64,000 bases of DNA from Candidatus Aenigmatarchaeota archaeon. Its GTDB lineage: Archaea > Aenigmatarchaeota > Aenigmatarchaeia > GW2011-AR5. The DNA is taken from NCBI GenBank assembly GCA_016180945.1, contig JACPAG010000003.1, positions 39,312 through 103,311 on the forward strand, written 5' to 3'. Each line of letters begins with the position of its first letter. The stretch's first letter is position 1. Below, piece after piece: positions 1 to 64,000 of the stretch. The notes below the pieces were generated by a model that was not told the origin of the DNA, searched no databases, and saw only the letters and a list, made by a program, of their open reading frames with translations. Both the position numbers and the translations under genes were made by a program.

Positions 1-102
1 CCGGATGATATAAAAGAAATGACAAGCATCGGCACAAAACAGGTAAAATCTGATTTCATTTATATCGCCGATTTGGCAAAGGGCCTTGGCTGGAAGCAAT
101 AA
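1..102 (+). CDS. 3' end of an upstream gene (partial); possibly rpl13 by synteny with the rps9-rpoN cluster
   Basis: Frame 1 is open from base 1 to TAA at 100-102 and encodes ...DLAKGLGWKQ. The rps9 gene follows immediately downstream. Confidence 0.3.
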   Translation, partial: PDDIKEMTSIGTKQVKSDFIYIADLAKGLGWKQ

Positions 103-144
103 ATATTTATAATATGGGATACGAGACACGCATAAATAAATAAT

Positions 145-182
145 ATGGCAATCGACTTTTTGCCGGAGCAAAGGGGATAAAT
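145..182 (+). promoter_or_regulatory. Conserved leader motif: ATGGCAATCGAC, hairpin CTTTGC-CGGA-GCAAAG, then GGGGATAA, ending 2 nt before the rps9 ATG
   Basis: Exact motif is present. An A/T box (aataat) lies directly 5'. A degenerate second copy (ATGGGATACGAGAC) sits at about 113-126. Confidence 0.6.
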
Positions 183-617
183 ATGGCAGAAGAGCAGCAG
201 AAACAGAAAAAGAAAAAAATCATAATAGCCCTTGGAACCAGAAAGAAATCAATAGCCAGGGCTGTTTTGAGGGAAGGCTCCGGAAAGGTCAGGATAAACT
301 CCGTTCTTATTGACTTGGTCGAACCGCGTTATAAGCAGATGAGAATCAAGGAGGCCCTGCTTCTGGCCGGCGACGTTGCAAAAACTGTGGACATAAATGT
401 CAGCGTGTCCGGCGGCGGCGTGTGGGGCCAGGCTGACGCATCCAGGAATGCGATAGCCAATGCACTGGTATCGTGGAGAAAAGACGACAGCCTGAAGCGC
501 GCTTATCTGGAGTACGACCGTTCGCTGCTTATACCGGACGCGCGCCGCACCGAACCGCACAAGCCGTCCCGTTCAAGCGCAGGTCCTAGGCGAACGAAAC
601 AGCAAAGCAAGCGTTAA
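183..617 (+). CDS. rps9: 30S ribosomal protein S9 (uS9)
   Basis: Protein shows the S9 signature GGGVWGQADASRNAIANALV and a basic C-terminus. Confidence 0.9.
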   Translation: MAEEQQKQKKKKIIIALGTRKKSIARAVLREGSGKVRINSVLIDLVEPRYKQMRIKEALLLAGDVAKTVDINVSVSGGGVWGQADASRNAIANALVSWRKDDSLKRAYLEYDRSLLIPDARRTEPHKPSRSSAGPRRTKQQSKR

Positions 618-639
618 ATAATATTTTTACATAGGAAAT

Positions 640-852
640 ATGGAAAAGGTGATTAATACGATTATCCCAGTCAGGTGTTTATCGTGCGGCAAGCCCGTAG
701 GCGGCTTGTGGGAAAAGTATAAGGAGCGCGTCAGCAAGGGCCAGCAGCCGGGCAAAGCCCTGGACGACCTGGGATTGAAAAGGTACTGCTGCCGTGCCTT
801 GTTCATGACACACGTCGACGTTTTAAAGAACGTCGCCAGATACAGGATATGA
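640..852 (+). CDS. rpoN: DNA-directed RNA polymerase subunit N (Rpo10/RpoN)
   Basis: Contains IPVRCLSCGK...LGLKRYCCRALFMTHVDVL, the Rpb10 zinc-bundle motif. Confidence 0.85.
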   Translation: MEKVINTIIPVRCLSCGKPVGGLWEKYKERVSKGQQPGKALDDLGLKRYCCRALFMTHVDVLKNVARYRI

Positions 853-855
853 GAC

Positions 856-1557
856 ATGAACATAGAAAAATTCCTTCTTGACAATAACATAAGGATTACA
901 AAACGCCTTGACCAGCACCTTCTTCTTAAGAGCGAAATGCTTGAAAAAGAAGTGGCGTTAGCCGAGCTGAAGAAAAGCGACGTCGTGATTGAAATTGGCC
1001 CCGGCATCGGCAACCTGACAAAGCTTCTTGCAGAAAAATGCAGGGTTGTTGCAATAGAAAAAGACAGGCAATTTGCCGCCCTGCTGGAAAACTATAACGT
1101 CATTTACGGTAACGCATTGGACTTGATAAAAACCGTTAAGTTCAACAAGATTGTATCAAACATACCATACTCGATATCCCAGCCGCTCCTGCTAGAGCTG
1201 CTCAGACATAACTGGCAGAAAGCCGTTTTGATTGTCCAGAAAGAATTTGCAGAAAAACTCGTTAGCGGCAAGTTGGCCATTCTGCTAAAAGACTGCGGAG
1301 ACGTCACGATAGAGGCGTTTGTGCCGGGCGATAATTTTTATCCGCCAGCGGCGGATTCTGCGATAGTTGTCATTGACAAGACCGGGCCGTTCGACGAAAA
1401 TCTGTGGGCCTTCTTAAAAGTCGTATACAGGCGGAAAAACAGGAACGTGAGGAATGTTGTTAAAAAATATCCGGCAGAACTCGGAAAAAAGAAAATTCAT
1501 CAGCTCAGTAACGAAGAGATAAAAGCTTTGTATGAAATGAATAAAGTAATCCAGTGA
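856..1557 (+). CDS. rsmA: 16S rRNA (adenine1518/1519-N6) dimethyltransferase KsgA/Dim1
   Basis: Carries the SAM-binding motif VIEIGPGIGNLT and a C-terminal KsgA domain. Confidence 0.85.
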   Translation: MNIEKFLLDNNIRITKRLDQHLLLKSEMLEKEVALAELKKSDVVIEIGPGIGNLTKLLAEKCRVVAIEKDRQFAALLENYNVIYGNALDLIKTVKFNKIVSNIPYSISQPLLLELLRHNWQKAVLIVQKEFAEKLVSGKLAILLKDCGDVTIEAFVPGDNFYPPAADSAIVVIDKTGPFDENLWAFLKVVYRRKNRNVRNVVKKYPAELGKKKIHQLSNEEIKALYEMNKVIQ

Positions 1558-1561
1558 TACT

Positions 1562-2266
1562 ATGGCTACCCAAACCCATGAAAGGGCTGCAACCACCGAG
1601 GAAGCGAGAAGATACTTAGAATACGCATTAGATCCTTCGTTCACCAGGGAGATGGCGGCCATTTTTGGCAACGCCGAACCGGCTCCGGCAGAAATAGCAT
1701 TCTACGACGCAAAGCTTAGTGGTACTGGCGAGCTTGCAAATTATCTTAGGCCTGAAGAGGTCGCCGAACTATACAACGGGGACAGAGAATTTGTAATGTC
1801 TAGGATAAGGGAGGAGCGTGGCACAACAAAAACCCAGATGGCTCTCAGCCCTGACTTATTAAAAATGCCAGAGGCTCTTGTATATGCTGTTATAGACCAT
1901 GAAAAGTCTCATGGAGCCCAGCCAAAAGGCAAACTGGCGATGAAAGGCATTCATGCCTACACGCCTTTTGGCGTCTTGCCGCTGGGCGAAATGCTTGTAG
2001 AAGGCTGGGCAGAATATGGGCTTGAAAGAAAAGGAAGAAAACCACCTTCCCGTTATTTCGACGAAATATACGGCCACGGAAAAACAGCATACAGCCGGTT
2101 CAGGGATCTCGTCTACGAAGTCGAGGAGCAGTCGCCTGGCATAACAAGGCAGATAATGAGGGCAGCAAGGAGAGGCGGCCCAAACGCGGCAATAAGGCTT
2201 ATAGAAGGCATACCAAACATAGAGAATATAGTAACTAAATATGCCTGCAGCATGAGAAAGAACTAG
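1562..2266 (+). CDS. Hypothetical protein with an HEXXH motif (putative zinc-metallopeptidase-like)
   Basis: 234-aa ORF containing VIDHEKSHG. No other recognisable family. It sits between ksgA and a zinc-finger gene. Confidence 0.45.
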   Translation: MATQTHERAATTEEARRYLEYALDPSFTREMAAIFGNAEPAPAEIAFYDAKLSGTGELANYLRPEEVAELYNGDREFVMSRIREERGTTKTQMALSPDLLKMPEALVYAVIDHEKSHGAQPKGKLAMKGIHAYTPFGVLPLGEMLVEGWAEYGLERKGRKPPSRYFDEIYGHGKTAYSRFRDLVYEVEEQSPGITRQIMRAARRGGPNAAIRLIEGIPNIENIVTKYACSMRKN

Positions 2267-2469
2267 CTTATTATTATCTTGTTCTTGCCCTTGAATTCTG
2301 CGCCTATCTTGGTTACATCCGGAATTTTGCCTTCTTTTAGCTGCTGGATTTCGTAGGCGCCGCCTTTTTTCAGATGCACCGCGCTGTGCCGCTGCAGGCC
2401 ACGCCAGCTATTGTATTCCTTTTTGCAGCGCATGCACCGGTATTTTACAGCCGCCTTCTTTTTTGCCAT
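2263..2469 (-). CDS. Small C2H2 zinc-finger protein
   Basis: YRCMRCKKEYNSWRGLQRHSAVH fits C-X2-C-X12-H-X3-H. It is paralogous to the C-terminal finger of the primase fusion at 20228-21595. Confidence 0.6.
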   Translation of the reverse strand: MAKKKAAVKYRCMRCKKEYNSWRGLQRHSAVHLKKGGAYEIQQLKEGKIPDVTKIGAEFKGKNKIIIS

Positions 2470-2564
2470 AATTTTATAGTGCTTGGAAATTATTTAAAAC
2501 AAGGCACTCTCTCATACTGAGGACTGGCTTCCTCTTATAAAAGTTTTCATAATGAATAGATATT

Positions 2565-3650
2565 ATGCTTCCCGACAAATACAGGCCGAAAATGCTTTCG
2601 GACATGATAGGCAACCGGGAACAGGTAGCTGAAATAAGAGACTGGATAGCGGCGTGGAAAAAGGGCAAGGCACTCTTGCTGTACGGCCCGACTGGCGGCG
2701 GAAAATCCTTGGCCATCGAACTGATAGCAAAAGAAATGCATTGCGAGCTCGTCGAAAGCCACGCAAGCGACAACAGAAGCTACAGGCAGCTGAAAGAAAG
2801 TATAATGAAAGCGTCCGGGCAGAGGAGCCTGATGCTGAGGAAAAAGCTCATTCTTGTAGATGAAATCGAAACGCTCGAGTCCGTAAAGGGCGTTATAGAG
2901 CTGATAGAGAGCAGCGACTTCCCGGTAATATTAATAGGAACAAACCCCTACGAGAAGAGACTGTTTTCATTGCGGCAGCATTGCAGGCTTGTGAAACTTG
3001 GAAAAGTCCGTCACGACGTTCTGTCACGATTCCTGATGCAGGTGAATGTGAAAGAGAAATTGAACGTTCCGGACTCGTCAATTTATGGCATTTCAAAGGC
3101 ATGCAATGGCGATGTGAGGAGCGCCCTCATAGACCTCTTGTACAGCTGTCCTGCTGTCAGGGAATATGACGAAGACGTGTTCAACACGCTGAAAATAATT
3201 TTCAGGTCGCCGAAAATAGGCGATATCCGCGAAGCCGTAAGCAATTCGGACAGCGAAGGTATCGTGCAGTGGCTGGAAAACAACATACCTGCAGAATACA
3301 CGGACCCGCAGGAAATTGCATCCGCTTACGACTTTCTCTCAAAGGCGGATTTGTTCATGGCCAGAATCATCAAGCGTCAGTCATGGAGCCTGCAAAAATA
3401 CTTTATCGACATGGGTATTTTAGGCGTGTCAGCAAGCAAAAAACAGGTCAGGAACGTTTTTGTTTCTTATGCCAGGCCAGTTTACAGGCATAATAGCATG
3501 GACGGCGCGTTAGGAAAAATAAGCAAAAAACTTCATGTCTCAAAAAAGGATGCGAGAGTTTACGTCACGCTTGTAGGGAAACTTTCCCAAAAAACAGACA
3601 TCGCAACCAAACTGGGCCTCAGCGAGGAAGATATGGAATTAATAAAGTAA
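2565..3650 (+). CDS. rfcL: Replication factor C, large subunit-like (AAA+ clamp loader)
   Basis: KYRPK box; Walker A LLYGPTGGGKS preceded by WIAAWKKGK; Walker B LILVDEIE. Confidence 0.65.
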   Translation: MLPDKYRPKMLSDMIGNREQVAEIRDWIAAWKKGKALLLYGPTGGGKSLAIELIAKEMHCELVESHASDNRSYRQLKESIMKASGQRSLMLRKKLILVDEIETLESVKGVIELIESSDFPVILIGTNPYEKRLFSLRQHCRLVKLGKVRHDVLSRFLMQVNVKEKLNVPDSSIYGISKACNGDVRSALIDLLYSCPAVREYDEDVFNTLKIIFRSPKIGDIREAVSNSDSEGIVQWLENNIPAEYTDPQEIASAYDFLSKADLFMARIIKRQSWSLQKYFIDMGILGVSASKKQVRNVFVSYARPVYRHNSMDGALGKISKKLHVSKKDARVYVTLVGKLSQKTDIATKLGLSEEDMELIK

Positions 3651-3667
3651 GAATGCTTTCAGCTTAC

Positions 3668-4363
3668 CTATAGAACAAAAAACTTTGCGCGCCCCAGAAT
3701 AAGGCTGTTTATCAGCCTTATTTCCTGGCCCGGCTTGACATCAGCATCAAACTTGACTTTTTTTTGGTCGTCGCCCTTTTTAATCTCTATTTTTTTTGAT
3801 TCTATTTCCTTTGGCTTGGTCAGGTCAAAAAGTGACACGTTGACTAAAATATCGTAATCCAAGGCGTCCTTTAATTTGATTGTAGCTTCGTCTTTGGATG
3901 TATCTGCATCAACGCCTTTTATTTCCGGTCTTGCGCCATACCACACCTGGGTGCGCGGCGACTGCAGAAGAACAAGATGAAAATTTTCCATCCCCTTTGC
4001 GCAATCGAGATTGTTTTTTTTCGTTACGTTCAGCATATAGCCTATTTGTGCCGTTCTCTCCGTAGCGAATTGCACGAATTCTTTCAGGTTTTCCCCGGTA
4101 CAGCCGGGATCGGATTTTATCGCCGCCAGAAGACCGTCTTTTACGCTGGAAAAATAAAAATCTTCGTCAGACAAAACAGGCGAGGATTCCACGGCAAAAT
4201 AATCCTTGAATATGACGGATATGGAAAGGAAAATCCCCGAAGCTATGACGGCCGAGATAAAAAACCACTGTCCCTTATTGAAAATATTATCCCTTCGGCT
4301 GTTGTTCCCTGCTTGCCTGCAGCGATTTTCCAGCTTCTTACTTAAAGGCGATAATCTGGGCAT
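3668..4363 (-). CDS. Hypothetical membrane-anchored protein (N-terminal basic segment, one TM helix, extracytoplasmic domain)
   Basis: 231-aa ORF. The hydrophobic segment is WFFISAVIASGIFLSISVIF. Confidence 0.45.
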   Translation of the reverse strand: MPRLSPLSKKLENRCRQAGNNSRRDNIFNKGQWFFISAVIASGIFLSISVIFKDYFAVESSPVLSDEDFYFSSVKDGLLAAIKSDPGCTGENLKEFVQFATERTAQIGYMLNVTKKNNLDCAKGMENFHLVLLQSPRTQVWYGARPEIKGVDADTSKDEATIKLKDALDYDILVNVSLFDLTKPKEIESKKIEIKKGDDQKKVKFDADVKPGQEIRLINSLILGRAKFFVL

Positions 4364-4637
4364 GGGGCACCCCGCTTATTTCTATTGCACTCTTCCTTTC
4401 AATAATGTCTTCCCGGATGAGCAGGGAAATTATATCGTTCCCTACGGCGTTCACTATAGTTGCAGTTTTGAGTAATTTTATTACCTCTTTTTCATCGCCG
4501 CTTTTGGAGCCGTAGAATTCTTTCGAAACATCCAGTTGCAAGTCTTTTTCCGCGAATGTTTTTCCTACTATGTCAATGTCAGAAACAGCAAGAAGAATCT
4601 CTTCGCCCTGCTTGAAAACCGAATAGGAAAATTGCAT
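4338..4637 (-). CDS. Small conserved hypothetical protein
   Basis: 99-aa ORF with plausible coding composition. It overlaps the start of the downstream gene. Confidence 0.4.
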   Translation of the reverse strand: MQFSYSVFKQGEEILLAVSDIDIVGKTFAEKDLQLDVSKEFYGSKSGDEKEVIKLLKTATIVNAVGNDIISLLIREDIIERKSAIEISGVPHAQIIAFK

Positions 4638-4686
4638 AATAGTATGTGCTTCGGATATTATAAAAAGCGCTGAGGAGAAATTACCC

Positions 4687-5091
4687 TTATATCGTTTCCA
4701 TCGACCTTCTGGCGCCGCATGCCTCGCATTTTATGAATATTATGTTTTTGCCTTCCTGGACTGTTGTATCGGGTTTTCCGCACTCGTTGCACATGACGAA
4801 CCGCTTTGCATATTCCTGCACCCGCTGGTTTATGAGAACAGGATAGACTTTCCCCTGAAAAAGCAGCGCACCCTCCTTAAGAGACCCGGGTACAGCAAGT
4901 TCTTTGAAAAGGAATTTTGCCAGGTGTTTCGGCTCCCTTCTGAGGGCCTTTGCTATCTCAGCGAAGTTCTTGACAACCGTCTGCTTGCCTGTCTGGACGT
5001 CGGCGACGGGAATCTCGAATCTTTTTTCCTCTCTCGAAAGCTGCGGAAGCTTTTGCCTTGCCCTTTCAAGCAGTGTTTCATAATTGTCCAT
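4687..5091 (-). CDS. eif2b: Translation initiation factor 2 subunit beta (aIF2-beta)
   Basis: C-terminal zinc ribbon CNECGKPDT...CEACGA and an eIF2-beta core. Confidence 0.85.
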   Translation of the reverse strand: MDNYETLLERARQKLPQLSREEKRFEIPVADVQTGKQTVVKNFAEIAKALRREPKHLAKFLFKELAVPGSLKEGALLFQGKVYPVLINQRVQEYAKRFVMCNECGKPDTTVQEGKNIIFIKCEACGARRSMETI

Positions 5092-5129
5092 TCAATTCAC
5101 CCGAATATTTTATCAGTTACAAATAAGCA

Positions 5130-5227
5130 GGCTTTGTTTAAAAAGAAACCCATTGGCCGTCTTTTGACGCCAATGGGTTACCCATCAGTGTGCATCATTC
5201 TGATGCACACTACTTTTTAAACAAAGC
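5130..5227. repeat. Nested palindromic element: 15-bp terminal inverted repeats (GCTTTGTTTAAAAAG / CTTTTTAAACAAAGC) enclosing two perfect hairpins
   Basis: Inner hairpins are CCCATTGGC...GCCAATGGG and AGTGTGCATC...GATGCACACT. The element lies between the 3' end of pop5 and the 5' end of aIF2-beta. Confidence 0.5.
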
Positions 5228-5247
5228 TAAATAAGCAACCTAATTAT

Positions 5248-5628
5248 TTAAGCAAACTTCTGCAGACCCGTGAGCAGATATTTGTTTTTTGCGGATTTTA
5301 TGGTCCCCGTAACGCCGAGTATTTTTATCAGCGCCTTTGATTCGCCTATTATCTGTATCAGCGAGAGGACCGCGCGTATATGCTCGACGTAATCATGCTT
5401 GCACTTGATGACGCCGCGCTGCTTTTCAGCGTCGTAGAGGTTCTGGACAAGCCACATCTTGGCTTCTGCGCTTTCCAGTTCGCCGAGAAAATTCATCATC
5501 TGGCTCCATATGGTGTCTACGAGGTCCTCGTATTTGACAGCCTGCTCTGATATGATTTCGAAAACTATATACCTCCTGCGGCTTCTTAAGCTGGGCGGCA
5601 GCATTTTAGGCTCTGGCATAGGTATCAC
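5248..5628 (-). CDS. rnp2: RNase P protein component 2 (Pop5)
   Basis: N-terminal PPSLRSRRRYIVFEI is the Pop5 signature (RYIxFE). Confidence 0.7.
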   Translation of the reverse strand: MIPMPEPKMLPPSLRSRRRYIVFEIISEQAVKYEDLVDTIWSQMMNFLGELESAEAKMWLVQNLYDAEKQRGVIKCKHDYVEHIRAVLSLIQIIGESKALIKILGVTGTIKSAKNKYLLTGLQKFA

Positions 5629-5782
5629 ACTAAGTAATGCAAAGATGATGCTTGATTCAGCAAGCAGGCGAATTGCCTAATGGATATCAAGGGGAATTTT
5701 GTTTTGTTTACTTGATTACATATCCAGTTAACAACCATACTTCCATATCGCATAAAGCAGCACATCTTCGGCTTAGTTCTAA

Positions 5783-6319
5783 TTATTTCCATTTGATTGA
5801 GCATCCCATCGACGGCTCAAAACCCTTTATTCGTTCCCCTCTCAAAACTTTGTTTATGTTGTTCTCCATCGTCTGTTCCGTAGCTTTTGCGTCGAGCTCA
5901 AGTGCGTTGTCAATCCTGCCGTGGAATACGAGTTTTCGGTTTTTGTCGAAAAGAAACGGGTCCGGCGTGCAGACGGCGCCGTAAGCTTTGGCCACGCTCT
6001 GCGTTTCGTCAATCAGATACGGAAAATTGATGCCTTGTTCCCGTGCGAACTTCTTCATGTTCTCAAATCCCTCGCCCGGATATGCAGGGTTGTTGCTGTT
6101 TATCCCGGCTATCGTGGCCTTTCCGGCAAATTTTTCCTGCAATCTGGTTATCGAACCTATTTTAGCAAGCACGTACGGACAATGGTTGCACATGAAAATT
6201 ACCAGTAGTAGGCCGGCAAATTCGTCTGCCGAATGTATCTTTCCATCCACGCCTTTTAGCCTGAAATCCGGGGCGCTGCTCCCTGTTTGAAGTTTCGCCT
6301 GAGATGTCGTCAAAACCAT
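5783..6319 (-). CDS. Thioredoxin-fold thiol-disulfide oxidoreductase (TlpA/redoxin-like)
   Basis: CNHC (CxxC) motif in a redoxin-like context. Confidence 0.6.
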   Translation of the reverse strand: MVLTTSQAKLQTGSSAPDFRLKGVDGKIHSADEFAGLLLVIFMCNHCPYVLAKIGSITRLQEKFAGKATIAGINSNNPAYPGEGFENMKKFAREQGINFPYLIDETQSVAKAYGAVCTPDPFLFDKNRKLVFHGRIDNALELDAKATEQTMENNINKVLRGERIKGFEPSMGCSIKWK

Positions 6320-6323
6320 ATAA

Positions 6324-7016
6324 TCACTCTACTACACTTACCCCTTCAAATCTGTTGCCGGCAAGCTTTTCCCTGTTTATCCTTACGATTTCTTCCGGAA
6401 CCGTGGACGTCGTCGCTATGGATTCTCCAAGTTCCAGTCCTAACAGATAAGCGAACGCCGCCAGCTCTCTTCCCGACCGCATGCCCCATTTGCTTACCGC
6501 GCCCGATGTCGTTATTATTCTGGTCTCGTATTTTTTTGCAAGCTTGATGTTCTTTTTCATCGCCGACAATATGTATATCCGCCTGCGCTTGTAAGATTCC
6601 AGTATTTCCCGGAAGTTTATTTCTATCGCAACTTTATTTTCGCCGGCCGCTTTCATGCAGACATGGTCCAGTCCGCTGTCTTTCCGTCCAAGCTCAGGAT
6701 GGCAGAGGATATCAACCATGGGATTTTCACAGGCAGCACGGTTTACGTCATAATCGCCGCCGTGGACCATGATAATTTCCGCTTTGTTCCTGACGTTGCG
6801 GATTGCTTTGTCCAGCTCTGCCGCATTGCCGGATTTTATTATCACGCAAGAAACAAGGTCGATGCCTTCTATCTTCGGGAGCTGCTCAATCTTTCCATTA
6901 TAGTATCTTGCAATCCCAATGCTCCCCAGGCCAATCCGCTTTGCCGTTTCAGCCATTTCTTCTACGGTGTTCTCCCCTATCGAAAGGCTTGTATGCACAT
7001 GCAGGTCGTGAAACAT
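6324..7016 (-). CDS. rnp3: RNase P protein component 3 (Rpp30, PHP domain)
   Basis: FHDLHVHTS start and the PHP-domain histidines typical of Rpp30. Confidence 0.75.
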   Translation of the reverse strand: MFHDLHVHTSLSIGENTVEEMAETAKRIGLGSIGIARYYNGKIEQLPKIEGIDLVSCVIIKSGNAAELDKAIRNVRNKAEIIMVHGGDYDVNRAACENPMVDILCHPELGRKDSGLDHVCMKAAGENKVAIEINFREILESYKRRRIYILSAMKKNIKLAKKYETRIITTSGAVSKWGMRSGRELAAFAYLLGLELGESIATTSTVPEEIVRINREKLAGNRFEGVSVVE

Positions 7017-7170
7017 CCAATCACCAAGGACTTCATTAGTCCATCAAGCCGCTTGCGGCTTGATAGTTCTGCCCTTGAAAAGTACTTGCACAGCAAAGTT
7101 TTAATAAGTAGGTTATAATCGCACGAAAAATAACCTACCGCAGTAGTGTATAAAGAGAAAAGAGGATACA

Positions 7171-7656
7171 CTACTCCCTCAATATCCCGAGCGCGCTCTG
7201 CATCCTCGCCTTCATCGTGTGTATATTGTCTTTCGCCATCTCTATGTACCGTCTCCTCTGCTTGTAATAAAACGTGTAGTTGAAAAGCCACCAGAAGCTC
7301 TTCTGGATGAAATTCGCGTATTCGTATTCCGTCATGATGTTCCCCTTGAACTGCAGCCTTACCCAGCCGGTCTTGTCCTTGCTCGACTGGACGCCCTGGG
7401 CGATGAATCTCACCATTGTTTTGGTCCATCTGTCTTCGGTTCGCCTGCCCTCGTAAAGCGCATAGAAAGGCCTCGGGTCGGATGTTATGTCCCATCTCGT
7501 GTCTATTTCCCTTATATGCTGCCCTGTTATTTTCATTACGTCCCTCAGGAGCTGCGGTATGATGAGCACAGGCGTGTAGGGATTTTTTCCCTCGTAATTT
7601 ATCTTTACCGTCTCCGCCGGCGCGAGTATGTCGTCAATTATCCTGATTGTTGGCAT
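7171..7656 (-). CDS. Hypothetical protein, paralogue A of a tandem pair
   Basis: 161 aa. Shares KINYEGKNPY and a C-terminal ...RRRYIEM...LRE with the adjacent gene. Confidence 0.5.
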   Translation of the reverse strand: MPTIRIIDDILAPAETVKINYEGKNPYTPVLIIPQLLRDVMKITGQHIREIDTRWDITSDPRPFYALYEGRRTEDRWTKTMVRFIAQGVQSSKDKTGWVRLQFKGNIMTEYEYANFIQKSFWWLFNYTFYYKQRRRYIEMAKDNIHTMKARMQSALGILRE

Positions 7657-7657
7657 G

Positions 7658-8266
7658 TCATTCCCTCAGCTGCTCGGCAGCCCGTTTCAGAGCATTCTCG
7701 AAATTTATGAGAAGCTCTTTGCCCGTATTAAGGTATTCTATTCTTCTCTGGTGGTAGAAAACCCTGTGCCACGTCCTGCGCAGCATTTCATATACGATGC
7801 TCTGCTGCCATATGGTGTCCTGCGGGTATTCTGTTATCAGCCTTGGCCTTATGGTTATCACCGCCTTTCCTTCCCCGTTTGCCGAAGAGCCGCGAAAATC
7901 TATCTCTATATACAAGTAACTAAAGAGGTCGAAGAGCTTGTTCACGTCCCAGCCGACCTCAAACCTTTCCGTATCCTTGAGCTTTTCCCACGAATAATCT
8001 CTTTCCTGAATGTACGCATCCGGGACATTTATGACAGTCCTTATCAGCTCGTTGATTTTCTTGTACAGCTTTCCCGGGTCCTTTCCCGCGTACGTTATTT
8101 TAATCTGCTTAACCGGTTCAAACAAATAGTCCCATATCATTAATTTGGTTCTTGCCCAGACCATCAGAATCGCCTTATGATATATTATCGTGGCTGTATA
8201 AAAATAAAAATTACCAAGGTATTCCAGAGGGCAAGGCAGAAATAAAGCCGCCTCCCCTAGCTTCAT
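7658..8266 (-). CDS. Hypothetical protein, paralogue B of a tandem pair
   Basis: 202 aa with KITYAGKDPG ... RRIEYLN...LRE. The stop-to-start gap with the paralogue is 1 nt. Confidence 0.5.
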   Translation of the reverse strand: MKLGEAALFLPCPLEYLGNFYFYTATIIYHKAILMVWARTKLMIWDYLFEPVKQIKITYAGKDPGKLYKKINELIRTVINVPDAYIQERDYSWEKLKDTERFEVGWDVNKLFDLFSYLYIEIDFRGSSANGEGKAVITIRPRLITEYPQDTIWQQSIVYEMLRRTWHRVFYHQRRIEYLNTGKELLINFENALKRAAEQLRE

Positions 8267-8314
8267 TCCTGGAAACTAAGAGATAAACTTCTCTTTCCTT
8301 CTTTCTTTAACTCT

Positions 8315-8689
8315 ATGATTAGCTTTATACACAGCCAATCTCAATATTTATTCATGGTCTTCGAAATCATAGTCGCAGCAATCCTCATAGCCTTCGGGCT
8401 GCTTTCGATATACTTCTCCATAGAGGAAAACGTCGGCGACAACAAGCTGATGCTGATACTGGTTATAGGCATCTTGTCCGTCGTGGCCGGCTTATGGATA
8501 ATCGTGGTCAAGATAACGCTGGCGGTCATACTGAAGAAGATAGCCGGACTCGTCCTCACGGGCTTCGGGCTTTTCATGGTGATAAGCTTTCCTGATATAA
8601 CCGACTATCAGTACCAGACCTTCAGCTTTTCAGGCGTCTTTATAGGCCTCATAGTTCTTGTCATAGGAGTTTATCTGCTGCTGTTTTAA
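8315..8689 (+). CDS. Small integral membrane protein (4 predicted TM helices)
   Basis: Strongly hydrophobic 124-aa ORF. Confidence 0.45.
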   Translation: MISFIHSQSQYLFMVFEIIVAAILIAFGLLSIYFSIEENVGDNKLMLILVIGILSVVAGLWIIVVKITLAVILKKIAGLVLTGFGLFMVISFPDITDYQYQTFSFSGVFIGLIVLVIGVYLLLF

Positions 8690-8811
8690 GTAAGTCAAGA
8701 ATGTTTGCTTCGGCTAGTTTCCAGAAGGAGGTATCATTCCCAACAATTCAATTAGAATCCTAATTCATAAAGTAATGGTGATAGAAAAAGAACATTTTTT
8801 GTAGTACACTA

Positions 8812-9033
8812 TCAGCGCCAAAACTTTGACTTCTCTCCTCTCAATATTTTTCTCCTTATTCTTCTTTTTCCTGTTTTCAAATCAGTATCTATAAACTCAT
8901 TTTTATCTGGGTTTCTTGGAGCCATTATTAACTTTGACTTTTCTTTTCTAACTAATTTTCTCCTTATTGTTATTTTTCCTGTTTTTATATCAATCCATTC
9001 AAACTCGCCCTTTCTTAGTTTTCTTGGAGCCAT
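8812..9033 (-). CDS. Small basic protein made of two tandem ~35-aa repeats
   Basis: MAPRKLRKGEFEWIDIKTGKITIRRKLVRKEKSKL is repeated as MAPRNPDKNEFIDTDLKTGKRRIRRKILRGEKSKF. The DNA shows a ~108-nt tandem duplication. Confidence 0.4.
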   Translation of the reverse strand: MAPRKLRKGEFEWIDIKTGKITIRRKLVRKEKSKLIMAPRNPDKNEFIDTDLKTGKRRIRRKILRGEKSKFWR

Positions 9034-9085
9034 TACAAAACCTCCAGAGTATTCAACTCCCCAAAGAAGTAATTTCCTTACTTTA

Positions 9086-9334
9086 TTATTTCTTCTTCTC
9101 TTTCTTCTCCCACTTGAGGTCTTCGTATTCTATCCACGCGACTATCAGGCCGATGAAAATCAGGAATATGCCGAAAAGCCCCACGAACATGTCCATGAAA
9201 GCCCTCGTAGGGCGGATGCCCAGTATGTCGTTGAACTGGCCTAGCAAAGGACCGGCGTACCAGTACACGCCCGCTGTGAAAACCAACAACCCAATAACAA
9301 GTTTAACCGCCGGATGCATTATATCACAACACAA
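9086..9334 (-). CDS. Small membrane protein (2 TM helices, KKEKKK tail)
   Basis: 82-aa hydrophobic ORF. Confidence 0.35.
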   Translation of the reverse strand: MCCDIMHPAVKLVIGLLVFTAGVYWYAGPLLGQFNDILGIRPTRAFMDMFVGLFGIFLIFIGLIVAWIEYEDLKWEKKEKKK

Positions 9335-9429
9335 AACAAATTTTTAATAGATTTTAATAGTTTATACCAGAGAGGCTTTAAAAACTTAACTTTGTGAAAA
9401 ACCACTGCAATTAATTATTAAAAACAAAA

Positions 9430-9921
9430 TTACAGTCCCCTGCTCTTCTTGCCAGCGCTCGTCAGTCCGCGGAAAACGCGTTTTCTCTGGCCGCCTACCC
9501 AGTTGATTTTTGGGTCAGCCCTTATCGCCGGATGGTTCGGGTCCGCTAAAATGACTTCATAGTACCTGTGCGTGCCGCTCTCGCCTACATAATAGCTGTT
9601 CAGAACTTCCATGTTGGGAAATTTTCTCGCAACCCGTTTTTCAGCTATCGCCTGCAGCGATTGCTCTGTCGTAAAGAATATGCCGGATTTGCTGGGTTTT
9701 CGCCCCTTGCGTATAGTTGGCCTTTTCCGCCCGCCCTTCCCTATCCGTGTTCGTGCTATAACATAACCTTGTTTTGCCCTGTAGCCTAATGACCTGGCGC
9801 GCTTGAGGCGCGACGGCCTTTCAACCCTGTTGACCACCGGTTCTCTGGACCATTTTCTGACCTTTTCCTTGTAGGCAGGTTTGTTCCAGTCGGTTGAAGT
9901 ATAAAGGGCCATTGATATCAC
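9430..9921 (-). CDS. rpl15e: 50S ribosomal protein L15e
   Basis: Very basic; PAYKEKVRKW...GYVIARTRIGKGGRKRP is characteristic of eL15. Confidence 0.9.
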   Translation of the reverse strand: MISMALYTSTDWNKPAYKEKVRKWSREPVVNRVERPSRLKRARSLGYRAKQGYVIARTRIGKGGRKRPTIRKGRKPSKSGIFFTTEQSLQAIAEKRVARKFPNMEVLNSYYVGESGTHRYYEVILADPNHPAIRADPKINWVGGQRKRVFRGLTSAGKKSRGL

Positions 9922-10256
9922 TGCTTGTATTTCTTCACGATTTCAACAATCTGCTTGATTTCCTCTTTTTTCAGGTTAGTTCTTTCCTTGGAGAATAAAG
10001 CCTCGACCTCTTCCTCTGTGTCCGGCAGCGTATTGATTATAAGAGCGGCGTATCTCGGCTTGATGATGGAGATTTTTCCGAGCTCTTCGATAATAGACTC
10101 AATCTTGGAAGGGGTCAGCTTGATGGTCTTTTCCAGGTATTCAAGGCATATCTTCTGCTCGTAAACCAGGTCCCTTTCCTTTTTCCTCTCTTCCATTATC
10201 TTTTTTGCGTTAACTGCGCTTACATCCTCTTCCGAAACTATCTCCACATATATCAC
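9918..10256 (-). CDS. rpoF: DNA-directed RNA polymerase subunit F (Rpo4)
   Basis: Size, acidic helical pattern and position next to L21e match archaeal RpoF. Confidence 0.6.
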   Translation of the reverse strand: MIYVEIVSEEDVSAVNAKKIMEERKKERDLVYEQKICLEYLEKTIKLTPSKIESIIEELGKISIIKPRYAALIINTLPDTEEEVEALFSKERTNLKKEEIKQIVEIVKKYKQ

Positions 10257-10259
10257 CCT

Positions 10260-10559
10260 CTAATCAATATCGTAATGAACCAGCTTTCCTTCTGCTGTCC
10301 TCATTATTTCCCTGCTCAAACCTGCGACGCCTCTTAATCTTAGACTAAAATTATAGCCTCTTAATTGTCCCAATAATTGTCTTGTTTCATCAATATTCCC
10401 TCTCTCAGCAGAGCCAACTGCATCTTGAACAGTCCTTACAAATTCTGGAGTTAATGAAGGCACAGCAGTTATTAAATCATAGCCATGCCTCGCGCCAGCA
10501 GTTACCGTTGCAGTTCCATAAATACATATCGGTTCTGCCCGCACCGTAGTATTAACCAT
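10260..10559 (-). CDS. Hypothetical protein between rpl21e and rpoF
   Basis: 99-aa ORF in an operonic position. Confidence 0.4.
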   Translation of the reverse strand: MVNTTVRAEPICIYGTATVTAGARHGYDLITAVPSLTPEFVRTVQDAVGSAERGNIDETRQLLGQLRGYNFSLRLRGVAGLSREIMRTAEGKLVHYDID

Positions 10560-10574
10560 TTTTATTCAACTTTT

Positions 10575-10919
10575 TCATTTCGTACTTGCCTTCCTCAGGT
10601 TTTCAGACTTCAGGCATATAGTCTTGGTTTTGTTGCCGTCCTTGATCTGGATGACATAACCGCCGCCCCTTGTTTCCAGCACCCTGCCTGTTAAGCCCTG
10701 GAATTTCGGATGGGGCATTCTCTGCGTCGAGAAATCAACATGGACAAGCTCGCCAGCTTCAAACGTATCCAGGAAACGGGTTACGCTGGCCTTTTTGCCG
10801 GCCATCTTTTGGCGCGTGCCGCGCATTTTGCCGTATGATTTGCGAACCACCAGAACACCTATGCTAAATGGTATGTTCCGATATAACCTGTGACTAAAGT
10901 CACAGGTTCCTATGAACAT
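10575..10919 (-). CDS. rpl21e: 50S ribosomal protein L21e (start may be an internal Met)
   Basis: GKMRG...FEAGELVHVD...RMPHPKFQGLTGRV is the L21e core. Confidence 0.8.
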   Translation of the reverse strand: MFIGTCDFSHRLYRNIPFSIGVLVVRKSYGKMRGTRQKMAGKKASVTRFLDTFEAGELVHVDFSTQRMPHPKFQGLTGRVLETRGGGYVIQIKDGNKTKTICLKSENLRKASTK

Positions 10920-10989
10920 AGCATCTCAGATACATTTTCAATGTATCTGTAGATAATCAATAAAGCTTAAAAAGTGTATATCTAAGGTT

Positions 10990-11208
10990 TTGTTTATGTT
11001 ATTAGTTTGGGGGAACGGAATAAATTTAGACGGTCTCGAATACAAAGCAGCGGTTGTTTTTAGGGGCAAAGTTTCTTATCGAGGAATATTGCAGTACAAC
11101 CCTGATGGCGTTCCCTGTTTATTCGGTTGTGCTATAACTGGAAGTAATATTGAAGAACCAATGTTATATCCTCTGCAAGAAGGGGATGCTTTAGCTTTGC
11201 CGGAGTGA
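10990..11208 (+). CDS. Hypothetical small protein upstream of cutA
   Basis: 72-aa ORF ending 4 nt before cutA. No recognisable family. Confidence 0.3.
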   Translation: MFMLLVWGNGINLDGLEYKAAVVFRGKVSYRGILQYNPDGVPCLFGCAITGSNIEEPMLYPLQEGDALALPE

Positions 11209-11212
11209 GTTT

Positions 11213-11527
11213 ATGCCATTCGTTTCTGTATACATAACGTGCAAGAACGTCAAAGAAGCCAAGCGATTAGCAGAAGTTCTGGTTAAAGAGCGTCTGGTCG
11301 CCTGCGCAAACATAATTCCAAAGATGGAATCGCTTTACCGGTGGAAAGGTAAGATTCAAAACGAGTCCGAAGCAGCCCTGATTGGAAAAACGATATCAGA
11401 AAACGCAAAGAAGATAATCAAACGTGTTAAGGAACTTCACAGCTACGATACCCCGTGCGTCGTGTTCTGGCCCATCATAGACGGCAACAAGGATTATCTG
11501 GAATGGATAAGAAAAGAAACGAAATAA
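11213..11527 (+). CDS. cutA: Divalent-cation tolerance protein CutA
   Basis: CutA1 fold signature ...VACANIIP...SLYRWKGKI... Confidence 0.8.
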   Translation: MPFVSVYITCKNVKEAKRLAEVLVKERLVACANIIPKMESLYRWKGKIQNESEAALIGKTISENAKKIIKRVKELHSYDTPCVVFWPIIDGNKDYLEWIRKETK

Positions 11528-11575
11528 GTCTATCGTCCGTTATAAGCATTCAGGATTCTTCTCAGGTCGCCTTCA

Positions 11576-11669
11576 TACAAGCGATACCACCAGTCTCGGA
11601 CTGGTGGTTCGTGGTGTAAAAAACTTTGTCGGTAATATACAATGATGCCACCGGTCTATTGACCGGTGG
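11576..11669 (+). repeat. R1 dispersed repeat, copy 1
   Basis: Shared 56-nt core (hairpin CCACCAGTCTCGGACTGGTGG) followed by its own 3' hairpin CCACCGGTC-TATT-GACCGGTGG. Starts 49 nt after the cutA stop. Confidence 0.7.
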
Positions 11670-11995
11670 AGACAACCAAAAATTAAAAGCGCCATTTCTA
11701 CCTCGGCATAATTATGCCGCCTTGCCAATTCGCCGAGCGTTGTTCTTTTTTCCGCTGTATGGTTTACAAAAAGTCGTTTCTGAACTTCAGTAACAGCTAT
11801 TAGCGGTTCGTCACGAAGTTGTCTGTAAGCACCCAAAGCAGGACCGAGAACTAGCCCTGCAGCAGCTTCCGTGACCTGCTGGTAAACATCTGGGCGCCTT
11901 TGAAAAGGTCTTGACCCGGTTACCCTTATCCTTTGAGGCACTCTCGCGTGCCTTGCAGGTTTCGGCATTTAAAAGATAATGCCGAAGAGATTTTA
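11650..11995 (-). ncRNA. Candidate structured ncRNA, possibly SRP 7S RNA
   Basis: About 350 nt with no credible ORF, elevated GC and many perfect hairpins (CGGCATAATTATGCCG, TTCGGCATT...AATGCCGAA). The minus strand carries CCAGCAGGUCACGGAAGCUGCUGCAGG, which resembles the SRP helix-8 apical sequence (GGAA tetraloop). Confidence 0.3.
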
Positions 11996-12044
11996 AGCTC
12001 GATTCCTGCAAAAGATTCTTAAGCACCGCAAATAGAGGAATGTT

Positions 12045-12638
12045 ATGGCCGGCAAATTAATCGCATTCGAAGGATTAGACGGAAGCGGCATCACCACTCA
12101 GGCCACGCTGCTAAGAAATTATTTTCTGACCCAGGGAAAAGACGTCATCCTCACCAAGGAGCCTACTGACGGCCTGATAGGCGGCATAATAAAGGCCTGC
12201 CTGCGCAAAGAGTGGAAAACAAATCCGCTTGCGCTGCAGCTTCTCATGGTCGCCGACCGCTCGCATCATTTGGCGACGGAGATAGAGCCGGCATTGAAAA
12301 AAAACATGACCGTCATATCCGACCGGTATATTTTGTCAACGCTTGCCTACGGCAGTCCGGACGTAGATATGAAGACGCTGCAGCAGCTCAATAACGGATT
12401 CAGAAAACCCAATCTCACGATTATGATAGACACGCATCCCCGTGTATGTCTGGAGCGGATAAAAAAGTCACGGCATCACATAGAGCTGTTTGAAGATGAA
12501 CAAAAGTTCAACCAGACAAGGAACAATTACCTTTCGCTGAAGAACCATTTCCCGAACACGCACGTCATAGACGGCAACCGCACGCCGGAAGAGGTCCTGA
12601 GGGACGTGAAAAGGATTGTGGAAAAGGCAGAGATGTGA
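12045..12638 (+). CDS. tmk: Thymidylate kinase
   Basis: IAFEGLDGSGITTQ P-loop and a DR(Y/H) motif. Confidence 0.85.
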   Translation: MAGKLIAFEGLDGSGITTQATLLRNYFLTQGKDVILTKEPTDGLIGGIIKACLRKEWKTNPLALQLLMVADRSHHLATEIEPALKKNMTVISDRYILSTLAYGSPDVDMKTLQQLNNGFRKPNLTIMIDTHPRVCLERIKKSRHHIELFEDEQKFNQTRNNYLSLKNHFPNTHVIDGNRTPEEVLRDVKRIVEKAEM

Positions 12639-12834
12639 TTTACCTTTTCCGTCTAAAAAACGAATTCTCAAGTTGTTCTAATTCTTTTATAGGTTTGTAA
12701 TCGAAGAAAGAAACAAAAATATCCTTAGTTTTCTCATTTTCTAAAATTATCTGAAATCTTTTATTTTTGTTATATACACAGGAAAGGGTCAGAAAATGGT
12801 GGTGCCATGGCTCTCTTCTTCTGGAGTAACCCTC

Positions 12835-12960
12835 GGCAAGTTCTATAATCTTTTCTATGCTTACATTCGGATAGAACGGCCAGACTTTAGAAGTCTGGGA
12901 TGATATAGCGTTCTATCCGATGTCACGCCAGCCTCTTTAGAGGCTGGCCGTTGACTTCCT
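12835..12960. repeat. Structured intergenic element with nested hairpins between convergent tmk and scpB
   Basis: 14-bp stem CATTCGGATAGAACG/CGTTCTATCCGATG enclosing CCAGACTT-TAGA-AGTCTGG, followed by CCAGCCTCT-TTAG-AGGCTGG. Confidence 0.4.
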
Positions 12961-12966
12961 TCATGT

Positions 12967-13467
12967 CTACCCCTTCTCTTCTTCTTTTACCAGCTCTTTT
13001 ATCTTCTCTTTACCAGCTCCAAAATACTCTTCAAAATGCGGCGTTGTTCTGAGCAGCTTTGTACGGGATTTCTTCTCGCTTTTTACAAGCCCGCGCGTCT
13101 CCAGTTCTTTTACGTATTCATACGTTCTGTTGCCGATAACCTTGACTATGTCCGCCTGGCTTATAGGCTCGTGATATGCGATTATAGACAGCACCCTTAA
13201 CAATCCCCTTGAAAGGTCGGCGTGCGGCGTGAGGTGCGAAACCTTTTCAACATGCTCCGGTTTTACGATAAGCTTGTAGCCGCCCCCTTCTGAAAGCTTT
13301 ATCCCGGAATCGTCGCCGGAATATTTATTCCTTAGTTGGGAAAGCAGTTTTTCTATCTCTTCCGTCCTTGTTTTCATGATTTTCTGCAGCTCTTCCATTG
13401 TCAACGGCCCGCTTGTCGTGAACAGAACAGCTTCGAGAAGCGCTAACTTGCTCGGCATAGTGACCAA
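12967..13467 (-). CDS. scpB: Segregation and condensation protein B (ScpB)
   Basis: LLEAVLFTTSGPLT start and a winged-helix pattern. Confidence 0.8.
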   Translation of the reverse strand: MVTMPSKLALLEAVLFTTSGPLTMEELQKIMKTRTEEIEKLLSQLRNKYSGDDSGIKLSEGGGYKLIVKPEHVEKVSHLTPHADLSRGLLRVLSIIAYHEPISQADIVKVIGNRTYEYVKELETRGLVKSEKKSRTKLLRTTPHFEEYFGAGKEKIKELVKEEEKG

Positions 13468-13590
13468 TACTATTGTGACATGACAGTATATATAAATTGT
13501 AGAGAAAAAGAACAGGAAACAGGCTAATGTTTAGCCTTTACCTACCTCATAATTACATATTCAATTAGAACCAAATCCATCAGCATTTAC

Positions 13591-14259
13591 TTATACCACC
13601 CTCACCGTAATGTCCTTGAAAAATTCCTCCTGCTCGCATACAACCTTTCCGCGGTTTGAGAGGTGCAGCAGCGGCAGGAATATTTCCACTATTTCCTTCC
13701 TTTTCCAGACCGGAACTATATCCGAAAATTTCATGAAAGTGCCGTGCCTTAGTATCTGGTCAAAGACATTTTTTATCCTTATCTCTATATCCTCCTCCGG
13801 TTCTATCAGCCCTTCCACCCTTCTTCTCATGCGCAGCTTCTTCGTTTCTTTTCTTTCCTTGAATTCGAATGCCTTGTTCAGCGCGGATACAAGTTCTGTC
13901 AGTGTCACCTTCCTTGTCGGCTTTCTTTCCAGCGGAGGCGATAGTGACGGAATATCCTCTATGTTTATCGGCGGTGGCGATTCCCCTTTTATTTCTTCCT
14001 TCGGTTCTTCTTCCTCCAGCAGCAGCTCGCATTTCATCCTCAGCAGTATGGCGGCTATCAGTACGAACCTGGCCGGCACCCGGAAATCAAACGTCTTCAG
14101 CCGTTTCAGGTAAAACATGAAAGAATCCGTCAGCTTTATGATATCCACGACAGCCGGGTCCATTCCCTCTTCTACAACTATGTTGGTCAGCACCTCCTGC
14201 CAGTCGCTTCCCGCGACAATCGTCTGTATCAGCTTGTTTTCATCTATCATAGCCATCAC
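13591..14259 (-). CDS. scpA: Segregation and condensation protein A (ScpA kleisin)
   Basis: Typical ScpA N-terminus ...LTDSFMFYLKRLK... Confidence 0.8.
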   Translation of the reverse strand: MMAMIDENKLIQTIVAGSDWQEVLTNIVVEEGMDPAVVDIIKLTDSFMFYLKRLKTFDFRVPARFVLIAAILLRMKCELLLEEEEPKEEIKGESPPPINIEDIPSLSPPLERKPTRKVTLTELVSALNKAFEFKERKETKKLRMRRRVEGLIEPEEDIEIRIKNVFDQILRHGTFMKFSDIVPVWKRKEIVEIFLPLLHLSNRGKVVCEQEEFFKDITVRVV

Positions 14260-14456
14260 TAGTTTCTCGAAAATCCGAAGGTATAAACAGGCGTAAATAA
14301 ATCCTGCAATCTGGATTTATTCTCGAATACACACCTTACAAATTCTACAAATGTATCCCGATAAGTTTCAGCAGACGAGAAAACCTCTCCTAATTCTGGA
14401 GATGTCATCCAGAAATATCTTCCATCATGTCTTACCTCTATCTTTAATTTATTCAT
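14259..14456 (-). CDS. Small protein between smc and scpA; HicB-like/UPF0150-like fold suspected
   Basis: 65 aa, MNKLKIEVRHDGRYFWMTSPELGEV.... The stop overlaps the scpA start. Confidence 0.35.
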   Translation of the reverse strand: MNKLKIEVRHDGRYFWMTSPELGEVFSSAETYRDTFVEFVRCVFENKSRLQDLFTPVYTFGFSRN

Positions 14457-14458
14457 AG

Positions 14459-16876
14459 CTATTCCTTCGGCAACTCTATGCCAAATACCTTTGACACGCC
14501 GTCTTCCATCGAAACGCCGAACACCTTGTCAGCTTCCTGGATTGTGAAGTCGTTATGTGTTATCACAATAAACTGGCTGGTTTTCGAATATTTTTTCACC
14601 ACGTCCACGATTTTTCTGGTATTCGGCTTGTCCAGGGCCGCGTCCACTTCGTCCAGTATGTAAAAAGGCGAATAGTAGAGCTGCATTATGGCGAACAGGA
14701 ACGCCAGTGACGTCAGCGTCTTTTCTCCGCCGGACATCGAATCCAGGTTGACTATGTTTTTGCCTGCAGGCGACGCCTCTACTATCAGGCCCGAATCTAT
14801 GTTGTTTTCTATTTCCAGTCTCAGCCTTCCAGTCCCGTTCATCAGGTCTTTGTATATGTTCGAGAAGTTCTCGGAAATCTTGTCCAGCGTTTCCATGAAT
14901 TTGTCGTAACGCCTTTTTTCCACTTCTTGGACGATTTTTATGACAGCCGCCTTTTCTTCCAGCAGTTTGTCCAGCTTCTTTTTCATTTCCTCGAACTCGA
15001 CATTAATCGTCTTGAACTCTTCGATGGCTCGCATATTTACCGGGCCTAAACCGTTTATTTCGATTATGTATTTTCTTATATTCTCCTGCAGTTCTTGCAG
15101 ACCCAGTTTAACAAACTCTTTTACGTCAGAGAATTCTTCAGCCTCCACCCTGAGGTTATCCAATGTCGCTTCTATCCTGGCCTTTTCTATCTTCAGCTTG
15201 CTTATTTCGTTCTGCATAACCAGGCGCTCTTCGAAGAGGCGCTTGCGCATCCCTCTTAGTTTTTCTATTTCCTGCTCTTCTTTTTCTTTTTCCGTAACCA
15301 GTTTTGTGACCTCTTCAGATTCCGTCTCCTGCAGGGATTTCAGCTTTTCCAGTTGCACCTCCAGTTTTTTTATCTCTTCCTTTATAGAGGCATTTTCCGC
15401 TTCAACCCGTTGTATATCCGCCGTTGCCGTAAGCAACTTCTTGTAATAGCCGCCTATCATGGCGCCTGAAGTTTCTATCAAATCGCCGTCCAGCGTGACT
15501 ATCCTGAACCCGTTTATTTTTCTGGCAGTGTCTATATTGTCAACCACTATCGTGCTTCCAAGAACGTACTCCATCGCCTGCGAATATTTGCCGTCAAATT
15601 CTATTAGGTCTATGGCATAGCCGATTATTTTTTTGCCGCACTCCTTTCTCCTTCTGGTCCTTATCCTGTTCAGCGGTATGAAGCGCGCCCTTCCTACCTT
15701 TTTCTCCTTGAGGAATTTTATGCATCTCGCAGCTATTTCATCCGTTTCGACGACGATGTCATTTACATGCCTTCCGATGGCAACTTCCAGCGCTATCGAA
15801 TATTTGGCGGGTATTTTAACCAGCGAAGCCACCGTGCCGTATACGCCGTCCAGCCCCAGATTCATGACCTCTTTTACAAGATGGCTTGCTACAGGCGCCA
15901 TGCTTTTGAGCCTTGCAACCTCTCTCTCGTTAACGTCAATCCTGTCGTGCTTCCGCAGAATCTCCGTTTGAACTTTGTCTATATTTCTCAGTATGTCGTA
16001 ATTCTTGGATTTCTGTATTATTTCATCGCCCTTTTTCTGCACGCTTTTTTCTGTTTTTTCCAAGCTGTTTTCTGCCTCGAAGAAAGTCTTTTCAAGTGTG
16101 GCGAATTTTTCCGTCTTTTCGTCTGCACCTTTATTTATCACGGCCGCTTTTTCTTCTTCGTCCGAAATTTTTTTCTTCAGCAGCGACGCCCTGAATTTTC
16201 TTAATTTGTCATTCAGTTCCTGGTATTTCTCGGCCGTTTCTTTTTCCGACTTTAATCTGGATACAAGCCGCTGCTTCTCTGCAACCACTATCATGCTCTC
16301 CCTGACTAGATTTTCCACTCTTTCCAGTTCCCTCGTTGCTTTTTCCTTCTTTTCGTCGAACTCTGCTATCCCTGATATTTCATCTACGACGCCGCGCCTT
16401 TCTAGAGGGCCCATTTCTATTATCCTCGTAACGTCGCCCTGCATGATGATATTGTAGCCTTCCGGCGAAAGCTTCGCGTTCGCCAGCAGGTCGAGCAGTT
16501 TCGACCTCGTAACCGTCTTCCCGTCCAGTTTGTAAACGGTTATGCCGCTTCTGCTTATCTTCCTGGTTATTTTCACTTCCTCCTCTCCGGGCAGCTGCTT
16601 GTCTTTGTTGTCCAGATATAGGGTCACCTCGCAGTAATCAGCCGGCTTCCTGTTTTTGCCGCCGTTGAAAAGCAGGTTCTGCAGTTTCTCCGCCCTGATA
16701 GAGCGCGCGGAAGACGTGCCGAGAACAAACGTTATAGCGTCGCAGATGTTGCTTTTTCCGCTCCCGTTTGGACCGCACACGCAGTTGAATCCCGTCGGAA
16801 ACGGTATCGTAACCCTGTTGGCAAAGCTCTTGAAGCCCTGCATCGTTATCCTGTCTAGTCTGACCATAAGCATCAC
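14459..16876 (-). CDS. smc: Chromosome segregation ATPase SMC (short form, 805 aa)
   Basis: Walker A GPNGSGKSN, a long coiled coil, a hinge, and C-terminal LSGGEKTLTSLAF plus a Walker B. Confidence 0.9.
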   Translation of the reverse strand: MMLMVRLDRITMQGFKSFANRVTIPFPTGFNCVCGPNGSGKSNICDAITFVLGTSSARSIRAEKLQNLLFNGGKNRKPADYCEVTLYLDNKDKQLPGEEEVKITRKISRSGITVYKLDGKTVTRSKLLDLLANAKLSPEGYNIIMQGDVTRIIEMGPLERRGVVDEISGIAEFDEKKEKATRELERVENLVRESMIVVAEKQRLVSRLKSEKETAEKYQELNDKLRKFRASLLKKKISDEEEKAAVINKGADEKTEKFATLEKTFFEAENSLEKTEKSVQKKGDEIIQKSKNYDILRNIDKVQTEILRKHDRIDVNEREVARLKSMAPVASHLVKEVMNLGLDGVYGTVASLVKIPAKYSIALEVAIGRHVNDIVVETDEIAARCIKFLKEKKVGRARFIPLNRIRTRRRKECGKKIIGYAIDLIEFDGKYSQAMEYVLGSTIVVDNIDTARKINGFRIVTLDGDLIETSGAMIGGYYKKLLTATADIQRVEAENASIKEEIKKLEVQLEKLKSLQETESEEVTKLVTEKEKEEQEIEKLRGMRKRLFEERLVMQNEISKLKIEKARIEATLDNLRVEAEEFSDVKEFVKLGLQELQENIRKYIIEINGLGPVNMRAIEEFKTINVEFEEMKKKLDKLLEEKAAVIKIVQEVEKRRYDKFMETLDKISENFSNIYKDLMNGTGRLRLEIENNIDSGLIVEASPAGKNIVNLDSMSGGEKTLTSLAFLFAIMQLYYSPFYILDEVDAALDKPNTRKIVDVVKKYSKTSQFIVITHNDFTIQEADKVFGVSMEDGVSKVFGIELPKE

Positions 16877-17022
16877 CGCCTTTTCTTTCCCTTTTCCAGT
16901 TTCTCGTAAATAACGTTGTTTATGAAAGAAGCTATAGAAGGGTACTGGTATTTGTTGTCGTTATTGTCCAAGAACTCCTTTATCTTCTTTAGCAACCTGT
17001 CGTCTATTCTAACTACAGCCAT
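16873..17022 (-). CDS. Ribbon-helix-helix (CopG/Arc/MetJ-like) DNA-binding protein, 49 aa; not in the ORF track
   Basis: Translation is MAVVRIDDRLLKKIKEFLDNNDNKYQYPSIASFINNVIYEKLEKGKKRR. GGGGATTAT precedes the ATG. The TGA stop overlaps the smc start (TGATG). Confidence 0.55.
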   Translation of the reverse strand: MAVVRIDDRLLKKIKEFLDNNDNKYQYPSIASFINNVIYEKLEKGKKRR

Positions 17023-17103
17023 ATAATCCCCTAGTTACTATTGATTACTATATGTAACATTATGTAATTAGTATATAAAGATGTGAGAAACAGATGAAAT
17101 TTA

Positions 17104-18351
17104 TCATGGCGCTTCCGCCAGCATCTTCTCGACTTCTTTCTTTTCAGCGAGATTGGTCAAAAATTCTTCGGAGCCAATCTCTTTCCGTCCGCCTGTGTAA
17201 GGAAGCAGTTTTTCCACCTTTTTGCGGAATGATTCGTCCTTTGACGCTTTGACCATGAGTCGGTCTATCATGAAAGGGAATTTCTTTCCTATGACCTGGA
17301 GCCTGTAGTTCGCTTTGATTTCCGGCCCTATCGCCTCCCAGAGAAGCGTATCGTATTTTTTCAGGAAGCCCTCGCTGAAGTCTCCGCGCTGCAGTGCTTC
17401 TGTAGCTATTTGCGCCGCAATTCTGGCTGAAATCATTGCATTGCCGAGACCCTCGCCGCTTAGCGGGTCGATAAGCGAAGCCGCGTCGCCCAGAATCAGC
17501 AGCCCGTTTCCAAAAGATTTTCTGCGGTAGCTCGCAACAGGCAAATTCCACCCTTTCACGTCTTCTAGGGGCGTAGCGTCTTTGAACCTCTCTTTGAAAA
17601 GTGGATTTTCCTTTATCTCTCTTAACGTCGCCTCTTTCAGGTTAACCTTCCTGTCGTGCATGTCTTTTACGATCATGCCCAGCCCTACGTTCGCTTCGCC
17701 GTTAGGCAGCGGGAATATCCAGAAATAGCCTGGTATAAGGCTCTTTATCAGGTGTAATTCTATCCTGTCCGTCATGCCTTTTACGCCCTTGTAATACTGG
17801 CGCGTGGCAACTATGAAATGTTCAGGCGGATTCTTGTTCAGCCCGAGCTTTTGCGCAACCAAACTATTTGCCCCGTCAGCAGCCAGCACTATTTTTGCCC
17901 TTATCTCTTCCCGCTGGCCGTTTTCATTCCCAATAACCCCTTTTACGATATTGTTTTCAATGATCAGGTCTGTCACGTTAAAGATTCTGAATGCCGCCGC
18001 CTTCTTTGCGTTCTCCGCCAAGAAATTATCGAGAACCATTCTCCTGTGCACATATCCCGGTGCCGGTTCGCTTCGCGAAGCCACATCTAAGTGAATTTGC
18101 GTCCCGTTCGGGGAGCTTAGTGTGATGCCGTAAATCTTCTGGCCCGGCAGTTTTGTATATTCCTCGTAAATGCCCAGCTCTTTCATTATAGCAGCCGCTT
18201 TCCTGCCCTGCGCGTCGCCGCATATCTTGTCCCTCGGAAATGCAGCCTTGTCAACGACCAGCACCTTCTCTTTTCCCAGTGCCTTGGCCAGATACATAGC
18301 CGCTACAGAACCGGCAGGCCCGCAGCCTATGACAATGGCGTCGTAATCCAT
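17104..18351 (-). CDS. Geranylgeranyl reductase family (digeranylgeranylglycerophospholipid reductase)
   Basis: FAD-binding GCGPAGSVAA and GGR family length and motifs. Confidence 0.8.
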   Translation of the reverse strand: MDYDAIVIGCGPAGSVAAMYLAKALGKEKVLVVDKAAFPRDKICGDAQGRKAAAIMKELGIYEEYTKLPGQKIYGITLSSPNGTQIHLDVASRSEPAPGYVHRRMVLDNFLAENAKKAAAFRIFNVTDLIIENNIVKGVIGNENGQREEIRAKIVLAADGANSLVAQKLGLNKNPPEHFIVATRQYYKGVKGMTDRIELHLIKSLIPGYFWIFPLPNGEANVGLGMIVKDMHDRKVNLKEATLREIKENPLFKERFKDATPLEDVKGWNLPVASYRRKSFGNGLLILGDAASLIDPLSGEGLGNAMISARIAAQIATEALQRGDFSEGFLKKYDTLLWEAIGPEIKANYRLQVIGKKFPFMIDRLMVKASKDESFRKKVEKLLPYTGGRKEIGSEEFLTNLAEKKEVEKMLAEAP

Positions 18352-18507
18352 GCCAGTTTCTTTGAATCCAAGATTTTAATAGGTTTCGCAAGAGTTAACC
18401 TTATGCCGATCATAAATAAAATGGCTACAAGCAGGATTCTAAAGAATCCTGCTGTACAGAAGGTTCGTTTCAACGAACCTTCTTGTATCGACTCGCCGAG
18501 CGAGGGG

Positions 18508-19101
18508 ATGATTATTGCAAGAGGCGCCGAAGCTGTAATCAATCTTGAGAATAACCAAATAATCAAGGAACGCATTAGAAAAGGCTACAGGCTAACGCAA
18601 TTAGATGAAACATTGCGAAAAAAGAGAAACCGCAATGAAGCCTCACTGCTTAGAGAAGCCAGGCGCGCTGGAGTAGACGTTCCGCAGATTTTAGACGAGT
18701 CAGAATTCTCGATAAAAATGGAATTTATTGGCGGCGTAAAAGTCAAGGATGCCATGAACGAAAACAACGCCGAAGAACTGGCAGAAAAAATAGCCGCCTC
18801 CGTTGCAAAGCTCCATAACAAAGGCATAGTGCACGGCGACCTGACAACATCCAATATGATAATTAAGGGCAACAATATTTTCTTCATAGATTTCGGTCTC
18901 GGCTTTTTCTCGCAAAAGGCAGAGGATATGGCAACAGATTTATACCTGCTTCACGAAGCGCTGGAATCAACCCACTTCTCAGTAATGGAAAAAGCGTGGA
19001 AAACAATATTAAATGCCTACAAGGAAGGCTTCAGCGGCGCCGACAAAGTTATTAAAACATTAGCCGAGATAGAAAAGCGGGGAAGGTACAGGGAGAGATA
19101 G
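18508..19101 (+). CDS. bud32: KEOPS complex kinase Bud32
   Basis: MIIARGAEAVI start and catalytic HGDLTTSNMI. Start moved to Met36 of the ORF-track ORF, which is preceded by GAGGGG. Confidence 0.8.
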   Translation: MIIARGAEAVINLENNQIIKERIRKGYRLTQLDETLRKKRNRNEASLLREARRAGVDVPQILDESEFSIKMEFIGGVKVKDAMNENNAEELAEKIAASVAKLHNKGIVHGDLTTSNMIIKGNNIFFIDFGLGFFSQKAEDMATDLYLLHEALESTHFSVMEKAWKTILNAYKEGFSGADKVIKTLAEIEKRGRYRER

Positions 19102-19103
19102 TG

Positions 19104-19367
19104 ATGCAGCAACGGATGTTTAGAGTGGCATTGCATGGTTTCGGCTACCCAGGACAAATACCCCCCGATCATGTGATAGGAGAAATAAATGGCGGCGATT
19201 GTCTTCCGCATCAGTGGCCTTCAGTAAGAGAAGGTATACTTCATCAAATGAGAGCAAAAGGTTATCGAACTGAAATAGCAGAAACCCGGGATCCCAATGA
19301 TGGAAGAGTACACTTTATAGCCTACGGCTTTAGGCTGGAACCTATTACGCTGCAATCTGTAGGATGA
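19104..19367 (+). CDS. Hypothetical small protein coupled to bud32
   Basis: 87-aa ORF whose ATG overlaps the bud32 stop (TAGTGATG). No recognisable family. Confidence 0.3.
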   Translation: MQQRMFRVALHGFGYPGQIPPDHVIGEINGGDCLPHQWPSVREGILHQMRAKGYRTEIAETRDPNDGRVHFIAYGFRLEPITLQSVG

Positions 19368-19379
19368 TATTAATGGCTC

Positions 19380-19566
19380 GAATGTCTTGAGAAAGCAGCA
19401 GCTTTCTGAGACATCGGGCATCAAATGGTGATGAAGTATAGCCCGAATGCATTCAAAAAGCGGAGCTTTTTGGGGCATCGAGCTATGGAAGAGGTGTTAA
19501 ATATAGCCCGAATGCATTCAAAAAGCGGAGCTTTTTGTAGCACTCTAGCCATAGGAAGGGATATCA
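19380..19566 (+). promoter_or_regulatory. rps15 leader: tandem degenerate copies of the leader motif / gene 5' end
   Basis: TATAGCCCGAATGCATTCAAAAAGCGGAGCTTTTTG occurs twice. It resembles both the gene start ATGGCTAGAATGCATTCC and the consensus motif (hairpin AAAAAGC-GGA-GCTTTTT). Confidence 0.5.
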
Positions 19567-20016
19567 ATGGCTAGAATGCATTCCCGCAAGCACGGACAGC
19601 ACGGCTCGAAAAAGCCTATCAAAAAGATAAAGGTAGACTGGCTTATCTACGATAAGGATGAAGTTGAGAAACTGATTCTTAAGCTGGCCAAGGAAGGGAA
19701 AAGTTCAGCGGAAATAGGGCTCCTGCTTCGCGACCAGTACGGCATCCCCGACGTCCGCTATTTCAAGATGCGAGTCCTTAAGGTTATTGAAAAGGACCAC
19801 AAGAAAGAAGTCCCGGAAGACCTGTACAATCTCATAAAGAAAGCCGTGAATGTCCACAAGCATATGGACTCCAACAGAAAGGACTCAAAAGGCAAGCACG
19901 GCTTGGAGCTTCTGGAATCAAAAATCCGCCGCTTAGGCAAGTACTACGCCAGGACTGGCAAGCTTCCAAAAGGCTGGAAATACAGCATAGACGAAGCAAA
20001 GCTGCTGGTGAAGTAA
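19567..20016 (+). CDS. rps15: 30S ribosomal protein S15 (uS15)
   Basis: MARMHSRKHG start and S15/S13e domain organisation. Confidence 0.9.
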   Translation: MARMHSRKHGQHGSKKPIKKIKVDWLIYDKDEVEKLILKLAKEGKSSAEIGLLLRDQYGIPDVRYFKMRVLKVIEKDHKKEVPEDLYNLIKKAVNVHKHMDSNRKDSKGKHGLELLESKIRRLGKYYARTGKLPKGWKYSIDEAKLLVK

Positions 20017-20107
20017 AGTATAATCAATAAGAAATAAGATGACACTCTGTTTCTTCTCAGACCAGACAAACACTTAAAAAGAATCCCGCCAAGTCTTAGA
20101 CATTATA

Positions 20108-20227
20108 GCATGGCAATCGGCTCATAACTTGAAGGAGCGTAGCGACCAAACATTTATATGGTCGACTAACGACTGGAAGGAGCTAAAATTATTATATGGC
20201 AATCGACTTGCCGGAGGCAAGGGGATA
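20108..20227 (+). promoter_or_regulatory. Three tandem copies of the leader motif upstream of the primase gene
   Basis: ATGGCAATCGGCTCATAACTTG..., TTTATATGGTCGACTAACGACTGGAAGGAGC, and a perfect final copy ATGGCAATCGAC-TTGCC-GGA-GGCAA-GGGGATA immediately before the ATG. Confidence 0.6.
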
Positions 20228-21595
20228 ATGAACCGCCAGCAGATTTTCGACTATTATTCGCACGACAAAATTTCTTCCATTCTTGTAAACAATTCGAAAG
20301 AGCGCGAAGTGGCAGGCGCTTTCTTCGACGGCACCTATGATTCCCGCCCTAACGCACTCCAGTTTGACAGCGACGTAACCCAGATGGTTAAAAAGGGCGT
20401 CGTCTCGTTCCACTATTCCGTCGAGCACTGGAAAAATCCGATGGCCATTCAGGAGAAAAATTACAATAAGCTTCGTGCCGGCTGGGACCTCTTGATAGAC
20501 ATAGACTCGAAACTGGGGCTGGAAGAATCGAAAGCTGCCGTGATGATTATACGGAATTTTTTGGAAAAGTATGGCATAAAAAATTTCGGCCTTAAGTTTT
20601 CCGGCCGCCGCGGCTTTCACGTATGCCTGCCGTGGATAATGTTTCCGAAAGAGATAAATTACAGCAAAGCCGAGGTTATGTATCCGGAAGTCCCGCGGAT
20701 TCTCTCCTCCTTTTTGAGGGACAAAATTTCCGGCGAACTCATGAAAGAGCTGCTGAAGAAAAAGAGCGCGAAAGAGCTGATAGCCACCTTGGAAGAGCCG
20801 CCCTCGTCCCTTTCACCTTATTTCTTCGTTGAAGTCGAAAAAAACTGGGGCAACCGGCATATGTTCCGCGCGCCGTTCAGCCTGAACGAGAAAACGTGGC
20901 TCGTTTCGCTGCCGATGAAATATTCAGACATCGTTGCTTTTTCCGCTGAAAAAGCCACGCCGCAGAACGCTTTGAATTCCGGCTTTGAAGATTTTTTTGT
21001 AGGCGAGGAAAACGAGGCCGAGGCATTTTTGATAGACGCCATGGACTGGCATTCTATGCAGCAGAAAGAAAAACCCAAAATAACAAAAAAAATTTATTAT
21101 GAAAACAAGATGCCCGCTGAGGCTTTTCCGCCATGCATCAAGACCGTTCTTGCTGGCCTGGCCGACGGCCGGAAAAGAAGCCTTTTTACGCTGATAAATT
21201 TCCTGCGCATGATGAACTGGCCCTGGCAGGAAGTGGAGCAAACGGTTTTTGAATGGAACGAAAAAAACAGGCCGCCGCTGCCGAGGAACATTATAATTTC
21301 CCAGTTAAGATGGTGCCAGATAAACCAACGTACGCCGGCAAACTGCCCGCCTGACGGCGAGATGTACTACGTCTCGACAGGTATTTGCAAACCGGACGAG
21401 ATATGCAAGGCAGGAACAGAAAAAATAGTCATAAAAAATCCCATCGTTTATCCGTTCAAGAAGATGAAAAAATTAAAAAAGGTCAAGCCTGTTTATCGCG
21501 GTTATTCCTGCATGCGATGCAAGAAAGAGTTCAAATCCATGGCGAGCCTTAATATGCACAAATCGAGAATGCACGGGATTTCAGATGCAGCGTAA
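20228..21595 (+). CDS. priS: DNA primase small subunit PriS fused to a PriL C-terminal-domain-like module and a C2H2 zinc finger
   Basis: PriS catalytic region (GWDLLIDIDS, FSGRRGFHV). Then FPPCIKTVLAGLADGRKRSLFTLINFLRMMNW, the PPC(M/I)...R...FL signature of the PriL CTD, with 5 Cys. Then CMRCKKEFKSMASLNMHKSRMH. Start set at Met34 of the ORF-track ORF, directly after the motif. Confidence 0.75.
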   Translation: MNRQQIFDYYSHDKISSILVNNSKEREVAGAFFDGTYDSRPNALQFDSDVTQMVKKGVVSFHYSVEHWKNPMAIQEKNYNKLRAGWDLLIDIDSKLGLEESKAAVMIIRNFLEKYGIKNFGLKFSGRRGFHVCLPWIMFPKEINYSKAEVMYPEVPRILSSFLRDKISGELMKELLKKKSAKELIATLEEPPSSLSPYFFVEVEKNWGNRHMFRAPFSLNEKTWLVSLPMKYSDIVAFSAEKATPQNALNSGFEDFFVGEENEAEAFLIDAMDWHSMQQKEKPKITKKIYYENKMPAEAFPPCIKTVLAGLADGRKRSLFTLINFLRMMNWPWQEVEQTVFEWNEKNRPPLPRNIIISQLRWCQINQRTPANCPPDGEMYYVSTGICKPDEICKAGTEKIVIKNPIVYPFKKMKKLKKVKPVYRGYSCMRCKKEFKSMASLNMHKSRMHGISDAA

Positions 21596-22438
21596 CTATT
21601 GTGACTTTATTGCCAGATAACCGCCTAGAATTATAAGCGCTCCTCCCACAAACGTGAATGCTGTCGGCACTTCGGACAGCAGAAAGAATGCGTAGGTTGT
21701 ACCCGCAACAGGTTCCAGATAACCAAGAATTCCAGCATGCTGGGCTTTTACGTGCTTAATTCCGAATGCGTGTATCAAGCTGCTGGCAACTGTGAAAATC
21801 ATAGCTGTAATGAAAAGCAGCACCAAAATTGACGCATTTATTGCAGGAGCTTCTAGCATAACAAAAGGAAACAGTATCAATGCGCTTATCACATACCGGT
21901 ACAGCATCATATGAAGGACGCTAAGTCCTTTTAGGATGTGTTTGTAAACAATTATCACAAGGGCATAGAATAATCCTGAAACGATGCCAAACATTATGCC
22001 CAACGAGCTGGTTGCTAATGACAGTCCTGAATACACAATGATAAATAAGCCGGAAAACGAAAGCACCAGAGCTATCAGCGTGGACTTTTCCAGTTTCTCT
22101 TTTATCAGAAAAGGTGCCAATAATGCAACAAAAACAGGGGCGGTGTAATGAGTAAGTATCGCATTTGATATAGTCGTTAGGCGGAAGGCGTTGAAATAAA
22201 ACAAATCGTTTGCAACTGCCACTATTGCCAAGATGACAAGAAATTTTAACGCGGTCTTTATTTTAATATTTTCTTTTACCGATTTCAACAGAAAGAACAG
22301 AGTTATAGAAGCGAAAACCTGCATGAAGAACAATAAGGTTATTGTACTTGTAGGCACGAATCTTACGAACAGCCCCATCGACCCGAAAATAAACATCGCA
22401 AGAATTATCAGAATACTGCCCTTCACTTCGTCTTTCAT
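21596..22438 (-). CDS. EamA/DMT-family transporter
   Basis: 280 aa, 10 TM helices, duplicated EamA pattern. Confidence 0.7.
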   Translation of the reverse strand: MKDEVKGSILIILAMFIFGSMGLFVRFVPTSTITLLFFMQVFASITLFFLLKSVKENIKIKTALKFLVILAIVAVANDLFYFNAFRLTTISNAILTHYTAPVFVALLAPFLIKEKLEKSTLIALVLSFSGLFIIVYSGLSLATSSLGIMFGIVSGLFYALVIIVYKHILKGLSVLHMMLYRYVISALILFPFVMLEAPAINASILVLLFITAMIFTVASSLIHAFGIKHVKAQHAGILGYLEPVAGTTYAFFLLSEVPTAFTFVGGALIILGGYLAIKSQ

Positions 22439-22504
22439 GTGCTAAACCTGAAATCATAAATTTTAATACTTTCCATCCAAAGCTAGTTTAAGGTTTGAAC
22501 TATT

Positions 22505-23035
22505 ATGTTAACGTTTGAAAAAATCCGTGACTTGGAACGAGCAGAGCGCGAATCAAAAGGGCTGCAGAAGCTTCCGGACAATTTGATGGAAGAGATAAGA
22601 AGCTACATACACAAAAAAGAAAAACTGGCAGACAGCTCGGCCATAATCGAGATGGAAAACGTCAAGAATATTATAAAGAGGTTTTTTGAGCTGCGGGAAA
22701 CAAAGCTCGTATCCCTGGCATTGTACAGCGTCAAAACAAACCTGCCGGTAGAAAATCTGACAAAGGAAGAAGAAACCCTTTTTTCTGCCCTGGCAGAAAA
22801 AATAAAGAATTTCCGCCAATCCTTCTTTTCAGAGCTCCAGAATCCGGTTCCGGAACAAGCGAAAGAAGTGAAGAACGAAGTCTACAGGGTGAAGAAATCC
22901 ACTCCCGAATTCGTGGGGCCTGATTTGAAATTGTACAGGTTTAATGAGAACGAGCTGATAGACGTTTCTGTTTTGCCAAAGCCTTTAAATGATTTGTTGC
23001 TCAAGGAAGGGGTTATTGAGAAGGTTGTGGAATAA
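22505..23035 (+). CDS. gins51: GINS subunit Gins51 (Gins15)
   Basis: Helical A domain plus a C-terminal B domain YRVKKSTPEFVGPDLKLYRF...VSVLPKPLNDLLLKEGV. Lies near priS. Confidence 0.5.
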   Translation: MLTFEKIRDLERAERESKGLQKLPDNLMEEIRSYIHKKEKLADSSAIIEMENVKNIIKRFFELRETKLVSLALYSVKTNLPVENLTKEEETLFSALAEKIKNFRQSFFSELQNPVPEQAKEVKNEVYRVKKSTPEFVGPDLKLYRFNENELIDVSVLPKPLNDLLLKEGVIEKVVE

Positions 23036-23108
23036 GGAAATATAAATACAAAATGGTTTTGACTTAAAAAGTAAAGGGAGAAGGAACGGAGCGACCTACT
23101 ATTGTAAA

Positions 23109-23138
23109 ATGGCTATCGACTTGCGGAGCAAGGGGATA
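23109..23138 (+). promoter_or_regulatory. Leader motif copy (ATGGCTATCGAC-CTTGC-GGA-GCAAG-GGGATA) in frame with rpl44e
   Basis: Motif is present. Its upstream ATG is in frame with the gene ATG, so the ORF track shows a false 10-aa extension. Confidence 0.6.
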
Positions 23139-23420
23139 ATGATTATACCAAAAATCCAGATGCGTTATTGCAAGTTCTGCAAAAAACACACAGAGCACAC
23201 GGTCGAAGAAGCGAAGAGACGGCCAAGAAAACAGAACAGCAAAAGCCAGCGCCGGTTTCTCCGCAAGTTAAAAGGTTACGGCTCGTTCCCTAAGGAAAAC
23301 CCGAAAGGAAGGGAAAAGCCGACCAGGAAGACGGATTTCCGCTATGTCTGCAAGGAGTGCGGAAAAAAGCATACATTAGGCACTGGCTTCAGGATAAAAA
23401 AGATAGAGTTCAAGAAGTGA
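23139..23420 (+). CDS. rpl44e: 50S ribosomal protein L44e (eL42)
   Basis: Two CxxC pairs (RYCKFCKKHTEH...CKECGKKH) and a basic tail. Confidence 0.85.
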   Translation: MIIPKIQMRYCKFCKKHTEHTVEEAKRRPRKQNSKSQRRFLRKLKGYGSFPKENPKGREKPTRKTDFRYVCKECGKKHTLGTGFRIKKIEFKK

Positions 23421-23446
23421 ACGACTGAAGGGATGATAAAAATAAT

Positions 23447-23490
23447 ATGGCATACGACTATGTCGCTCATAGCGACAGAGGGGTATTATT
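23447..23490 (+). promoter_or_regulatory. Leader motif copy (ATGGCATACGAC-TGTCGCT-CAT-AGCGACA-GAGGGGTATT)
   Basis: Nearly identical to the copy at 44826-44893. Confidence 0.6.
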
Positions 23491-24099
23491 ATGAATTCCG
23501 CTCTTTTTGTGCTGCTGTTTTCTGTTCTCGTCTTATTCGTCATGAACATCCCTTATAAGTTCCTCATAAACCAGAACGAGGCCAGGGCAATAAAAGCCCG
23601 TGTCAAAGAGCTGCAGGAAAAGAGCAAATACGTGAGAAGGCAGGGAAACCAGAAAATGGCGTCGCAGATTATGGGCGACTCCTTCCGCGAAAGCAGCAAG
23701 CTGACAAAGATGTCCCTGAAGCCCATGCTGCTCTCCCTTGTTATCGTTTTTATTGCGCTGCCTTTGTTAAGCAACGCGTATAGCGACCATGTAGTGGAGC
23801 TGAAAGACAACAAATCCAATATAACAATCAATGGCAATACCTACGACATCAGCGTAGCCGATAAAGTCATAACCATCGGAAATGTAACATGCGAATCGCC
23901 ATGCATGAAGAAAAACATCGGCGGCGGTTTATGGAACGTGAATGTCAACAGCAACAAAGTAGAATTTGCACGCATCGTCGCCCTGCTGCCTGTTTCCCTG
24001 CCGGTATTCGCCGACGATGCCGGCTGGCTGGGATGGTACCTTATAATCTCCATTCCCGTCATGATTCTCCAGAGGAAGCTGATGAAAATACACGTTTGA
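23491..24099 (+). CDS. DUF106-family membrane protein (archaeal Oxa1/YidC-like insertase candidate)
   Basis: Three TM helices with a coiled-coil segment between TM1 and TM2, typical of DUF106. Confidence 0.45.
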   Translation: MNSALFVLLFSVLVLFVMNIPYKFLINQNEARAIKARVKELQEKSKYVRRQGNQKMASQIMGDSFRESSKLTKMSLKPMLLSLVIVFIALPLLSNAYSDHVVELKDNKSNITINGNTYDISVADKVITIGNVTCESPCMKKNIGGGLWNVNVNSNKVEFARIVALLPVSLPVFADDAGWLGWYLIISIPVMILQRKLMKIHV

Positions 24100-24243
24100 A
24101 GTAATACCAAATAAAAGTAGTCCAATTATTGACTTCTTAATGGGCTGATGTACCGGAAGTATGCTAGAACTATTTTTTGCAATGAACACTTCCATCTTTC
24201 CAGCATACTTATCTATTAATCTCTTGTATCCAAACAAATAATT

Positions 24244-25185
24244 ATGTCAGATTTTCTTGTCAAATCAGCAGATATCCCAAACCTTGAATACGGCAAATAC
24301 CCCGGCTCAAGAAGCGTGGAAGAGCTGATAAGGAACGGAATAATTATTCTGGACAAATGGTGCGGCCCGACAAGCCATGACGTGGCAGCAACCGTAAAGA
24401 AGCTTTTCGGATTAAAAAAAACAGGAAACTCAGGAACACTGGACCCTGCCGTTTCCGGCATACTTCCAATCACTCTGGAAAACGCCTGTAAAGTCATTCC
24501 GGCGTTGCAGCACCTGGACAAGGAATACGTTGGCGTCATGCATCTGCACAAGGATGTGACCGACGAAAAACTGAACCAGGCAATAAAGAAATTCGTCGGC
24601 CAGATAATCCAGCTGCCGCCTGTAAGAAGCGCCGTCGCCAGGCGTGAAAGAAAAAGAAACATATACTCATTTAAAATGCTCGACAGAAAAGGCAAGGATG
24701 CCGTCTTTCAGGTTAGCTGCGAAGCTGGGACGTACATAAGAAAGCTCATCTCTGATTTAGGCAGGGATATAGGCGGCGCCCATATGGCAGAACTGCGGCG
24801 CATAAGGGTCGGAAGATTTGCCGAACCTGTTAGAATACAGGACGTTGTCGATGCATATCATCTCTGGAAAGAGGGTGGCGACGAATCCATCCGTGATTTT
24901 GTTTTGCCGGTAGAAGCTGCCGTAGAGCATCTGGGCAAAATCATCATCAAGGATTCGGCCGTTTCAGCCGTAGCCAACGGCTCGCCGCTGTACACAGGTG
25001 GCATAAGCAGGATACAAAAAAACATACAGAAAGACGATTTGGTAGCCATACTCACGCTGAAGGGCGAACTCGTGGCATTGGCAAAAGCGGTTGCCACAAG
25101 CGAAGAAATGCTGAAAAAGGGGTTAGCTGCTAAAATAGACCGCGTGATAATGGAAAAGGGAATTTACCAAGCCAAGTCCGAATAA
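24244..25185 (+). CDS. cbf5: H/ACA RNP pseudouridine synthase Cbf5 (TruB family plus PUA)
   Basis: GTLDP catalytic motif and a C-terminal PUA domain. Confidence 0.85.
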   Translation: MSDFLVKSADIPNLEYGKYPGSRSVEELIRNGIIILDKWCGPTSHDVAATVKKLFGLKKTGNSGTLDPAVSGILPITLENACKVIPALQHLDKEYVGVMHLHKDVTDEKLNQAIKKFVGQIIQLPPVRSAVARRERKRNIYSFKMLDRKGKDAVFQVSCEAGTYIRKLISDLGRDIGGAHMAELRRIRVGRFAEPVRIQDVVDAYHLWKEGGDESIRDFVLPVEAAVEHLGKIIIKDSAVSAVANGSPLYTGGISRIQKNIQKDDLVAILTLKGELVALAKAVATSEEMLKKGLAAKIDRVIMEKGIYQAKSE

Positions 25186-25215
25186 CTTTATAAAATTACT
25201 GCGTGTATTGTTCTC

Positions 25216-26919
25216 ATGTATTTCGGCCGTGTTCTGGGATTAGGCTTGACGCCGTCAGGCAAGCCCGCTGCAGTTTACGCCGTCTCCGGTCGTTCCGCAC
25301 TTAGCAAGGCAAGAAAGGCAGTTATCCATAAAGATGCCGTCACAATAGAGCCAACAGTTTCGCTGGAAGGCCAGCAGGATGTTAAGGATCTGCTATTTTA
25401 CAACGCAATAAGAATTCACAACAGCAGATTAGTCTTAGGTAATGGCGTCCATGTTGATAGCATTTTGGACAGTTCTATAAAAAGCGTCCTGGATAAGTTC
25501 GGTCCTGAAAATGATGTATACAAAACGCCGAGAATAGCAGGCGTCATAGACGGCAATAAATTTTCTGTTGGGATGATAAAAGAAGATAACAGCGCATTTG
25601 AAACGGACATAAATCCTTCATCCGGTTTTTATGCAATCTCCACTTATTCTGGCGAAGCCGAACCAAAAGTTCACGATTTCAAAAATTTATCAGATATAGC
25701 AATACATCTTAATTTTTCCGGCGAGACAGCGCAGGAATTGGCAGACAGCGCATTCAAATGGCTTGACGCAAATCTGGCCGTATGTACAGCAGCAGCCGTA
25801 TTTGACGGAAGTTGGAAGATAGCCGTGCATAACAAGACCACCCATAATAAGGGAGCTTATAGTGAGCAAAAAATAGGAAATCATCCGGAGAAAATAGTTA
25901 TTACAGAGCATTTTGGCGATGGCGCAAAAACACGCGTATTCGAAAAGGTCTCGGACCTGAGATACGCAACCAATCCCGGCCAGGCAGCAGCTTTTTACGG
26001 GCACGATTCGCTTCTGGGCAGAATAGCAATAATCAAATCCGGTAAAGGTGGTTTGTCCCAGACGAACATAGAAGACGTATTCTACGCCTTGGACACGCTG
26101 AAATATTTTTCCGTCACCTCTTGCATCGTGATGAAGCACGAAAATCCCAGCGGTTTTGCGAAAACCGCTTCCGGTCCTCTAGTAGATGTTTACAAAAAAG
26201 CCCGCGATTGCGACTATCAGGCAGCCTTCGGCGGCGTTGTTGCATTTAACTCATCGGTCGATAAAGAAACGGCAGAGGAGATAGCAAAAACTTTTGTGGA
26301 GGTCGTAGTCGCTCCTGATTATGATTCTGATGCCATTGAAATTTTGAACAAAAGCAAAAACATCCGGGTCCTCAAATTTGACGACGCTCATCTTAAATCA
26401 CTGCCAAAATTTACAGGCGATAAATTTTCTGCGGAGTTCAGGATTCTGGGAAATGCGCTTCTCAGGTACGACCCGTATTTGACGTCTATCAAATCTGCAG
26501 AAAATCTCACGAAATATGTCGTTTCCGGAAATCCTTCTGCGAAAGAACTGGACGACCTGCTGACCGCATGGTACGTGTGCATAGGCGTCCGTTCCAATGC
26601 TATCGTCCTCGTCAAAAACAGCCATACAATCGGCATCGGGACAGGCCAGCAGGACAGGATAACGGCTATGAAACTTGCCATATGGAAAAACAAGGAACTG
26701 CATAATGACGATGAATTTTCTGCGGAAGGCGCATCGCTCGCCAGTGACGGCTTTTTCCCTTTCACAGACTCGATAGAATTTGCAGCAAAGAGCGGCGTAA
26801 AATATATCGTTCTGCCAGTGGGTGGTCAGAAATGGGATGAAGTGGTTAGAAAAGCCCAGGACTTGGGTATAGTCCTTGTCGGCTTACCCCCGGAAGAAAG
26901 GTGTTTTTCTCACCATTAA
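25216..26919 (+). CDS. purO-purH: Fusion of archaeal-type IMP cyclohydrolase PurO (N-terminal) and an AICAR transformylase domain (PurH C-terminal)
   Basis: N-terminus MYFGRVLGLG...VSGRS matches the PurO start pattern (MYLGRI.AVG...VSSRSF). C-terminus SDGFFPFTDSIEFAAKSGVKYIVLPVGG matches the PurH AICARFT tail (SDAFFPF.D...QPGGS). Confidence 0.65.
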   Translation: MYFGRVLGLGLTPSGKPAAVYAVSGRSALSKARKAVIHKDAVTIEPTVSLEGQQDVKDLLFYNAIRIHNSRLVLGNGVHVDSILDSSIKSVLDKFGPENDVYKTPRIAGVIDGNKFSVGMIKEDNSAFETDINPSSGFYAISTYSGEAEPKVHDFKNLSDIAIHLNFSGETAQELADSAFKWLDANLAVCTAAAVFDGSWKIAVHNKTTHNKGAYSEQKIGNHPEKIVITEHFGDGAKTRVFEKVSDLRYATNPGQAAAFYGHDSLLGRIAIIKSGKGGLSQTNIEDVFYALDTLKYFSVTSCIVMKHENPSGFAKTASGPLVDVYKKARDCDYQAAFGGVVAFNSSVDKETAEEIAKTFVEVVVAPDYDSDAIEILNKSKNIRVLKFDDAHLKSLPKFTGDKFSAEFRILGNALLRYDPYLTSIKSAENLTKYVVSGNPSAKELDDLLTAWYVCIGVRSNAIVLVKNSHTIGIGTGQQDRITAMKLAIWKNKELHNDDEFSAEGASLASDGFFPFTDSIEFAAKSGVKYIVLPVGGQKWDEVVRKAQDLGIVLVGLPPEERCFSHH

Positions 26920-26956
26920 ACCCTTTGTTTAAAAGCTTTTTTGTTTTACTATTCCA

Positions 26957-27040
26957 TACAAGCGAACCACCAGTTTCGGACTGGTGGTTCGTGGTGTAAA
27001 AAACTTTGTCGATGCAAAGGTTTTTCACAAAGGAAAACAG
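26957..27040 (+). repeat. R1 dispersed repeat, copy 2
   Basis: Core with 2 substitutions. Lies between the purO-purH stop and the purE 5' end. Confidence 0.7.
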
Positions 27041-27044
27041 GTGA

Positions 27045-27443
27045 TTTGTCATTACTGACGTTTTAATCATTGCAGCTTCTAAATCAGATGAAGAGATAGT
27101 CAGGAAAGTAACTGGAATTCTGGACAGCTACAGGGTTGTCTACAAAGTCGAATACGCCTCTGCGCACCGGGAGCCCGAAAGGGTAACGACGATAGTGAAG
27201 AATTCTGATGCAAAAGTCTTCGTAGCCATAGCCGGCTTGGCAGCCGCCCTGCCGGGCTTTGTCGCCTCAATGACAAACAAGCCTGTCATAGGCGTTCCTG
27301 TTTCTGCAAAACTCGGCGGTCTTGACGCATTGCTTTCGGTTGTCCAGATGCCAAAAGGAATTCCTGTCGCAGCAGTCGGCATAGATAACGGCGAAAACGC
27401 CGGCCATCTGGCAAAAAGGATTCTGGATGCAGGCAGGGCATAG
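27045..27443 (+). CDS. purE: N5-carboxyaminoimidazole ribonucleotide mutase PurE; no canonical in-frame start codon
   Basis: ...[11 protein letters not shown]...[10 protein letters not shown]...[15 protein letters not shown]...VIGVPV...[12 protein letters not shown]... is unambiguous PurE. Upstream in-frame stop at 27042-27044. No ATG/GTG/TTG occurs before the conserved N-terminus. Confidence 0.65.
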
Positions 27444-27518
27444 CAGGTCACAAAATAAATAATACAATCGAAGAACTTTGTTCTTCGATGCACCGAAGAA
27501 CCTCTGGTTCTTCTTGTG

Positions 27519-27583
27519 TGGCAATCGACTTGCGGAGAAAAGTACCAGTATAAAATGGCACTCGACACGCGGAGCGTGGGGAG
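27519..27583 (+). promoter_or_regulatory. Two tandem leader motif copies upstream of purC
   Basis: TGGCAATCGACTTGCGGAGAAAAG..., then ATGGCACTCGAC-CACGC-GGA-GCGTG-GGGAG, then ATG. Confidence 0.55.
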
Positions 27584-28534
27584 ATGGATGTTATGTTACG
27601 AAATCAGTTAAACAATACCCTTGCCGAGACAAGCTTTTCTTTCGGGAAATTGTACCGCGGCAAAGTAAGGGACAATTATACAATAAACGGCAGGAGAATA
27701 ATCATTTGCACCGACAGGCTGTCCGCTTTCGACAAGATTATATGTACCATCCCTTTCAAGGGGCAGGTTCTAAACCAGCTGGCTGCCTTCTGGTTCAACG
27801 AGACAAGGCGCATAGCCAAAAATCATCTCATAGAAATGCCAGATGCCAACGCTATCATTGCTAAAGAATGCAAGCCGATTCCAATAGAAATGATAGTCCG
27901 CAGATACATCACAGGCGTCACCAAAACGTCATTGTGGTTCAACTATTCCAAAGGCGAGAGAAAATTTTTCAGCGCAGTGCTTCCGAACAATCTGAAAAAA
28001 GACCAGAAACTGGGCGAGCCTATTATTACGCCGACGACAAAAATGGAAAAGCACGACAGGAATTTGTCAAGGAACGAGATAGAAAAATTCGTCCCGGTGG
28101 ACATATTCCGCCAGATGGAAGAAACATCCTTCAGGCTGTTTGAGTTCGGCTCAGGGCTCGCAGAAAGCCGCGGCCTGATACTCGTCGATACAAAATACGA
28201 GTTCGGCCTGTGCGACGGCGAATTAACGCTGATAGACGAGATGCATACGCCTGACTCGTCCCGTTTCTGGTTTGCGAACACTTATGAAAAATTATTTTCG
28301 CAGGGCCAGCCGCAGCGGGAACTGGACAAAGAATACGTGAGAAGATGGCTCGCTTCAAAGGGCTTTTTGGGCGAAGGTCCTGTTCCTGCAGTTCCGGAAG
28401 ACGTCAGGATAGAAGCGGCAAAAAGATACATAGAGGCTTTTGAAATCCTCACGGACAAAAAATTCGAGCCGGACACCAGAGATGCATCAAAACGGATTGA
28501 AAAAAATCTGATGAAAAAGGGTTATATAGAATAA
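27584..28534 (+). CDS. purC: SAICAR synthetase PurC
   Basis: LYRGKVRDNY, LILVDTKYEFG and HTPDSSRFW motifs. Confidence 0.85.
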   Translation: MDVMLRNQLNNTLAETSFSFGKLYRGKVRDNYTINGRRIIICTDRLSAFDKIICTIPFKGQVLNQLAAFWFNETRRIAKNHLIEMPDANAIIAKECKPIPIEMIVRRYITGVTKTSLWFNYSKGERKFFSAVLPNNLKKDQKLGEPIITPTTKMEKHDRNLSRNEIEKFVPVDIFRQMEETSFRLFEFGSGLAESRGLILVDTKYEFGLCDGELTLIDEMHTPDSSRFWFANTYEKLFSQGQPQRELDKEYVRRWLASKGFLGEGPVPAVPEDVRIEAAKRYIEAFEILTDKKFEPDTRDASKRIEKNLMKKGYIE

Positions 28535-28538
28535 TAAT

Positions 28539-28655
28539 CTGGCTATCGACTAGGAACAAACCGACGCAGAACAGACCGACGCAAGACAAATAGACGCACA
28601 GCAGTGCGTCAGTCTGGTTTGCGTCAAGTTGTCTTGTGTCTAGGTGTGTGGGATA
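28539..28655 (+). promoter_or_regulatory. Leader motif with a ~94-nt palindromic insert between the 5' box (CTGGCTATCGAC) and the 3' box (GTGGGATA)
   Basis: The insert contains the hairpin GACGCAC-AGCA-GTGCGTC and outer CAAACCGACG...CGTCAAGTTGTC arms, which are shared with the element at 61172-61220. Confidence 0.55.
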
Positions 28656-30023
28656 ATGACCGTTGATATTTTCGACTCCATCTCTCCATTGGACTACAGG
28701 TACAGCAGGACAGAAATAGTCAGAAAGCTTTCAAAATACCTTTCCGAGAATGCAAAAGTAAAATATCAGGCAATGGTCGAATGCGCTGCAGCAAAAGTTC
28801 TGGAGAAGGAAAGCCTCTGCCCGAAGGCAGCAGCCGAAGAGATATGCGCAGCGTGCCAGAAAATATCCGCATCGGAAGTTTACGAGGAAGAGGAAAAAAC
28901 AAAGCATGACATACGTGCATTGGCAAATTGCATAAGAAACCGCGTCAGCGAAGCCGCAAAGCCTTTCGTCCACTTCGGCCTCACGTCCTACGATGTCGTT
29001 AACACAGCAGACGCTCTGCGTTACAAGGAATGCGCAGAAGCCGTTATAATCCCGGCTTTGCTGGAGCTTGAAAAAACACTGATATCAATAGCCAGAAATG
29101 AGAAAAATACGCTGCAGATAGGCAGGACTCACGGCCAGCATGCGGAGCCGATAACGTTCGGCTTCGCGTTAGCCGAATATGTAGACCGTATCGGAAACCG
29201 GATAATCGAACTGAAAAAATCTGCAGACGGCCTGAGGGGCAAAATATCCGGCGCGGTAGGCGCTTATAATTCGCTGTCGTTGTTTTTCGGCGACCCCGAA
29301 GAATTTGAAAAAGAAGTTTTGAACGAGCTCGGCTTAAAGCCGGCGCTGCATTCAAAGCAGATTGTCGAACCCGAATTCGTTCTGGATTTTCTGCATCACA
29401 TAGTTTCCTGCTTCGGAATTCTGGCCAACCTGTCAGACGATATGCGTCATCTGCAGCGGTCCGAAATAGCCGAGGTAAGCGAAGCCTTTGGAGAAGCCCA
29501 GGTCGGTTCGTCAACAATGCCGCACAAAAGAAATCCCGTAAGCTTTGAAAATGTCAAAAGCCTGTGGAAGTCCACGATGCCGAGGCTGATGACAGTTTAC
29601 ATGGACCAGATTTCCGAGCACCAGCGCGACCTTACAAATTCAGCTTCTTCGCGTTTTATCCCGGAAATTCTGGCAGCGTTTGCAATAACCATCGAGAGGA
29701 TGAACAAGACGATGGCGAAGCTGGCTGTTGACAAGGCAGGCATGGCAAGAAATTTCGATAAGAGCAAGGATGCAATTATCGCAGAGCCGCTATATCTATT
29801 GCTCGCTTTTTACAGCCATCCGGACGCCCACGAAGCCGTGAGAAAGCTTTCTTCCGAGTCCAACCTTCTGGAACTTGCCGAGAAAAATTTCCCCGCCTAC
29901 TTCAAAAAATTCACGCCGAAACAGGTTGATATACTGAAAAACCCTCAAAAATATACGGGCCTGTCGGAAAAGAAAACCGAGGATGTCTGCAGTTCCTGGG
30001 AAAAGAAACTGGGCATAAAGTGA
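28656..30023 (+). CDS. purB: Adenylosuccinate lyase PurB
   Basis: SPLDYRYS N-terminus and the fumarate-lyase signature GSSTMPHKRNP. Start set at Met5 of the ORF-track ORF, directly after GGGATA. Confidence 0.85.
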   Translation: MTVDIFDSISPLDYRYSRTEIVRKLSKYLSENAKVKYQAMVECAAAKVLEKESLCPKAAAEEICAACQKISASEVYEEEEKTKHDIRALANCIRNRVSEAAKPFVHFGLTSYDVVNTADALRYKECAEAVIIPALLELEKTLISIARNEKNTLQIGRTHGQHAEPITFGFALAEYVDRIGNRIIELKKSADGLRGKISGAVGAYNSLSLFFGDPEEFEKEVLNELGLKPALHSKQIVEPEFVLDFLHHIVSCFGILANLSDDMRHLQRSEIAEVSEAFGEAQVGSSTMPHKRNPVSFENVKSLWKSTMPRLMTVYMDQISEHQRDLTNSASSRFIPEILAAFAITIERMNKTMAKLAVDKAGMARNFDKSKDAIIAEPLYLLLAFYSHPDAHEAVRKLSSESNLLELAEKNFPAYFKKFTPKQVDILKNPQKYTGLSEKKTEDVCSSWEKKLGIK

Positions 30024-30700
30024 AGACAAAGATTCCTATAGCTTCAGCCACAAAGCGAATGATAATTGAAACAATGACTGATGTCTCTGCTTTACCTGAG
30101 ATGATTATGGTGGCACATTCAACAAAATCTTCTATAAGAATCAAAATCCTAGCACTACGTAACCCCCTGTCGATAGAAGAAATAAAGGAAAAAAGTGCAT
30201 CCATAAAAGAAAAACTGTTTTCTATGGAAGTATTCAGGAATTCAAAAGTAGTTTTTTTCTATGTATCCGTTGGGAGTGAGGTACAGACACATGATATGAT
30301 AAAAGAAATATTGGATAAAAAAAAGGTTGCTGTTCCGATGCCGGAAAAAGCAAACAAAACCCTGTCGGCTTCGGAGTTACTTAATTTTAACGAATTAGAA
30401 CCGGGTTCTTTCTCCATACTAGAACCAAAAAAAGAATTTGTAAGAATAGTTAACCCAAAAGATTTGGATTTGGTCGTTGTTCCCGGGATAGCATTTGACA
30501 AAAAAGGGAACAGAATCGGTCACGGCCGCGGTTATTTTGACAGGTTTCTGGAAAATATATCAGTGCCAAAAATTGCCCTTGCATATGAAATGCAGATTGT
30601 AGATAACATACCGGCAGACAAAAATGATGTCGGTGTGGATTTCATTGTAACGGAAAAAAGAATTATCAGATGCGAAAAAGAAGATAAAAGAGGAAATTGA
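30020..30700 (+). CDS. 5-formyltetrahydrofolate cyclo-ligase (MTHFS)
   Basis: VPGIAFDKKGNRIGHGRGYFDRFL is the family signature. Confidence 0.7.
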   Translation: MKTKIPIASATKRMIIETMTDVSALPEMIMVAHSTKSSIRIKILALRNPLSIEEIKEKSASIKEKLFSMEVFRNSKVVFFYVSVGSEVQTHDMIKEILDKKKVAVPMPEKANKTLSASELLNFNELEPGSFSILEPKKEFVRIVNPKDLDLVVVPGIAFDKKGNRIGHGRGYFDRFLENISVPKIALAYEMQIVDNIPADKNDVGVDFIVTEKRIIRCEKEDKRGN

Positions 30701-30794
30701 TACAAGCGATACCACCAGTCTCGGACTGGTGGTTCGTGGTGTAAAAAACTTTGTCGTTAATATCAAATGATGCAAGAAGGACTTGCGAGTCCTT
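30701..30794 (+). repeat. R1 dispersed repeat, copy 3 (94 nt identical to copy 4)
   Basis: Begins the base after the MTHFS TGA. Contains a second hairpin AAGGAC-TTGCGA-GTCCTT. Confidence 0.75.
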
Positions 30795-31003
30795 CCGATG
30801 GAGACAAAGATTTTTCACATGAATCAAAAATTATCTAAGAAAGATAAACAATTTCTACTAAATATAACAATTTCCAGTAGACAATTTTTGATAACAATTT
30901 AGCAGATATCAAAAATCTTAATGGGCAATGCCAAAAATATCTTTTTGAATTATACCCAACCTTAAAAAATGAAAAATTTTACCATTAATGCAACCTAATC
31001 TAC

Positions 31004-31612
31004 TCAGCGAGATATACTTACTCTCTTTCCTTCAACCCTTATTTTCCCTTCAGAAAATAACCTCACAGCCCGTACCAGAACCTCCTGCTCCGCCTTCTGG
31101 ACCTTTTCTTTCAGCGAATCCGTTGTTTCATTTTCGTCTATCTCAACAGTCTTCTGCAGTATTATCGGTCCTGCATCCACGTCCTCGGTGACGAAATGCA
31201 GCGTACATCCGCTTACTTTGCAGCCGCTTTCCAAAACGGTTTTGTGCACGTCCTTGTCCATGCCGCCGCCGAATGCAGGCAGCAGGGACGGATGGATGTT
31301 CATGATCCTGTCCCTGTATTTGCCGACAAAATAAGGAGAAACTATTTTCATATACCCAATGAGAAGAACTAAATCAACGTTTCTTTTTTCCAGCTCTCTG
31401 ACAATTTCCTCATCGTATTCCTCCCTTGTTTTATTTTTCGGGTCTATGAATCTGGCTTCTATGTTATGGTTCCTGGCCCTTTCAAGTGCGTACGCATCCT
31501 GCTTGTTGCTGATGACGCACGCAATTTTTGCATCCAGGCCGTTTTTAATTTCATCTATTATCGCCTGCATGTCCGTTGCCTTAGTAGACGCTAAAACTGC
31601 TATGTTAATCAT
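31004..31612 (-). CDS. purN: Phosphoribosylglycinamide formyltransferase PurN
   Basis: MINIAVLASTKATDMQAII...NIHPSLLPAFGG motifs. Start at Met19 of the ORF-track ORF. Confidence 0.8.
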   Translation of the reverse strand: MINIAVLASTKATDMQAIIDEIKNGLDAKIACVISNKQDAYALERARNHNIEARFIDPKNKTREEYDEEIVRELEKRNVDLVLLIGYMKIVSPYFVGKYRDRIMNIHPSLLPAFGGGMDKDVHKTVLESGCKVSGCTLHFVTEDVDAGPIILQKTVEIDENETTDSLKEKVQKAEQEVLVRAVRLFSEGKIRVEGKRVSISR

Positions 31613-32462
31613 GTGTTCCACCAAATTTTTCAGCCAGCATGACTGTATTTTCCAAGACCATCGCAACAGTCATCGGCCCTACGCCGCCCGGCACCGGCGT
31701 GATGAAGGATGCCTTATCCATGACATCAAAATCCGCGTCGCCGCAAATCTTGCCGCCAACTTTGTTGATGCCGACGTCTATCACCACAGAGCCGCTTTTT
31801 ATCATATCTTTTTTAAGGAATCCGGGTTTCCCGACAGCCACTACGACGATGTCGGCTTCTTTCGTATGTTTTGGTATGTCAGCCGTCTTGCTGTGGCAGA
31901 TAGTCACAGTGGCATGGCGGTTAAGCATCAGAAACGACAGCGGTCTTCCGACAATCCTGCTCCTGTTTATAATAACAACGTTTTTCCCCTTGATGTCAAC
32001 TTTCATGTAGTCCAGCATCTTCATTATCCCTTTCGGCGTGCACGGCGCGATAGCATCAATGCCCAGCGCAAGCTTCCCGGCGTTTACGGGATTTAGGCAA
32101 TCCACGTCCTTTTTTGGGTTAATGGAGCTGAGTACGGTATCCTCGTCTATGTTGGGAGGAAACGGCAGCTGGGTTATTATGCCGTGGACAGAAGGGTCTT
32201 CATTCACCTTCTTCAGAAAAGCCAGAATTTCGTCCGTAGTGGCAGAAGAGAATTTAACCAGTTCAGCATGTATTCCGGCATTGTTGCACGCATTAATTTT
32301 GTTTTTAACGTATACTTGGGAAGCCGCATTATCGCCTATCAGGACTATTACCAGTCTTGGTTGTACGCCCTTTTCCTTGAGGCTTTCAACACGCTTTCGC
32401 ATAGCTTCCTTTATTTCAGCAGCAATCCTTTTTCCGTCTATGATAATGCCCATATCTAACAC
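31605..32462 (-). CDS. folD: Methylene-THF dehydrogenase / methenyl-THF cyclohydrolase FolD
   Basis: ILVQLPLP-like motif ITQLPFPPNI and the NAD(P) site GKPGF. Confidence 0.85.
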   Translation of the reverse strand: MLDMGIIIDGKRIAAEIKEAMRKRVESLKEKGVQPRLVIVLIGDNAASQVYVKNKINACNNAGIHAELVKFSSATTDEILAFLKKVNEDPSVHGIITQLPFPPNIDEDTVLSSINPKKDVDCLNPVNAGKLALGIDAIAPCTPKGIMKMLDYMKVDIKGKNVVIINRSRIVGRPLSFLMLNRHATVTICHSKTADIPKHTKEADIVVVAVGKPGFLKKDMIKSGSVVIDVGINKVGGKICGDADFDVMDKASFITPVPGGVGPMTVAMVLENTVMLAEKFGGTHD

Positions 32463-33814
32463 ATCCTTCTCAGTCTTTTCATGTTTTCAATGCTTTTTTT
32501 TATGTGCCCCGCCGAGGCTATGTCCGTCCTGTTCCACAAATCCCCTTTAACAGCATTTATGCCGTCTAGAGAAATTTCTCTGGCCGCTTGTATGCTGTCC
32601 GCTATTCCGACAGCGCATACCGTTCTTGAATTCATCGCCCTCGTTTTTCCGTTAGTAACCTCCATCGAACACGGGTAGATTCTTATATCGTCGCCATATT
32701 TGCTTTTCAGTTCTAAAGCCTTAGTCAAATCAACAGCCCTGTTTTCAAAAACCCTTTCCTTCCCGCCGTATGTGGGCGGCACCTTGTATGTTGCAACCGT
32801 CGCCTTCTTGTCGAAATGCATGTTTTTGACATTGCCATTAATCATGTCAAAGCATACCTCTACAAAATCGTCCTTAAGAACAGGCATGATGCATTGCGCT
32901 TCAGGCATTCCAAGCCGCGAGTTTATCTCAAAAACCTTCAGCCCGTCTTCAGCACAGGTGAACGCCAGATACATTATTCCTCTCAATCCGTCGCTAGGAC
33001 CAAGTTTCTTGAATATTCTTTTGCCTGTTGCTGTTGCGTCGTCCAAGTCTTTGTTCGTCATGAATGGCAGTATATTACCGGCGTCTTTGTAAGAGCCCAT
33101 GCCGCCGGTATTCGGGCCGGCGTCATTGTCGAAAGCCCGCTTGTAATCGCGCACAGCCGGCGCTGGCACGAGGTTAAACCCGTCTGTGAAGAACTGTAGG
33201 CTGAATTCTTCACCATCAATTTTTTCTTCAACTATAACCGGGCTTGGATATATGGAAAAAAAGTGTTCTATTATTTGTTCGCGCGTATTGAAATGGTCCC
33301 CCCAGACGCCGACCCCTTTTCCCAAGGCGGGCTTGTCTGGCTTGACAGCTACTTTGTTGTCCAGTTCTTCCAGCCATAAAACCAGTTCTTTTTTTGCCTC
33401 TTCAGTGCTGGCATAGTCCTTTGAATCAAAAATCTTGAATCTGGGATTCGCCTCAGGGCAGCATTCTTCTAGCAAAAGCCGTTGCCTCGCCTTGCTGCCT
33501 TCCAGTGCGAATTCTCTTGTCGGGCATATCATCGGCACGCCTAATTTTTCCACTTCGTCTCGCACGCCGTTTATGATAGGATTTTCCGGCCCCACTATGC
33601 CAAAATCTATCTGGTCTTTGTGCTTTTTTGCAAACTCAACAATGCCGCCGACATCTAAATTAGGTATGACAGCATGTTCTTTTGCGATAGCAACGTTGAA
33701 CGGGTTTTTCTGCCTGTCGGCTATGTACAAATCCGGTTTCTGCGGACTCCTAGAAAACGCATCGGCGATAGAGCATTCGCGCGCCCCGTAGCCGATGAGA
33801 AGTACCCCGACCAT
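32456..33814 (-). CDS. purD: Phosphoribosylamine-glycine ligase PurD
   Basis: ATP-grasp GAR synthetase organisation (VLLIGYGAREC..., EEFS, GGMGSY). Confidence 0.85.
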   Translation of the reverse strand: MVGVLLIGYGARECSIADAFSRSPQKPDLYIADRQKNPFNVAIAKEHAVIPNLDVGGIVEFAKKHKDQIDFGIVGPENPIINGVRDEVEKLGVPMICPTREFALEGSKARQRLLLEECCPEANPRFKIFDSKDYASTEEAKKELVLWLEELDNKVAVKPDKPALGKGVGVWGDHFNTREQIIEHFFSIYPSPVIVEEKIDGEEFSLQFFTDGFNLVPAPAVRDYKRAFDNDAGPNTGGMGSYKDAGNILPFMTNKDLDDATATGKRIFKKLGPSDGLRGIMYLAFTCAEDGLKVFEINSRLGMPEAQCIMPVLKDDFVEVCFDMINGNVKNMHFDKKATVATYKVPPTYGGKERVFENRAVDLTKALELKSKYGDDIRIYPCSMEVTNGKTRAMNSRTVCAVGIADSIQAAREISLDGINAVKGDLWNRTDIASAGHIKKSIENMKRLRRMC

Positions 33815-33875
33815 AGCTCTTTGATGGATACAAATTTTATAAAGGTTAAGTAAAAGGCAAATGACAGGGCATTAG

Positions 33876-33952
33876 AATTTTTCTTTTCCCAAGGCTTTTC
33901 TTTCTTTAAACCCAAGGGCGTTTCTTTCTTTTCGAAAAAGAAAGAAAAGGGC
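33876..33952 (-). terminator. Terminator-like hairpin with T tracts after purF
   Basis: After the stop, the minus strand reads GCCCTTTTCTTT...AAAAAGAAAGAAAAGG...TTTTCTTTT. Same architecture as 50587-50647 and 48085-48135. Confidence 0.5.
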
Positions 33953-35368
33953 TTACTTGTGCCTGTTAACAATCTGCTGGTAATGTCTTGCATCGTCACT
34001 TACAATATTGCTTTCGGCCAGTTTGACAAGCTCTTGGCCGAATGGCGTCGGGTATTCCCCGGTCAGGCATGCTGTGCACAGTCCCTTGAGTTGCAGCGCA
34101 TCCCGCAGCCCTTCCATAGTCTGGTATGTGAGTGAGTCAGCATTTATCGACTTGCGTATATCGTCAATCGTTTTCTCATTGGCAATCAGCTCCCCCCTTG
34201 TCGCAAAGTCGATGCCGTAGTAGCATGGCGATATCAGCGGCGGACACGTCGAGGCGAAGTGAACTTCTTTTGCCCCGTGTTTTCTTAGTATGTCGACAAT
34301 GCGCTGCGCCGTTATGCCGCGCACGATGCTGTCATCAACTATGAGGACGCTTTTGCCTTTTATCATATGCTCGTTAGCCGTATATTTTATGTAAGTGTAT
34401 GTGTGCCTGGTTTTCTGGTCCTTCATTATGAAGGTCCTGCTGTCTGCGTACCTGTTTCTGATAAGCGCTTCTATATACGGCACCCCCAGAACTTCGGCCA
34501 TTTTTATTGCAGCCGGTCTCGATGTTTCAGGCACGGCAGCAACAAAATCCGGCACGATGCCCTTTTTTATTATTTCTTTTGCCAGATTCCCGCCAAGCTT
34601 CATTCTGGCTTCGTAGACGTTTTTCCCGGCAAATGTTGATGATGGGTGGGCAAAATATACAAATTCAAACATGCAGTGTGCATGCTTTTTTTCTACCAGT
34701 ATGTCGGCTTCTACCCCGTCCTTGCTTATTATGACAAGCTCGCCCGGCTCAACCTCCCTTACAAATTCCATGTCAGGCAGATGCATTGAGATAGGTTCAG
34801 ACGACGCCATAAAATGGCTTTGGGAACCGCCGAGAAACAGCGGCCTTAAACCGTTCGGGTCCCGGAAAACGAGCAGCTTGTCGTTGAGAATGCACGTTAT
34901 AGAATAAGAGCCGTCAACGGTATTCATGAACTGCCTAATCGTGCTTTGAATATCGCCGTTATTGTCATCGAGCATCCTTGCAATAAGATACGTGATGAAT
35001 TCCGTGTCCGTAACAAAATCCTTCTTGTTTACCATGTCGGTGATTTTGTAAACGTTTGTGATGTTGCCATTGTGAGTCAGACATATTTGCCCGTAGCGTG
35101 ACTGCGCAACAAAAGGCTGCGAAACCTTTTCCATGTCGTCGTCAGCGCTTCCGGATGTCGGGTAGCGCGTAGAACCTATGCAGACATCCGTATACTGGTT
35201 TTCTATCTGCATGTTGCCAATACTGCCGGTGCATTTCTGTACCTTTATGCCGTCATTGGAAAGCCATGCAATGCCCGTCGCATCCTGTCCTCTGTGCGTC
35301 AAAAGTTGCAGGGGAAGCTGTATCTGCCTCAGGTCGACATGACCAAAAATGCCCACCACGCCGCACAT
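33953..35368 (-). CDS. purF: Amidophosphoribosyltransferase PurF
   Basis: MCGVVGI N-terminal nucleophile and a PRTase domain. Confidence 0.85.
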   Translation of the reverse strand: MCGVVGIFGHVDLRQIQLPLQLLTHRGQDATGIAWLSNDGIKVQKCTGSIGNMQIENQYTDVCIGSTRYPTSGSADDDMEKVSQPFVAQSRYGQICLTHNGNITNVYKITDMVNKKDFVTDTEFITYLIARMLDDNNGDIQSTIRQFMNTVDGSYSITCILNDKLLVFRDPNGLRPLFLGGSQSHFMASSEPISMHLPDMEFVREVEPGELVIISKDGVEADILVEKKHAHCMFEFVYFAHPSSTFAGKNVYEARMKLGGNLAKEIIKKGIVPDFVAAVPETSRPAAIKMAEVLGVPYIEALIRNRYADSRTFIMKDQKTRHTYTYIKYTANEHMIKGKSVLIVDDSIVRGITAQRIVDILRKHGAKEVHFASTCPPLISPCYYGIDFATRGELIANEKTIDDIRKSINADSLTYQTMEGLRDALQLKGLCTACLTGEYPTPFGQELVKLAESNIVSDDARHYQQIVNRHK

Positions 35369-35448
35369 GTGAAAAACCTTTGTATCGACAATGTTGCTCG
35401 TATTGAATACTTACCGATTCAATTTAAAAAGGTTTCTTTAAATAAAGC

Positions 35449-36219
35449 TTAAAAATTTTCCTTAATCCACTGGACGGCGTTAATAAAAATTTTTCTTCCG
35501 CCCGGCTTTACGCACTCCCGTGTCCATCTGGGATGGTTTGCCGCATAAAGAAATTTTTCCGGATGGGGCATCATCCCGAACACGTTCCCGGTTTCATTGC
35601 ATATTGCAGCTATGCCGCCCGCCGAACCATTGGGGTTCCACGGAAATCCGGCAGCCCTTCCAGTTTCATCGACGTATCTGAATATTACCTGGCCGTTTTT
35701 TTCCAGCCGGTGAATAACGCCCTCTTTTGCCATGAATTTTCCTTCTCCGTGATTGACAGGCAGGTATAGGGATTTTATGCCGCGCGTAAAAATGCATTTG
35801 TCGCTGTCGGCTTTGAGATATACCCACCTGTCCTGGAATCTGCCGATATCATTGTACGAAAGTGTAACGTTCTGCTCGGCAAACCCCCTTGCCGTTCCGG
35901 GCAGCAGCCCGCATTTGACCAGAGACTGGAATCCGTTGCATATCCCTATTATCAGTTTTCCGGAAGAAACGAAGTCTTTTATGCCGCCGTAAAGTTTGTA
36001 TCTTAATTTGTTTGCGAATATCTTTCCTGATGCGATGTAGTCGCCGTACGCAAAGCCCCCGCTTATTGCAATGATGTGGTAATCTTCCAGCATGGGGTTT
36101 GTCAGTGCATTAATGTGTATTCTCTCGGCGGTCGCGCCGGCTATTGAAAAAGCGTGAGCCGTCTCAATGTCGCAGTTAGTCCCAGGCGCGCGCACAATTG
36201 CTACTTTTACAGTCTTCAT
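35449..36219 (-). CDS. purQ: FGAM synthase glutaminase subunit PurQ
   Basis: GICNGFQ catalytic Cys and the HPE motif MMPHPEK. Start at Met11 of the ORF-track ORF. Confidence 0.8.
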   Translation of the reverse strand: MKTVKVAIVRAPGTNCDIETAHAFSIAGATAERIHINALTNPMLEDYHIIAISGGFAYGDYIASGKIFANKLRYKLYGGIKDFVSSGKLIIGICNGFQSLVKCGLLPGTARGFAEQNVTLSYNDIGRFQDRWVYLKADSDKCIFTRGIKSLYLPVNHGEGKFMAKEGVIHRLEKNGQVIFRYVDETGRAAGFPWNPNGSAGGIAAICNETGNVFGMMPHPEKFLYAANHPRWTRECVKPGGRKIFINAVQWIKENF

Positions 36220-36224
36220 AATCT

Positions 36225-38549
36225 TTACCAGTCCAGAGGCCTTTTCCACGCCTCCCTTAATTCCTCTATATCCGCATCAATAATTTTTTTGCCGTTTGAC
36301 CGGACAACAAATTTTTTCTCGTCTGTTGTATAACCTATCTCTGTTCCATTGCCGTTCATAGCAGCCTCGAATTCTTCTTTCATCTCCGGGTCGACTTCCA
36401 CAATGAACCTGCTGTTGGATTCGGAAAACAGAATGCTGTCATTCCTCGTCCCTATTTTTTTCAGGTCTATTTCCGCGCCAAGATCGCCGGCAAAAGCCAT
36501 CTCGGCCGCAGCAACGGCCAGCCCGCCTTCCGAGCAGTCATGGCAGGATTTTACCATGCCCATGGATGTTGCATTGCCGAGGCTGTCGAATATCAGCTTT
36601 GCTTTTTTTGCATCCACCTTTGGAACGTTGTTTCCGGTATAGCCGCGCAAATAATAGTATTGCGAGCCGCCCAGTTCGTCCAGCGTCTCGCCTATGATGT
36701 ACACAAGATTGTCTGCTTTTTTGAAATCCATTGATACCGCCTTTTTGATGTCGGGCATGACAGAAATTGCAGATATCAGCAGCGTTATCGGAACAGACAC
36801 TGTCCTGTTCCCGGTTTTTATTTCGTTGTGCAGGCTGTCCTTGCCGGATATAAACGGCACGCCAAAGCCGGTGGAAAAATCATAACACCCTTTGGCAGCG
36901 CGGACAAGGTCGCCTAATTTTTCTTCATTCGGCCTGCCAAGGCAGAAATTATCCAGGATAGCCGTTTGTTTGAGCGAGCCGCCCACTGCTATGATATTCC
37001 GCAGCGCTTCATCTATTCCGCTGGCTGCCATCCAATACGGGTCTATTAATCCGTACAGCGGATTGGTTCCGTTGGAAACTATTATACCCCTGTCAGAATC
37101 AAAGAACGGCCGTACAATAGACGCGTCGCCCGGTCCGTCATTGTAAACGCCCTGCAGCGGCTTCAGTACACTAGTCCCCTGTACCTCGTGGTCGTATTGC
37201 CGGACAACGAATTCCTTGCTGCATACCGTCCACGAAGAAAGAATTCTTTTTAGACATCCTGTCAGGTCCTTTTCTCCGTCCGGTTCAGGAAAGTTTTTTT
37301 TCCTCCATACAGCCCTTTTGGTGGTCACCGGATTTCCGTTGTGCAGAAAATTGCAGTCAAGCACACAGACAATTTTCCCCTTGAAGCGCAGCGTTATTTT
37401 TTTGTCGCTGGTGAACTTTCCGATAACCGCTGCTTCGACGTCCTCGCCTTTGCAGACGTCCAAAAATTCCCTTAGGTTCGGCGGTTTCACGGCAACTATC
37501 ATCCTTTCCTGGGATTCCGAGACCCATATTTCCCATGGTTCCAGTCCGGCGTATTTCAGCGGGGCTTTTTCCAAATCCACCAGACAACCCGTATCCCTGG
37601 CCATTTCCCCGACAGCAGATGAAAAACCTCCTGCGCCGCAATCGGTTATGCAGCTATAAAGGCCGCTGTCCCTTGCCTGAAGAATCGCATCAAGAACCTT
37701 TTTCTCTTCTATCGGGCTTCCTATCTGCACGGCGCTCGTAGGGCTTGTTTCTTCCAGTTCTGTAGAAGAGAACGTCGCGCCGTGTACGCCATCCCTGCCG
37801 GTGCGGCCGCCTACGGCAACAATCAAATCGCCGGGCATCGCCTTTTTCTTGTGCATGTTCTTTGGCATTATGCCCGCTGTGCCGCAGAAAACCAGCGGTG
37901 CAAGGAACGATTCATGAAAATGTATCGAGCCGTTTATGGTAGGAATGCCCATAGGATTGCCGTAATCCCTGACGCCCGCAACGACGCCTAAAAATATCCT
38001 CTTTGGGTGAAGCACGCCTTCCGGCGGCTTCATGTCAGGAGGTGCAAAGCAGAAAACATCCGTGTTGAAAATGGGCTTTGCGCCAAGTCCTGCTCCGAGT
38101 ACGTCCCGAATAACGCCGCCTACGCCGGTCCCCGCCCCTCCGTACGGGTCCAAAGCAGAAGGATGATTATGTGTCTCGACCTTGAAAGCGATATCGTGGT
38201 CCCCGTCAAAAGAAATTATGCCGGCATTGTCGGAAAAAACAGAGACAAGAAAATCGTTTTTTAACTTTTCAGTCGCCCCCCTGATGTACGTTCTGAAAAG
38301 GCTGTTTATAATCTCCTTTTTCCCGGTCTCTTCGTATTCTATAACCCCGTTGAAGATTTTGTGCTTGCAATGCTCGCTCCACGTCTGGGCTATAGTTTCT
38401 AGCTCGACATCCGTCGGATTCCTTTTAAGTTTTTTATAGTAGCTTTGTATGGCTTTCATCTCTTCCAGACTGAGGGATAAAAGCATGCGTTTGCTGATTT
38501 CTTCGAGTTCAGCATCATCCTTGTTCAAAATGCTTATTTCATTGTTCAT
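36225..38549 (-). CDS. purL: FGAM synthase subunit PurL
   Basis: AIR-synthase-related duplicated domains and SEHCKHK-like motifs. Start at Met23 of the ORF-track ORF. Confidence 0.85.
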   Translation of the reverse strand: MNNEISILNKDDAELEEISKRMLLSLSLEEMKAIQSYYKKLKRNPTDVELETIAQTWSEHCKHKIFNGVIEYEETGKKEIINSLFRTYIRGATEKLKNDFLVSVFSDNAGIISFDGDHDIAFKVETHNHPSALDPYGGAGTGVGGVIRDVLGAGLGAKPIFNTDVFCFAPPDMKPPEGVLHPKRIFLGVVAGVRDYGNPMGIPTINGSIHFHESFLAPLVFCGTAGIMPKNMHKKKAMPGDLIVAVGGRTGRDGVHGATFSSTELEETSPTSAVQIGSPIEEKKVLDAILQARDSGLYSCITDCGAGGFSSAVGEMARDTGCLVDLEKAPLKYAGLEPWEIWVSESQERMIVAVKPPNLREFLDVCKGEDVEAAVIGKFTSDKKITLRFKGKIVCVLDCNFLHNGNPVTTKRAVWRKKNFPEPDGEKDLTGCLKRILSSWTVCSKEFVVRQYDHEVQGTSVLKPLQGVYNDGPGDASIVRPFFDSDRGIIVSNGTNPLYGLIDPYWMAASGIDEALRNIIAVGGSLKQTAILDNFCLGRPNEEKLGDLVRAAKGCYDFSTGFGVPFISGKDSLHNEIKTGNRTVSVPITLLISAISVMPDIKKAVSMDFKKADNLVYIIGETLDELGGSQYYYLRGYTGNNVPKVDAKKAKLIFDSLGNATSMGMVKSCHDCSEGGLAVAAAEMAFAGDLGAEIDLKKIGTRNDSILFSESNSRFIVEVDPEMKEEFEAAMNGNGTEIGYTTDEKKFVVRSNGKKIIDADIEELREAWKRPLDW

Positions 38550-38607
38550 TTCCAAAACACCTAATATGATGGAATTCGCCTTACGGCAGTAATGGAAATC
38601 AGAGGCC

Positions 38608-39060
38608 CTACGCACCCTTGACCTTACTTTGTCTTTTGATTGTATAGTACTGTATTAACGTATTTGCAAGCAGTTTTTCGCAGATTATTTTTACCTGCGC
38701 TTCCGGCAGTTTTCCTTTTATTGCATAAGCCTTTGCCGTTTTTACATGCGGCTTTTTGCCGAGTATATCGGCAATCCCTTCCGCCGTTGCCTGGGCAGCG
38801 TTGTCTGTAACGCCTTCTAAAAAGCCGACTTCTACGAGCCAGTCATAATCAGAAAAAAAAGCATCCGAATACGACTGGGTTATTTTGTCCGTTAACAATT
38901 CCCTTGCCACGCGTCCCGCTTCCTTCGCCGTCAGGTCAATCACATAAACATCAGCCGTTCTTACAGACTGGACGGCTATATTTAGGTCGTTCCGTATCGC
39001 CGCCTTAATATGCTCGCCAAATCCGTCCTTTCGGGTGAATCCTACTTCTATCCGTGCCAT
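38608..39060 (-). CDS. purS: PurS-like protein, apparently two tandem PurS domains
   Basis: C-terminal ...KIICEKLLANTLIQYYTIK matches the PurS ending (LLANPVIEDY). The N-terminal half repeats the fold pattern. Confidence 0.5.
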   Translation of the reverse strand: MARIEVGFTRKDGFGEHIKAAIRNDLNIAVQSVRTADVYVIDLTAKEAGRVARELLTDKITQSYSDAFFSDYDWLVEVGFLEGVTDNAAQATAEGIADILGKKPHVKTAKAYAIKGKLPEAQVKIICEKLLANTLIQYYTIKRQSKVKGA

Positions 39061-39072
39061 AAAAATCCTCGT

Positions 39073-39630
39073 TTACTTTTCCCTGATGTAAAACAGCATC
39101 AAAGTTGAAATGAAAATTATTGATGCAGTCACGTAAAATATTATTTTGAAGCCCATCTGCCCAACTACGAAGCCGCCGCCCATCATCGAGAGTGCCGCCA
39201 TAATTCCGACTATTGCATGGTATCTGCCTATATCCGCGCCCCTTTTTGCCTTCTTTGTGATATCGCCTAAAAATGTGGCTTCCATCGTAGCCTGCATGGA
39301 GCTTGTAACCCCGTTTATAATCTGCAGAATATACAACTGCACTAACGATGTTATTAAAGTATATGCGAATACAACGCCCGTTAAAATAAATCCCCCTACA
39401 ATCAGAAACACTTTTCTGCCAACCTTGTCAGAATACCTGCCTACGTAATAGGAAGTTATTGATTGTGCAAGCATCATAAGCCCTATGGCGAACCCGAATT
39501 GTTCTATGCTCCCGCCGAAATCCTGCAAAAATATAATCCAGAACGGCACGAACAAACCTGACGCAAATGCCAATATGGAATTTGAAAACAGGAAAAGCCT
39601 GTAATTTCCTAATCTGCTTAGCATAATCAT
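39073..39630 (-). CDS. Half-size MFS-like membrane protein (6 TM) inside the pur operon
   Basis: MFS motif A GRYSDKVGRK. Only 185 aa. Confidence 0.45.
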   Translation of the reverse strand: MIMLSRLGNYRLFLFSNSILAFASGLFVPFWIIFLQDFGGSIEQFGFAIGLMMLAQSITSYYVGRYSDKVGRKVFLIVGGFILTGVVFAYTLITSLVQLYILQIINGVTSSMQATMEATFLGDITKKAKRGADIGRYHAIVGIMAALSMMGGGFVVGQMGFKIIFYVTASIIFISTLMLFYIREK

Positions 39631-40631
39631 CCCAGAACAATTCTTTTGCCTTTGTACAGCGCTACAATGCCTTTGCTTGTCACCGTTCCTATGACTTCGC
39701 TCTGGACATGTTTGTTGAGAATACCCAGTGCATTATCAGCATTCCACTTGTTTACGACAACGGCAAATCCCCATCCCATGTTGAACGTCCTCAGCATCTC
39801 CTTGTCATTTATGCGGCCTGTTTTTTGTATCAGGTCAAAGAGAGGCTGCGGCCTGAAATTATAAAACTCAAAGCCGGCGCTGATTTTGCCGAACTTCAGG
39901 TAGGCGTCGCCTGTTATGTTAACCGCAGCGAGAACATTGACGTTCTTGCACAAATCCAGAACAGGCTTTACATATATGGCCGTCGGCTCCAGGCATTCAA
40001 GCACAAGCTCTTTGTCAAATCCGTCTATTGTTTTGAACCTGTCAAAAGCCCCGCCCCATTTTTTGAACAGGACTTTTCTGGCCAGGGAAAATCCGTTTGA
40101 ATGAAGGCCGGAACTCCTGAGTCCTATAACTATATCCCCTACTTTGACGCTTCCCCTTATGATTTTATCCTTTTCAACCTCGCCAACGCAGTCGCAGTTT
40201 ATGTGGTAGTCTGCGTTCAGCAGCTCAGGCACATCAGCCGTTTCGCCGCCGACTAACGAACATCCAGCCTCTTCCGCGCCGGCCTTTAACCCTTTATACA
40301 ATTCTCTTATCGTGCGCGGCAATGATTTTTTTATGTCTATTATGTCCGTAACAGCCAGCGGCTCCGCCCCGCATCTTATGCAGTCATTGGCGACATTTGC
40401 CACGGCGTCTATGCCTATGGTATCGTGCTTGTTTGCCAGCTGCGCCAGCAGGACTTTTGTGCCGACGCCGTCCGCCGTCTTGACAAAATATCTGCCATCC
40501 ATAGGATACAATAGATTGAAGGGCGTCTTGACAAGTTTTCCGTATTTCGAAGCCGGATTAAAATCCATGTATTTTTTTGCCGCGCTTCTTACTTTCCTGT
40601 CAACACCGGCGGCAGAATACGTTTTAGCCAT
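39627..40631 (-). CDS. purM: AIR synthetase PurM
   Basis: AGVDRKV..., DGVGTKVLLA, and AIRS N- and C-terminal domains. Confidence 0.85.
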   Translation of the reverse strand: MAKTYSAAGVDRKVRSAAKKYMDFNPASKYGKLVKTPFNLLYPMDGRYFVKTADGVGTKVLLAQLANKHDTIGIDAVANVANDCIRCGAEPLAVTDIIDIKKSLPRTIRELYKGLKAGAEEAGCSLVGGETADVPELLNADYHINCDCVGEVEKDKIIRGSVKVGDIVIGLRSSGLHSNGFSLARKVLFKKWGGAFDRFKTIDGFDKELVLECLEPTAIYVKPVLDLCKNVNVLAAVNITGDAYLKFGKISAGFEFYNFRPQPLFDLIQKTGRINDKEMLRTFNMGWGFAVVVNKWNADNALGILNKHVQSEVIGTVTSKGIVALYKGKRIVLG

Positions 40632-40689
40632 GCTTTAACAATTCCGTGAAAGAATTTATAGTTAACCAAGGAAACAAATAGGGTATTAC

Positions 40690-40865
40690 TTCCTTGGTTT
40701 ACTACACGCAGAAAACAAAGTTTTCTGGTGCACCAACTCGAGGAAAGCAAAGCTTTCCTGAGTCTCCAGAAACCTCTGTTTCTGAGAGAAAAGCTTTGCT
40801 TTTTGAGTGTATGTAAAACCAGAAATATTATATGCTTATTCTTTTCTGGTTTCACTATAAAAACG
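40690..40865 (-). repeat. R2 composite palindromic repeat, inverted copy
   Basis: Its reverse complement is near-identical to 52297-52540 across three blocks: TTTATAGTGAAACCAGAAAAGAAT...TTTCTGGTTTTACATACAC, then GGAGACTCAGGAAAGCTTTGC, then TTTCCTCGAGTTGGTGCACCAGAAAACTTTGTTTTCTGCGTGTAG. Confidence 0.7.
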
Positions 40866-40868
40866 AAT

Positions 40869-41807
40869 TTAATCTGGATTTGGATTAAATACCACATTTT
40901 CGGTATTATTTCTAAATGCATTCTCCATTAACACCTGTTCCCCAAGCTTGTCATAGCTTGTTTTTTCAAAGAAGGAAACAGCATCGTCAAATCCTTCTAT
41001 TGTATTGTTTTTTATTGTAGGGAAGCCGCTGCCGACAATTATCCCTCCCCACCCTGCTTTGTAACCCCCCGGATTCTTGAATCTTGGGCTGGGGCCAAAC
41101 CGGTTATTGATTATAGTCGGTGAGCTTCTTAGTATGTCTACGACTTCATGCCCGGAGTCATGAACCCAATTATTCTCGATTAAAATATCTGTGCTGTCGT
41201 GGATGCATATGGGGCACTCCCCGACATTGTGGAGTTCACTGTTCGTCAGGTTAGCCCCTGTCTTCAGGTCCATGGCCCTGTAATCCCTTATTTCCGCATA
41301 GGAGACGACCCCGCTTTCTATATGAAACGTGTTCCAGTCGTATCTTGTCGGCTCTGGGCTGCCTGACTTTATTAGGATTTTATTATCCCGAGTTCCGGTC
41401 GCATTCAGGAAACCTTCAATCCATATTGTAACATGGTTTTCTTCATCCCTGTAGGGCTCTCCTTGGTGAATATACTGGTCCCTTTCCTTGGCAATGCCCT
41501 TCTTCAGCCAGAAAGGAATTGTCATCAAATTGCCGGCGTCTTTATTGGCAGCAACCAGAACTTTTGTCCCCGGCTTTATTATCAGCTTGACACCCTTGGG
41601 CACTATGATGTCTCCGGCAACGCGAATCTCGCCTGACCAGACCTCATCCGAAGTTATGTAGCCGAGCCTTTCCGTATCAGCCATCTCATTTACGCTGTCC
41701 GAAGCTTTGGGGTATACCGCATCAAATGCAACCTTTCCGACGGCCGCTGCAACAGCAATAAAAACAACAGCAAAAACGGCACGGAAAATCTTTTTCCCGA
41801 CTTTCAT
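40869..41807 (-). CDS. Secreted or membrane-anchored protein with right-handed beta-helix (pectate-lyase-like) repeats
   Basis: N-terminal signal anchor and repeated GxNxxI/NN motifs. Confidence 0.45.
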   Translation of the reverse strand: MKVGKKIFRAVFAVVFIAVAAAVGKVAFDAVYPKASDSVNEMADTERLGYITSDEVWSGEIRVAGDIIVPKGVKLIIKPGTKVLVAANKDAGNLMTIPFWLKKGIAKERDQYIHQGEPYRDEENHVTIWIEGFLNATGTRDNKILIKSGSPEPTRYDWNTFHIESGVVSYAEIRDYRAMDLKTGANLTNSELHNVGECPICIHDSTDILIENNWVHDSGHEVVDILRSSPTIINNRFGPSPRFKNPGGYKAGWGGIIVGSGFPTIKNNTIEGFDDAVSFFEKTSYDKLGEQVLMENAFRNNTENVVFNPNPD

Positions 41808-41880
41808 ATTTTTAACATAGTGCCCGTCCTTATTTGAAGCTTTATAAACATCATTTTAAAAATATGCCACTGCAAATAAC

Positions 41881-42048
41881 CTTATGCTTAAAAAAGAGCT
41901 TTTGGACATCCTCGCCTGCCCCAAATGCAAGGGAGACATAGAATACGACAAAAAGAAGAACAAGCTCCTGTGCCGCAAATGCCGCCTTAAATACAGCGTT
42001 CTTGAAGGCGACATCCCGGACATGCTGATAGAAGACGCGGAGAAGTTT
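41881..42048 (+). CDS. Trm112-like small zinc-ribbon protein, 55 aa; not in the ORF track; coordinates +/-3
   Basis: Translation is MLKKELLDILACPKCKGDIEYDKKKNKLLCRKCRLKYSVLEGDIPDML. The stop overlaps the next ATG (TGATG). Confidence 0.5.
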
Positions 42049-42389
42049 TGATGCCTTTTATTCCTGGCTTCTTAAGAGGACGTCGAGGAAATTATTCCAC
42101 TCCTCAGGAGCCTAAGACAATAGGTGTAGAAATGGGTATAGTACTAGTTACTGCCGATGGTCTCGAATCACCTCCTTATTTCTTCTGGGCCAATTGGAAT
42201 TATTCGGCAAGTGGCAAAGTAGTCGTGAGAGGCAAAGAATATCCATTACAAAGAAATGTCGGAATTCCTGTTGATTTAGACCCCCGTGCCCCTGAAGTTA
42301 CTCTTGTATTGACAGACGGAAATGGAGGAGTATTTCGTAAAACTAGGTTATACGATCCGGACTCCCCTGACCACTTAAAAGACGCCTAA
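42048..42389 (+). CDS. Hypothetical protein (orphan-like, AT-rich codon usage)
   Basis: 113-aa ORF coupled to the Trm112-like gene. Confidence 0.35.
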   Translation: MMPFIPGFLRGRRGNYSTPQEPKTIGVEMGIVLVTADGLESPPYFFWANWNYSASGKVVVRGKEYPLQRNVGIPVDLDPRAPEVTLVLTDGNGGVFRKTRLYDPDSPDHLKDA

Positions 42390-42604
42390 TTTATTCCTTG
42401 CGCCAGTTTTAATATTTCTGATTATAAGTAATTTTTCAGTAAGGGAAATCTACAAAGAGCGAAGCTCTTTGAGATGCCAAAGGATTTCTTAATCCTTTGA
42501 GCATGAGTATGAGATAGAGAGAAACCAATTCATAATGGAAGTAGGGTTGATAAGGAATAAAAGGGAATTGGGATGATAAGGGAAAACCGTAGGTTTGCCC
42601 TTAT

Positions 42605-42731
42605 GCTGAGATGGCGGAGCTTGGTCCAACGCGCAAGCCTGGAACGGCCCTTTTCTGCGGAAAAGCGCCGGCGGAAAAACGGCAAGCTTGTATGCCTCGT
42701 GCATGCGGGAGTTCAAATCTCCCTCTCAGCG
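42605..42731 (+). tRNA. tRNA-Ser(GGA) with a ~40-nt intron at the canonical 37/38 position (about 42645-42684)
   Basis: Acceptor stem GCTGAGA/TCTCAGC is perfect. U8, a 3-bp D stem, anticodon stem CAAGC/GCTTG, loop CU-GGA-A, a 16-nt variable arm (ATGC-CTCGT-GCAT), T arm GGGAG-TTCAAAT-CTCCC and discriminator G. Confidence 0.6.
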
Positions 42732-42843
42732 CTGACATGGATTGTAATTTTCTGTATAGAGTGTTGATTAGAATTAAGGCTTACTTGCAGAAAGTCAAAG
42801 CTGAAAAGGATATATATTTAATCACCCATCAATAAAGTTACCT

Positions 42844-44235
42844 ATGCGTCCTGTGCTTGCGAATCTGGGGTTTGTTCTGCAGATTGGCGGGTTCTTCATA
42901 ACATTGCCTGTCGCAGTTGCTTTTTTCTACAACGAAACCCAGCCGCTGATTGCGTTTTTTATAACAGGTTTCGCGCTTTTTATACTGGGTTTTTTATTGA
43001 ACGCGTTCTCCGAAAGGAAGGAAATGGACATAAAGTCATCTTCTATTCTAATCACGGCGACATTCTTCCTTTTAGGGCTTTTCGGTTCTATCCCGTATTT
43101 CTATATTAACATGTTTAATGACGCGGATATTTTCGCGCGATTTACAAATAACTATTTTGAGAGCATATCCGGCTACACGACAACCGGCTTCAGCCTGTTA
43201 ACGAATATAGATTCCCTTCCCAAATCAATAGTATTTTACCGCGGTCTGACGCAGTTCATAGGAGGTTTGGGGATAGTTTTTATACTGCTGGCCTTTTTCT
43301 ACAAAGGCGACACCATAGACTATCTTAGGCGGGTAATGGGGTTGTTAAAGGTCACGGATAGCATAAAAAAATCATTTTTATACGTGCTGGCTATTTACAG
43401 CTTCTATATAGCCGTATTCACAGCCGCTCTGTATTTCCTCGGCTTTACAGACCTTGTAAATACGGTATCCGTGGTTTTCGGTTCCCTCATGACAGGGGGA
43501 CTGTCGCCCGTAAGCGACTTTTCCAGATTTTTGGTATTTCCGGCAAATATAATAATAATTCTTAGCATGTTCTTGGGAGCGACAACATTCGCAATACACT
43601 TCAGGCTTCTTACAGGAAAATTCAGAAAGGCAATGACAAGCGAGCTTATCGCTTTTATTTTGATAATCTTAGGGTTTACAGCACTCCTGACATTCTACTA
43701 TAACATCGAAGCCTCCTTATCCCTTTTCACTGTTGTAAGCGCGTCTTCTACCACCGGCTATAGTACAGTGAACATTTCGGCGTTTAGTGAAACGCTTAAG
43801 ATAATCTTTGTATTTCTGATGATAATAGGAGGTACCAGCGTTTCGACAGCGGGCGGCATGAAAATCTTGAGGCTGTTGGTATACCTGAAAGCTGTGCCGT
43901 GGGCTGTAAGATGGGCTGTATACGGAAAAGAGCAAAAATTTGTGTTTGACGAAAGGGAATTTACGCCGTCAGAAATAATACTCAGCTTGTTGGTAACGCT
44001 GATGGCATTGACCACTATAGTAGTTTCTGCAGTTATCTTTACGGCCGCCGGCTTTCCTTTCATAAACTCCTTGTTTGAATCCGCCTCTGCGTTCGCAACT
44101 GCCGGCTTGTCAACAGGAATAGTGTCTCTGTCTCTGGCCCCCGCCTTGAAATGGCTGCTGGCTCTTGTAATGATATTGGGCAGAATAGAGATAATACCTT
44201 TCCTGATTATATTCACAAGAAAGAAGGCGACTTAA
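42844..44235 (+). CDS. trkH: TrkH/KtrB-family potassium transporter
   Basis: Repeated pore-loop motifs GYTTTGFS, TTGYST, GGMK, AGLSTG. Confidence 0.75.
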   Translation: MRPVLANLGFVLQIGGFFITLPVAVAFFYNETQPLIAFFITGFALFILGFLLNAFSERKEMDIKSSSILITATFFLLGLFGSIPYFYINMFNDADIFARFTNNYFESISGYTTTGFSLLTNIDSLPKSIVFYRGLTQFIGGLGIVFILLAFFYKGDTIDYLRRVMGLLKVTDSIKKSFLYVLAIYSFYIAVFTAALYFLGFTDLVNTVSVVFGSLMTGGLSPVSDFSRFLVFPANIIIILSMFLGATTFAIHFRLLTGKFRKAMTSELIAFILIILGFTALLTFYYNIEASLSLFTVVSASSTTGYSTVNISAFSETLKIIFVFLMIIGGTSVSTAGGMKILRLLVYLKAVPWAVRWAVYGKEQKFVFDEREFTPSEIILSLLVTLMALTTIVVSAVIFTAAGFPFINSLFESASAFATAGLSTGIVSLSLAPALKWLLALVMILGRIEIIPFLIIFTRKKAT

Positions 44236-44327
44236 ATCTGGCGTATGTAAATATCTAAGTTATCTTTATTTGTGGTAATGTGTATAGTAATGCAGGAATC
44301 CAAAAACAGTGGTTATCAAGAAATAAT

Positions 44328-44359
44328 ATGGCAATCGACTTTTGCCGGAGCAAAAGGGG
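44328..44359 (+). promoter_or_regulatory. Leader motif copy (ATGGCAATCGAC-TTTTGC-CGGA-GCAAAA-GGGG) ending at the CBS gene ATG
   Basis: Exact motif. Confidence 0.6.
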
Positions 44360-44797
44360 ATGTTTGGCGGGATAATAAAAAATTACAAGCTGGCAGAAAT
44401 TGCGGAGAAATGCGACTCCATAAGCGCGAAAGCTACCGTTCTGGACTTCGTAAATCTCGCGCGGCAGAAAAACGCAGAGGTCATGCCTGTTGTTGATGAG
44501 GATGAAAGAGTAATCGGGATAGTAACGGAAAAAGACCTTCTCAAGCTGGTTAAGATAGAAGGACCGGCATCCAACTATCCTATTATAGAGAAAAGCCTGC
44601 CTAAAGAAGTGGTTAACAGGCCCATAACATCTATAATGACACAAAATCCTGTTCTGCTGAAAGAAACGTCATCTCTTGAAGACGCCATGAACCTGATCCT
44701 GAACCATGACTTCAGGCGAGTTATCGTAGTCGATTCGCAGAACCGCCTTGTCGGCAAGCTGAGGATTGCCGACATTATACATCAGCTTTCTAAGTGA
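44360..44797 (+). CDS. CBS-domain pair protein
   Basis: Two CBS motifs. Start set at the ATG following GGGG. Confidence 0.7.
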   Translation: MFGGIIKNYKLAEIAEKCDSISAKATVLDFVNLARQKNAEVMPVVDEDERVIGIVTEKDLLKLVKIEGPASNYPIIEKSLPKEVVNRPITSIMTQNPVLLKETSSLEDAMNLILNHDFRRVIVVDSQNRLVGKLRIADIIHQLSK

Positions 44798-44825
44798 GTA
44801 CAAAATGCAAATAAAAATAGATAAT

Positions 44826-44893
44826 ATGGCATACGACTATGGCGCTTATAGCGACAGAGGGGTATTTGGCGCTTATAGCGACAGAGGGGTATT
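44826..44893 (+). promoter_or_regulatory. Leader motif copy with an internally duplicated tail
   Basis: ATGGCATACGAC-TATGGCGCTTATAGCGACAGAGGGGTATT, then GGCGCTTATAGCGACAGAGGGGTATT repeated, then ATG. Confidence 0.6.
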
Positions 44894-46045
44894 ATGACAG
44901 ACCTGTTTCTTGGAATAGCAATCCTTTTGTTTTCTGCCAAATTATTAGGCGAACTTTTCGAGCGGCTTAACCTTTCTTCGCTGGTAGGGGAAATTTTTGC
45001 AGGCATAATAGTCGGCCCTGTTCTCGGGCTTGTAATGCCGTCAGAAGACTTGCGCCTGGTCACGAATTTCGGTATTCTGCTGCTGCTGTTTTTGATAGGG
45101 CTTTCTACAAAGTTTGACGAGGTGAAGAGCAACGTTTATGTCGGAAGCGCCCTTGCAATAGGCGGCTGCACCCTTGCGTTTCTGGGAGGCTTTTTAGTCG
45201 GCTATCTGGTTTTCAACAGCGTTCAGGTAGGCATAATACTCGGCGTTGCAGTCATATCAACAAGCACCGCCATAACGTTGCGTTCGCTCACTGACATAGG
45301 CGCCTTCCAGTCGAAGCCTTACAAGCTGGCACTGGCGATAGACATAGCAGACGAGGTCATAGCTATAATGGCGCTGGCTTTGCTGACAAGCTATTTCTCT
45401 TTTGGGGCTGTTGAGATATGGAAGGTTGTGACATTGTTCCTAGCAGTATTGGGCTTCTTCTTTTTCATCCTCACCGCCGGCTCAAAGATTTTAGGAAAGT
45501 TCCTGTCATTGTTCCAGACAATGCGCGACGAGCAGATCGTGCTTTCCATACCGCTTGTCATCCTTTTCTTTATAGCATTTGTCAGCGAGCATGTCGGTGT
45601 CGCCGCCGTAACAGGCGCGTTTCTTGCAGGAGTCGCAATAAACAAATCCCCCCTCGTCGAGCCTGTAATTGTGCCCAAAGTCAAGGCAATGTCTTACGGA
45701 TTTTTCGTCCCGATGTTTTTCGCCTATTCGGCCGTTCTTTTGGACGTGAAATCAGTCATAACGTTCTTCCCGGCCATACTAGCACTAATAGCAACCGTTT
45801 CTTTAGGAAAAGTTCTTGGGTGCGGATTTCTGGCCAAATATTTCGGTTATAACGGTTTTGACCAGAAACTCATAGGCATAGGCATGATACCGCACGGCGA
45901 ATATAGCATCATCATCGCCCAGCTGGCCCTGCTCGGCGGCTTCATAAAGCCGGAGCTGTACACAATCGTAATAGCGTTTGTTATCATAAGCATCGTCATT
46001 ACGCCCCTGCTGCTGAAACTGGTAAACGGCAGGAATAGGTTTTAA
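44894..46045 (+). CDS. Cation:proton antiporter (CPA/Kef/NapA-type)
   Basis: 383 aa with ~12 TM helices and the CPA motif GEIFAGIIVGP. Confidence 0.7.
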   Translation: MTDLFLGIAILLFSAKLLGELFERLNLSSLVGEIFAGIIVGPVLGLVMPSEDLRLVTNFGILLLLFLIGLSTKFDEVKSNVYVGSALAIGGCTLAFLGGFLVGYLVFNSVQVGIILGVAVISTSTAITLRSLTDIGAFQSKPYKLALAIDIADEVIAIMALALLTSYFSFGAVEIWKVVTLFLAVLGFFFFILTAGSKILGKFLSLFQTMRDEQIVLSIPLVILFFIAFVSEHVGVAAVTGAFLAGVAINKSPLVEPVIVPKVKAMSYGFFVPMFFAYSAVLLDVKSVITFFPAILALIATVSLGKVLGCGFLAKYFGYNGFDQKLIGIGMIPHGEYSIIIAQLALLGGFIKPELYTIVIAFVIISIVITPLLLKLVNGRNRF

Positions 46046-46054
46046 ATATATTGA

Positions 46055-46148
46055 TACAAGCGATACCACCAGTCTCGGACTGGTGGTTCGTGGTGTAAAA
46101 AACTTTGTCGTTAATATCAAATGATGCAAGAAGGACTTGCGAGTCCTT
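46055..46148 (+). repeat. R1 dispersed repeat, copy 4 (identical to copy 3 over ~94 nt)
   Basis: Starts 10 nt after the antiporter stop. Confidence 0.75.
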
Positions 46149-46231
46149 TATCAAAAAGGATTTGAAGATTTCGAGGAAGGAATTTAAAAAATGCCTTTAA
46201 AAACTGTTGGAAATAAATTTAGGCGATACCT

Positions 46232-46747
46232 ATGGGATTAAGACCCGGAAGATGCTATACAAAGCTGCAGCGCCCGTATACGCGCCAGTCTATCCACGTC
46301 CCGAGAAAAGGCTACGTCAAGGGGGTGCCGAAGGCGAAGATAACCGAATTCCAGCTCGGCAAGGATAAGACATATGAAAACAGGCTTTATCTCGTCTCGA
46401 CGCGCGACGTCCAGATACGGCATAATTCTCTGGAGTCAGCCCGTGTCTCGGCCATCCAGATATTGGAAAAGCATCTGGGAAAGCTGTCCGACTTCTTTTT
46501 CAAAGTCCGCGTGTATCCGCACCAGGTCCTGAGGGAAAATTCCATGGCAACAGGCGCCGGCGCAGACCGTTTCCAGCAGGGCATGAGGCAGTCTTTTGGA
46601 AAGCCTGTTGGAACAGCAGCCCGCGTCAAAAAAGGCCAGGCGATTTTAGAAATACGCGTCAATAAAGTCGGCATAGCCGTCGTCAAAAAAGCCATGAAAC
46701 AGGCGCAGTACAAACTGCCGGTGCCATGCAGGATTGTAGTGGAGTAA
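46232..46747 (+). CDS. rpl10e: 50S ribosomal protein L10e (uL16)
   Basis: RPGRCYT...GMRQSFGKP signature. Confidence 0.9.
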   Translation: MGLRPGRCYTKLQRPYTRQSIHVPRKGYVKGVPKAKITEFQLGKDKTYENRLYLVSTRDVQIRHNSLESARVSAIQILEKHLGKLSDFFFKVRVYPHQVLRENSMATGAGADRFQQGMRQSFGKPVGTAARVKKGQAILEIRVNKVGIAVVKKAMKQAQYKLPVPCRIVVE

Positions 46748-46779
46748 AGAAATTTTAATCTTATTCTTCAATTAGAAGC

Positions 46780-46872
46780 ATGTCTAAGAAGGTATTTCTT
46801 GTGCATGGATGGGAAGGAGGCCCGGAGAAAGACTGGATTCCCTGGGTGAAGAGAGAACTGGAGAAATCTTGA
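46780..46872 (+). pseudogene. 30-codon remnant of an alpha/beta-hydrolase (YdeN/RBBP9-like) gene
   Basis: MSKKVFLVHGWEGGPEKDWIPWVKRELEKS then a stop. This matches the N-terminus of serine hydrolases of that family. Confidence 0.3.
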
Positions 46873-46920
46873 ATCGTTGAAAGAAAACCAGAAGATGGAT
46901 GCAATTCTTAGAATTCAGAT

Positions 46921-47553
46921 TTAAGCCTCTTTTTCTTCCCTTTGAACGATTTCTTTATCCGGCTCGTAGCCGAAATCTTCCGGCTTTAGAGTGAATTCTT
47001 CGTTCCGTTTTTTCTTTATGAGCTGCGCAAGAAGCCATAAAATAAGTGCCAAAGACTTCTTGCCTTTGTTGTTGCACGGCAGCACAAAATCCAGGTACGC
47101 CGTCTCGTTGAAGGTATCGCAAAGCCCTATGATGGGTATTCTCATCTGTATGGCCTCTTTCAGGGCCTGCTTGTCCGCCAAAGGGTCTGTAACTATCATG
47201 ATTTCCGGCTCAAAAAATTCCTTGTAGGTCGGGTTTGTCAGCGAGCCCGGCATGAACCTTCCAACTACGGCTTTTCCGCCAACCGCTTCTGCAAACTTTT
47301 CCGCCGGCTCAAATCCGACCTCCTTTCTGGCTACAATAAGTATTCTCCTCCTCTGCGCCAGAAGGTTGGAAATAATATCGATCTTTTTGTCCAGCAGGCC
47401 TACGTTTAGCACAGCCAGTCCCGTAGGCCTTATTTTATAGATAAATCTTTTCATGTCGGCCGTCTTTGACGTCATTCCGATGTGCACGCCAGCCGACAGG
47501 TATTTTTCCTTCGGTATGAGGAGTTTTTCTTTTGCTTTAGTCACAAGTATCAC
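46921..47553 (-). CDS. rps2: 30S ribosomal protein S2 (uS2)
   Basis: YLSAGVHIG...DM..FIY signature. Confidence 0.85.
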   Translation of the reverse strand: MILVTKAKEKLLIPKEKYLSAGVHIGMTSKTADMKRFIYKIRPTGLAVLNVGLLDKKIDIISNLLAQRRRILIVARKEVGFEPAEKFAEAVGGKAVVGRFMPGSLTNPTYKEFFEPEIMIVTDPLADKQALKEAIQMRIPIIGLCDTFNETAYLDFVLPCNNKGKKSLALILWLLAQLIKKKRNEEFTLKPEDFGYEPDKEIVQREEKEA

Positions 47554-47562
47554 AAAAACAGT

Positions 47563-47757
47563 TTATTCCTGAGCTGCAGGCATTCTCCTCTTCACGGTTA
47601 TAGGCAGTATGCCTTTTTCAAATTCCTGCTTTGCTATTTCTTTTGGGTCGTGCAGCTCCGTCTTTATCAGAACGGGCGCGCCCATGGAAATCTGCAGAGA
47701 CCTGGCGGAGATTATGCGCGTTTTTTCGAATCTCGTCAATCCTTCGTAATTGAACAT
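47563..47757 (-). CDS. rpoK: DNA-directed RNA polymerase subunit K (Rpo6)
   Basis: GLTRFEKTRIISARSLQISMGAPVLI. Start at Met21 of the ORF-track ORF. Confidence 0.8.
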   Translation of the reverse strand: MFNYEGLTRFEKTRIISARSLQISMGAPVLIKTELHDPKEIAKQEFEKGILPITVKRRMPAAQE

Positions 47758-47857
47758 GAAAGCACCCAAAAACAGTCCGGAATGTTGAATCATACAGCAA
47801 ACACAAGTATTAAGCAAAAACCTTTAATATGTTACTTTTATTGAAAATAATCATTTT

Positions 47858-48135
47858 ACATATTTTCTTTTCTGCAGAAGACGTTTGTCTTCTGAGAAAT
47901 CCAAGAAAGCTTTTGCTTTCTTAGGATTTGACTGCAAGCAGAAACCACAAGGTTTCTGATGTCTCGAAAAGCTCTGCTTTTCGCAGACAAGCTACTTTCT
48001 CCCCTTTGCTTCGCAACTCGAAGAAAGCAGAGCTTTCTTGAGTCGCCAAAATGCTTCGCATTTTGCGCGAAGTCGAGAGCCATTTTATTCTTTTCCGCAA
48101 GCGCTTTTCTTTCTAAGAAAAGGGCTTAAAGGAGC
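47858..48135. repeat. Hairpin-rich intergenic element ending in a terminator-like hairpin with T tracts
   Basis: Contains CAGAAGAC-GTTT-GTCTTCTG, GAAGAAAGC-AGA-GCTTTCTT and (AAGAAAAGGGCTT). Confidence 0.5.
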
Positions 48136-48903
48136 TTAACCTATGTATCTTATATCTTCTTTCGGCTTTGGCATTTCCTGGAGTATTTTCTTGTGGATTT
48201 TATCCGTCTTCTTTATCCTTTCTTCCATCTCTTTTATGGTCTTTTCAAGCCTTGAAAGGTCAACCTTGATTCCGAGTATCTTTGCCAGAACCTGAAGAAC
48301 CTTATCCGCGGCTTTGGGGTCGGTTACAAGCGGCAGCCCTATGGTCTCGCCCATCAGGCACACGCCGTCTATGTTGTACAGCTTTCCGAGACCTAACAGC
48401 AGGCCGGATGCCCCTACTATAGTCCCGATGGAATGCTCCTTTCCGAAATCTATGCCGTATTTTTCGTAAATCTTCAGCAGCTTTTTGTCGTTTACAGAAC
48501 CTATGACCCGCGGCTCTTCAACAACCCGGCCTTCGGCAAAACCGCCAAGTGTTATTATGTCGCTTACGCCCAGCTTTTGTGCAAAAGCCAGTATTTTTTC
48601 GCAGATTTCGTAGTGCCCTTCCGGCGATATGCTTTGCGTGTCGCCCGTCAGGATTATTATGTCCCTGTTCTTGGATTTGCAGTAATAGAATTCGTTTTTC
48701 AGCACGTGCGAAACAGAGTCATCGTGTATAATAACCAGAGGCAGAAAATGCGGCGAGTACAGTTCTGCAAATTTCTTCATCTTCATCTCGCTTACAAGAT
48801 AGCCGGCTGCCACCCTTCCAACGTTTCCTATTCCCGGCAGTCCCTCTACAAGAATGGGCTTTCTGAGCTTGACCTTCTCGAGCTGCTTTATAATCGTCTC
48901 CAT
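48136..48903 (-). CDS. PAC2-family proteasome assembly chaperone
   Basis: VEGLPGIGNVGRVAAGYL N-terminal signature. Confidence 0.65.
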   Translation of the reverse strand: METIIKQLEKVKLRKPILVEGLPGIGNVGRVAAGYLVSEMKMKKFAELYSPHFLPLVIIHDDSVSHVLKNEFYYCKSKNRDIIILTGDTQSISPEGHYEICEKILAFAQKLGVSDIITLGGFAEGRVVEEPRVIGSVNDKKLLKIYEKYGIDFGKEHSIGTIVGASGLLLGLGKLYNIDGVCLMGETIGLPLVTDPKAADKVLQVLAKILGIKVDLSRLEKTIKEMEERIKKTDKIHKKILQEMPKPKEDIRYIG

Positions 48904-48935
48904 AATCCCCTAACCTTCGGTTAGTCGATAGCCAT
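48904..48935 (-). promoter_or_regulatory. Leader motif copy (ATGGCTATCGAC-CTAACC-GAA-GGTTAG-GGGATT) directly 5' of the PAC2 ATG
   Basis: Exact motif on the minus strand. Confidence 0.6.
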
Positions 48936-49010
48936 CTTATAGATGTTTGCTCCTTTCAGTCGTAAGTCTATCCCATATTATTTTAATTTATGAATTATCT
49001 ATATGTTCCG

Positions 49011-49160
49011 CTATTTATACGTTGCCTTTGCCATTCTCCTGTATTTGCCGAAGCGGTCTTCCGAAGAAAACTTGGGCGGGTGAGGCGTTCTGGTTTTCTC
49101 GCCGCAATGCCCGTCAGCGAGCAGGTAGCTGCCGCATTTCACGCATTTTTTAAGCATCAT
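49011..49160 (-). CDS. nop10: H/ACA RNP protein Nop10, 49 aa; not in the ORF track
   Basis: Translation is MMLKKCVKCGSYLLADGHCGEKTRTPHPPKFSSEDRFGKYRRMAKATYK. Lies in the conserved aIF2-alpha, Nop10, PAC2 synteny. Confidence 0.75.
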   Translation of the reverse strand: MMLKKCVKCGSYLLADGHCGEKTRTPHPPKFSSEDRFGKYRRMAKATYK

Positions 49161-49204
49161 TTCCAAAACATCTCACCTTATAGTGAATGACATAATATTT
49201 AAGA

Positions 49205-49300
49205 CATTTTATATGTCATTTACATACACGCAAAAAGCAAAGCTTTTTGGTGCACCAGAAAACTCTATTTTCTGTGTGTAGCACGGACATCCTAATATGT
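49205..49300. repeat. Short version of the R2 repeat
   Basis: TTACATACACGCAAAAAGCAAAGCTTTTTGGTGCACCAGAAAACTCTATTTTCTGTGTGTAG. Confidence 0.6.
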
Positions 49301-49320
49301 CTGAATACTTATGTCCGATG

Positions 49321-50076
49321 CTATAGTACCTTGACTTCCGCTTCTGCGTCCGGCTTGGCCAGCGACACGATTGTGTCCATCTTTTCCAGAAACTCCTTTT
49401 CCCCTTTTTTCGCGTTTTTGGTCTTGTATTTTACCAGATATTCAGGCGCGCTTATGTACTTTACTTCCAGATTCATTTTTTCCGCCTTTGCCAGAATGTC
49501 CTTTATAATGTTTACGCCGTTTTCCTTGTAAGACCTGAGAAACAGCTTTGACGCGAATACAAACTCTTTCTGCTCGATATTCTTTTCCGCAACCTCTTTT
49601 AGCAGCGCAATCCATTTTTCGTCAATCTCTTTTTTCTTCAGCGCCTCCGTGTCGCTTAGTGCCCTTTTGAACCCTTCGTACAGCGAACCAAAACTCTCCT
49701 GAAGAAGAAATCCGATTTCGCTATAAACCTCGTCCAGTCTTTTGCCCGCCTTCTGGGCAACAATCTCCAGCATCTTCTCCGCCTTCTGGTTCAGGTTGTA
49801 TTCCTTCATCTTGTCTTTTTTTTGCTTCTCGTCAACGCGTTTCAGCGATAAACTCAGTCCTCTGTCGTCAACCCTCACGACCTTTGCTATTACGCTCTGC
49901 CCCTCCTTGATGTGGTTTCTTATGTCCCTTACCCAGCCGCTGCTTACCTCAGAGATGTGTATCATGCCTTCGGCGTCGTATTCTTCCAGCACGGCAAAAG
50001 CCGAATTCGGATTAAGCCTGCTTATTTTGCAGATTACAACCTCGCCCAGAGAAGGAAGACCGCGCTTTTTTACCAT
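49321..50076 (-). CDS. eif2a: Translation initiation factor 2 subunit alpha (aIF2-alpha)
   Basis: S1 domain LPSLGEVVICKI... and a helical/C-terminal domain. Confidence 0.85.
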   Translation of the reverse strand: MVKKRGLPSLGEVVICKISRLNPNSAFAVLEEYDAEGMIHISEVSSGWVRDIRNHIKEGQSVIAKVVRVDDRGLSLSLKRVDEKQKKDKMKEYNLNQKAEKMLEIVAQKAGKRLDEVYSEIGFLLQESFGSLYEGFKRALSDTEALKKKEIDEKWIALLKEVAEKNIEQKEFVFASKLFLRSYKENGVNIIKDILAKAEKMNLEVKYISAPEYLVKYKTKNAKKGEKEFLEKMDTIVSLAKPDAEAEVKVL

Positions 50077-50085
50077 TTTTTCGCC

Positions 50086-50418
50086 TCAATACAATTTTCC
50101 GCCTGCTGGAACATTCCGTTCAGGCTGGATTAATATGCAGTCATGATTTTCATCAGGAACGCCCAGCGTCAATACCTCGGAAATTTCAGGACCAATATGT
50201 TTCGGCGGAAAATTCACTACGCATAGAACCAATTTATTTTTCAACTCCGCCTTACTGTAATTTTTCACAAGCTGGGCACATGATTTTTTAATGCCGATTT
50301 CTTTCCCAAAATCAATCTTCAATTTATACGTTGGTTTCTTTGCTTCAGGAAAATCCTCTACTTCGGCGATTTTCCCAACCCTGATATCCAATTTCTGAAA
50401 ATCGTCAAATGTAGCCAT
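50086..50418 (-). CDS. tRNA-binding domain protein (Trbp111/CsaA-like)
   Basis: FQKLDIRVGKIAEVEDFPEAKKPTYKLKIDFG. Confidence 0.7.
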   Translation of the reverse strand: MATFDDFQKLDIRVGKIAEVEDFPEAKKPTYKLKIDFGKEIGIKKSCAQLVKNYSKAELKNKLVLCVVNFPPKHIGPEISEVLTLGVPDENHDCILIQPERNVPAGGKLY

Positions 50419-50585
50419 AACTTATCCCTATTATGGATAATTTTCTTTCTTTTCTCAGAAGACATTCGTCTTCTGGAAACTCCAGAAAGCTTTGCAAGCG
50501 GAGAATCAGAGATTCTCCGATGCATCAATGAGCTTTGCTGGCGTTTCTTTATCCCCTAACTTCGTTAGTCGATAGCCATATTACT
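50419..50585 (-). promoter_or_regulatory. Leader motif with a ~110-nt hairpin-rich insert between the boxes
   Basis: From the distal end toward the ATG (minus strand): ATGGCTATCGAC-CTAAC-GAAG-TTAG-GGGATAAAG, then hairpins (CAGAAGAC...GTCTTCTG, GGAGAATC...GATTCTCC, GAAAGCTTTGC...), then GGGATAAGTT-ATG. Confidence 0.55.
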
Positions 50586-50586
50586 T

Positions 50587-50647
50587 ATATATTTTCTTTT
50601 CCCAAGGCTTTTCTTTTTAAAAAGAAAAGGCTTAAAGAAAAGGGCTT
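50587..50647 (-). terminator. Terminator-like hairpin with T tracts after rps27e
   Basis: After the stop, the minus strand reads AAGCCCTTTTCTTTAAGCCTTTTCTTTTTAAAAAGAAAAGCC. Confidence 0.5.
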
Positions 50648-50824
50648 TTACTTGTCCAGAACCTGCATAGCCTTCGTCTTTATGTCGGCCATCCCGCCGC
50701 GCGGTTCTGCTAATACTTTGCCGCATACAAGGCATTTGACGACTGTCGCGGCATGGCTGAACAGTATCTGCTCATTGCGGCATTTCACGCACTTGACCTT
50801 CAAAAACTTGCTTTCCGGCTCCAT
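50648..50824 (-). CDS. rps27e: 30S ribosomal protein S27e, 58 aa; not in the ORF track
   Basis: Translation is MEPESKFLKVKCVKCRNEQILFSHAATVVKCLVCGKVLAEPRGGMADIKTKAMQVLDK, a C4 zinc finger. Confidence 0.8.
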   Translation of the reverse strand: MEPESKFLKVKCVKCRNEQILFSHAATVVKCLVCGKVLAEPRGGMADIKTKAMQVLDK

Positions 50825-50864
50825 TATCCCCTTTGCTCCGCAAAGTCGATTGCCATATTAATAA
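50825..50864 (-). promoter_or_regulatory. Leader motif copy (TTAATATGGCAATCGAC-TTTGC-GGA-GCAAA-GGGGATA) 5' of rps27e
   Basis: Exact motif. The flanking GAGCGTAGCGACCAAACATT is also found upstream of priS at ~20135. Confidence 0.6.
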
Positions 50865-50991
50865 TGTTTGGTCGCTACGCTCCAATCGGAATAATTGGAT
50901 AGAAGGTTTAAATAAGTAAATAAATATCTTCCTGTCGTACTTCAAGACCCCTTAAATAATTTGCGCCTAATAGAATTCTCGTTGAGGTGGA

Positions 50992-51309
50992 TTGTTCATG
51001 AAACCGGATGATATATTGGAAATCATAGAAATTTCCAGGGATACGGGAAAAATAAGAAAGGGCGTTAACGAAGCGACTAAGGCGGTGGAGCGCGGTGTTG
51101 CACAGGCGATTGTTGTCGCAGACGATGTGGACCCGCCAGAGATCGTGATGCACCTCCAGCCGTTGTGCGACGAAAAAAAGATCTTGTTGTTCAGGGTGCC
51201 AAGCAAAAACGAGCTTGGCCGTGCGGCCGGCATCAACGTTTCTACGGCGGCCGTGGCTATCATGGACGCAGGAGAAGCCAAGAAAAAACTAGGCGAAGCG
51301 GCGAAATAA
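50992..51309 (+). CDS. rpl7ae: 50S ribosomal protein L7Ae (K-turn binding)
   Basis: [19 protein letters not shown]... Confidence 0.85.
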
Positions 51310-51316
51310 GCAAAAT

Positions 51317-51571
51317 TTGTCAATGTATAAAATGATAGCTATGTCAGAACCAGGAATTGGGTTTCATGTCAGGCGTATTTTAATTAGGCCTGACGGAAGC
51401 AGAGAAGATGAGGGACTAATTTTCCCACAGGGATACGACCAAATGAAAACCGGTTCTCTCCTTCCTTATCCGACGATGGATGAAGCAAGATTAGCAAAGC
51501 AGCAAATTTTAGCAGAAGGTTTACCATCGGGTAGGACATTAGTAATTTACAGCGTAAATGAAGTAGAATAA
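51317..51571 (+). CDS. Hypothetical orphan protein inserted between rpl7ae and rps28e
   Basis: 84-aa ORF, AT-richer with different codon usage. It splits the conserved L7Ae-S28e-L24e cluster. Confidence 0.35.
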   Translation: MSMYKMIAMSEPGIGFHVRRILIRPDGSREDEGLIFPQGYDQMKTGSLLPYPTMDEARLAKQQILAEGLPSGRTLVIYSVNEVE

Positions 51572-51572
51572 A

Positions 51573-51791
51573 GTGATGTTGATGCCAACCGATGCAATGC
51601 CTGCCGAAATAATAACGATATTAGGCAGGTCAGGAAACAAGGGAATATTCAGCGTTAAATGCAAGGTGCTGGACGGCCGGGACAAGGGAAAAGTGCTTAC
51701 AAGAAACGTTATCGGCCCCGTGCGGCTGGGCGATGTTCTGATGCTGCGCGACACAGAGATGGAAGCGTCCGAATCTTACGGCAGGCGATAA
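51573..51791 (+). CDS. rps28e: 30S ribosomal protein S28e
   Basis: AEIITILGRSGNKG...VLTRNVIGPVRLGDVLMLRDTE. Confidence 0.85.
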   Translation: MMLMPTDAMPAEIITILGRSGNKGIFSVKCKVLDGRDKGKVLTRNVIGPVRLGDVLMLRDTEMEASESYGRR

Positions 51792-51794
51792 GCT

Positions 51795-51945
51795 CCTTTT
51801 TCTTTAGAAAAGAAAAAGTAGCTTGTCTGTGGAAAGCAAGAGCTTTCCAAGATCTCAGAAACCAGAAGGTTTCTGCAGACAGTCAAAAAGAAAATAATAA
51901 TTTATATAATATGGCTATCGACTCTGCGAAGCAGAGGGGATGTAT
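51795..51945 (+). promoter_or_regulatory. Hairpin-rich element followed by a leader motif copy (ATGGCTATCGAC-CTCTGC-GAA-GCAGAG-GGGATGTAT) before rpl24e
   Basis: Nested hairpins GTCTG-TGGAAAGC-AAGA-GCTTTCCA...CAGAAACC-AGAA-GGTTTCTG-CAGAC, then TTTATATAAT plus the motif. Confidence 0.55.
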
Positions 51946-52104
51946 ATGGCTAAGTGTTCATTTTGCAGTTCATCGATAGAAGCAGGCACTGGAAAAACGA
52001 TTATCCAGAAAACCGGCAAGATAAGCTACTTCTGCTCCAAAAAATGCGAAAAAAACCTGTTCAAGCTGGGCCGTGACCCGAGAAAATTCAAATGGGCTCA
52101 ATAA
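51946..52104 (+). CDS. rpl24e: 50S ribosomal protein L24e, 52 aa; not in the ORF track
   Basis: Translation is MAKCSFCSSSIEAGTGKTIIQKTGKISYFCSKKCEKNLFKLGRDPRKFKWAQ. Confidence 0.8.
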   Translation: MAKCSFCSSSIEAGTGKTIIQKTGKISYFCSKKCEKNLFKLGRDPRKFKWAQ

Positions 52105-52295
52105 TGTCCGAATTTATAAGAGATATTAGAAGGAATTTTTCTCACGACTTTAGTGAAAGGCCCGTTTCGGCAATTGGCGAAGCTTGCCTTGTATTTTCTC
52201 TTCCTCTGTACCTCATGACAGGCAACACCTATGCCGGTGGTGCGGCAGCCATATCCAGTATAATAACAGCTACAGGTTATGTACTTGGCCGCTAG
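52105..52295 (+). CDS. Possible small membrane protein
   Basis: ORF track 52092-52295. An internal Met follows the rpl24e stop. One hydrophobic segment. Confidence 0.25.
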
Positions 52296-52296
52296 T

Positions 52297-52540
52297 TAGA
52301 TAACTCCTTTTATAGTGAAACCAGAAAAGAATCGGTATATTAATTTCTGGTTTTACATACACACAAAGAAGCATAGCTTCTTCTCCAAGAGGCCAAAGGT
52401 CTCTGGAGACTCAGGAAAGCTTTGCAAGCGGAGAATCTGGGATTCTCCGATGCACCAATGAGCTTTGCTCATTGCTTGCTTTCCTCGAGTTGGTGCGCCA
52501 GAAAACTTTGTTTTCTGCGTGTAGTCAGCAAGGATGTAAT
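52297..52540 (+). repeat. R2 composite palindromic repeat, direct copy with an extra ~50-nt module
   Basis: Near-identical to the reverse complement of 40690-40865. The extra module GAAAGCTTTGCAAGCGGAGAATCTGGGATTCTCCGATGCACCAATGAGCTTTGCT also occurs at 50470-50530. Confidence 0.7.
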
Positions 52541-52594
52541 ATGCTGTTTGTTTCCTTGCATGACTATAAATTTCCAGACGATTATATATTTAAC

Positions 52595-53056
52595 ATGAAA
52601 GTCAGGGACGTGATGACCAGAGATTTGATAACCATCAGGAATGACAATAAAGTTAAGCACGCCCTTGAGGCGCTTGCAAAGAATAAAATATCCTGCTGCC
52701 CTGTTCTGGACAGGAAAAACAATTTTCTTGGAATAATAACCCAGACGGATATAATAAAAATAATAGACGTCCATTCTAAAATTCACAAGGCAAAAGAGAT
52801 GTTTCCGCTGATCGCCGCCGCCGCCAGGTCGAAAAATTATGACAAGCTCAGGAGGGAGATAAAATCAGTCATGGACATGGAAGTAAGCAATTTCATGAAC
52901 AGGGAGCCTGTGACCATCGCTGCCCACGAAGACCTTTATACGGCAGCCAAGGTTATGAACAAGCACGGCATAAACCACCTTCCCGTTGTCAATAAGAACA
53001 AGCTCGTGGGAATTCTCAGCAAAAGCGACCTGATAAAGACATTGGAAAAATTATAG
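52595..53056 (+). CDS. CBS-domain pair protein
   Basis: Two CBS motifs. Start at Met42 of the ORF-track ORF. Confidence 0.7.
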   Translation: MKVRDVMTRDLITIRNDNKVKHALEALAKNKISCCPVLDRKNNFLGIITQTDIIKIIDVHSKIHKAKEMFPLIAAAARSKNYDKLRREIKSVMDMEVSNFMNREPVTIAAHEDLYTAAKVMNKHGINHLPVVNKNKLVGILSKSDLIKTLEKL

Positions 53057-53287
53057 ATGATGTCAATGCCTATTCCACCGCCCCATCCGCCAAATCACAA
53101 GCCGCCACATTTAAGAGAAAGAACATCTTTAGTAAAGAGTTTAATTATCTCAACAGTAATAGCAATTATTTTTTATTTTATTATGGACTATCTTAATGTT
53201 CCGTTGGGAGGGTCTGTCCCGGCTTCTGTTGCACTATGGACAGGATTGGTGGCTATTTTAGCCAAACTATTGGGGAAACATCCTTAG
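53057..53287 (+). CDS. Small membrane protein (Pro/His-rich N-terminus, 2 TM helices)
   Basis: 76-aa ORF coupled to the CBS gene. Confidence 0.35.
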   Translation: MMSMPIPPPHPPNHKPPHLRERTSLVKSLIISTVIAIIFYFIMDYLNVPLGGSVPASVALWTGLVAILAKLLGKHP

Positions 53288-53295
53288 TTATCTTT

Positions 53296-54000
53296 TCAGC
53301 TTCCGAACCTTCTTTTCCTGCTTTCAAACTCTTCTATAGCTTCCTGGAAGTCCTTTTTTGTCAGTTCCGGCCATTTTCTGTCGGTGAATATCAATTCTGC
53401 ATACGCCGACTGGAAAGGCAGAAAATTCGATAGCCTTTTTTCGCCGCCTGTCCGGAATATCATGTCCGGCTCCGGCTGCCCGTTAGTGTAAAGGTGCTCT
53501 TTCAGTATTTTTTCGTTAAGCTGGGCAGGGCTTATTACGCCTTTCAGTCCTTTTTCCAGTATTTTTTTTGTCGCGTCTACAAGCTCTTGCTGCCCGCCAT
53601 AAGCGACGGCTATGTTAAGCGCGTATTTTTTGTATTTTTTCGTCCGCTCCTCAACGAGCTTCATCTTTTTCTGCAGATGTTCCGGCAAAACTGACGTCCT
53701 TCCGATGAACCGGACGCGCACACGGAATTTGTGAACGACGTGGTTTGCGTTTTTCAGTATACTCTCGGTTTCCATGCCAAGATATTTCAGGATAAAGCTC
53801 AGCTCTTTTTTAGGCCTGGTTGAGATATTTTCAAGCGACAGCACGTATGCCGTTATATATTTTATGCCCGCTTCGCAGGCCCACTGCAAAACTTGCCGCG
53901 ACTTTATGAGGCCGACCTTATGGCCTTCCCAGGGACGTTTCATAATCTGCCGGGCAAATCTCCTGTTGCCGTCAAGAATAACGCCTATATGCCTTATCAT
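53296..54000 (-). CDS. uppS: Undecaprenyl-diphosphate synthase family (cis-prenyltransferase UppS)
   Basis: HIGVILDGNRRFA... Confidence 0.8.
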   Translation of the reverse strand: MIRHIGVILDGNRRFARQIMKRPWEGHKVGLIKSRQVLQWACEAGIKYITAYVLSLENISTRPKKELSFILKYLGMETESILKNANHVVHKFRVRVRFIGRTSVLPEHLQKKMKLVEERTKKYKKYALNIAVAYGGQQELVDATKKILEKGLKGVISPAQLNEKILKEHLYTNGQPEPDMIFRTGGEKRLSNFLPFQSAYAELIFTDRKWPELTKKDFQEAIEEFESRKRRFGS

Positions 54001-54095
54001 CGCAATACCACTATTGTTATTAAACGTATAGATTTTAAATCTAACGATAAACCTATATGTTATCGGTATAAAAATAGATTTAGGACAATGTTAGA

Positions 54096-54272
54096 AATGA
54101 TGTGGCAATCGCCTCATCAAAAATTACAAACGAATGCCTATGGCATTCGTTGCATCGAAGACCAAAGGTCTTCAGTGCATCAAAAGACTTTGCGAAGTCT
54201 TCGAAGATGCTCTTGCATCTTCGAGATTCCGAAGGAACTTTGTTCCTTCGAGAACAGAGGGGAGAGGGGATT
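54096..54272 (+). promoter_or_regulatory. Leader motif (variant 5' box ATGGCAATCGCC) with a ~150-nt insert of four hairpins before GAGGGGAGAGGGGATT-ATG
   Basis: Hairpins CGAAGACC-AAA-GGTCTTC, AAAGACTT-TGCG-AAGTCTT, CGAAGATGC-TCT-TGCATCTTCG and CGAAGG-AACTTT-GTTCCTTCG. The upstream ATG is in frame, so the ORF track shows a false 57-aa extension. Confidence 0.55.
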
Positions 54273-55055
54273 ATGATTGAAATGATTTTTCTGGCGGTGC
54301 TTCTGTCTTCCATAGCGGCCTTCTGGGATTTGCTTACGACAGAAGTGCCTGATGAAATACCCGCCTTGATGATATCGTCCGGCGTTTTCTTCTGGTACAT
54401 CCGCTGGTTGAACGGCGATGCAGCCGCTTTCGTGTATTCGTTGCTGATAGGCACGGCCATTCTTGCCGCCGGTCTTGCGCTGTACAAAAGCGGCAAGTGG
54501 GGCGGCGCGGACGCGTGGATTTTGGCTGCCATTTTCTACATGGTGCCGATTGCAAATAGCAGGATTTTTCTGGTAGATTACATGTACAATCTCCTTATCG
54601 TCAGCTCTGCTTACACGATCGTATACGCCATAATTTTAGGACTCCTGAACCGGAATGTATTCCACCATTTCTTGAACGACCTCAAAGCCAATGCAAGGAT
54701 GATTTCTGTCCTGCTTATGTGTCTCGCTGCCGGCTTTGCATTAATCTACTTGTACAGACTTCCTCCTCCTTTCATCAGCATAATTATCATGTTTACATTT
54801 CTCCTGTTTTTCTGGCGGTATGCGCAAGTCATCGAGAAAACGGTCTTTACAAAAAGAATCCCCACCAGAAATCTCAAAGTTGGTGATGTTCTCCAGTCCA
54901 TGATATGGCGCGGCCTTACTTATGAGGAAGTCCGGAAAATCAGGAAACAGAAAAAGACTGTTGTCATAAAGGAAGGCATGCGTTTCGTGCCTGTGTTTCC
55001 CATAACTCTTGTAGTAACGATTGTCTACGGGAACCTGTTGTTTCTGATTTTGTGA
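54273..55055 (+). CDS. A24-family prepilin/preflagellin peptidase (PibD/FlaK-like)
   Basis: AFWDLLTTEVPDE (first catalytic Asp) and GGADAWIL (second Asp, GxGD-like). Confidence 0.55.
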   Translation: MIEMIFLAVLLSSIAAFWDLLTTEVPDEIPALMISSGVFFWYIRWLNGDAAAFVYSLLIGTAILAAGLALYKSGKWGGADAWILAAIFYMVPIANSRIFLVDYMYNLLIVSSAYTIVYAIILGLLNRNVFHHFLNDLKANARMISVLLMCLAAGFALIYLYRLPPPFISIIIMFTFLLFFWRYAQVIEKTVFTKRIPTRNLKVGDVLQSMIWRGLTYEEVRKIRKQKKTVVIKEGMRFVPVFPITLVVTIVYGNLLFLIL

Positions 55056-55079
55056 GATGGAAGAAATGATAACATTATA

Positions 55080-55230
55080 GCTGACCAACTTAGTATTTAG
55101 TATACCACAAAAGTTGGTCACATACATGGTAAAGCAGAGCTTTACCTGTACAGGAGAATCTTTGATTCTCCATGTATAGTAAACCAAGTTATAATATCGA
55201 GATTCTTTACTTGGTTAACTATAAAGCTGC
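55080..55230. repeat. Cluster of four hairpins between convergent genes
   Basis: TGACCAACTT...AAGTTGGTCA, GGTAAAGC-AGA-GCTTTACC, GGAGAATC-TTT-GATTCTCC and AACCAAGT...ACTTGGTT. Confidence 0.45.
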
Positions 55231-55412
55231 CTAAAAAAGACATCGATTCTTTTCTTAGAGTAGTTAATGATATAAAATTCATTAAAGAAGCAAAAAAAGG
55301 GGACGAAGAAATATCCAAAGGCAAATTCAAGACACTCGAACACGTAATAAAAAAATACGGAGTTCAGCGGTAGAATTCTTTGTATTTCTCCGATTTTCTT
55401 TTACCTCTTTCT

Positions 55413-56438
55413 TTATATGATTCCTACACTTTCCAGAACGTTTCTTGCTGATTTTTCCGTAAGATTTTTTTTGTTCAGCACCGTGTACCTGTCTCTTATA
55501 GACGATGCCGTGGCCAGCGCTTTGACAACCCTTTCTTCCGTTTCACCCATGCCTTTTGCCGTCACGGGCAGCTTTAATTTCTTCAGCATCTTTATTATGG
55601 CTTTCCAATCCTGGCCTTGCAGATAGGTTGTTGCAATCGTGCCCAAAGCCACCTGCTCGCCGTGCAGTGCGGATGAGCCAAGCTTTTCCAGTGCATGGGA
55701 AAAGTTATGCTCGCTTCCCGAGCCGGGACGGGAAGAGCCGTAGATGTTCATCGCAAACCCCGACGAAATAAGCGCCCAGAGCAGGACCTCCAGCCCGTGA
55801 TAATTCTTTTTCCTTATGTCGTCAGCGTTTGACATGACTGCCCTTGCCGATAGCAGCGAAAGCTCGGCCATTACAGTATGGTACGGCTCCTTGCCAGCTT
55901 TTGCCGCCAGCCTCCAGTCTTCGACTGCTGATATCTTTGATATCAGATCCCCCGCTCCGGCTGCAATCCATCTGTACGGGGCATTCCTTATTTTTTCAAG
56001 GCCCGCGATTATCGCTATAGGCTCTGCTGCGTTGATGGATATTTTTGCTCCGTTTGATTCGATGCTTGCGCGGGAAGAAACAACGCCGTCATGGCTGAGA
56101 ATGGTCGGAAACGCTATCCACGGTATTTTTGCAAGGAACGAGGAATATTTGGCGGCGTCAATGCTTCTGCCGCCGCCAAGGCCTATGCAAAAATCGTAGC
56201 CGCTTATTTTCTTGGACAGGTTTTCAAGATATGTTTTTTCCAGGGAAGGGCTTATGATGTCTGCAGAAAAATGCCTTTTTATTGTATTAATCGTGTCATC
56301 GCACAGTTCCATTACATTTTTATCGCAGATAATGGCGCATTTTTTGCCTAATTTCAGGCTTAGCAGGAATTCTCTGACGTTCTCGTCGAGTCGTTTTTCT
56401 ACCATAATTTTGTAAGGCAGGTTGACGATCATTTTCAA
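55413..56438 (-). CDS. egsA: sn-glycerol-1-phosphate dehydrogenase (G1PDH, EgsA)
   Basis: GLGGGRSIDAAKY and Zn-site histidines; iron-containing alcohol dehydrogenase fold. Confidence 0.85.
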   Translation of the reverse strand: MKMIVNLPYKIMVEKRLDENVREFLLSLKLGKKCAIICDKNVMELCDDTINTIKRHFSADIISPSLEKTYLENLSKKISGYDFCIGLGGGRSIDAAKYSSFLAKIPWIAFPTILSHDGVVSSRASIESNGAKISINAAEPIAIIAGLEKIRNAPYRWIAAGAGDLISKISAVEDWRLAAKAGKEPYHTVMAELSLLSARAVMSNADDIRKKNYHGLEVLLWALISSGFAMNIYGSSRPGSGSEHNFSHALEKLGSSALHGEQVALGTIATTYLQGQDWKAIIKMLKKLKLPVTAKGMGETEERVVKALATASSIRDRYTVLNKKNLTEKSARNVLESVGII

Positions 56439-56536
56439 TCACCGATACTAAGGCATTTATGTCGTAGAGGGATAGAGGTGTTGGAAAGAAATGCTCAAAG
56501 ATACTGCGGTCTTTAGACCGCAGAACATGGGGCATT

Positions 56537-57280
56537 TCATCTTCTGCACCCCCTTACCGCGCGGATTATGTCGCCTACGGCTTTAAAATTTTCTTCCGTT
56601 ATCGTACCTGTGTCTATGATATCCGCGCCTGCTTTTGCTCTCTCCAATGCGTCTGCCGCTGTTCTTATACCGCCGCCTACTATTATTGGTATTTCTATGT
56701 TATTTCTTACAGCCTTTACCATTTCAACCGGCACAGGTTCTTTTGCACCAGACCCGGCTTCCAGGTACACCAGATCCATGCCAAGATATTCTGCGGCCAG
56801 CGAATAGCCGACGGCTTTTTTTATGTCCCCCCTTTTTATGATTTCGGCCTCTCCTACCTGGCCGGCCTTCATCCCCGGTTCGACAATGATGTAAGCAGCC
56901 GGTATGATTTCGATGCCGGCTTCTTTTACCAGCATTGCGCCAGCCGACTGCGCGCCCGTTATCCAGTAGGGATTCCTGCTGTTAAGCAGCGACATGAATA
57001 AAATGGCGTCTGCGTAAGGTGAGATGCCATTAAGCCCGCCTGGGAAGAGGATGACCGGCAATGAAGAATTATTCTTTATCCGTTTTACGCATTTGTCAAG
57101 AAATTGCCGGTTGACGTTTGTCGAGCCGCCGACAAGTATGGCGTCCGTCCCGAATCTTTCCAGTTCCCTTATCTTCTTATCGAGATTTTTCATTTTTTGC
57201 GGGTCCGGGTCGAGCAGCGTTACGTGCATCGCCCTTTTCCTGACGGTCCTGTGAATAAAATTTTTAATGCGGTTTTTCAT
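56537..57280 (-). CDS. Geranylgeranylglyceryl phosphate synthase (GGGPS, PcrB family)
   Basis: TIM-barrel GGGPS motifs (ILVGGS..., GGGIR). Start at Met14 of the ORF-track ORF. Confidence 0.8.
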   Translation of the reverse strand: MKNRIKNFIHRTVRKRAMHVTLLDPDPQKMKNLDKKIRELERFGTDAILVGGSTNVNRQFLDKCVKRIKNNSSLPVILFPGGLNGISPYADAILFMSLLNSRNPYWITGAQSAGAMLVKEAGIEIIPAAYIIVEPGMKAGQVGEAEIIKRGDIKKAVGYSLAAEYLGMDLVYLEAGSGAKEPVPVEMVKAVRNNIEIPIIVGGGIRTAADALERAKAGADIIDTGTITEENFKAVGDIIRAVRGCRR

Positions 57281-57386
57281 GAAACACTTTGGGAGAAAAA
57301 GGATAAAAAGTAAAACCAAATGGAATTTCTAGTAGAAAGCATGGATAAAACGAAAGAGAATTACCGGCTTTCTCCATTCTTTGTAC

Positions 57387-59063
57387 TTACTCAACAACAA
57401 CAGGCATCCTGCTGGACATGCTCTTCATCATGTTATAGATATCCGTGAGCCTTCGCTCCAGAAACATGACCCTTTCTGCCAATGGACTTAGATCCGGCGA
57501 TTCGATGGACTTCAGCTTCTGGGAAATCTCCGCCACGTCCCTTGCGTAGTCTTTTTTCTGTACAAAGTCTGGGAATTTCCTGTCCAGTGATGCGGCAAAC
57601 TGCTCCAGATTTTCAGTAAAGAATCTTGTTGCAGCCAGTTCCAGCTTCCCTTCCAGGTCATTTAGTTTCATTTGCTGTTCCGCTGTTTCGTCTCTCATCT
57701 TCCTGATTTCTTCTATGTTCAACGAGCCGGATATTCCGCGTATCTTGGCGGAGAACTCGTTCGCTTTCTCTTCAATAATTTTATCCATATCGGTTTTCAC
57801 TTCGCCGACTACCTTCTCGCTTATGGTTGCCAGGTAAGTTTCCATGTCGGCCATTCTCTTGCCGGTTTCGATGATTTTTCTCTCCAGTGCGGCGACCTGC
57901 GAGGACGTGTCCTCCACATCGCTGTGGACGGCGTCTATTGCAGCCAGTTTGGAATTTACATCGCCTATCCACCTGTCCATGGAATACCCCATGTCCTGCA
58001 TCCGCTTTTCCAGAGAGACAGTCTTTGCGTAGTTCTCTTCCAGCGTCTTTCTGATATTGTACATGGCAGTGACTTTGCCTGCCAGATCCTGCACGTGCTT
58101 TTCCAGCGCAGCCCGCTGGACAGCCTCTTCTTCGATGGCGGTTACTAGTTTGTTTAATCCCATTATCTGCGGCTTTATAACATCAAGCTCTGCTGCTTTC
58201 GCGTTCATCGCGCCTATTTTAGTTTCAAGAGATTGCTGAACAGCATCCAGTTTTTCCATCCGCGCCTTGAACTTCTCCTCTGTCGCAAAAATCCTGTTCT
58301 CAACATCTTTTCTTGCTGATTCTGTCTTTTCGGACGAGCCGCTTATTTTTGTGTCTATTCCTTCCTTGAGCGCTTCTACCTTTTCGATGTCCGCATTGAT
58401 TTTTTCTTCAATCGTTTTTATTTTTGTAAACGCCGTAGACGCCCTTTCGATGTCGACTTCCACATTCTGGATTTTCTGCAATACTCCGCCTCTTTCCGTA
58501 GAAAAGTTTTCTACCGTATCCTTCAGCACCTTAAGCCTGTTCAGAGCGTTTTCAATTTCTATCCTGGTTTTGTTCATTCGTTCTATGTAAACATCCGCAT
58601 CCTTGCTCGTTACAGTAATCGGGCCTTGCGGCCTTGAAGCTATTTTTTCTTCTATCTTTGGCAAGTCGACTTTTAAGGAAGAAATGCCTTTTTCAATCTC
58701 AGCAATGCGCGTTTCGAGATTTTGCGGTACTCCTTGTCCCAGCTTCTCTTCAATCTTCGTTATTCTCTGCTCCAGAAGCGGGGCAGATTCTATAACGTCC
58801 TGCGTGCCTATCTTTTCTTTTATTTTGGTGCTTTCAATCTGCAGAAGAAGCACCAAATCCTCTATTTCCTGCAGCCTTTCTTCGCCTATACTTTCACCGC
58901 CAGGTTTCTGCTCCGTCTCGGCGAGTCTCTTCTCGACCTCGAAGAAATTGGTTTTTATCCGGTTTTCTAAGGCGGATAACCTCTGGTTAAGTCCCTGTAA
59001 ATCATCCATAAAAATACTTTGTTCGCGGGGGTATATATAATTTTTAAGGTGCTGAAACGTCAT
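57387..59063 (-). CDS. 558-aa all-alpha coiled-coil protein (cytoskeletal/SMC-like rod)
   Basis: Heptad-rich throughout with no TM segment or catalytic motifs. Confidence 0.5.
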   Translation of the reverse strand: MTFQHLKNYIYPREQSIFMDDLQGLNQRLSALENRIKTNFFEVEKRLAETEQKPGGESIGEERLQEIEDLVLLLQIESTKIKEKIGTQDVIESAPLLEQRITKIEEKLGQGVPQNLETRIAEIEKGISSLKVDLPKIEEKIASRPQGPITVTSKDADVYIERMNKTRIEIENALNRLKVLKDTVENFSTERGGVLQKIQNVEVDIERASTAFTKIKTIEEKINADIEKVEALKEGIDTKISGSSEKTESARKDVENRIFATEEKFKARMEKLDAVQQSLETKIGAMNAKAAELDVIKPQIMGLNKLVTAIEEEAVQRAALEKHVQDLAGKVTAMYNIRKTLEENYAKTVSLEKRMQDMGYSMDRWIGDVNSKLAAIDAVHSDVEDTSSQVAALERKIIETGKRMADMETYLATISEKVVGEVKTDMDKIIEEKANEFSAKIRGISGSLNIEEIRKMRDETAEQQMKLNDLEGKLELAATRFFTENLEQFAASLDRKFPDFVQKKDYARDVAEISQKLKSIESPDLSPLAERVMFLERRLTDIYNMMKSMSSRMPVVVE

Positions 59064-59119
59064 ACCTATTTAAAATTTCTAATTTATTATTAACGACAAC
59101 AGCATAATACTTACTGAAG

Positions 59120-59521
59120 GTGTGGCATCTGGAAAAAAGACAATCGGAAATAAAAGACCTTAAGCCGGGGAGCTTTGTTCTGATAGACGAAATCCCGTGT
59201 AAAGTCGATTCCGTCCAGATATCAAGGCCGGGAAAGCACGGCTCTTCGAAAGCACGGCTGGCCGCATCTGGTATATTCGACAACCAGAAGCGCATCATTG
59301 TCAAGCCCGCCGGTGCAAAGATAGACGTGCCCATAATAGAGAAAAAATCCATGCAGGTCATAGCAATAATAGGCAGCAACGTCCAGCTCATGGACCTGGT
59401 GGACTTCACAACCACAGAAGTCCCTATACCCGAAGAGCTTCTCGGCCAGTTAACCGAGGGCGAGGAAGTTCTTGTGTGGAAGTTCGGCAGTTACATCATG
59501 CTGAAGGGAAAAAAGGGTTAG
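59120..59521 (+). CDS. eif5a: Translation initiation factor 5A (aIF5A)
   Basis: Hypusine loop RPGKHGSSKAR and an OB domain. Confidence 0.8.
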   Translation: MWHLEKRQSEIKDLKPGSFVLIDEIPCKVDSVQISRPGKHGSSKARLAASGIFDNQKRIIVKPAGAKIDVPIIEKKSMQVIAIIGSNVQLMDLVDFTTTEVPIPEELLGQLTEGEEVLVWKFGSYIMLKGKKG

Positions 59522-60583
59522 GTGGGAGGGTTATTTACGAAACTGATTGTCGGCGTCGACCCCGGAATGATAACAGCCGTGGCGGCTGTCGATATAAACT
59601 CTGATTTCTACTGCACCTTCAGCAAACGTGGCTTTTCTTTCAGTGAAATCTGCGACCATCTTGTGAATGTCGGCGAGCCGGTTGTCGTGGCCACGGACAC
59701 GATGCATCTGCCGGATGCTGTCAAAAAGATTTCTGCCGCCTTTAATTCCAGGCTTTTCCTGCCGAAAAGAAACCTTCTCGTTGGCGAGAAGAAAAGGCTC
59801 ATAGAGGAAAAGCATGCCGGCAACGACCATGAACGGGACGCATTGGCTTCGGCAGTATATGCAAAAGAATTCTTTTTGCCGCTGTTCAAAAAAATAGACG
59901 CCGCCCTTGAAAAGAAAGGCCTCTCTCATTTGTCAGCCGACATCAAGGAACTTCTGATAAAGAACGAGGCCGGCAACATTGAACAGGCGATAAGATTGCT
60001 CACCTCCGTAGAGCAAAAACAGCTGAAAATAGTCCCGCGCATCATCGAAACGAAGGAGATAATAAAATTGCGCCAGCGCGCCGGGAAACTGGAACAGGAA
60101 AAAATCAGGCTGGAAAAAGTTATCGGTGAAATGGCCGCGGAAAACAAACGCCTGGCGAAAGAGGCGGAAATGCTGTCAAAGAAGGACGAGAGCAGACTGG
60201 TGAATAATCTCAGGAAAAGCATAGCCGCCGTGCTTGAAGAAAAAAACAAGCTGGAAAACGAATATAAGGAATTCAGGGAGCTCTCGTCAAAATATGAAAT
60301 AATTGCCGATATCGGCGAAGCCGCGGCAGGCAGGGTGATTATGGCAAAGGGCAATATTGACGTGAAAAGAATGGAAGAAATGCAGCCGAAAGCGGTAATT
60401 TCAGATGATTTTATCGACACGTATATACCTGTGATACATCCCGAAAGGATAGAGTTGAAGAGCATAGGAAAATTTCTGGTAATCGACAAAAAACAGCTCG
60501 GGGACGTCTTGCAAAGCGGCGAAACCTTTTTAGACTGGCTTGGAAAATATAAGTCTAGATATCAGCATGAAACCAAGGCATAA
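59522..60583 (+). CDS. DUF460-family protein (RNase H-fold, RuvC/YqgF-like, with a coiled-coil segment)
   Basis: LIVGVDPGMITAVAAVD N-terminus followed by a coiled coil. Confidence 0.45.
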   Translation: MGGLFTKLIVGVDPGMITAVAAVDINSDFYCTFSKRGFSFSEICDHLVNVGEPVVVATDTMHLPDAVKKISAAFNSRLFLPKRNLLVGEKKRLIEEKHAGNDHERDALASAVYAKEFFLPLFKKIDAALEKKGLSHLSADIKELLIKNEAGNIEQAIRLLTSVEQKQLKIVPRIIETKEIIKLRQRAGKLEQEKIRLEKVIGEMAAENKRLAKEAEMLSKKDESRLVNNLRKSIAAVLEEKNKLENEYKEFRELSSKYEIIADIGEAAAGRVIMAKGNIDVKRMEEMQPKAVISDDFIDTYIPVIHPERIELKSIGKFLVIDKKQLGDVLQSGETFLDWLGKYKSRYQHETKA

Positions 60584-61133
60584 GAAACAAAAGACAAGAA
60601 GGAAACGACCTAAGAACGCCGTTTTTTCCGCTGGCGATTTTTTGCGCCAGCAAAAAAGGGCCATTAGAAAAACCCTTGTATTTCTCGTGAAATTCAATCT
60701 GCTTTCCATCCCGCTTTATGCCATAATCCTGACAGGCTTCCAGTCGGGATTTCTGATGGATGCCACAAGCAACATGGTGGTTGCATTCTTGAGAGCCACG
60801 GGCATGGAAACAGCAATGCACGGCAATATCATAACAGTGCCCGTAAAAGACGGCAGCTTTGGCGCTTTCGTGAGCTGGGACTCGACGGGCTGGAAATCCA
60901 TGCTGGCAATGTTCGCGCTGGTCTTCGCTACCGAGTTTCCGCTGAGAAAGAAGATGTTCGGTCTTGTCCTCATACCCCTTGTTTACGCCGTCAATATATT
61001 GCGCATCTGGTTCATGTTCTTTATTTCAACGGTGGACACAAACTATTTTGCGCTGGCCCATTTAACCGTCTGGAGCTGGGGGCTGATATTTGCAGTGCTA
61101 GGGTTATGGATTATCTGGATGAAGAAATTCTAA
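60540..61133 (+). CDS. Polytopic membrane protein; weak exosortase/archaeosortase-like features
   Basis: Basic N-terminus, 5 TM helices, VSWDSTGWKSML and NILRIW segments. Overlaps the DUF460 gene's 3' end, so the true start is probably later. Confidence 0.3.
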   Translation: MENISLDISMKPRHKKQKTRRKRPKNAVFSAGDFLRQQKRAIRKTLVFLVKFNLLSIPLYAIILTGFQSGFLMDATSNMVVAFLRATGMETAMHGNIITVPVKDGSFGAFVSWDSTGWKSMLAMFALVFATEFPLRKKMFGLVLIPLVYAVNILRIWFMFFISTVDTNYFALAHLTVWSWGLIFAVLGLWIIWMKKF

Positions 61134-61327
61134 TATTTCTATAAGGGAAAAGAGAGTAACCTAGAGAGAAGGACAAACCGACGTACCGTAGGTACGTCAA
61201 GTTGTTCAGGTTTGTCATCTTGGATGGATGAAGAAGTTATAATTATTTCTATATCCAAGTGGGTAAGAAAGTTTACTTAACCCACAAGGTTTAAATACTG
61301 CCCAATGCATATATTGTTGGTGAGATC

Positions 61328-61615
61328 ATGCAGGAAACAGCCGTTTGCGATGAACGTGGAAGACTAACTTTAGGAAGAGATGTAACTGAAAGGTTCGGTA
61401 AGAAGTTCCACGTTGTAATGATGCCGAGAGAGGTAGTGCTAATACCAATATCCAAGGATCCGTTGAAATCTCTCAAAGAAGAAGGAAAAAAGATTCCTCA
61501 GGGGCTTTCCTTGGAAGACACAAGGACACTTGCTGACCAACTAGGTATCAGGGAAGCCAAAGAGAATTACGAACGATTGCAGAGACTTGTAAAGAAGACC
61601 AAGAGAAGGCGATAG
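61328..61615 (+). CDS. vapB: AbrB/SpoVT/VapB-type antitoxin-like DNA-binding protein
   Basis: ERGRLTLGRDVTERFG swapped-hairpin motif. Confidence 0.55.
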   Translation: MQETAVCDERGRLTLGRDVTERFGKKFHVVMMPREVVLIPISKDPLKSLKEEGKKIPQGLSLEDTRTLADQLGIREAKENYERLQRLVKKTKRRR

Positions 61616-61983
61616 ATATTCCATATGCAGACAGTGACTTCCTCCTAGCATTGTTGAAGCCTGACGACTGGCTGAAGGGTGGAGCCGAGAGAATATTGCG
61701 AACTCATAGAGGGAAGATATGGACTTCGATACTTGCTTTGGCGGAGGTCTTGATGGTCGGGCGTGCATTCGGGTTGAATCCTGAGCGTGTTGTCTCAGGA
61801 ATTTTGGATGTAGTTGAAGTAAGTGAAAGCGATAGGGGTATAGCATTGAGAGCTGCTGTGCTTCTATCCCGTTATGGACTTTCCACTTTTGATGCATTTC
61901 ATGCAGCTTTTGCTGAAGATGAAGAAATTATTAGCTCAGATGGAGTGTACGATAAAGTAGGTCTGCGCAGGATTCGTTTGTGA
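61612..61983 (+). CDS. vapC: PIN-domain VapC-like toxin; no canonical start codon
   Basis: ...IDIPYADSDFLLALL...STFDAFHAAFAE...ISSDGVYD... The frame is open from 61537. No ATG or GTG precedes the conserved N-terminal Asp region, only TTG at 61651. Confidence 0.45.
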   Translation: MDIPYADSDFLLALLKPDDWLKGGAERILRTHRGKIWTSILALAEVLMVGRAFGLNPERVVSGILDVVEVSESDRGIALRAAVLLSRYGLSTFDAFHAAFAEDEEIISSDGVYDKVGLRRIRL

Positions 61984-62040
61984 GTCACTCAAATAGTAGT
62001 TACTGAAGATAAAAAATATATTAGAAATCACAAAAATCCC

Positions 62041-62436
62041 TTAGCACGTTACTGTTTCTGGTGCATTACCGCCCGGTGCGCTGGCCTTGACGACCTTTCC
62101 AGTGCAGGCAGTTCCGAGGGTGCATGTTGCCGTTCCTCCTGCTGCAAGCGTTGGAGAACTCCAGGTACAGGTCTGCGGAACGTTGTCTGCAAAGACCTTG
62201 ACAGATGAGAGGTCCATCGTTTTAGACCCTGTGCTTCTTACAACAACGCTTGTTCCTGCTGCGCTGTCAATCTTGATGGTCTGGCCAAGCTGCGTCGTCG
62301 AGGCATTGAGCTGCTCGTCAACTCCTGTGCCTGCCTGCGTGAAGATTCTCTGGAAGAATCCGGACGCAAGACCGACTATAGCGATTGCAACCAGTAACAA
62401 TAGGATTACAGAAATTACTGGCGTTATTCCCTTCAA
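62041..62436 (-). CDS. Archaeal type IV pilin-like protein (class III signal peptide)
   Basis: MKGITPVISVILLLLVAIAIVGLASGFF is the KG/ITPVI class III signal peptide. Confidence 0.6.
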   Translation of the reverse strand: MKGITPVISVILLLLVAIAIVGLASGFFQRIFTQAGTGVDEQLNASTTQLGQTIKIDSAAGTSVVVRSTGSKTMDLSSVKVFADNVPQTCTWSSPTLAAGGTATCTLGTACTGKVVKASAPGGNAPETVTC

Positions 62437-62503
62437 TCAACCCACCTTATTTTATTATGTCAATGCCCATATTTATACTCGAAGAACCCTGATTTCTGGA
62501 TTC

Positions 62504-63148
62504 TCATTTCATTAGTCTCCTTAAAAACGCCAGAATTATCGGCACAAGGAGCACGGCGATTAGCGATAAAATTATAATCTTCAGCGACCTGCCGAGTCCT
62601 TGCCGCCTGAACCCGAAAATCAGGCCGACGAAAAACCCGCCGAAATGGCCTGCGTAAGAAATGTTGCTGCCCGCGTCGAAGAGAAAGCCGTAGACGTTGT
62701 AAAGGGCATACGAGATGCCTACAAATGCCAGAGGCAGCGGGACTATAAACGGGTAGAAAGAAAGATCAAACGGCTTGACCAGTATGCCCGCTCCGATGAG
62801 CGCGAATATGCCGGCTGACGCGCCCACCGCTACCGCATCGAAAGGATAAGCAACCAGCGACAGCAAATCGCCTGCAGCAGCTCCCAGAAAGAAAATTGCG
62901 AGCATTTTCCGCCATCCAAGCTCTTTCTCGACGGCCATGCCGAAAAACAGCATCACCAGAATATTTGAAAGCAGGTGCGTCAGGCCGCCGTGTACAAATA
63001 TGGAAGTCAGTATTGTATACGGCCTGTCAATCATGTTTTTGCCTGAAAATCCGTACGTATTGAAAAAGGCAGCAATGTCAGGGACGTAAATTATCTGGTA
63101 GCCAAAAACCGCTATCATTATTGCAGTCAGGAAAATAGTGAACTTCAT
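62504..63148 (-). CDS. Rhomboid-family intramembrane serine protease
   Basis: GASAGIF (GxSG) and AGHFGGF motifs; 6 TM helices. Confidence 0.75.
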   Translation of the reverse strand: MKFTIFLTAIMIAVFGYQIIYVPDIAAFFNTYGFSGKNMIDRPYTILTSIFVHGGLTHLLSNILVMLFFGMAVEKELGWRKMLAIFFLGAAAGDLLSLVAYPFDAVAVGASAGIFALIGAGILVKPFDLSFYPFIVPLPLAFVGISYALYNVYGFLFDAGSNISYAGHFGGFFVGLIFGFRRQGLGRSLKIIILSLIAVLLVPIILAFLRRLMK

Positions 63149-63198
63149 ACGAACACCTAATTTGCCACTTTTATAAAGATTTTCCTCTTAGGTTAGTC

Positions 63199-64000
63199 AT
63201 GGCTGTTTTATCCAGTGAAGCCATAAATAGTGGCGAGGTTGCAAAATTAACTGAATACGGCGCCATTTTTCTAACCCCTCCAGAGCATGAGGGATGGTAC
63301 TTGACTGTTATCATAGCCAGTGAACTCACTGGCTATGCTACAAGTACGCTGCGCAAATTAGCTAGAAGAGGGACTCTAAGGGCAGCAAGCGTAAATGGAA
63401 GACGCTATTTTCTTGCAAAAGATGTGGATAAACTGAAAGTACCAGAGGGCTATTTGCCTGTAGGAGCAGCTGCTGCACGTGCAGGCTATTCTGAAGATTA
63501 TGTGAGACGCTTGGCAGGACGAGAAACGATTAGAAGAACGTATTTTAAACGCGGGCTGTATGTTTCTGTAGCTGATTTATCAAGATATGAAGAGGTTCCG
63601 AAAGGTTTTATAGCCAGAAAAAATGCCGCTGCAAAGTACGGGTTTACCGTCAGGCATCTGAAGAAATTGGCGTCGTCTGGCAAGATAAGAGTCATCAGAA
63701 CGAGAACAGGTCGTTATTTATCCGAAGATGACCTGAGAAGGCGGACAGAAGTTCCAGAAGGCTTTATAAGTTACGAAGATGGCGCTCGTAAATACGGCTA
63801 TAACAAAGGGTATCTGGGGCTCTTAGCAAAACAAAGAGGATTTGAAAGAAAAAGAGTCGGCAAAAGGGGTTTTGTGAAAGAAACCGATATCGAAAGATAC
63901 GTCGCTAGTTTAGGAAGGCAAGCCCCCGCTATGGATGGGACGGCTCCAGTTGCAGAAGAGCCTGATGCAAGCGCACCATTGTTGCTTACAGAATTATTCA
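63199..64000 (+). CDS. Protein with four tandem excisionase/MerR-type HTH (HTH_17-like) repeats; partial, runs off the window
   Basis: Frame open from the ATG at 63199 to the window end. A ~48-aa unit ...A(A/K)(Y/A)GY....(L/V)R(K/R)LA..G.IR.......R(Y/F)......L.......VPEG(Y/F) repeats four times. Confidence 0.5.
   Translation, partial: MAVLSSEAINSGEVAKLTEYGAIFLTPPEHEGWYLTVIIASELTGYATSTLRKLARRGTLRAASVNGRRYFLAKDVDKLKVPEGYLPVGAAAARAGYSEDYVRRLAGRETIRRTYFKRGLYVSVADLSRYEEVPKGFIARKNAAAKYGFTVRHLKKLASSGKIRVIRTRTGRYLSEDDLRRRTEVPEGFISYEDGARKYGYNKGYLGLLAKQRGFERKRVGKRGFVKETDIERYVASLGRQAPAMDGTAPVAEEPDASAPLLLTELF

What the first reader, a model, noticed from the sequence alone, without database searches (positions are those of the whole stretch)
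28539..28655. The leader motif acts as an insertion site: large hairpin-rich inserts sit exactly between its 5' and 3' boxes
At purB (28539-28655), the tRNA-binding gene (50419-50585) and the prepilin peptidase (54096-54272), the short stem-loop is replaced by palindromic cassettes of about 94, 110 and 150 nt. The 5' box still reads TGGC(A/T)ATCG(A/C)C and the 3' box still reads GGGGAT/GGGATAA. The inserts are built from the same hairpin vocabulary seen elsewhere in the window: GAAAGC/GCTTTC, AGAAGAC/GTCTTCT, GGAGAATC/GATTCTCC. This behaves like a modular RNA structure tolerating stem extensions, as in P-element-like variable stems, or like a hotspot for palindromic mobile elements.
Basis: seen in the sequence. 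Interest (0 to 1): 0.6.

Follow-up and report, generated by a model that had tools for sequence, protein, structure and literature searches.

The report
Portable hairpin leader cassette before genes
A small archaeon (Aenigmarchaeota, DPANN) carries about 15 copies per 64 kb of a 40-base hairpin cassette placed directly in front of start codons, and both the cassettes and the extra hairpins some of them carry are gained, lost and swapped between close relatives, much like the mobile promoter repeats known in bacteria.

Summary
The boxes and inserts are real, but the description is only partly right. The "leader motif" is a repeated cassette: an AT-rich TATA-like element, AUGGC, then one hairpin. 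In that hairpin, AUC of the 5' box pairs with GAU of the 3' box (GGGGAU) across a conserved GA/GG internal loop. The hairpin top is variable. This pairing is the minimum-energy fold in 9 of 10 short copies and is supported by covariation.

The window holds 15 cassettes, each ending 0-5 nt before a start codon except one orphan copy. Five carry inserts, in different places:
- hairpin top: purB, A24 peptidase and an orphan copy at 48082;
- after an intact hairpin: the tRNA-binding gene, where the stem-loop is not replaced;
- inside the 5' box, with a TA duplication: the kinase gene at 18422.

The purB insert is a stem extension, not the shared hairpin vocabulary.

Close relatives lack the whole cassette at purB, the tRNA-binding gene and A24. 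So the cassette itself is the unit that comes and goes. Whether the hairpin acts as RNA or as DNA is unresolved.

I rate it a new variant of a known kind, comparable to mobile promoters and Correia or MITE repeats.

The parts
28540..28550 (+). purB cassette: 5' box TGGCTATCGAC, preceded by AT-rich ataataatc
28551..28649 (+). purB cassette: 99-nt long imperfect hairpin made of GACGCA/TGCGTC repeats. It is a stem extension and is homologous to the S27e leader of relative L127.
28650..28658 (+). purB cassette: 3' box GGGATA plus start codon ATG (28656)
50549..50578 (-). tRNA-binding gene: complete short cassette (TGGCTATCGAC, taac-gaa-gtta, GGGGATAA)
50429..50548 (-). tRNA-binding gene: 120-nt hairpin-module insert lying after the intact hairpin. 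Positions 50472-50539 are 91% identical to 52402-52469.
50419..50428 (-). tRNA-binding gene: second 3' box GGGATAAG plus tt before ATG 50418. It is predicted to pair with UUAUCC at 50440-50435.
54088..54101 (+). A24 peptidase: left copy of a 14-nt direct repeat, ATGTTAGAAATGAT. This is the ancestral start of the gene.
54103..54113 (+). A24 cassette: 5' box variant TGGCAATCGCC
54114..54258 (+). A24 cassette: five tandem perfect hairpins (54129-54151, 54157-54173, 54184-54201, 54201-54224, 54230-54250)
54259..54272 (+). A24 cassette: tandem 3' boxes GGGGAGA and GGGGATT
54273..54286 (+). A24 peptidase: right copy of the direct repeat, ATGATTGAAATGAT. This is the present start of the gene.
18422..18509 (+). 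Kinase (RIO/Bud32-type) cassette with a split 5' box: TGGCTA, then a 58-nt two-hairpin insert (18428-18485), then TATCGAC. TA is duplicated on both sides of the insert. An intact hairpin and GGGGAT follow; the start codon is ATG 18508.
47996..48082 (-). Orphan cassette: TGGCTCTCGAC, two hairpins, GGGGAGA. No gene start follows it.
146..182 (+). Short cassette before S9, inside the L18e-L13-S9-RpoN operon
20197..20227 (+). Short cassette before the primase gene, with two decayed copies stacked upstream (20111, 20170)
23110..23138 (+). Short cassette before L44e
23448..23490 (+). Variant cassette TGGCATACGAC ... GGGGTAT before an EMC3-like gene. Both base pairs are swapped relative to the canonical form.
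27519..27583 (+). Double cassette before purC: a truncated older copy plus TGGCACTCGAC ... GGGGAG
44329..44359 (+). Short cassette before a CBS-domain gene
44827..44893 (+). Variant cassette before the Na/H exchanger gene, with its 3' half duplicated
48904..48934 (-). Short cassette before PAC2
50825..50855 (-). Short cassette before S27e. The ortholog in relative L127 carries the long form.
51912..51945 (+). Short cassette before L24e

Best explanation
The three sites are long versions of a repeated expression cassette about 40 nt long. The cassette is specific to one genus-level Aenigmarchaeota lineage and sits directly in front of start codons.

Layout: a BRE/TATA-like AT-rich element, the invariant AUGGC, then a hairpin. 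The base of the hairpin is the 5' box (A/C/U-U-C) paired with the 3' box (G-A-U/G of the Shine-Dalgarno-like GGGGAU). A conserved 2x2 internal loop (GA opposite GG) and a C-G pair follow, then a free apical stem with a GNA-type loop.

The cassette supplies the gene's ribosome-binding site and probably a promoter. The hairpin keeps part of GGGGAU paired, and so tunes translation initiation or 5'-end stability. This functional step is inferred.

The top and the edges of the hairpin carry no sequence constraint, so extra material accumulates there. It is of two kinds:
(i) paired stem extensions, as at purB and at S27e in the relative;
(ii) tandem perfect-hairpin modules of 26-29 nt, from a genome-wide intergenic repeat family, as at the tRNA-binding gene, A24, the kinase gene and 48082.

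Cassettes, with or without inserts, are gained, lost, stacked and exchanged between genes and between related genomes. The inserts are best seen as passengers in an evolutionarily mobile leader, not as insertions into a fixed one.
For: Structure:
- The same fold is the minimum-energy fold in 9 of 10 short copies, with z about -3.
- A covariance model built from 5 copies finds 11 short copies in the window and 7 in close relatives, at E from 4e-12 to 0.011.
- On 16 copies, 92% of cells are paired against 72% in shuffles. The covariation score is 0.445 against 0.116 (0 of 500 shuffles reach it), and slid registers give at most 0.117. The box-to-box pairs change on both sides: AU 9, CG 4, UA 2; and UA 14, AU 2.

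Placement:
- Every short copy is co-oriented with a Pfam-supported gene and ends 0-5 nt before its ATG.
- Some sit inside conserved operons: L13|S9 and purC|purB.

Promoter-like part:
- A weight matrix from 9 leaderless promoters of the window (TTTATAAA, 21 nt, ATG) places a TATA-like element directly against TGGC in most cassettes.

Turnover:
- purC and purB are 7 nt apart or overlapping in relatives with 86% and 80% identity.
- The tRNA-binding gene of the roughly 80% relative has no cassette.
- The A24 gene of the 92% and 78% relatives starts 88-91 nt after the neighbouring gene with no cassette. The window instead has the cassette between 14-nt direct repeats of the gene's start.
- The same double cassette precedes purC in the window and PAC2 in a 92% relative.
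- The purB long leader aligns end to end with the relative's S27e leader, differing by matched indels in both arms.
- Decayed copies are stacked upstream of live ones.

Inserts as a separate family:
- The window has 175 perfect hairpin hits (one hairpin can be listed several times) against 25 in shuffles. They cluster in about 12 intergenic arrays.
- The tRNA-binding insert is 91% identical to an array at 52402, which lies in the opposite orientation relative to its gene.
- A 58-nt two-hairpin unit splits the kinase gene's 5' box, with a TA duplication.
Against: - No transcription start data exist. If the TATA-like element against the box is the active promoter, transcription would begin around position +21, inside the apical hairpin. 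The primary transcript would then lack the 5' box and could not form the RNA hairpin.
- The stems are almost purely Watson-Crick (about 2-3% G-U pairs), and sense and antisense strands fold about equally well. That fits a DNA palindrome as well as an RNA structure.
- The copies are related by duplication, so the covariation counts overstate the number of independent events. There may be only 3-4.
- The alignment used for counting was fitted to the model.
- No mobilising enzyme was found among the roughly 40 window proteins scanned with Pfam.
- Flanking duplications are inconsistent (TA, 7 nt, 14 nt).
- One copy lies antisense inside a tRNA intron of a distant relative. That cannot be a leader.
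Confidence: 0.55

Rival explanations
1. The cassette is a selfish DNA palindrome of the REP or MITE type. The hairpin is a single-stranded-DNA or cruciform structure recognised by a mobilising enzyme acting in trans. The cassettes and hairpin modules have no role in expression. They sit before genes only because AT-rich promoter regions are where they insert or are tolerated.
For: - The stems are nearly all Watson-Crick and fold equally on both strands.
- The cassette has a conserved unpaired 5' motif (AUGGC) and a conserved internal mismatch, as in REP and IS200/IS605 end hairpins. This comparison is from my own knowledge.
- Cassettes show presence/absence at orthologous sites.
- Decayed copies are stacked upstream of live ones.
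- Flanking duplications are seen: TA, 7 nt and 14 nt.
- An antisense copy lies in a tRNA intron.
- The family is restricted to one lineage: absent from 15 of 16 loci of relatives at 47-66% identity.
Against: - All short copies in the window and in close relatives are co-oriented with a gene and in register with it. GGGGAU stands where the ribosome-binding site should be, 0-5 nt from the ATG.
- These genes have no other Shine-Dalgarno-like sequence.
- Copies inside conserved operons have not disrupted them.
- No transposase was found in the window.
- Most hairpin modules are unique in sequence, not recent copies.
Confidence: 0.2
2. The cassette is a portable archaeal promoter whose palindrome acts in DNA. 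The 5' box lies at -21 to -11 and the apical palindrome spans the region melted at initiation. The transcript starts at about +21 and carries only a 7-13 nt leader with GGGGAU. In long forms, transcription starts inside the insert, which then becomes a structured 5' untranslated region.
For: - A weight matrix from leaderless promoters puts the best or second-best TATA hit at a fixed position against the box. In 15 of 22 cassettes this predicts a start at +19 to +23.
- A BRE-like AAAC/AAAA lies 2-3 nt upstream of the TATA-like element, as in leaderless promoters of the window.
- In all long forms except the kinase gene, the 5' box stays with the AT-rich element and the 3' box stays with the ATG.
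- The apical loops are C(GNA)G triloops such as GCGAAGC, which are very stable as DNA mini-hairpins. This point is from my own knowledge.
Against: - Covariation between the 5' box and the 3' box, and retention of that pairing across 87-166 nt inserts, have no obvious use in double-stranded promoter DNA.
- At the kinase gene the box is split from the TATA-like element by 58 nt, yet the hairpin half is intact.
- The weight-matrix scores are modest: 4-12 bits, against 9-16 for the training set.
Confidence: 0.15
3. The motif is a vertically inherited riboregulator: a binding site for a global translation factor or an RNA thermometer, with a variable P-element-like stem. The inserts are ordinary lineage-specific stem expansions.
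For: - The fold is conserved, covaries, and partly sequesters a Shine-Dalgarno-like sequence.
- The internal loop GA/GG is invariant.
- The cassette occurs before ribosomal protein and other housekeeping genes.
- S27e carries short and long forms with the same boxes.
Against: - Orthologous genes in relatives at 80-93% identity lack it.
- Flanks upstream of the boxes are unrelated between orthologs.
- The same cassette variant precedes different genes in different genomes.
- It matches no Rfam family, even at E of 0.5 or below.
- It is essentially absent from more distant Aenigmarchaeota.
Confidence: 0.07
4. AUGGCNAUCGAC opens a short upstream reading frame (Met-Ala-Ile-Asp...). Translating it unfolds the hairpin and hands ribosomes to the main start codon by termination-reinitiation.
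For: - The AUG is invariant in all short copies.
- The variable box positions are synonymous or conservative changes (GCA/GCT/GCG; ATC/ATT/CTC).
- In S27e and primase the frame ends at the TAA that overlaps the main ATG (TAATG). At A24 the old start codon's frame ends at a TGA overlapping the new ATG.
Against: - Frame and stop position differ among copies: a stop after 4 codons at PAC2 and the tRNA-binding gene, in-frame fusion at L44e, and out-of-frame overlap at purC, L24e and CBS.
- The purB, A24 and 27519 copies have CTG or GTG in place of ATG.
- The same positions are equally explained by being unpaired or covarying in the hairpin.
Confidence: 0.03

Closest known systems
Correia repeat enclosed elements (CREE) of Neisseria, a MITE
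   Same: Both are short, palindromic and present in many copies. Both lie mostly just upstream of genes and can provide promoters. Both are co-transcribed into hairpins that affect mRNA fate, and both show presence/absence between strains (PMC2649163; PMC10969869). One hairpin unit here has a TA duplication; TA is the Correia target duplication, as far as I recall.
   Different: Correia elements are 100-155 bp with 26-bp terminal inverted repeats and sigma-70 promoters, and they insert in both orientations. The cassette here is about 40 nt and has only a 3-4 bp terminal pairing. It is archaeal (TATA-like), always co-oriented, and ends in register with the start codon, where it supplies the Shine-Dalgarno-like sequence.
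Putative mobile promoters / promoter reuse in prokaryotes
   Same: In both, highly similar upstream regions stand in front of unrelated genes and are shared between related genomes. They sometimes carry RNA motifs (PMC3575422). That is the pattern seen for the double cassette at purC in the window and PAC2 in the relative.
   Different: Those were defined by sequence similarity alone, mostly in bacteria, with no common structure. Here there is a defined hairpin with covariation and a fixed register to the start codon, in a DPANN archaeon.
REP / BIME elements and REPINs with RAYT transposases
   Same: Both are imperfect palindromes with a conserved unpaired 5' motif and a conserved mismatch. 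Both have many intergenic copies, are lineage-specific, and form populations inside a genome (PMC8049555).
   Different: REPs lie mostly between convergent genes or at 3' ends, in both orientations, often as inverted pairs. They depend on a RAYT gene. No such gene was seen in the window, and the cassettes are strictly 5' of genes.
Pneumococcal BOX elements (boxA, a variable number of boxB, boxC); from my own knowledge
   Same: Both have a modular build: conserved end modules enclose a variable number of tandem hairpin-forming modules, lie in intergenic regions, and can affect expression. This is closest to the hairpin arrays and to the composite elements at 40650-40880, 49170-49330, 52300-52535 and 55060-55235.
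   Different: BOX modules are conserved in sequence. Here each hairpin is a different perfect palindrome of a shared style (CARAARRC, 3-4 nt, GYYTTYTG).
RNA thermometers that sequester the Shine-Dalgarno sequence (ROSE, fourU); from my own knowledge
   Same: Both are a hairpin immediately 5' of the start codon that pairs part of the Shine-Dalgarno sequence and contains conserved non-canonical pairs that weaken the helix.
   Different: Thermometers control heat-shock or virulence genes and are inherited with them. This hairpin precedes housekeeping genes of every kind and is not conserved at orthologous genes.

Membership tests
Any described RNA family (Rfam 15) | Match to a curated covariance model | tested here: not met
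   Only a tRNA was found in the window, both at gathering scores and at E of 0.5 or below. Nothing else was found in L127 or L137.
Conserved cis-regulatory leader (riboswitch, ribosomal-protein leader, T-box type) | Present at orthologous genes in related genomes | tested here: not met
   Absent at purB, the tRNA-binding gene and A24 in relatives at 78-93% identity. Found in only 1 of 16 loci from relatives at 47-66% identity, and there inside a tRNA intron.
Conserved cis-regulatory leader (riboswitch, ribosomal-protein leader, T-box type) | Secondary structure supported by compensatory changes | tested here: met
   7 of 10 pairs change on both sides. The covariation score is 0.445 against 0.116 in shuffles and at most 0.117 in slid registers. 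Caveat: the copies are paralogous and the alignment was fitted to the model.
MITE (miniature inverted-repeat transposable element) | Terminal inverted repeats | tested here: inconclusive
   The cassette has only AUC...GAU plus its inner stem. Hairpin-module units end in CA...TG or CAAG...CTTG, but that symmetry follows from being tandem palindromes.
MITE (miniature inverted-repeat transposable element) | Target-site duplication of constant length | tested here: inconclusive
   The duplications are TA at 18426/18486, 7 nt (GGGATAA) at the tRNA-binding gene, and 14 nt with 11 of 14 identical at A24. The lengths are not consistent.
MITE (miniature inverted-repeat transposable element) | Empty and filled sites in related genomes | tested here: met
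   purC|purB, S27e|tRNA-binding gene and UPPS|A24 are filled in the window and empty in relatives. purB|MTHFS and tRNA-binding gene|eIF2a are filled in the relative and empty in the window.
MITE (miniature inverted-repeat transposable element) | A related autonomous element or transposase in the genome | not testable with these tools
   None was found among the roughly 40 window proteins scanned with Pfam. The rest of the genome could not be read.
REP / RAYT system | RAYT (Y1 transposase) gene, and copies in both orientations, often as inverted pairs | tested here: not met
   No such gene was found in the window. All cassettes are single and co-oriented with the downstream gene.
Kink-turn (L7Ae site) | 3-nt bulge followed by tandem sheared G-A and A-G pairs | tested here: not met
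   The internal loop is a symmetric 2x2 loop, GA opposite GG, with no bulge.
Bulge-helix-bulge intron (archaeal splicing endonuclease substrate) | Two 3-nt bulges on opposite strands separated by a 4-bp helix | tested here: not met
   The predicted folds of short and long forms show a symmetric 2x2 loop only.
RNA thermometer | Shine-Dalgarno sequence paired in a weak hairpin with non-canonical pairs | tested here: met
   The G1', G4', A5' and U6' positions of GGGGAU are paired and G2' and G3' lie in the internal loop. The base helix is only 3 bp.
RNA thermometer | Temperature-dependent melting that controls translation | not testable with these tools
   This needs experiments.
Archaeal core promoter | BRE/TATA at the distance from the transcription start seen in the same genome | tested here: inconclusive
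   A TATA-like element abuts the box in most copies, at a fixed position. Scores are modest and no transcription start is known.

The most novel reading that the evidence does not exclude
The cassette is a self-propagating promoter plus ribosome-binding-site module of DPANN archaea. It integrates at or next to start codons, including inside operons and inside older copies of itself, by a hairpin-directed mechanism that has no known enzyme. The tandem hairpin modules would be a second, dependent layer of mobile DNA that uses the cassettes as landing sites; the TA duplication at the split box points that way. A streamlined symbiont genome would then be rewiring the expression of housekeeping genes with its own mobile leaders.
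Probability: 0.2. Interest if true: 0.8.

Novelty: new variant of a known kind. Interest (0 to 1): 0.55.

Why it matters
DPANN archaea have very small genomes and are usually thought to carry few repeats. In this window, about one gene in six has its start region supplied by one repeated hairpin cassette, including ribosomal protein genes, primase and purine synthesis genes. Close relatives differ in which genes carry it.

If the cassette is a working promoter and ribosome-binding-site unit, three things follow:
- It would be a natural portable expression module for archaea.
- It would show that regulatory rewiring by mobile leaders, known from Neisseria and other bacteria, also operates in archaea.
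- It would give a compact, testable case of a partly sequestered Shine-Dalgarno sequence in an organism that otherwise uses leaderless mRNAs.

There are also practical consequences. The repeats break short-read assemblies. They can also extend called genes upstream, because reading frames run open through the cassettes.

Tried and rejected
The pattern was too short for 596 Gb, so the scan was wasted.
- Alignment A2 contains three sequences I edited by hand to coax the aligner. It was discarded and is not used as evidence. Model R1 was built from five genuine sequences (A3).
- MAFFT alone mis-aligned the 3' box (A1).
- The upstream-ORF reading was rejected because the frames are inconsistent.
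- Kink-turn and bulge-helix-bulge readings were rejected on loop geometry.
- A G-U versus A-C strand test, meant to tell RNA from DNA structure, was uninformative. The stems are almost purely Watson-Crick.
- Viral contigs hold none of the cassette, the GACGCA hairpin core or the GGAGAATC array segment.
- The search for same-species variants of the tRNA-binding leader failed because the Logan contigs end inside the repeats.
- The A24 protein as I delimited it is not on record.
- JGI metagenomes hold only relatives at 66% identity or less, and almost none of them has the cassette.
- Two literature searches on Aenigmarchaeota or DPANN leaders found nothing relevant.
Full report
**Source and context.** The window comes from a Candidatus Aenigmarchaeota (DPANN) metagenome-assembled genome. 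Its adenylosuccinate lyase is 100% identical to an NCBI MAG protein on a 182,911-bp contig. The one tRNA gene carries an intron. No transposase was found among the roughly 40 window proteins scanned. They are housekeeping genes, including a large purine-synthesis cluster.

**The motif is real.** TGGCWATCGMC with up to one mismatch occurs 18 times, against 3.6 expected, and 0 of 100 shuffles reached 18. Laid out in gene orientation, the copies read:
- an AT-rich stretch such as ATAATA or TATAAAA;
- TGGC[A/T]ATCGAC;
- a 4-7 bp stem with a GGA, GAA or CGGA loop;
- GGGGAT;
- 0-5 nt and then ATG.

The downstream genes are unrelated to each other: S9, primase, L44e, an EMC3-like protein, purC, purB, a CBS protein, a Na/H exchanger, PAC2, the tRNA-binding protein, S27e, L24e, the A24 peptidase and a RIO/Bud32-type kinase. 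That is 15 cassettes for about 84 genes. One of the 15, at 48082, is an orphan with no gene start after it.

**What the two boxes are.** They are the two strands of one helix. In 9 of 10 short copies the minimum-energy fold has four features (z about -3):
- A6-U7-C8 of the 5' box pairs with G4'-A5'-U6' of GGGGAU.
- G9-A10 faces G2'-G3' in a 2x2 internal loop.
- C11 pairs with G1'.
- The variable stem-loop caps the structure.

A covariance model built from five genuine copies (A3, R1) finds 11 short copies in the window, 5 in L127, 1 in L129 and 1 in L132. On the 16 best copies:
- 92% of cells are paired, against 72% in shuffles.
- The covariation score is 0.445 against 0.116 (0 of 500 shuffles reach it).
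- Sliding the register drops the score to 0.117 or less.

The two box-to-box pairs change on both sides. One is A-U in 9 copies, C-G in 4 and U-A in 2; the other is U-A in 14 and A-U in 2. Concretely, TGGCACTCGAC goes with GGGGAG, and TGGCATACGAC goes with GGGGTAT. Two caveats apply. The copies are paralogues, so the independent events are few. The alignment was also fitted to the model.

Other genes in the window have GGTGAT before their starts, for example at 7016, 56432 and purE. So GGGGAU is a cassette-specific version of the ribosome-binding site, and the hairpin partly sequesters it.

**The three named sites.**

*purB.* The box is at 28540-28550. A 99-nt insert follows, then GGGATA and the ATG at 28656. 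The insert is one long imperfect hairpin made of GACGCA/TGCGTC repeats and contains none of the listed hairpin words. With the base helix enforced, the fold costs 2.3 kcal/mol more than the minimum (-41.9 against -44.2). The spacer is identical in two independent Logan assemblies.

*tRNA-binding gene.* A complete short cassette is intact at 50578-50549. A 120-nt insert follows it, and then a second GGGATAAG. The stem-loop is therefore not replaced, and GGGATAA flanks the insert as a direct repeat. The second box is predicted to pair with a UUAUCC just upstream. Part of the insert (50472-50539) is 91% identical to an array at 52402-52469, which lies in the opposite orientation relative to its own downstream gene.

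*A24 peptidase.* The box variant TGGCAATCGCC is followed by five tandem perfect hairpins and then GGGGAGAGGGGATT. The minimum-energy fold keeps an AAUC/GAUU base helix.

- An orphan cassette at 48082-47996 has two hairpins at its top and no gene after it. The relative has a 209-residue gene at that position.
- The kinase gene has a split 5' box: TGGCTA, a 58-nt two-hairpin unit (18428-18485), then TATCGAC. The normal hairpin and GGGGATG follow. TA is present on both sides of the unit, as expected for an insertion with a 2-bp duplication into TGGC-TA-TCGAC.

Across the five long forms, the extra material therefore sits in three different places: at the top of the hairpin, after it, or inside the 5' box.

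*purB.* In a relative with 86% identity (L003), purC and purB are 7 nt apart. In GCA_053537215.1 (80% identity, L004) they overlap. Neither has any box. That second genome instead has a long cassette between purB and the next gene, where the window's genes overlap.

*tRNA-binding gene.* In the syntenic contig of the same relative (L127), the gene has an unrelated 119-nt upstream region with no cassette. A 112-nt spacer absent from the window follows the gene.

*A24.* Relatives with 92% and 78% nucleotide identity (L130, L131) have no cassette. Their gene starts ATGCTCGAAATGATTTTT, 88-91 nt after the neighbouring gene. In the window the cassette lies between ATGTTAGAAATGAT (54088-54101) and ATGATTGAAATGAT (54273-54286). 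This is a 14-nt direct repeat of the gene's own start, 11 of 14 identical. The more distant GCA_053537215.1 (about 70% identity, L132) has the identical left repeat and an identical 52-nt upstream segment, but different material after it. This suggests the allele has moved by recombination.

*S27e.* The window has the short form. L127 has ATGGCGATCGAC, an 87-nt top and GGGGATAATG. That long leader aligns end to end with the window's purB leader, differing by matched indels in the two arms, which is a stem extension.

*PAC2.* The window, L127 and a 92% relative (L129) all have short cassettes, but they are different family members. L129's double cassette is the one that precedes purC in the window.

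*Stacking.* Decayed cassettes are stacked upstream of live ones at S9, primase, purC, PAC2 and several genes of the relative. Tandem 3' boxes occur downstream.

The whole cassette is what varies.

**Spread.** The cassette was found in the window genome, in GCA_053537215.1 and in one ENA contig (L129). It was not found in L003 or L005, nor in 15 of 16 JGI loci from relatives at 47-66% identity. The single distant hit (L137, 35 bits) lies antisense inside the intron of a tRNA-Ser(GGA) gene. Rfam has no match and viral contigs have none.

**The hairpin arrays.** The window has 175 perfect hairpin hits of 7 bp or more with 3-8 nt loops, against 25 in shuffles. One hairpin can be listed several times in that count. 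They cluster in about 12 intergenic arrays of 8-11 bp stems in the style CARAARRC, 3-4 nt, GYYTTYTG. Most are unique in sequence, and a few pairs are 81-91% identical. Four arrays lie in or against cassettes, against 0.85 expected. The binomial p is about 0.008, based on my own rough delimitation. Others lie inside larger composite elements or upstream of promoters.

**RNA or DNA?** This is unresolved.

*For RNA:*
- covariation between the boxes;
- the base helix is kept across long inserts;
- the hairpin is intact where the box is split from the AT-rich element.

*For DNA:*
- The stems have almost no G-U pairs, and both strands fold about equally well.
- A weight matrix from nine leaderless promoters of this window (TTTATAAA, 21 nt, ATG) places a TATA-like element directly against TGGC in most cassettes. 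This predicts a start at +19 to +23, inside the apical stem.

At stacked cassettes both could hold. The older copy's TATA would start transcription just upstream of the younger copy's hairpin.

**Comparison with known systems.** The closest analogues are:
- bacterial mobile promoters (PMC3575422);
- Correia elements (PMC2649163; PMC10969869);
- REP/REPIN repeats (PMC8049555);
- for the arrays, the modular BOX elements (from my own knowledge).

The cassette differs from all of them. It is archaeal, about 40 nt long, always co-oriented, and in register with the start codon, where it supplies the ribosome-binding site inside a covarying hairpin.

**Rating.** I rate it a new variant of a known kind, of moderate to good interest. 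The mechanism of spread and the level at which the hairpin acts remain open.

Noticed in passing
window 11574-11648, 26955-27011, 30696-30794, 46050-46148: Four copies, 96-100% identical, of a 57-99 nt element lie just after gene ends. The element reads ACAAGCGATACCACCAGTCTCGGACTGGTGGTTCGTGGTGTAAAAAACTTTGTCG and contains a 10-12 bp hairpin. It has no Rfam match. It could be a small RNA, a terminator or another repeat family.
   Followed up: partly
window 27002-27029 and 35368-35395 (inverted); similar at about 30800-30814: GTCGAT(G/A)CAAAGGTTTTTCAC is shared upstream of purE and purF, and a similar sequence lies before an ATG near 30815. It is a possible common operator or leader of the purine genes.
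   Followed up: no
window about 40650-40880 (-), 49170-49330, 52300-52535, 55060-55235: These are composite elements with the layout TTTATAGTG, a hairpin, ACATACAC, a hairpin array, GTGTAGT, a hairpin, ACTATAAA. The outer inverted repeats look like TATA boxes facing outward. Two copies (52308-52572 and 40862-40653) are 87-89% identical, running into the start of the adjacent genes.
   Followed up: partly
L137 11923-12053 (-), compared with window 42605-42731: The tRNA-Ser(GGA) gene of a distant relative carries a 48-nt intron at the canonical position. That intron contains a complete leader cassette in antisense (35 bits, E = 2e-6). The window's own tRNA-Ser intron has a different small hairpin.
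   Followed up: partly
window, e.g. starts at 33814(-), 63148(-), 63199, 25216, 40631(-), 18351(-), 11968(-), 22438(-), 42844: At least nine genes have TTTATAAA-like boxes ending 21-23 nt before the ATG, which implies leaderless mRNAs. The genome therefore seems to mix leaderless genes, cassette-led genes and GGTGAT-led genes inside operons.
   Followed up: partly
window 18403-18507, 23109-23138, 54102-54272: Reading frames stay open through the cassettes and their hairpin inserts, in frame with the real gene (kinase, L44e, A24). Gene callers can therefore add false N-terminal extensions beginning MAID. At A24 the old start codon opens a 62-codon frame that ends at a TGA overlapping the new ATG.
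   Followed up: partly
window 54046-54101, compared with L132 1953-2018 and L130: A 52-nt segment upstream of the A24 cassette is identical to a genome whose flanking genes are only about 70-75% identical. It differs from a genome whose flanks are 92% identical. This looks like a short recombination or transfer tract carrying the cassette allele.
   Followed up: partly
window 19437-19472 = 19502-19537; 44840-44866 = 44867-44893; 8822-8884 and 8930-8992 (84%): These are local tandem duplications in intergenic regions. They include the 3' half of the Na/H exchanger cassette and a hairpin unit before the gene at 19567.
   Followed up: no
L125, L126, L159, L160 (Logan contigs of the same species): Short-read contigs end exactly at cassettes or hairpin arrays, 10-52 nt before the gene. 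The repeats therefore break assemblies, and such regions may be under-represented in MAGs.
   Followed up: no
window apical loops, e.g. 51925-51931 GCGAAGC and 50837-50831 GCGGAGC: The cassette tops are C(GNA)G triloops. GCGAAGC is, as far as I recall, an unusually stable DNA mini-hairpin, which may bear on whether the structure acts in DNA.
   Followed up: no

Follow-up and report, generated by a model that had tools for sequence, protein, structure and literature searches.

The question raised by this locus is the nature of R2, a composite palindromic repeat located between housekeeping genes or at their ends in a 64-kb stretch of archaeal DNA (the window), which the first-pass annotation had described as either a MITE-like element or a family of sRNA genes. 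The source is a Candidatus Aenigmarchaeota genome, the window's purM being 100% identical to MBI2076212.1 from a Candidatus Aenigmarchaeota MAG. Our analyses indicate that R2 is very probably a family of non-autonomous DNA transposons (MITEs), and is thus a new family of a kind of element that is already well known. The repeat pair reported originally is real, as the reverse complement of 40653-40862 aligns with 52308-52572 at 87-89% identity in two blocks, separated by a segment of ~54 nt that is present only in the second copy (about 52422-52475), and this similarity is far beyond chance (BLAST E of 1e-28 to 1e-29 within the window). The extents first proposed for the two copies were too narrow, the second terminal hairpin of each (40659-40700 and 52526-52566, 84% similar to one another) having been missed, and the shorter version reported at 49205-49300 exists but in fact extends over 49181-49323. 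The full copies are as follows.

40659 to 40857, minus strand: R2 copy A, 199 bp, with TA at 40657-40658 and 40858-40859
52313 to 52566, plus strand: R2 copy B, 254 bp, with TA at 52311-52312 and 52567-52568
49181 to 49323, plus strand: R2 copy C, 143 bp, the minimal form with four hairpins, with TA at 49179-49180 and 49324-49325
55078 to 55221, plus strand: R2 copy H, 144 bp, four hairpins, with TA at 55076-55077 and 55222-55223

Copy H had no entry in the first-pass annotation.

Prokaryotic MITEs are described in the literature as elements shorter than 200 bp, or of 50-800 bp according to a second account, that have terminal inverted repeats, a terminal TA and target-site duplications. The four R2 copies, all located within 15 kb of the window, have sizes (143, 144, 199 and 254 bp) inside the range of ~50-800 bp, are made up entirely of hairpins, and are non-coding, with no capacity to encode a transposase. 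Their termini (TAGTGAAACC/TAGTTAACC and similar) constitute inverted repeats of at least 10-15 bp, as is expected of MITEs, and TA is present on both sides of every copy. Since empty sites for three of the four were also identified in relatives, R2 qualifies as a MITE that duplicates a TA at its target site, in agreement with the MITE-like character proposed for it at the outset.

The empty sites allowed the insertions to be defined precisely, each of them carrying a single TA. The site of A is empty in four relatives (L078, L079, L080 and L081); removal of A and one TA from the window yields GAAAGAATTTAAAAACGAA, which is identical to L078 across the junction and also matches L079 and L080. 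The site of B is empty in L090 and L091, with the sequence TCTTTTTAAATTTCC in L090 versus TCCTTTTAAATTTCC in the window after B is removed, and that of C is empty in L086 and L080. Removal of C and one TA produces a gap-free alignment to L086 (43/50) and restores the ...KVLR* terminus of eIF2-alpha. Among the relatives compared, no empty counterpart was found for H; at about its place, L091 has an R2-type element in the opposite orientation, whose terminal hairpins are 87.5% identical to those of H and whose inner hairpins are of the same type as those of H but of different sequence. A relative carries related elements at about 77% identity, and L080 has two TA-flanked R2 relatives of 95 bp with the ends TACTGAATGACA, as well as a contig that begins within an R2 end. 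In addition, each of the independent assemblies from three sequencing runs of the same organism stops inside A (40730) and C (49296), the short-read assemblies breaking at these loci because of the R2 elements. As the 30-mers at those assembly ends are unique in the window, further R2 copies elsewhere are implied.

A concentration of R2 around ribosomal-protein and translation-factor genes had been proposed at the outset; the window consists mostly of such genes, and its first 40 kb, which are rich in ribosomal-protein genes, are without an R2 copy. Copy A sits between the stop codon of a lineage-specific beta-helix gene and the start of purM, where it interrupts an ancestral TTTTTAAATT box, and B sits between ORF63 and a CBS-domain gene. 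Both immediately follow a stop codon and have the sense orientation, and the ORF preceding each, the beta-helix gene for A and ORF63 for B, was found in none of the relatives examined. Copy C, whose orientation relative to its flanking genes is opposite to that of A and B, is inserted at the penultimate codon of eIF2-alpha (minus strand), to which its terminal CTA gives a new stop codon, TAG; the other end of C faces nop10. Copy H occupies a convergent spacer, downstream of the gene for peptidase A24. The spacers of the ancestral arrangement measure only ~35-75 nt.

Each copy is a long imperfect palindrome of two ~75-nt inverted arms that are ~70% alike, as evidenced in A, B and C by the alignment over ~75 nt of the left half with the reverse complement of the right half. 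An arm comprises a terminal hairpin with a long loop, a TAC(A)TACAC linker and a short hairpin of 6-9 bp, and every copy starts with 5'-TAG(T/C) and finishes with (A/G)CTA-3'. It is the center that varies, being lacking in C and H, composed of two hairpins in A, and enlarged in B by one more, nested module. The stems of all eight terminal hairpins are perfectly paired over 7-10 bp, although seven different stem sequences are used, and the stems of A and B differ by compensatory changes. A descriptor of the end (TATAG, a perfect long-loop hairpin, then TACA[CT]) had eight matches, which are the two ends of the four elements, and none in 20 Markov shuffles. Relative to shuffled sequences, RNA folding gave z of -9.4 for A and -8.6 for B, and DNA folding gave z of -7.8 to -8.5 for C and H on either strand, both of these copies folding into four hairpins on both strands.

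The extra module of B, and two arrays outside the full copies in which modules of the element also occur, are as follows.

52422 to 52475, plus strand: the extra two-hairpin module of B, from pairwise alignment and folds
50472 to 50539, plus strand: array D, part of the interior of a B-type element, without element ends (91% over 68 nt)
47864 to 48065, no strand assigned: array E, six short hairpins

The extra module of B is nested in the loop of a hairpin, AGGAAAGC/GCTTTCCT, that is uninterrupted in A, and its boundaries are uncertain by a few nucleotides because it is flanked by GCTTTGC/GCTTGC repeats. Array D matches this segment plus its left flank; the recurrence and the change of loop (AGA in array D versus TGG in B) were noted correctly at first, but three further substitutions distinguish the two. 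As array D lies between a promoter/leader motif and the start codon of a tRNA-binding-domain gene, it is in a 5' leader. Array E is in the Rpb6 leader, at a place where L080 has a 209-aa ORF, and within it 48014-48048 resembles the center of A (89% over 35 nt), 47864-47913 resembles array D (86% over 50 nt), and 47927-47998 is an inverted match to 51815-51887 in array F (81% over 73 nt). The mosaic shuffling of modules suggested initially therefore holds as a description, since B's nested module recurs in array D and the inner hairpins of H and its L091 counterpart differ. The four cassettes that had been grouped with R2 (47858-48060, 51795-51895, 54120-54262 and 42440-42530) are real hairpin arrays, but they are without element ends, they share modules of at most 35-73 nt with R2 or with one another, and several are generic short hairpins. 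Short perfect hairpins are ~13 times more frequent in the window than expected (54 versus 4.3 +/- 2.0), 42 of the 54 being within the non-coding 14%. In a distant Aenigmarchaeote, generic short hairpins with the same stem types are equally dense, and no R2 element was found within the 20 kb examined. The other hairpin cassettes are either fragments of elements or generic host-wide short hairpins, outside the R2 family.

Four other explanations for R2 were weighed, each of which accounts for some of these observations. Given the abundance and non-coding location of the short hairpins, their occurrence both in arrays and as inner R2 modules, the same stem types in the distant relative, and a mosaic make-up that recalls BIMEs (a separate class in PMC2229807), the hairpins themselves might be the mobile or selected units, spread as REP/BIME-like palindromes by a RAYT (an IS200/IS605-type Y1 transposase, an enzyme that acts on single-stranded hairpins), with the composites being mosaics of them. 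This we consider improbable, as ~75-nt inverted arms, a TA duplication and exact empty sites are not products of REP/RAYT transposition. REP/BIME elements are characterized by a palindrome of 20-40 bp tagged at one end with GTAG or CGTC, by the lack of a target duplication and by an associated RAYT gene (PMC3733652). When R2 was considered as a candidate REP/BIME, it was set apart by its length of 143-254 bp, its TA duplication and the finding of no Y1 transposase in the window by Pfam scans; moreover, its GTAG sits 3' of a hairpin, within the linker, as opposed to the 5' tag described for REPs (PMC3733652). For the generic short hairpins, the REP/BIME reading may nevertheless hold. Slightly less probable again is that R2 represents structured sRNA genes or cis-regulatory RNA (terminator or stabilizer cassettes) kept by the host and copied by recombination rather than transposition. 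The very stable predicted folds, the stems kept via compensatory changes, and the sense orientation of A and B directly after stop codons would suit such RNAs, and transcripts of bacterial MITEs can serve as sRNAs or terminators (PMC10969869). However, folding is equally good for the two strands, the orientation of C is opposite to that of its flanking genes and to that of A and B, and the R2 elements had no match in Rfam 15 even at E <= 1 apart from chance-level ones, the only covariance-model match that passed in the window being the tRNA at 42605-42731; the sRNA-gene family put forward in the first-pass annotation is thus without support. Furthermore, the hairpins are without following T-tails (32 terminator-like sites versus 21.4 +/- 4.8), R2 fragments are found inside 5' leaders, and the TA duplications with precise empty sites are evidence of insertion events. 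An RNA role of R2 after insertion may nevertheless exist.

The location of A and B directly 3' of ORFs absent from all relatives could also be explained if R2 were an attC-like cassette site of an integron, such sites likewise being imperfect palindromes, and if A and B had arrived with those ORFs. This is very improbable. Eight nucleotides of ancestral spacer, AAAACGAA, are left between A and the inserted beta-helix gene, and since that spacer remains and the TA duplication bounds the element alone, the gene and A were separate events; with ancestral spacers of ~35-75 nt, any insertion must fall there. Neither C nor H carries cargo, the copies are scattered as single elements, and neither an integrase (Pfam scans) nor a cassette array was found in the window. 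The attC core-site consensus is R''/R' = RYYYAAC ... GTTRRRY, and no such core sites are present at the R2 ends, which read TAGTGAA... and ...AACTA or ...GACTA; the nearest candidate, GTTAACT in A, fails GTTRRRY, and B is without GTT. A segmental duplication or assembly artefact is the explanation to which we give the least credence of all, even though misassembly of a metagenomic bin can create repeats and R2 elements do interrupt the short-read assemblies of this organism. Segmental duplication is excluded by the flanking genes of the copies, which differ and are unrelated, each set being syntenic with relatives, and the copies themselves diverge by 11-13% and in their modules. In addition, the junction sequences were reproduced up to the break points by three independent runs.

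How R2 moves as a MITE can be proposed from its ends. A transposase supplied in trans would cut the element at its inverted ends and paste it into a TA, which would be duplicated, as IS630/Tc1-mariner enzymes are known to do. The TA duplication would be a signature of transposition of that type, but the enzyme family is our guess from this duplication, because perfect hairpin stems are not required by known IS630/Tc1-mariner transposition. IS630 is present in archaea (PMC13343696). Neither a transposase (Pfam scans of 79 ORFs) nor a longer element with R2 ends was found in the 64-kb window, and pattern scans of genome, metagenome and viral collections gave chance matches only, the source genome evidently being outside the genome collection. 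R2 is an active-looking class II element, and the 11-13% difference between A and B is no sign of very recent activity. Its center may diversify by recombination or by exchange of the lineage's generic short hairpins.

The consequences for host genes appear to depend on where the ends fall. Copies A and B occupy T-rich or TATA-like sites located 5' of purM and of the CBS gene, and CTATAAATT is recreated at both. An R2 end, the TA and the flank together give CTATAA(A/G), a sequence similar to the TATA box of archaea; A would thereby rebuild a TATA-like box 21 nt before the start of purM, which is leaderless, and B would put CTATAAATT ~25 nt upstream of the CBS gene, whose ancestral 5' leader motif has been lost only in the window's lineage, where B is present. 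In this 86%-coding genome, surviving insertions appear to keep the downstream gene expressed, and transcription through R2 would yield very stable stacked-hairpin structures from either strand. These promoter and RNA-level effects we infer solely from sequence geometry. A more speculative reading, which we regard as unlikely although less so than the rivals above, is that R2 is more than a selfish MITE, having promoter-capturing TATA-box ends and an interior of shared, exchanged lineage hairpins, and that it is a vehicle of regulatory 'punctuation'. Its ends may serve as mobile TATA boxes of the archaeal type that now drive the transcription of downstream genes, and its interior may derive from lineage-wide short C-R6-C/G-Y6-G hairpins, of a type conserved across distant Aenigmarchaeota, which elements and intergenic arrays may exchange with one another. 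If such hairpins are REP-like, or are a recognition code for a DNA- or RNA-binding factor, R2 would spread such punctuation in a reduced DPANN genome.

As a MITE family, R2 represents a class II element with exact empty sites in an uncultivated DPANN archaeon whose genome is reduced. MITEs have been recorded in surveys of DPANN genomes, some of which are dense in them (PMC11602168), and individual families have hardly been described. It also illustrates how a compact genome tolerates such elements, the sites being in TATA-like boxes or gene ends to which the element brings a TATA-like sequence or a stop codon. Its insertions represent strain-level markers for groundwater populations, and its end sequence (TA|TAGTGAA...) can be used to look for the responsible transposase.

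The closest parallels are with the Correia elements (CREE/NEMIS) of Neisseria, which like R2 are small, non-coding and mostly intergenic, have long inverted ends, TA insertion sites and TA flanks, and exist as length variants, and which form hairpins in read-through RNA and can create promoter elements at either end, as R2 may (PMC2649163, PMC10969869). With the TA, Correia reads TATAG[CT]GGATTAA... and R2 likewise TATAG(T/C)G..., and the in-place inversion reported for Correia may be compared with H and its L091 counterpart (PMC2649163, PMC10969869). There is, however, no sequence homology past the first 7 nt, and Correia elements are bacterial, carry sigma-70 -10/-35 boxes versus the archaeal TATA-like box of R2, and form one long hairpin from their inverted ends whereas each R2 arm forms two local hairpins; roles of IHF and RNase III are described for Correia. 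The pneumococcal RUP has been proposed to be mobilized in trans by IS630-Spn1 at TA (PMC2229807). RUP and other IS630-derived MITEs share with R2 the TA target, inverted ends, a size of ~100-200 bp, and a non-coding, dispersed character. Unlike RUP, which has a proposed IS630-family partner, R2 is linked to IS630 only through its TA duplication. In archaea, a link to an IS of the IS630 family exists for one MITE of Sulfolobus. Sulfolobus carries the MITE families SM1-SM4 (PMC10969869). BOX and BIME elements are modular hairpin mosaics, as R2 is, that cluster and insert into one another (PMC10969869). Inverted arms of ~75 nt together with a TA duplication, both of which R2 has, are not defining features of those families. 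Selfish palindromic elements of Rickettsia, another reduced genome, can land in coding sequence without destroying the gene, being inserted in frame and translated. These elements are listed among such repeats (PMC10969869). The insertion of C in eIF2-alpha is similar in that the gene survives, but C, unlike the Rickettsia elements, replaces only the last residue and the stop codon.

The R2 repeats constitute a genuine, newly described MITE family with instructive insertion sites. A full element forms a long, imperfect palindrome whose left ~75 nt can be aligned to its right ~75 nt once the latter are reverse-complemented, and each arm runs from TAG(T/C) through a perfect 7–10-bp hairpin with a 16–20-nt loop and TAC(A)TACAC to a 6–9-bp hairpin with a 3–5-nt loop. 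The arm descriptor was written by hand in place of a covariance model because MAFFT/RNAalifold, applied to nine half-elements, misaligned the variable terminal stems and recovered the short hairpin alone. It matched eight times in the window and not once in 20 shuffles, and the eight matches pair into four elements.

Full R2 elements in the window, with ends set by the arm descriptor
40659–40857: R2 copy A
49181–49323: R2 copy C
52313–52566: R2 copy B
55078–55221: R2 copy H, unlisted by the first-pass annotation

Copies C and H represent the minimal four-hairpin form. The centre of A has two hairpins more, and B carries an additional two-hairpin module nested within the loop of one A-type central hairpin. 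Seven different sequences are used by the eight terminal stems, all of which are perfectly paired, and compensatory changes separate A from B in several stems; the minimum-free-energy fold of the whole of A chooses a long-range alternative pairing, which makes the A/B pair counts noisy. As had been noticed from the sequence alone, A and B are similar inverted copies, the reverse complement of 40653–40862 corresponding to 52308–52572 at 87–89% identity in an alignment broken by a segment exclusive to B, and a shorter relative of both is present around 49200. The extra module of B does recur, together with its left flank, at 50472–50539 (68 nt, 91%), but the two occurrences were thought to differ in the loop only, and that site has three further substitutions besides a loop of AGA, not TGG, in the hairpin CGGAGAATC/GATTCTCCG.

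Insertion is demonstrated by orthologous loci of relatives, which were fetched via PurM, eIF2-alpha and CBS-protein homologues. A TA flanks both sides of all four copies, as a target-site duplication, and the sites of A, B and C are empty in relatives. Removal of A and one TA gives GAAAGAATTTAAAAACGAA, which is identical across the junction to L078, a 93%-PurM relative, and also matches L079 and L080. The reconstructed B site, TCCTTTTAAATTTCC, matches TCTTTTTAAATTTCC of L090, and L091 is likewise empty. Removal of C and one TA produces a gap-free 43/50 match with L086 and restores the end of eIF2-alpha (...KVLR-stop versus ...KVIK-stop in L086), so the penultimate codon contained the TA into which C inserted; the stop codon TAG is now supplied by the terminal CTA of C. 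No empty site for H was found among the fetched relatives, and at about its place L091 has an R2-type element in the opposite orientation, with terminal hairpins 87.5% identical and inner hairpins differing in sequence. A TTAA or TATA duplication was ruled out by the single TA in the empty sites. A deletion of the nop10 promoter accompanying the insertion of C was also considered and dropped, as L086 may itself have gained its extra sequence by insertion.

What defines a MITE is that it is small, has long inverted ends, is flanked by a 2-bp TA duplication and has empty counterpart sites. It is because R2 has these features that we class it as a MITE, in agreement with one of the two readings in the first-pass annotation; the other, an sRNA gene family, is not supported on present evidence, since R2 fails the Rfam test and its two strands are equally stable when folded (z about -8 to -9). 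R2 fails the defining tests of REP/RAYT, integron attC and Rfam families, each of which was set aside. TA duplication is the signature of IS630/Tc1-mariner transposition (PMC2229807), archaea harbour IS630 (PMC13343696) and some DPANN genomes are reported to be dense in MITEs (PMC11602168). In the window itself, 79 ORFs yielded no transposase or integrase domain. The nearest mechanistic class to R2 is that of RUP/IS630 and the Sulfolobus SM elements (PMC2229807, PMC10969869). The nearest functional analogue is the Correia element of Neisseria, which resembles R2 in targeting TA, in having termini that read TATAG(T/C)G once the TA is counted, in creating promoters at either of its ends, in forming hairpin RNA and in being inverted in place (PMC2649163, PMC10969869), whereas it has no homology to R2 and its promoter logic is bacterial.

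An R2 end together with the TA and the flank reads CTATAA(A/G). For purM, which is apparently leaderless, the insertion of A would have split a TTTTTAAATT box positioned 21 nt ahead of the start and recreated ACTATAAATT at an unchanged spacing. Copy B is located after the T-run downstream of L24e. The CBS gene that follows has the conserved promoter/leader motif of the lineage in L090 and L091 (..ATAATATGGCAATCGACT-hairpin-GGGGAT..ATG), but in the window this motif is deleted and the ATG is preceded, at about 25 nt, by the B junction CTATAAATT, an arrangement consistent with promoter take-over. The conserved promoter/5'-leader itself was observed upstream of at least 12 window genes and is kept in relatives (L080, L086, L090, L091), in the order AT-rich box, TGGC(A/T)ATCGACT, short variable hairpin, GGGGAT, 1–4 nt and ATG; a GGAGC...AAACAT block further upstream is common to several copies. 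One possibility is that it serves a whole regulon as a promoter or translation signal.

Copies of the conserved leader
133–178, 20184–20230, 23102–23142, 23435–23487, 27511–27585, 28527–28552, 44316–44361, 44814–44866, 51899–51941
48905–48941 (-), 50546–50590 (-), 50822–50870 (-)

Lineage-specific genes and nop10
40869–41807 (-): beta-helix gene adjoining A, 312-aa right-handed beta-helix protein
52104–52295 (+): ORF63 adjoining B, 63 aa with a hydrophobic tail, overlapping the L24e stop (TAATG)
L080 3022–3651: ORF of L080, 209 aa, occupying the place of hairpin array E in the window
49011–49166 (-): nop10, 51 aa, between PAC2 and eIF2-alpha

The beta-helix gene and ORF63 are missing from all relatives examined, and the lineage-specific genes, in the window as in L080, sit within otherwise syntenic housekeeping clusters. 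Their positions at first pointed to gene-plus-element cassettes, the beta-helix gene moving with A and ORF63 with B. A cassette of the beta-helix gene with A was rejected: 8 nt of ancestral spacer separate the gene from the TA-bounded element, and the two are therefore separate events. With 86% of the genome coding, insertions are tolerated nowhere but in the ancestral spacers, which measure only about 35–75 nt. The nop10 DNA is 88% conserved with L080, and this gene is easily overlooked by length-based ORF maps. At 54001–54101, a stretch of ~100 nt preceding the UppS start is conserved with L091 at the level of coding DNA (76%), an extension of the ORF being impossible, and may be a small gene or regulatory leader. 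Directly after the right end of H, an open frame (55224–55376, +; ...KLPKKDIDSFLRVVNDIKFIKEAKKGDEEISKGKFKTLEHVIKKYGVQR-stop) lacks any canonical start codon beyond the limits of H; it may represent a small gene that had its 5' end changed when H inserted.

The window is archaeal, with r-proteins L24e, S27e, S28e, L7Ae and L10e, eIF2-alpha, Nop10, PAC2, Rpb6 and a purine-synthesis cluster. The PurM encoded here has an identical counterpart, MBI2076212.1, in a Candidatus Aenigmarchaeota MAG, and the eIF2-alpha homologues point to that phylum as well; for L24e and S28e the exact protein is not on record. Beyond the window, a scan of a genome collection lacking the source genome, using the pattern TATAGTGAAN{15,45}TTACATACAC, returned 77 single matches, all in unrelated bacteria and none in archaea. 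This pattern proved too narrow, since it would match neither H nor the copies in relatives. Many of these chance matches (L002, L005, L007, L009, L013, L014, L016 and others), in Lachnospiraceae/Clostridia MAGs, have an identical 34-nt span, which suggests an unrelated conserved bacterial sequence. A stricter pattern gave one chance match in the metagenome scan, in an AT-rich, repeat-rich contig, and none in the viral collections, where a looser one gave 11 scattered single matches; in the phage and plasmid collections BLASTN found nothing matching B. The same organism has been assembled independently from short reads, and three of those runs stop exactly at 40730, inside A, and three more exactly at 49296, inside C, with terminal 30-mers that occur once in the window, which is indirect evidence pointing to further R2 copies elsewhere. 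Members of the family are borne by GCA_053537215.1, a ~77% relative, as a flipped H-type copy, a contig that begins within an R2 end (...TTTCTGGTTTAACTA|TA) and two related 95-bp elements of two hairpins each, flanked by TA and with ends TACTGAATGACA; the terminal hairpin of these two shows 84% identity with the one in C. A distant Aenigmarchaeote, with 64% identity in eIF2-alpha, showed no R2 end over 20 kb of syntenic sequence.

Other hairpin cassettes that the first-pass annotation called related are so only in part. Arrays E (47864–48065) and F (whose match to E covers 51815–51887) share 35–73-nt modules with A, with D and with one another, and D (50472–50539), in the 5' leader of the tRNA-binding-domain gene, is a piece of the interior of a B-type element; the remainder belongs to a broader short-hairpin phenomenon. 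Perfect hairpins with stems of at least 8 bp and loops of 3–5 nt number 54 against 4.3 ± 2.0 expected (~13-fold over), 42 of them in the 14% of DNA that is non-coding, and nearly all have the form C-purines-C/loop/G-pyrimidines-G, with the same stem types recurring at equal density in the distant relative. The arrays occupy spacers and 5' leaders, the loop-closing pair is almost always C-G, and they may be REP-like. A bacterial-type terminator scan gave weak enrichment, and R2 hairpins are without T-tails. Strong terminators are unlikely, as the short hairpins have no T-tails and some lie in 5' leaders.

Other repeats
C-R6-C / 3–4-nt loop / G-Y6-G arrays: 19390–19537, 27467–27513, 42453–42499, 47875–48065, 50456–50519, 51796–51875, 54129–54250; also in L103, L080 and L091
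ATACAAGCGATACCACCAGTCTCGGACTGGTGGTTCGTGGTGTAAAAAACTTTGTCG repeat: 11571–11669, 26963–27011 (-), 30696–30794, 46050–46148

The second repeat family (ATACAAGCGATACCACCAGTCTCGGACTGGTGGTTCGTGGTGTAAAAAACTTTGTCG...) lies just 3' of gene ends, and its copies at 30696 and 46050 are identical at 99/99 positions. An intron-containing tRNA gene at 42605–42731 is detected by Rfam and missed by ARAGORN. In L079 (413–632) and L080 (7988–8280) the tRNA gene has an extra ~80-nt insertion after GGTCCAAC, in which the hairpin GCCCCTTTCTTT/AAAGAAAGGCCC comes before TTGGGTTCAA, and the other intron of the L080 gene carries a second hairpin of this kind. The same pyrimidine-first hairpin type is also present after S27e (50592–50640), at 33872–33949 and at 48095–48130.
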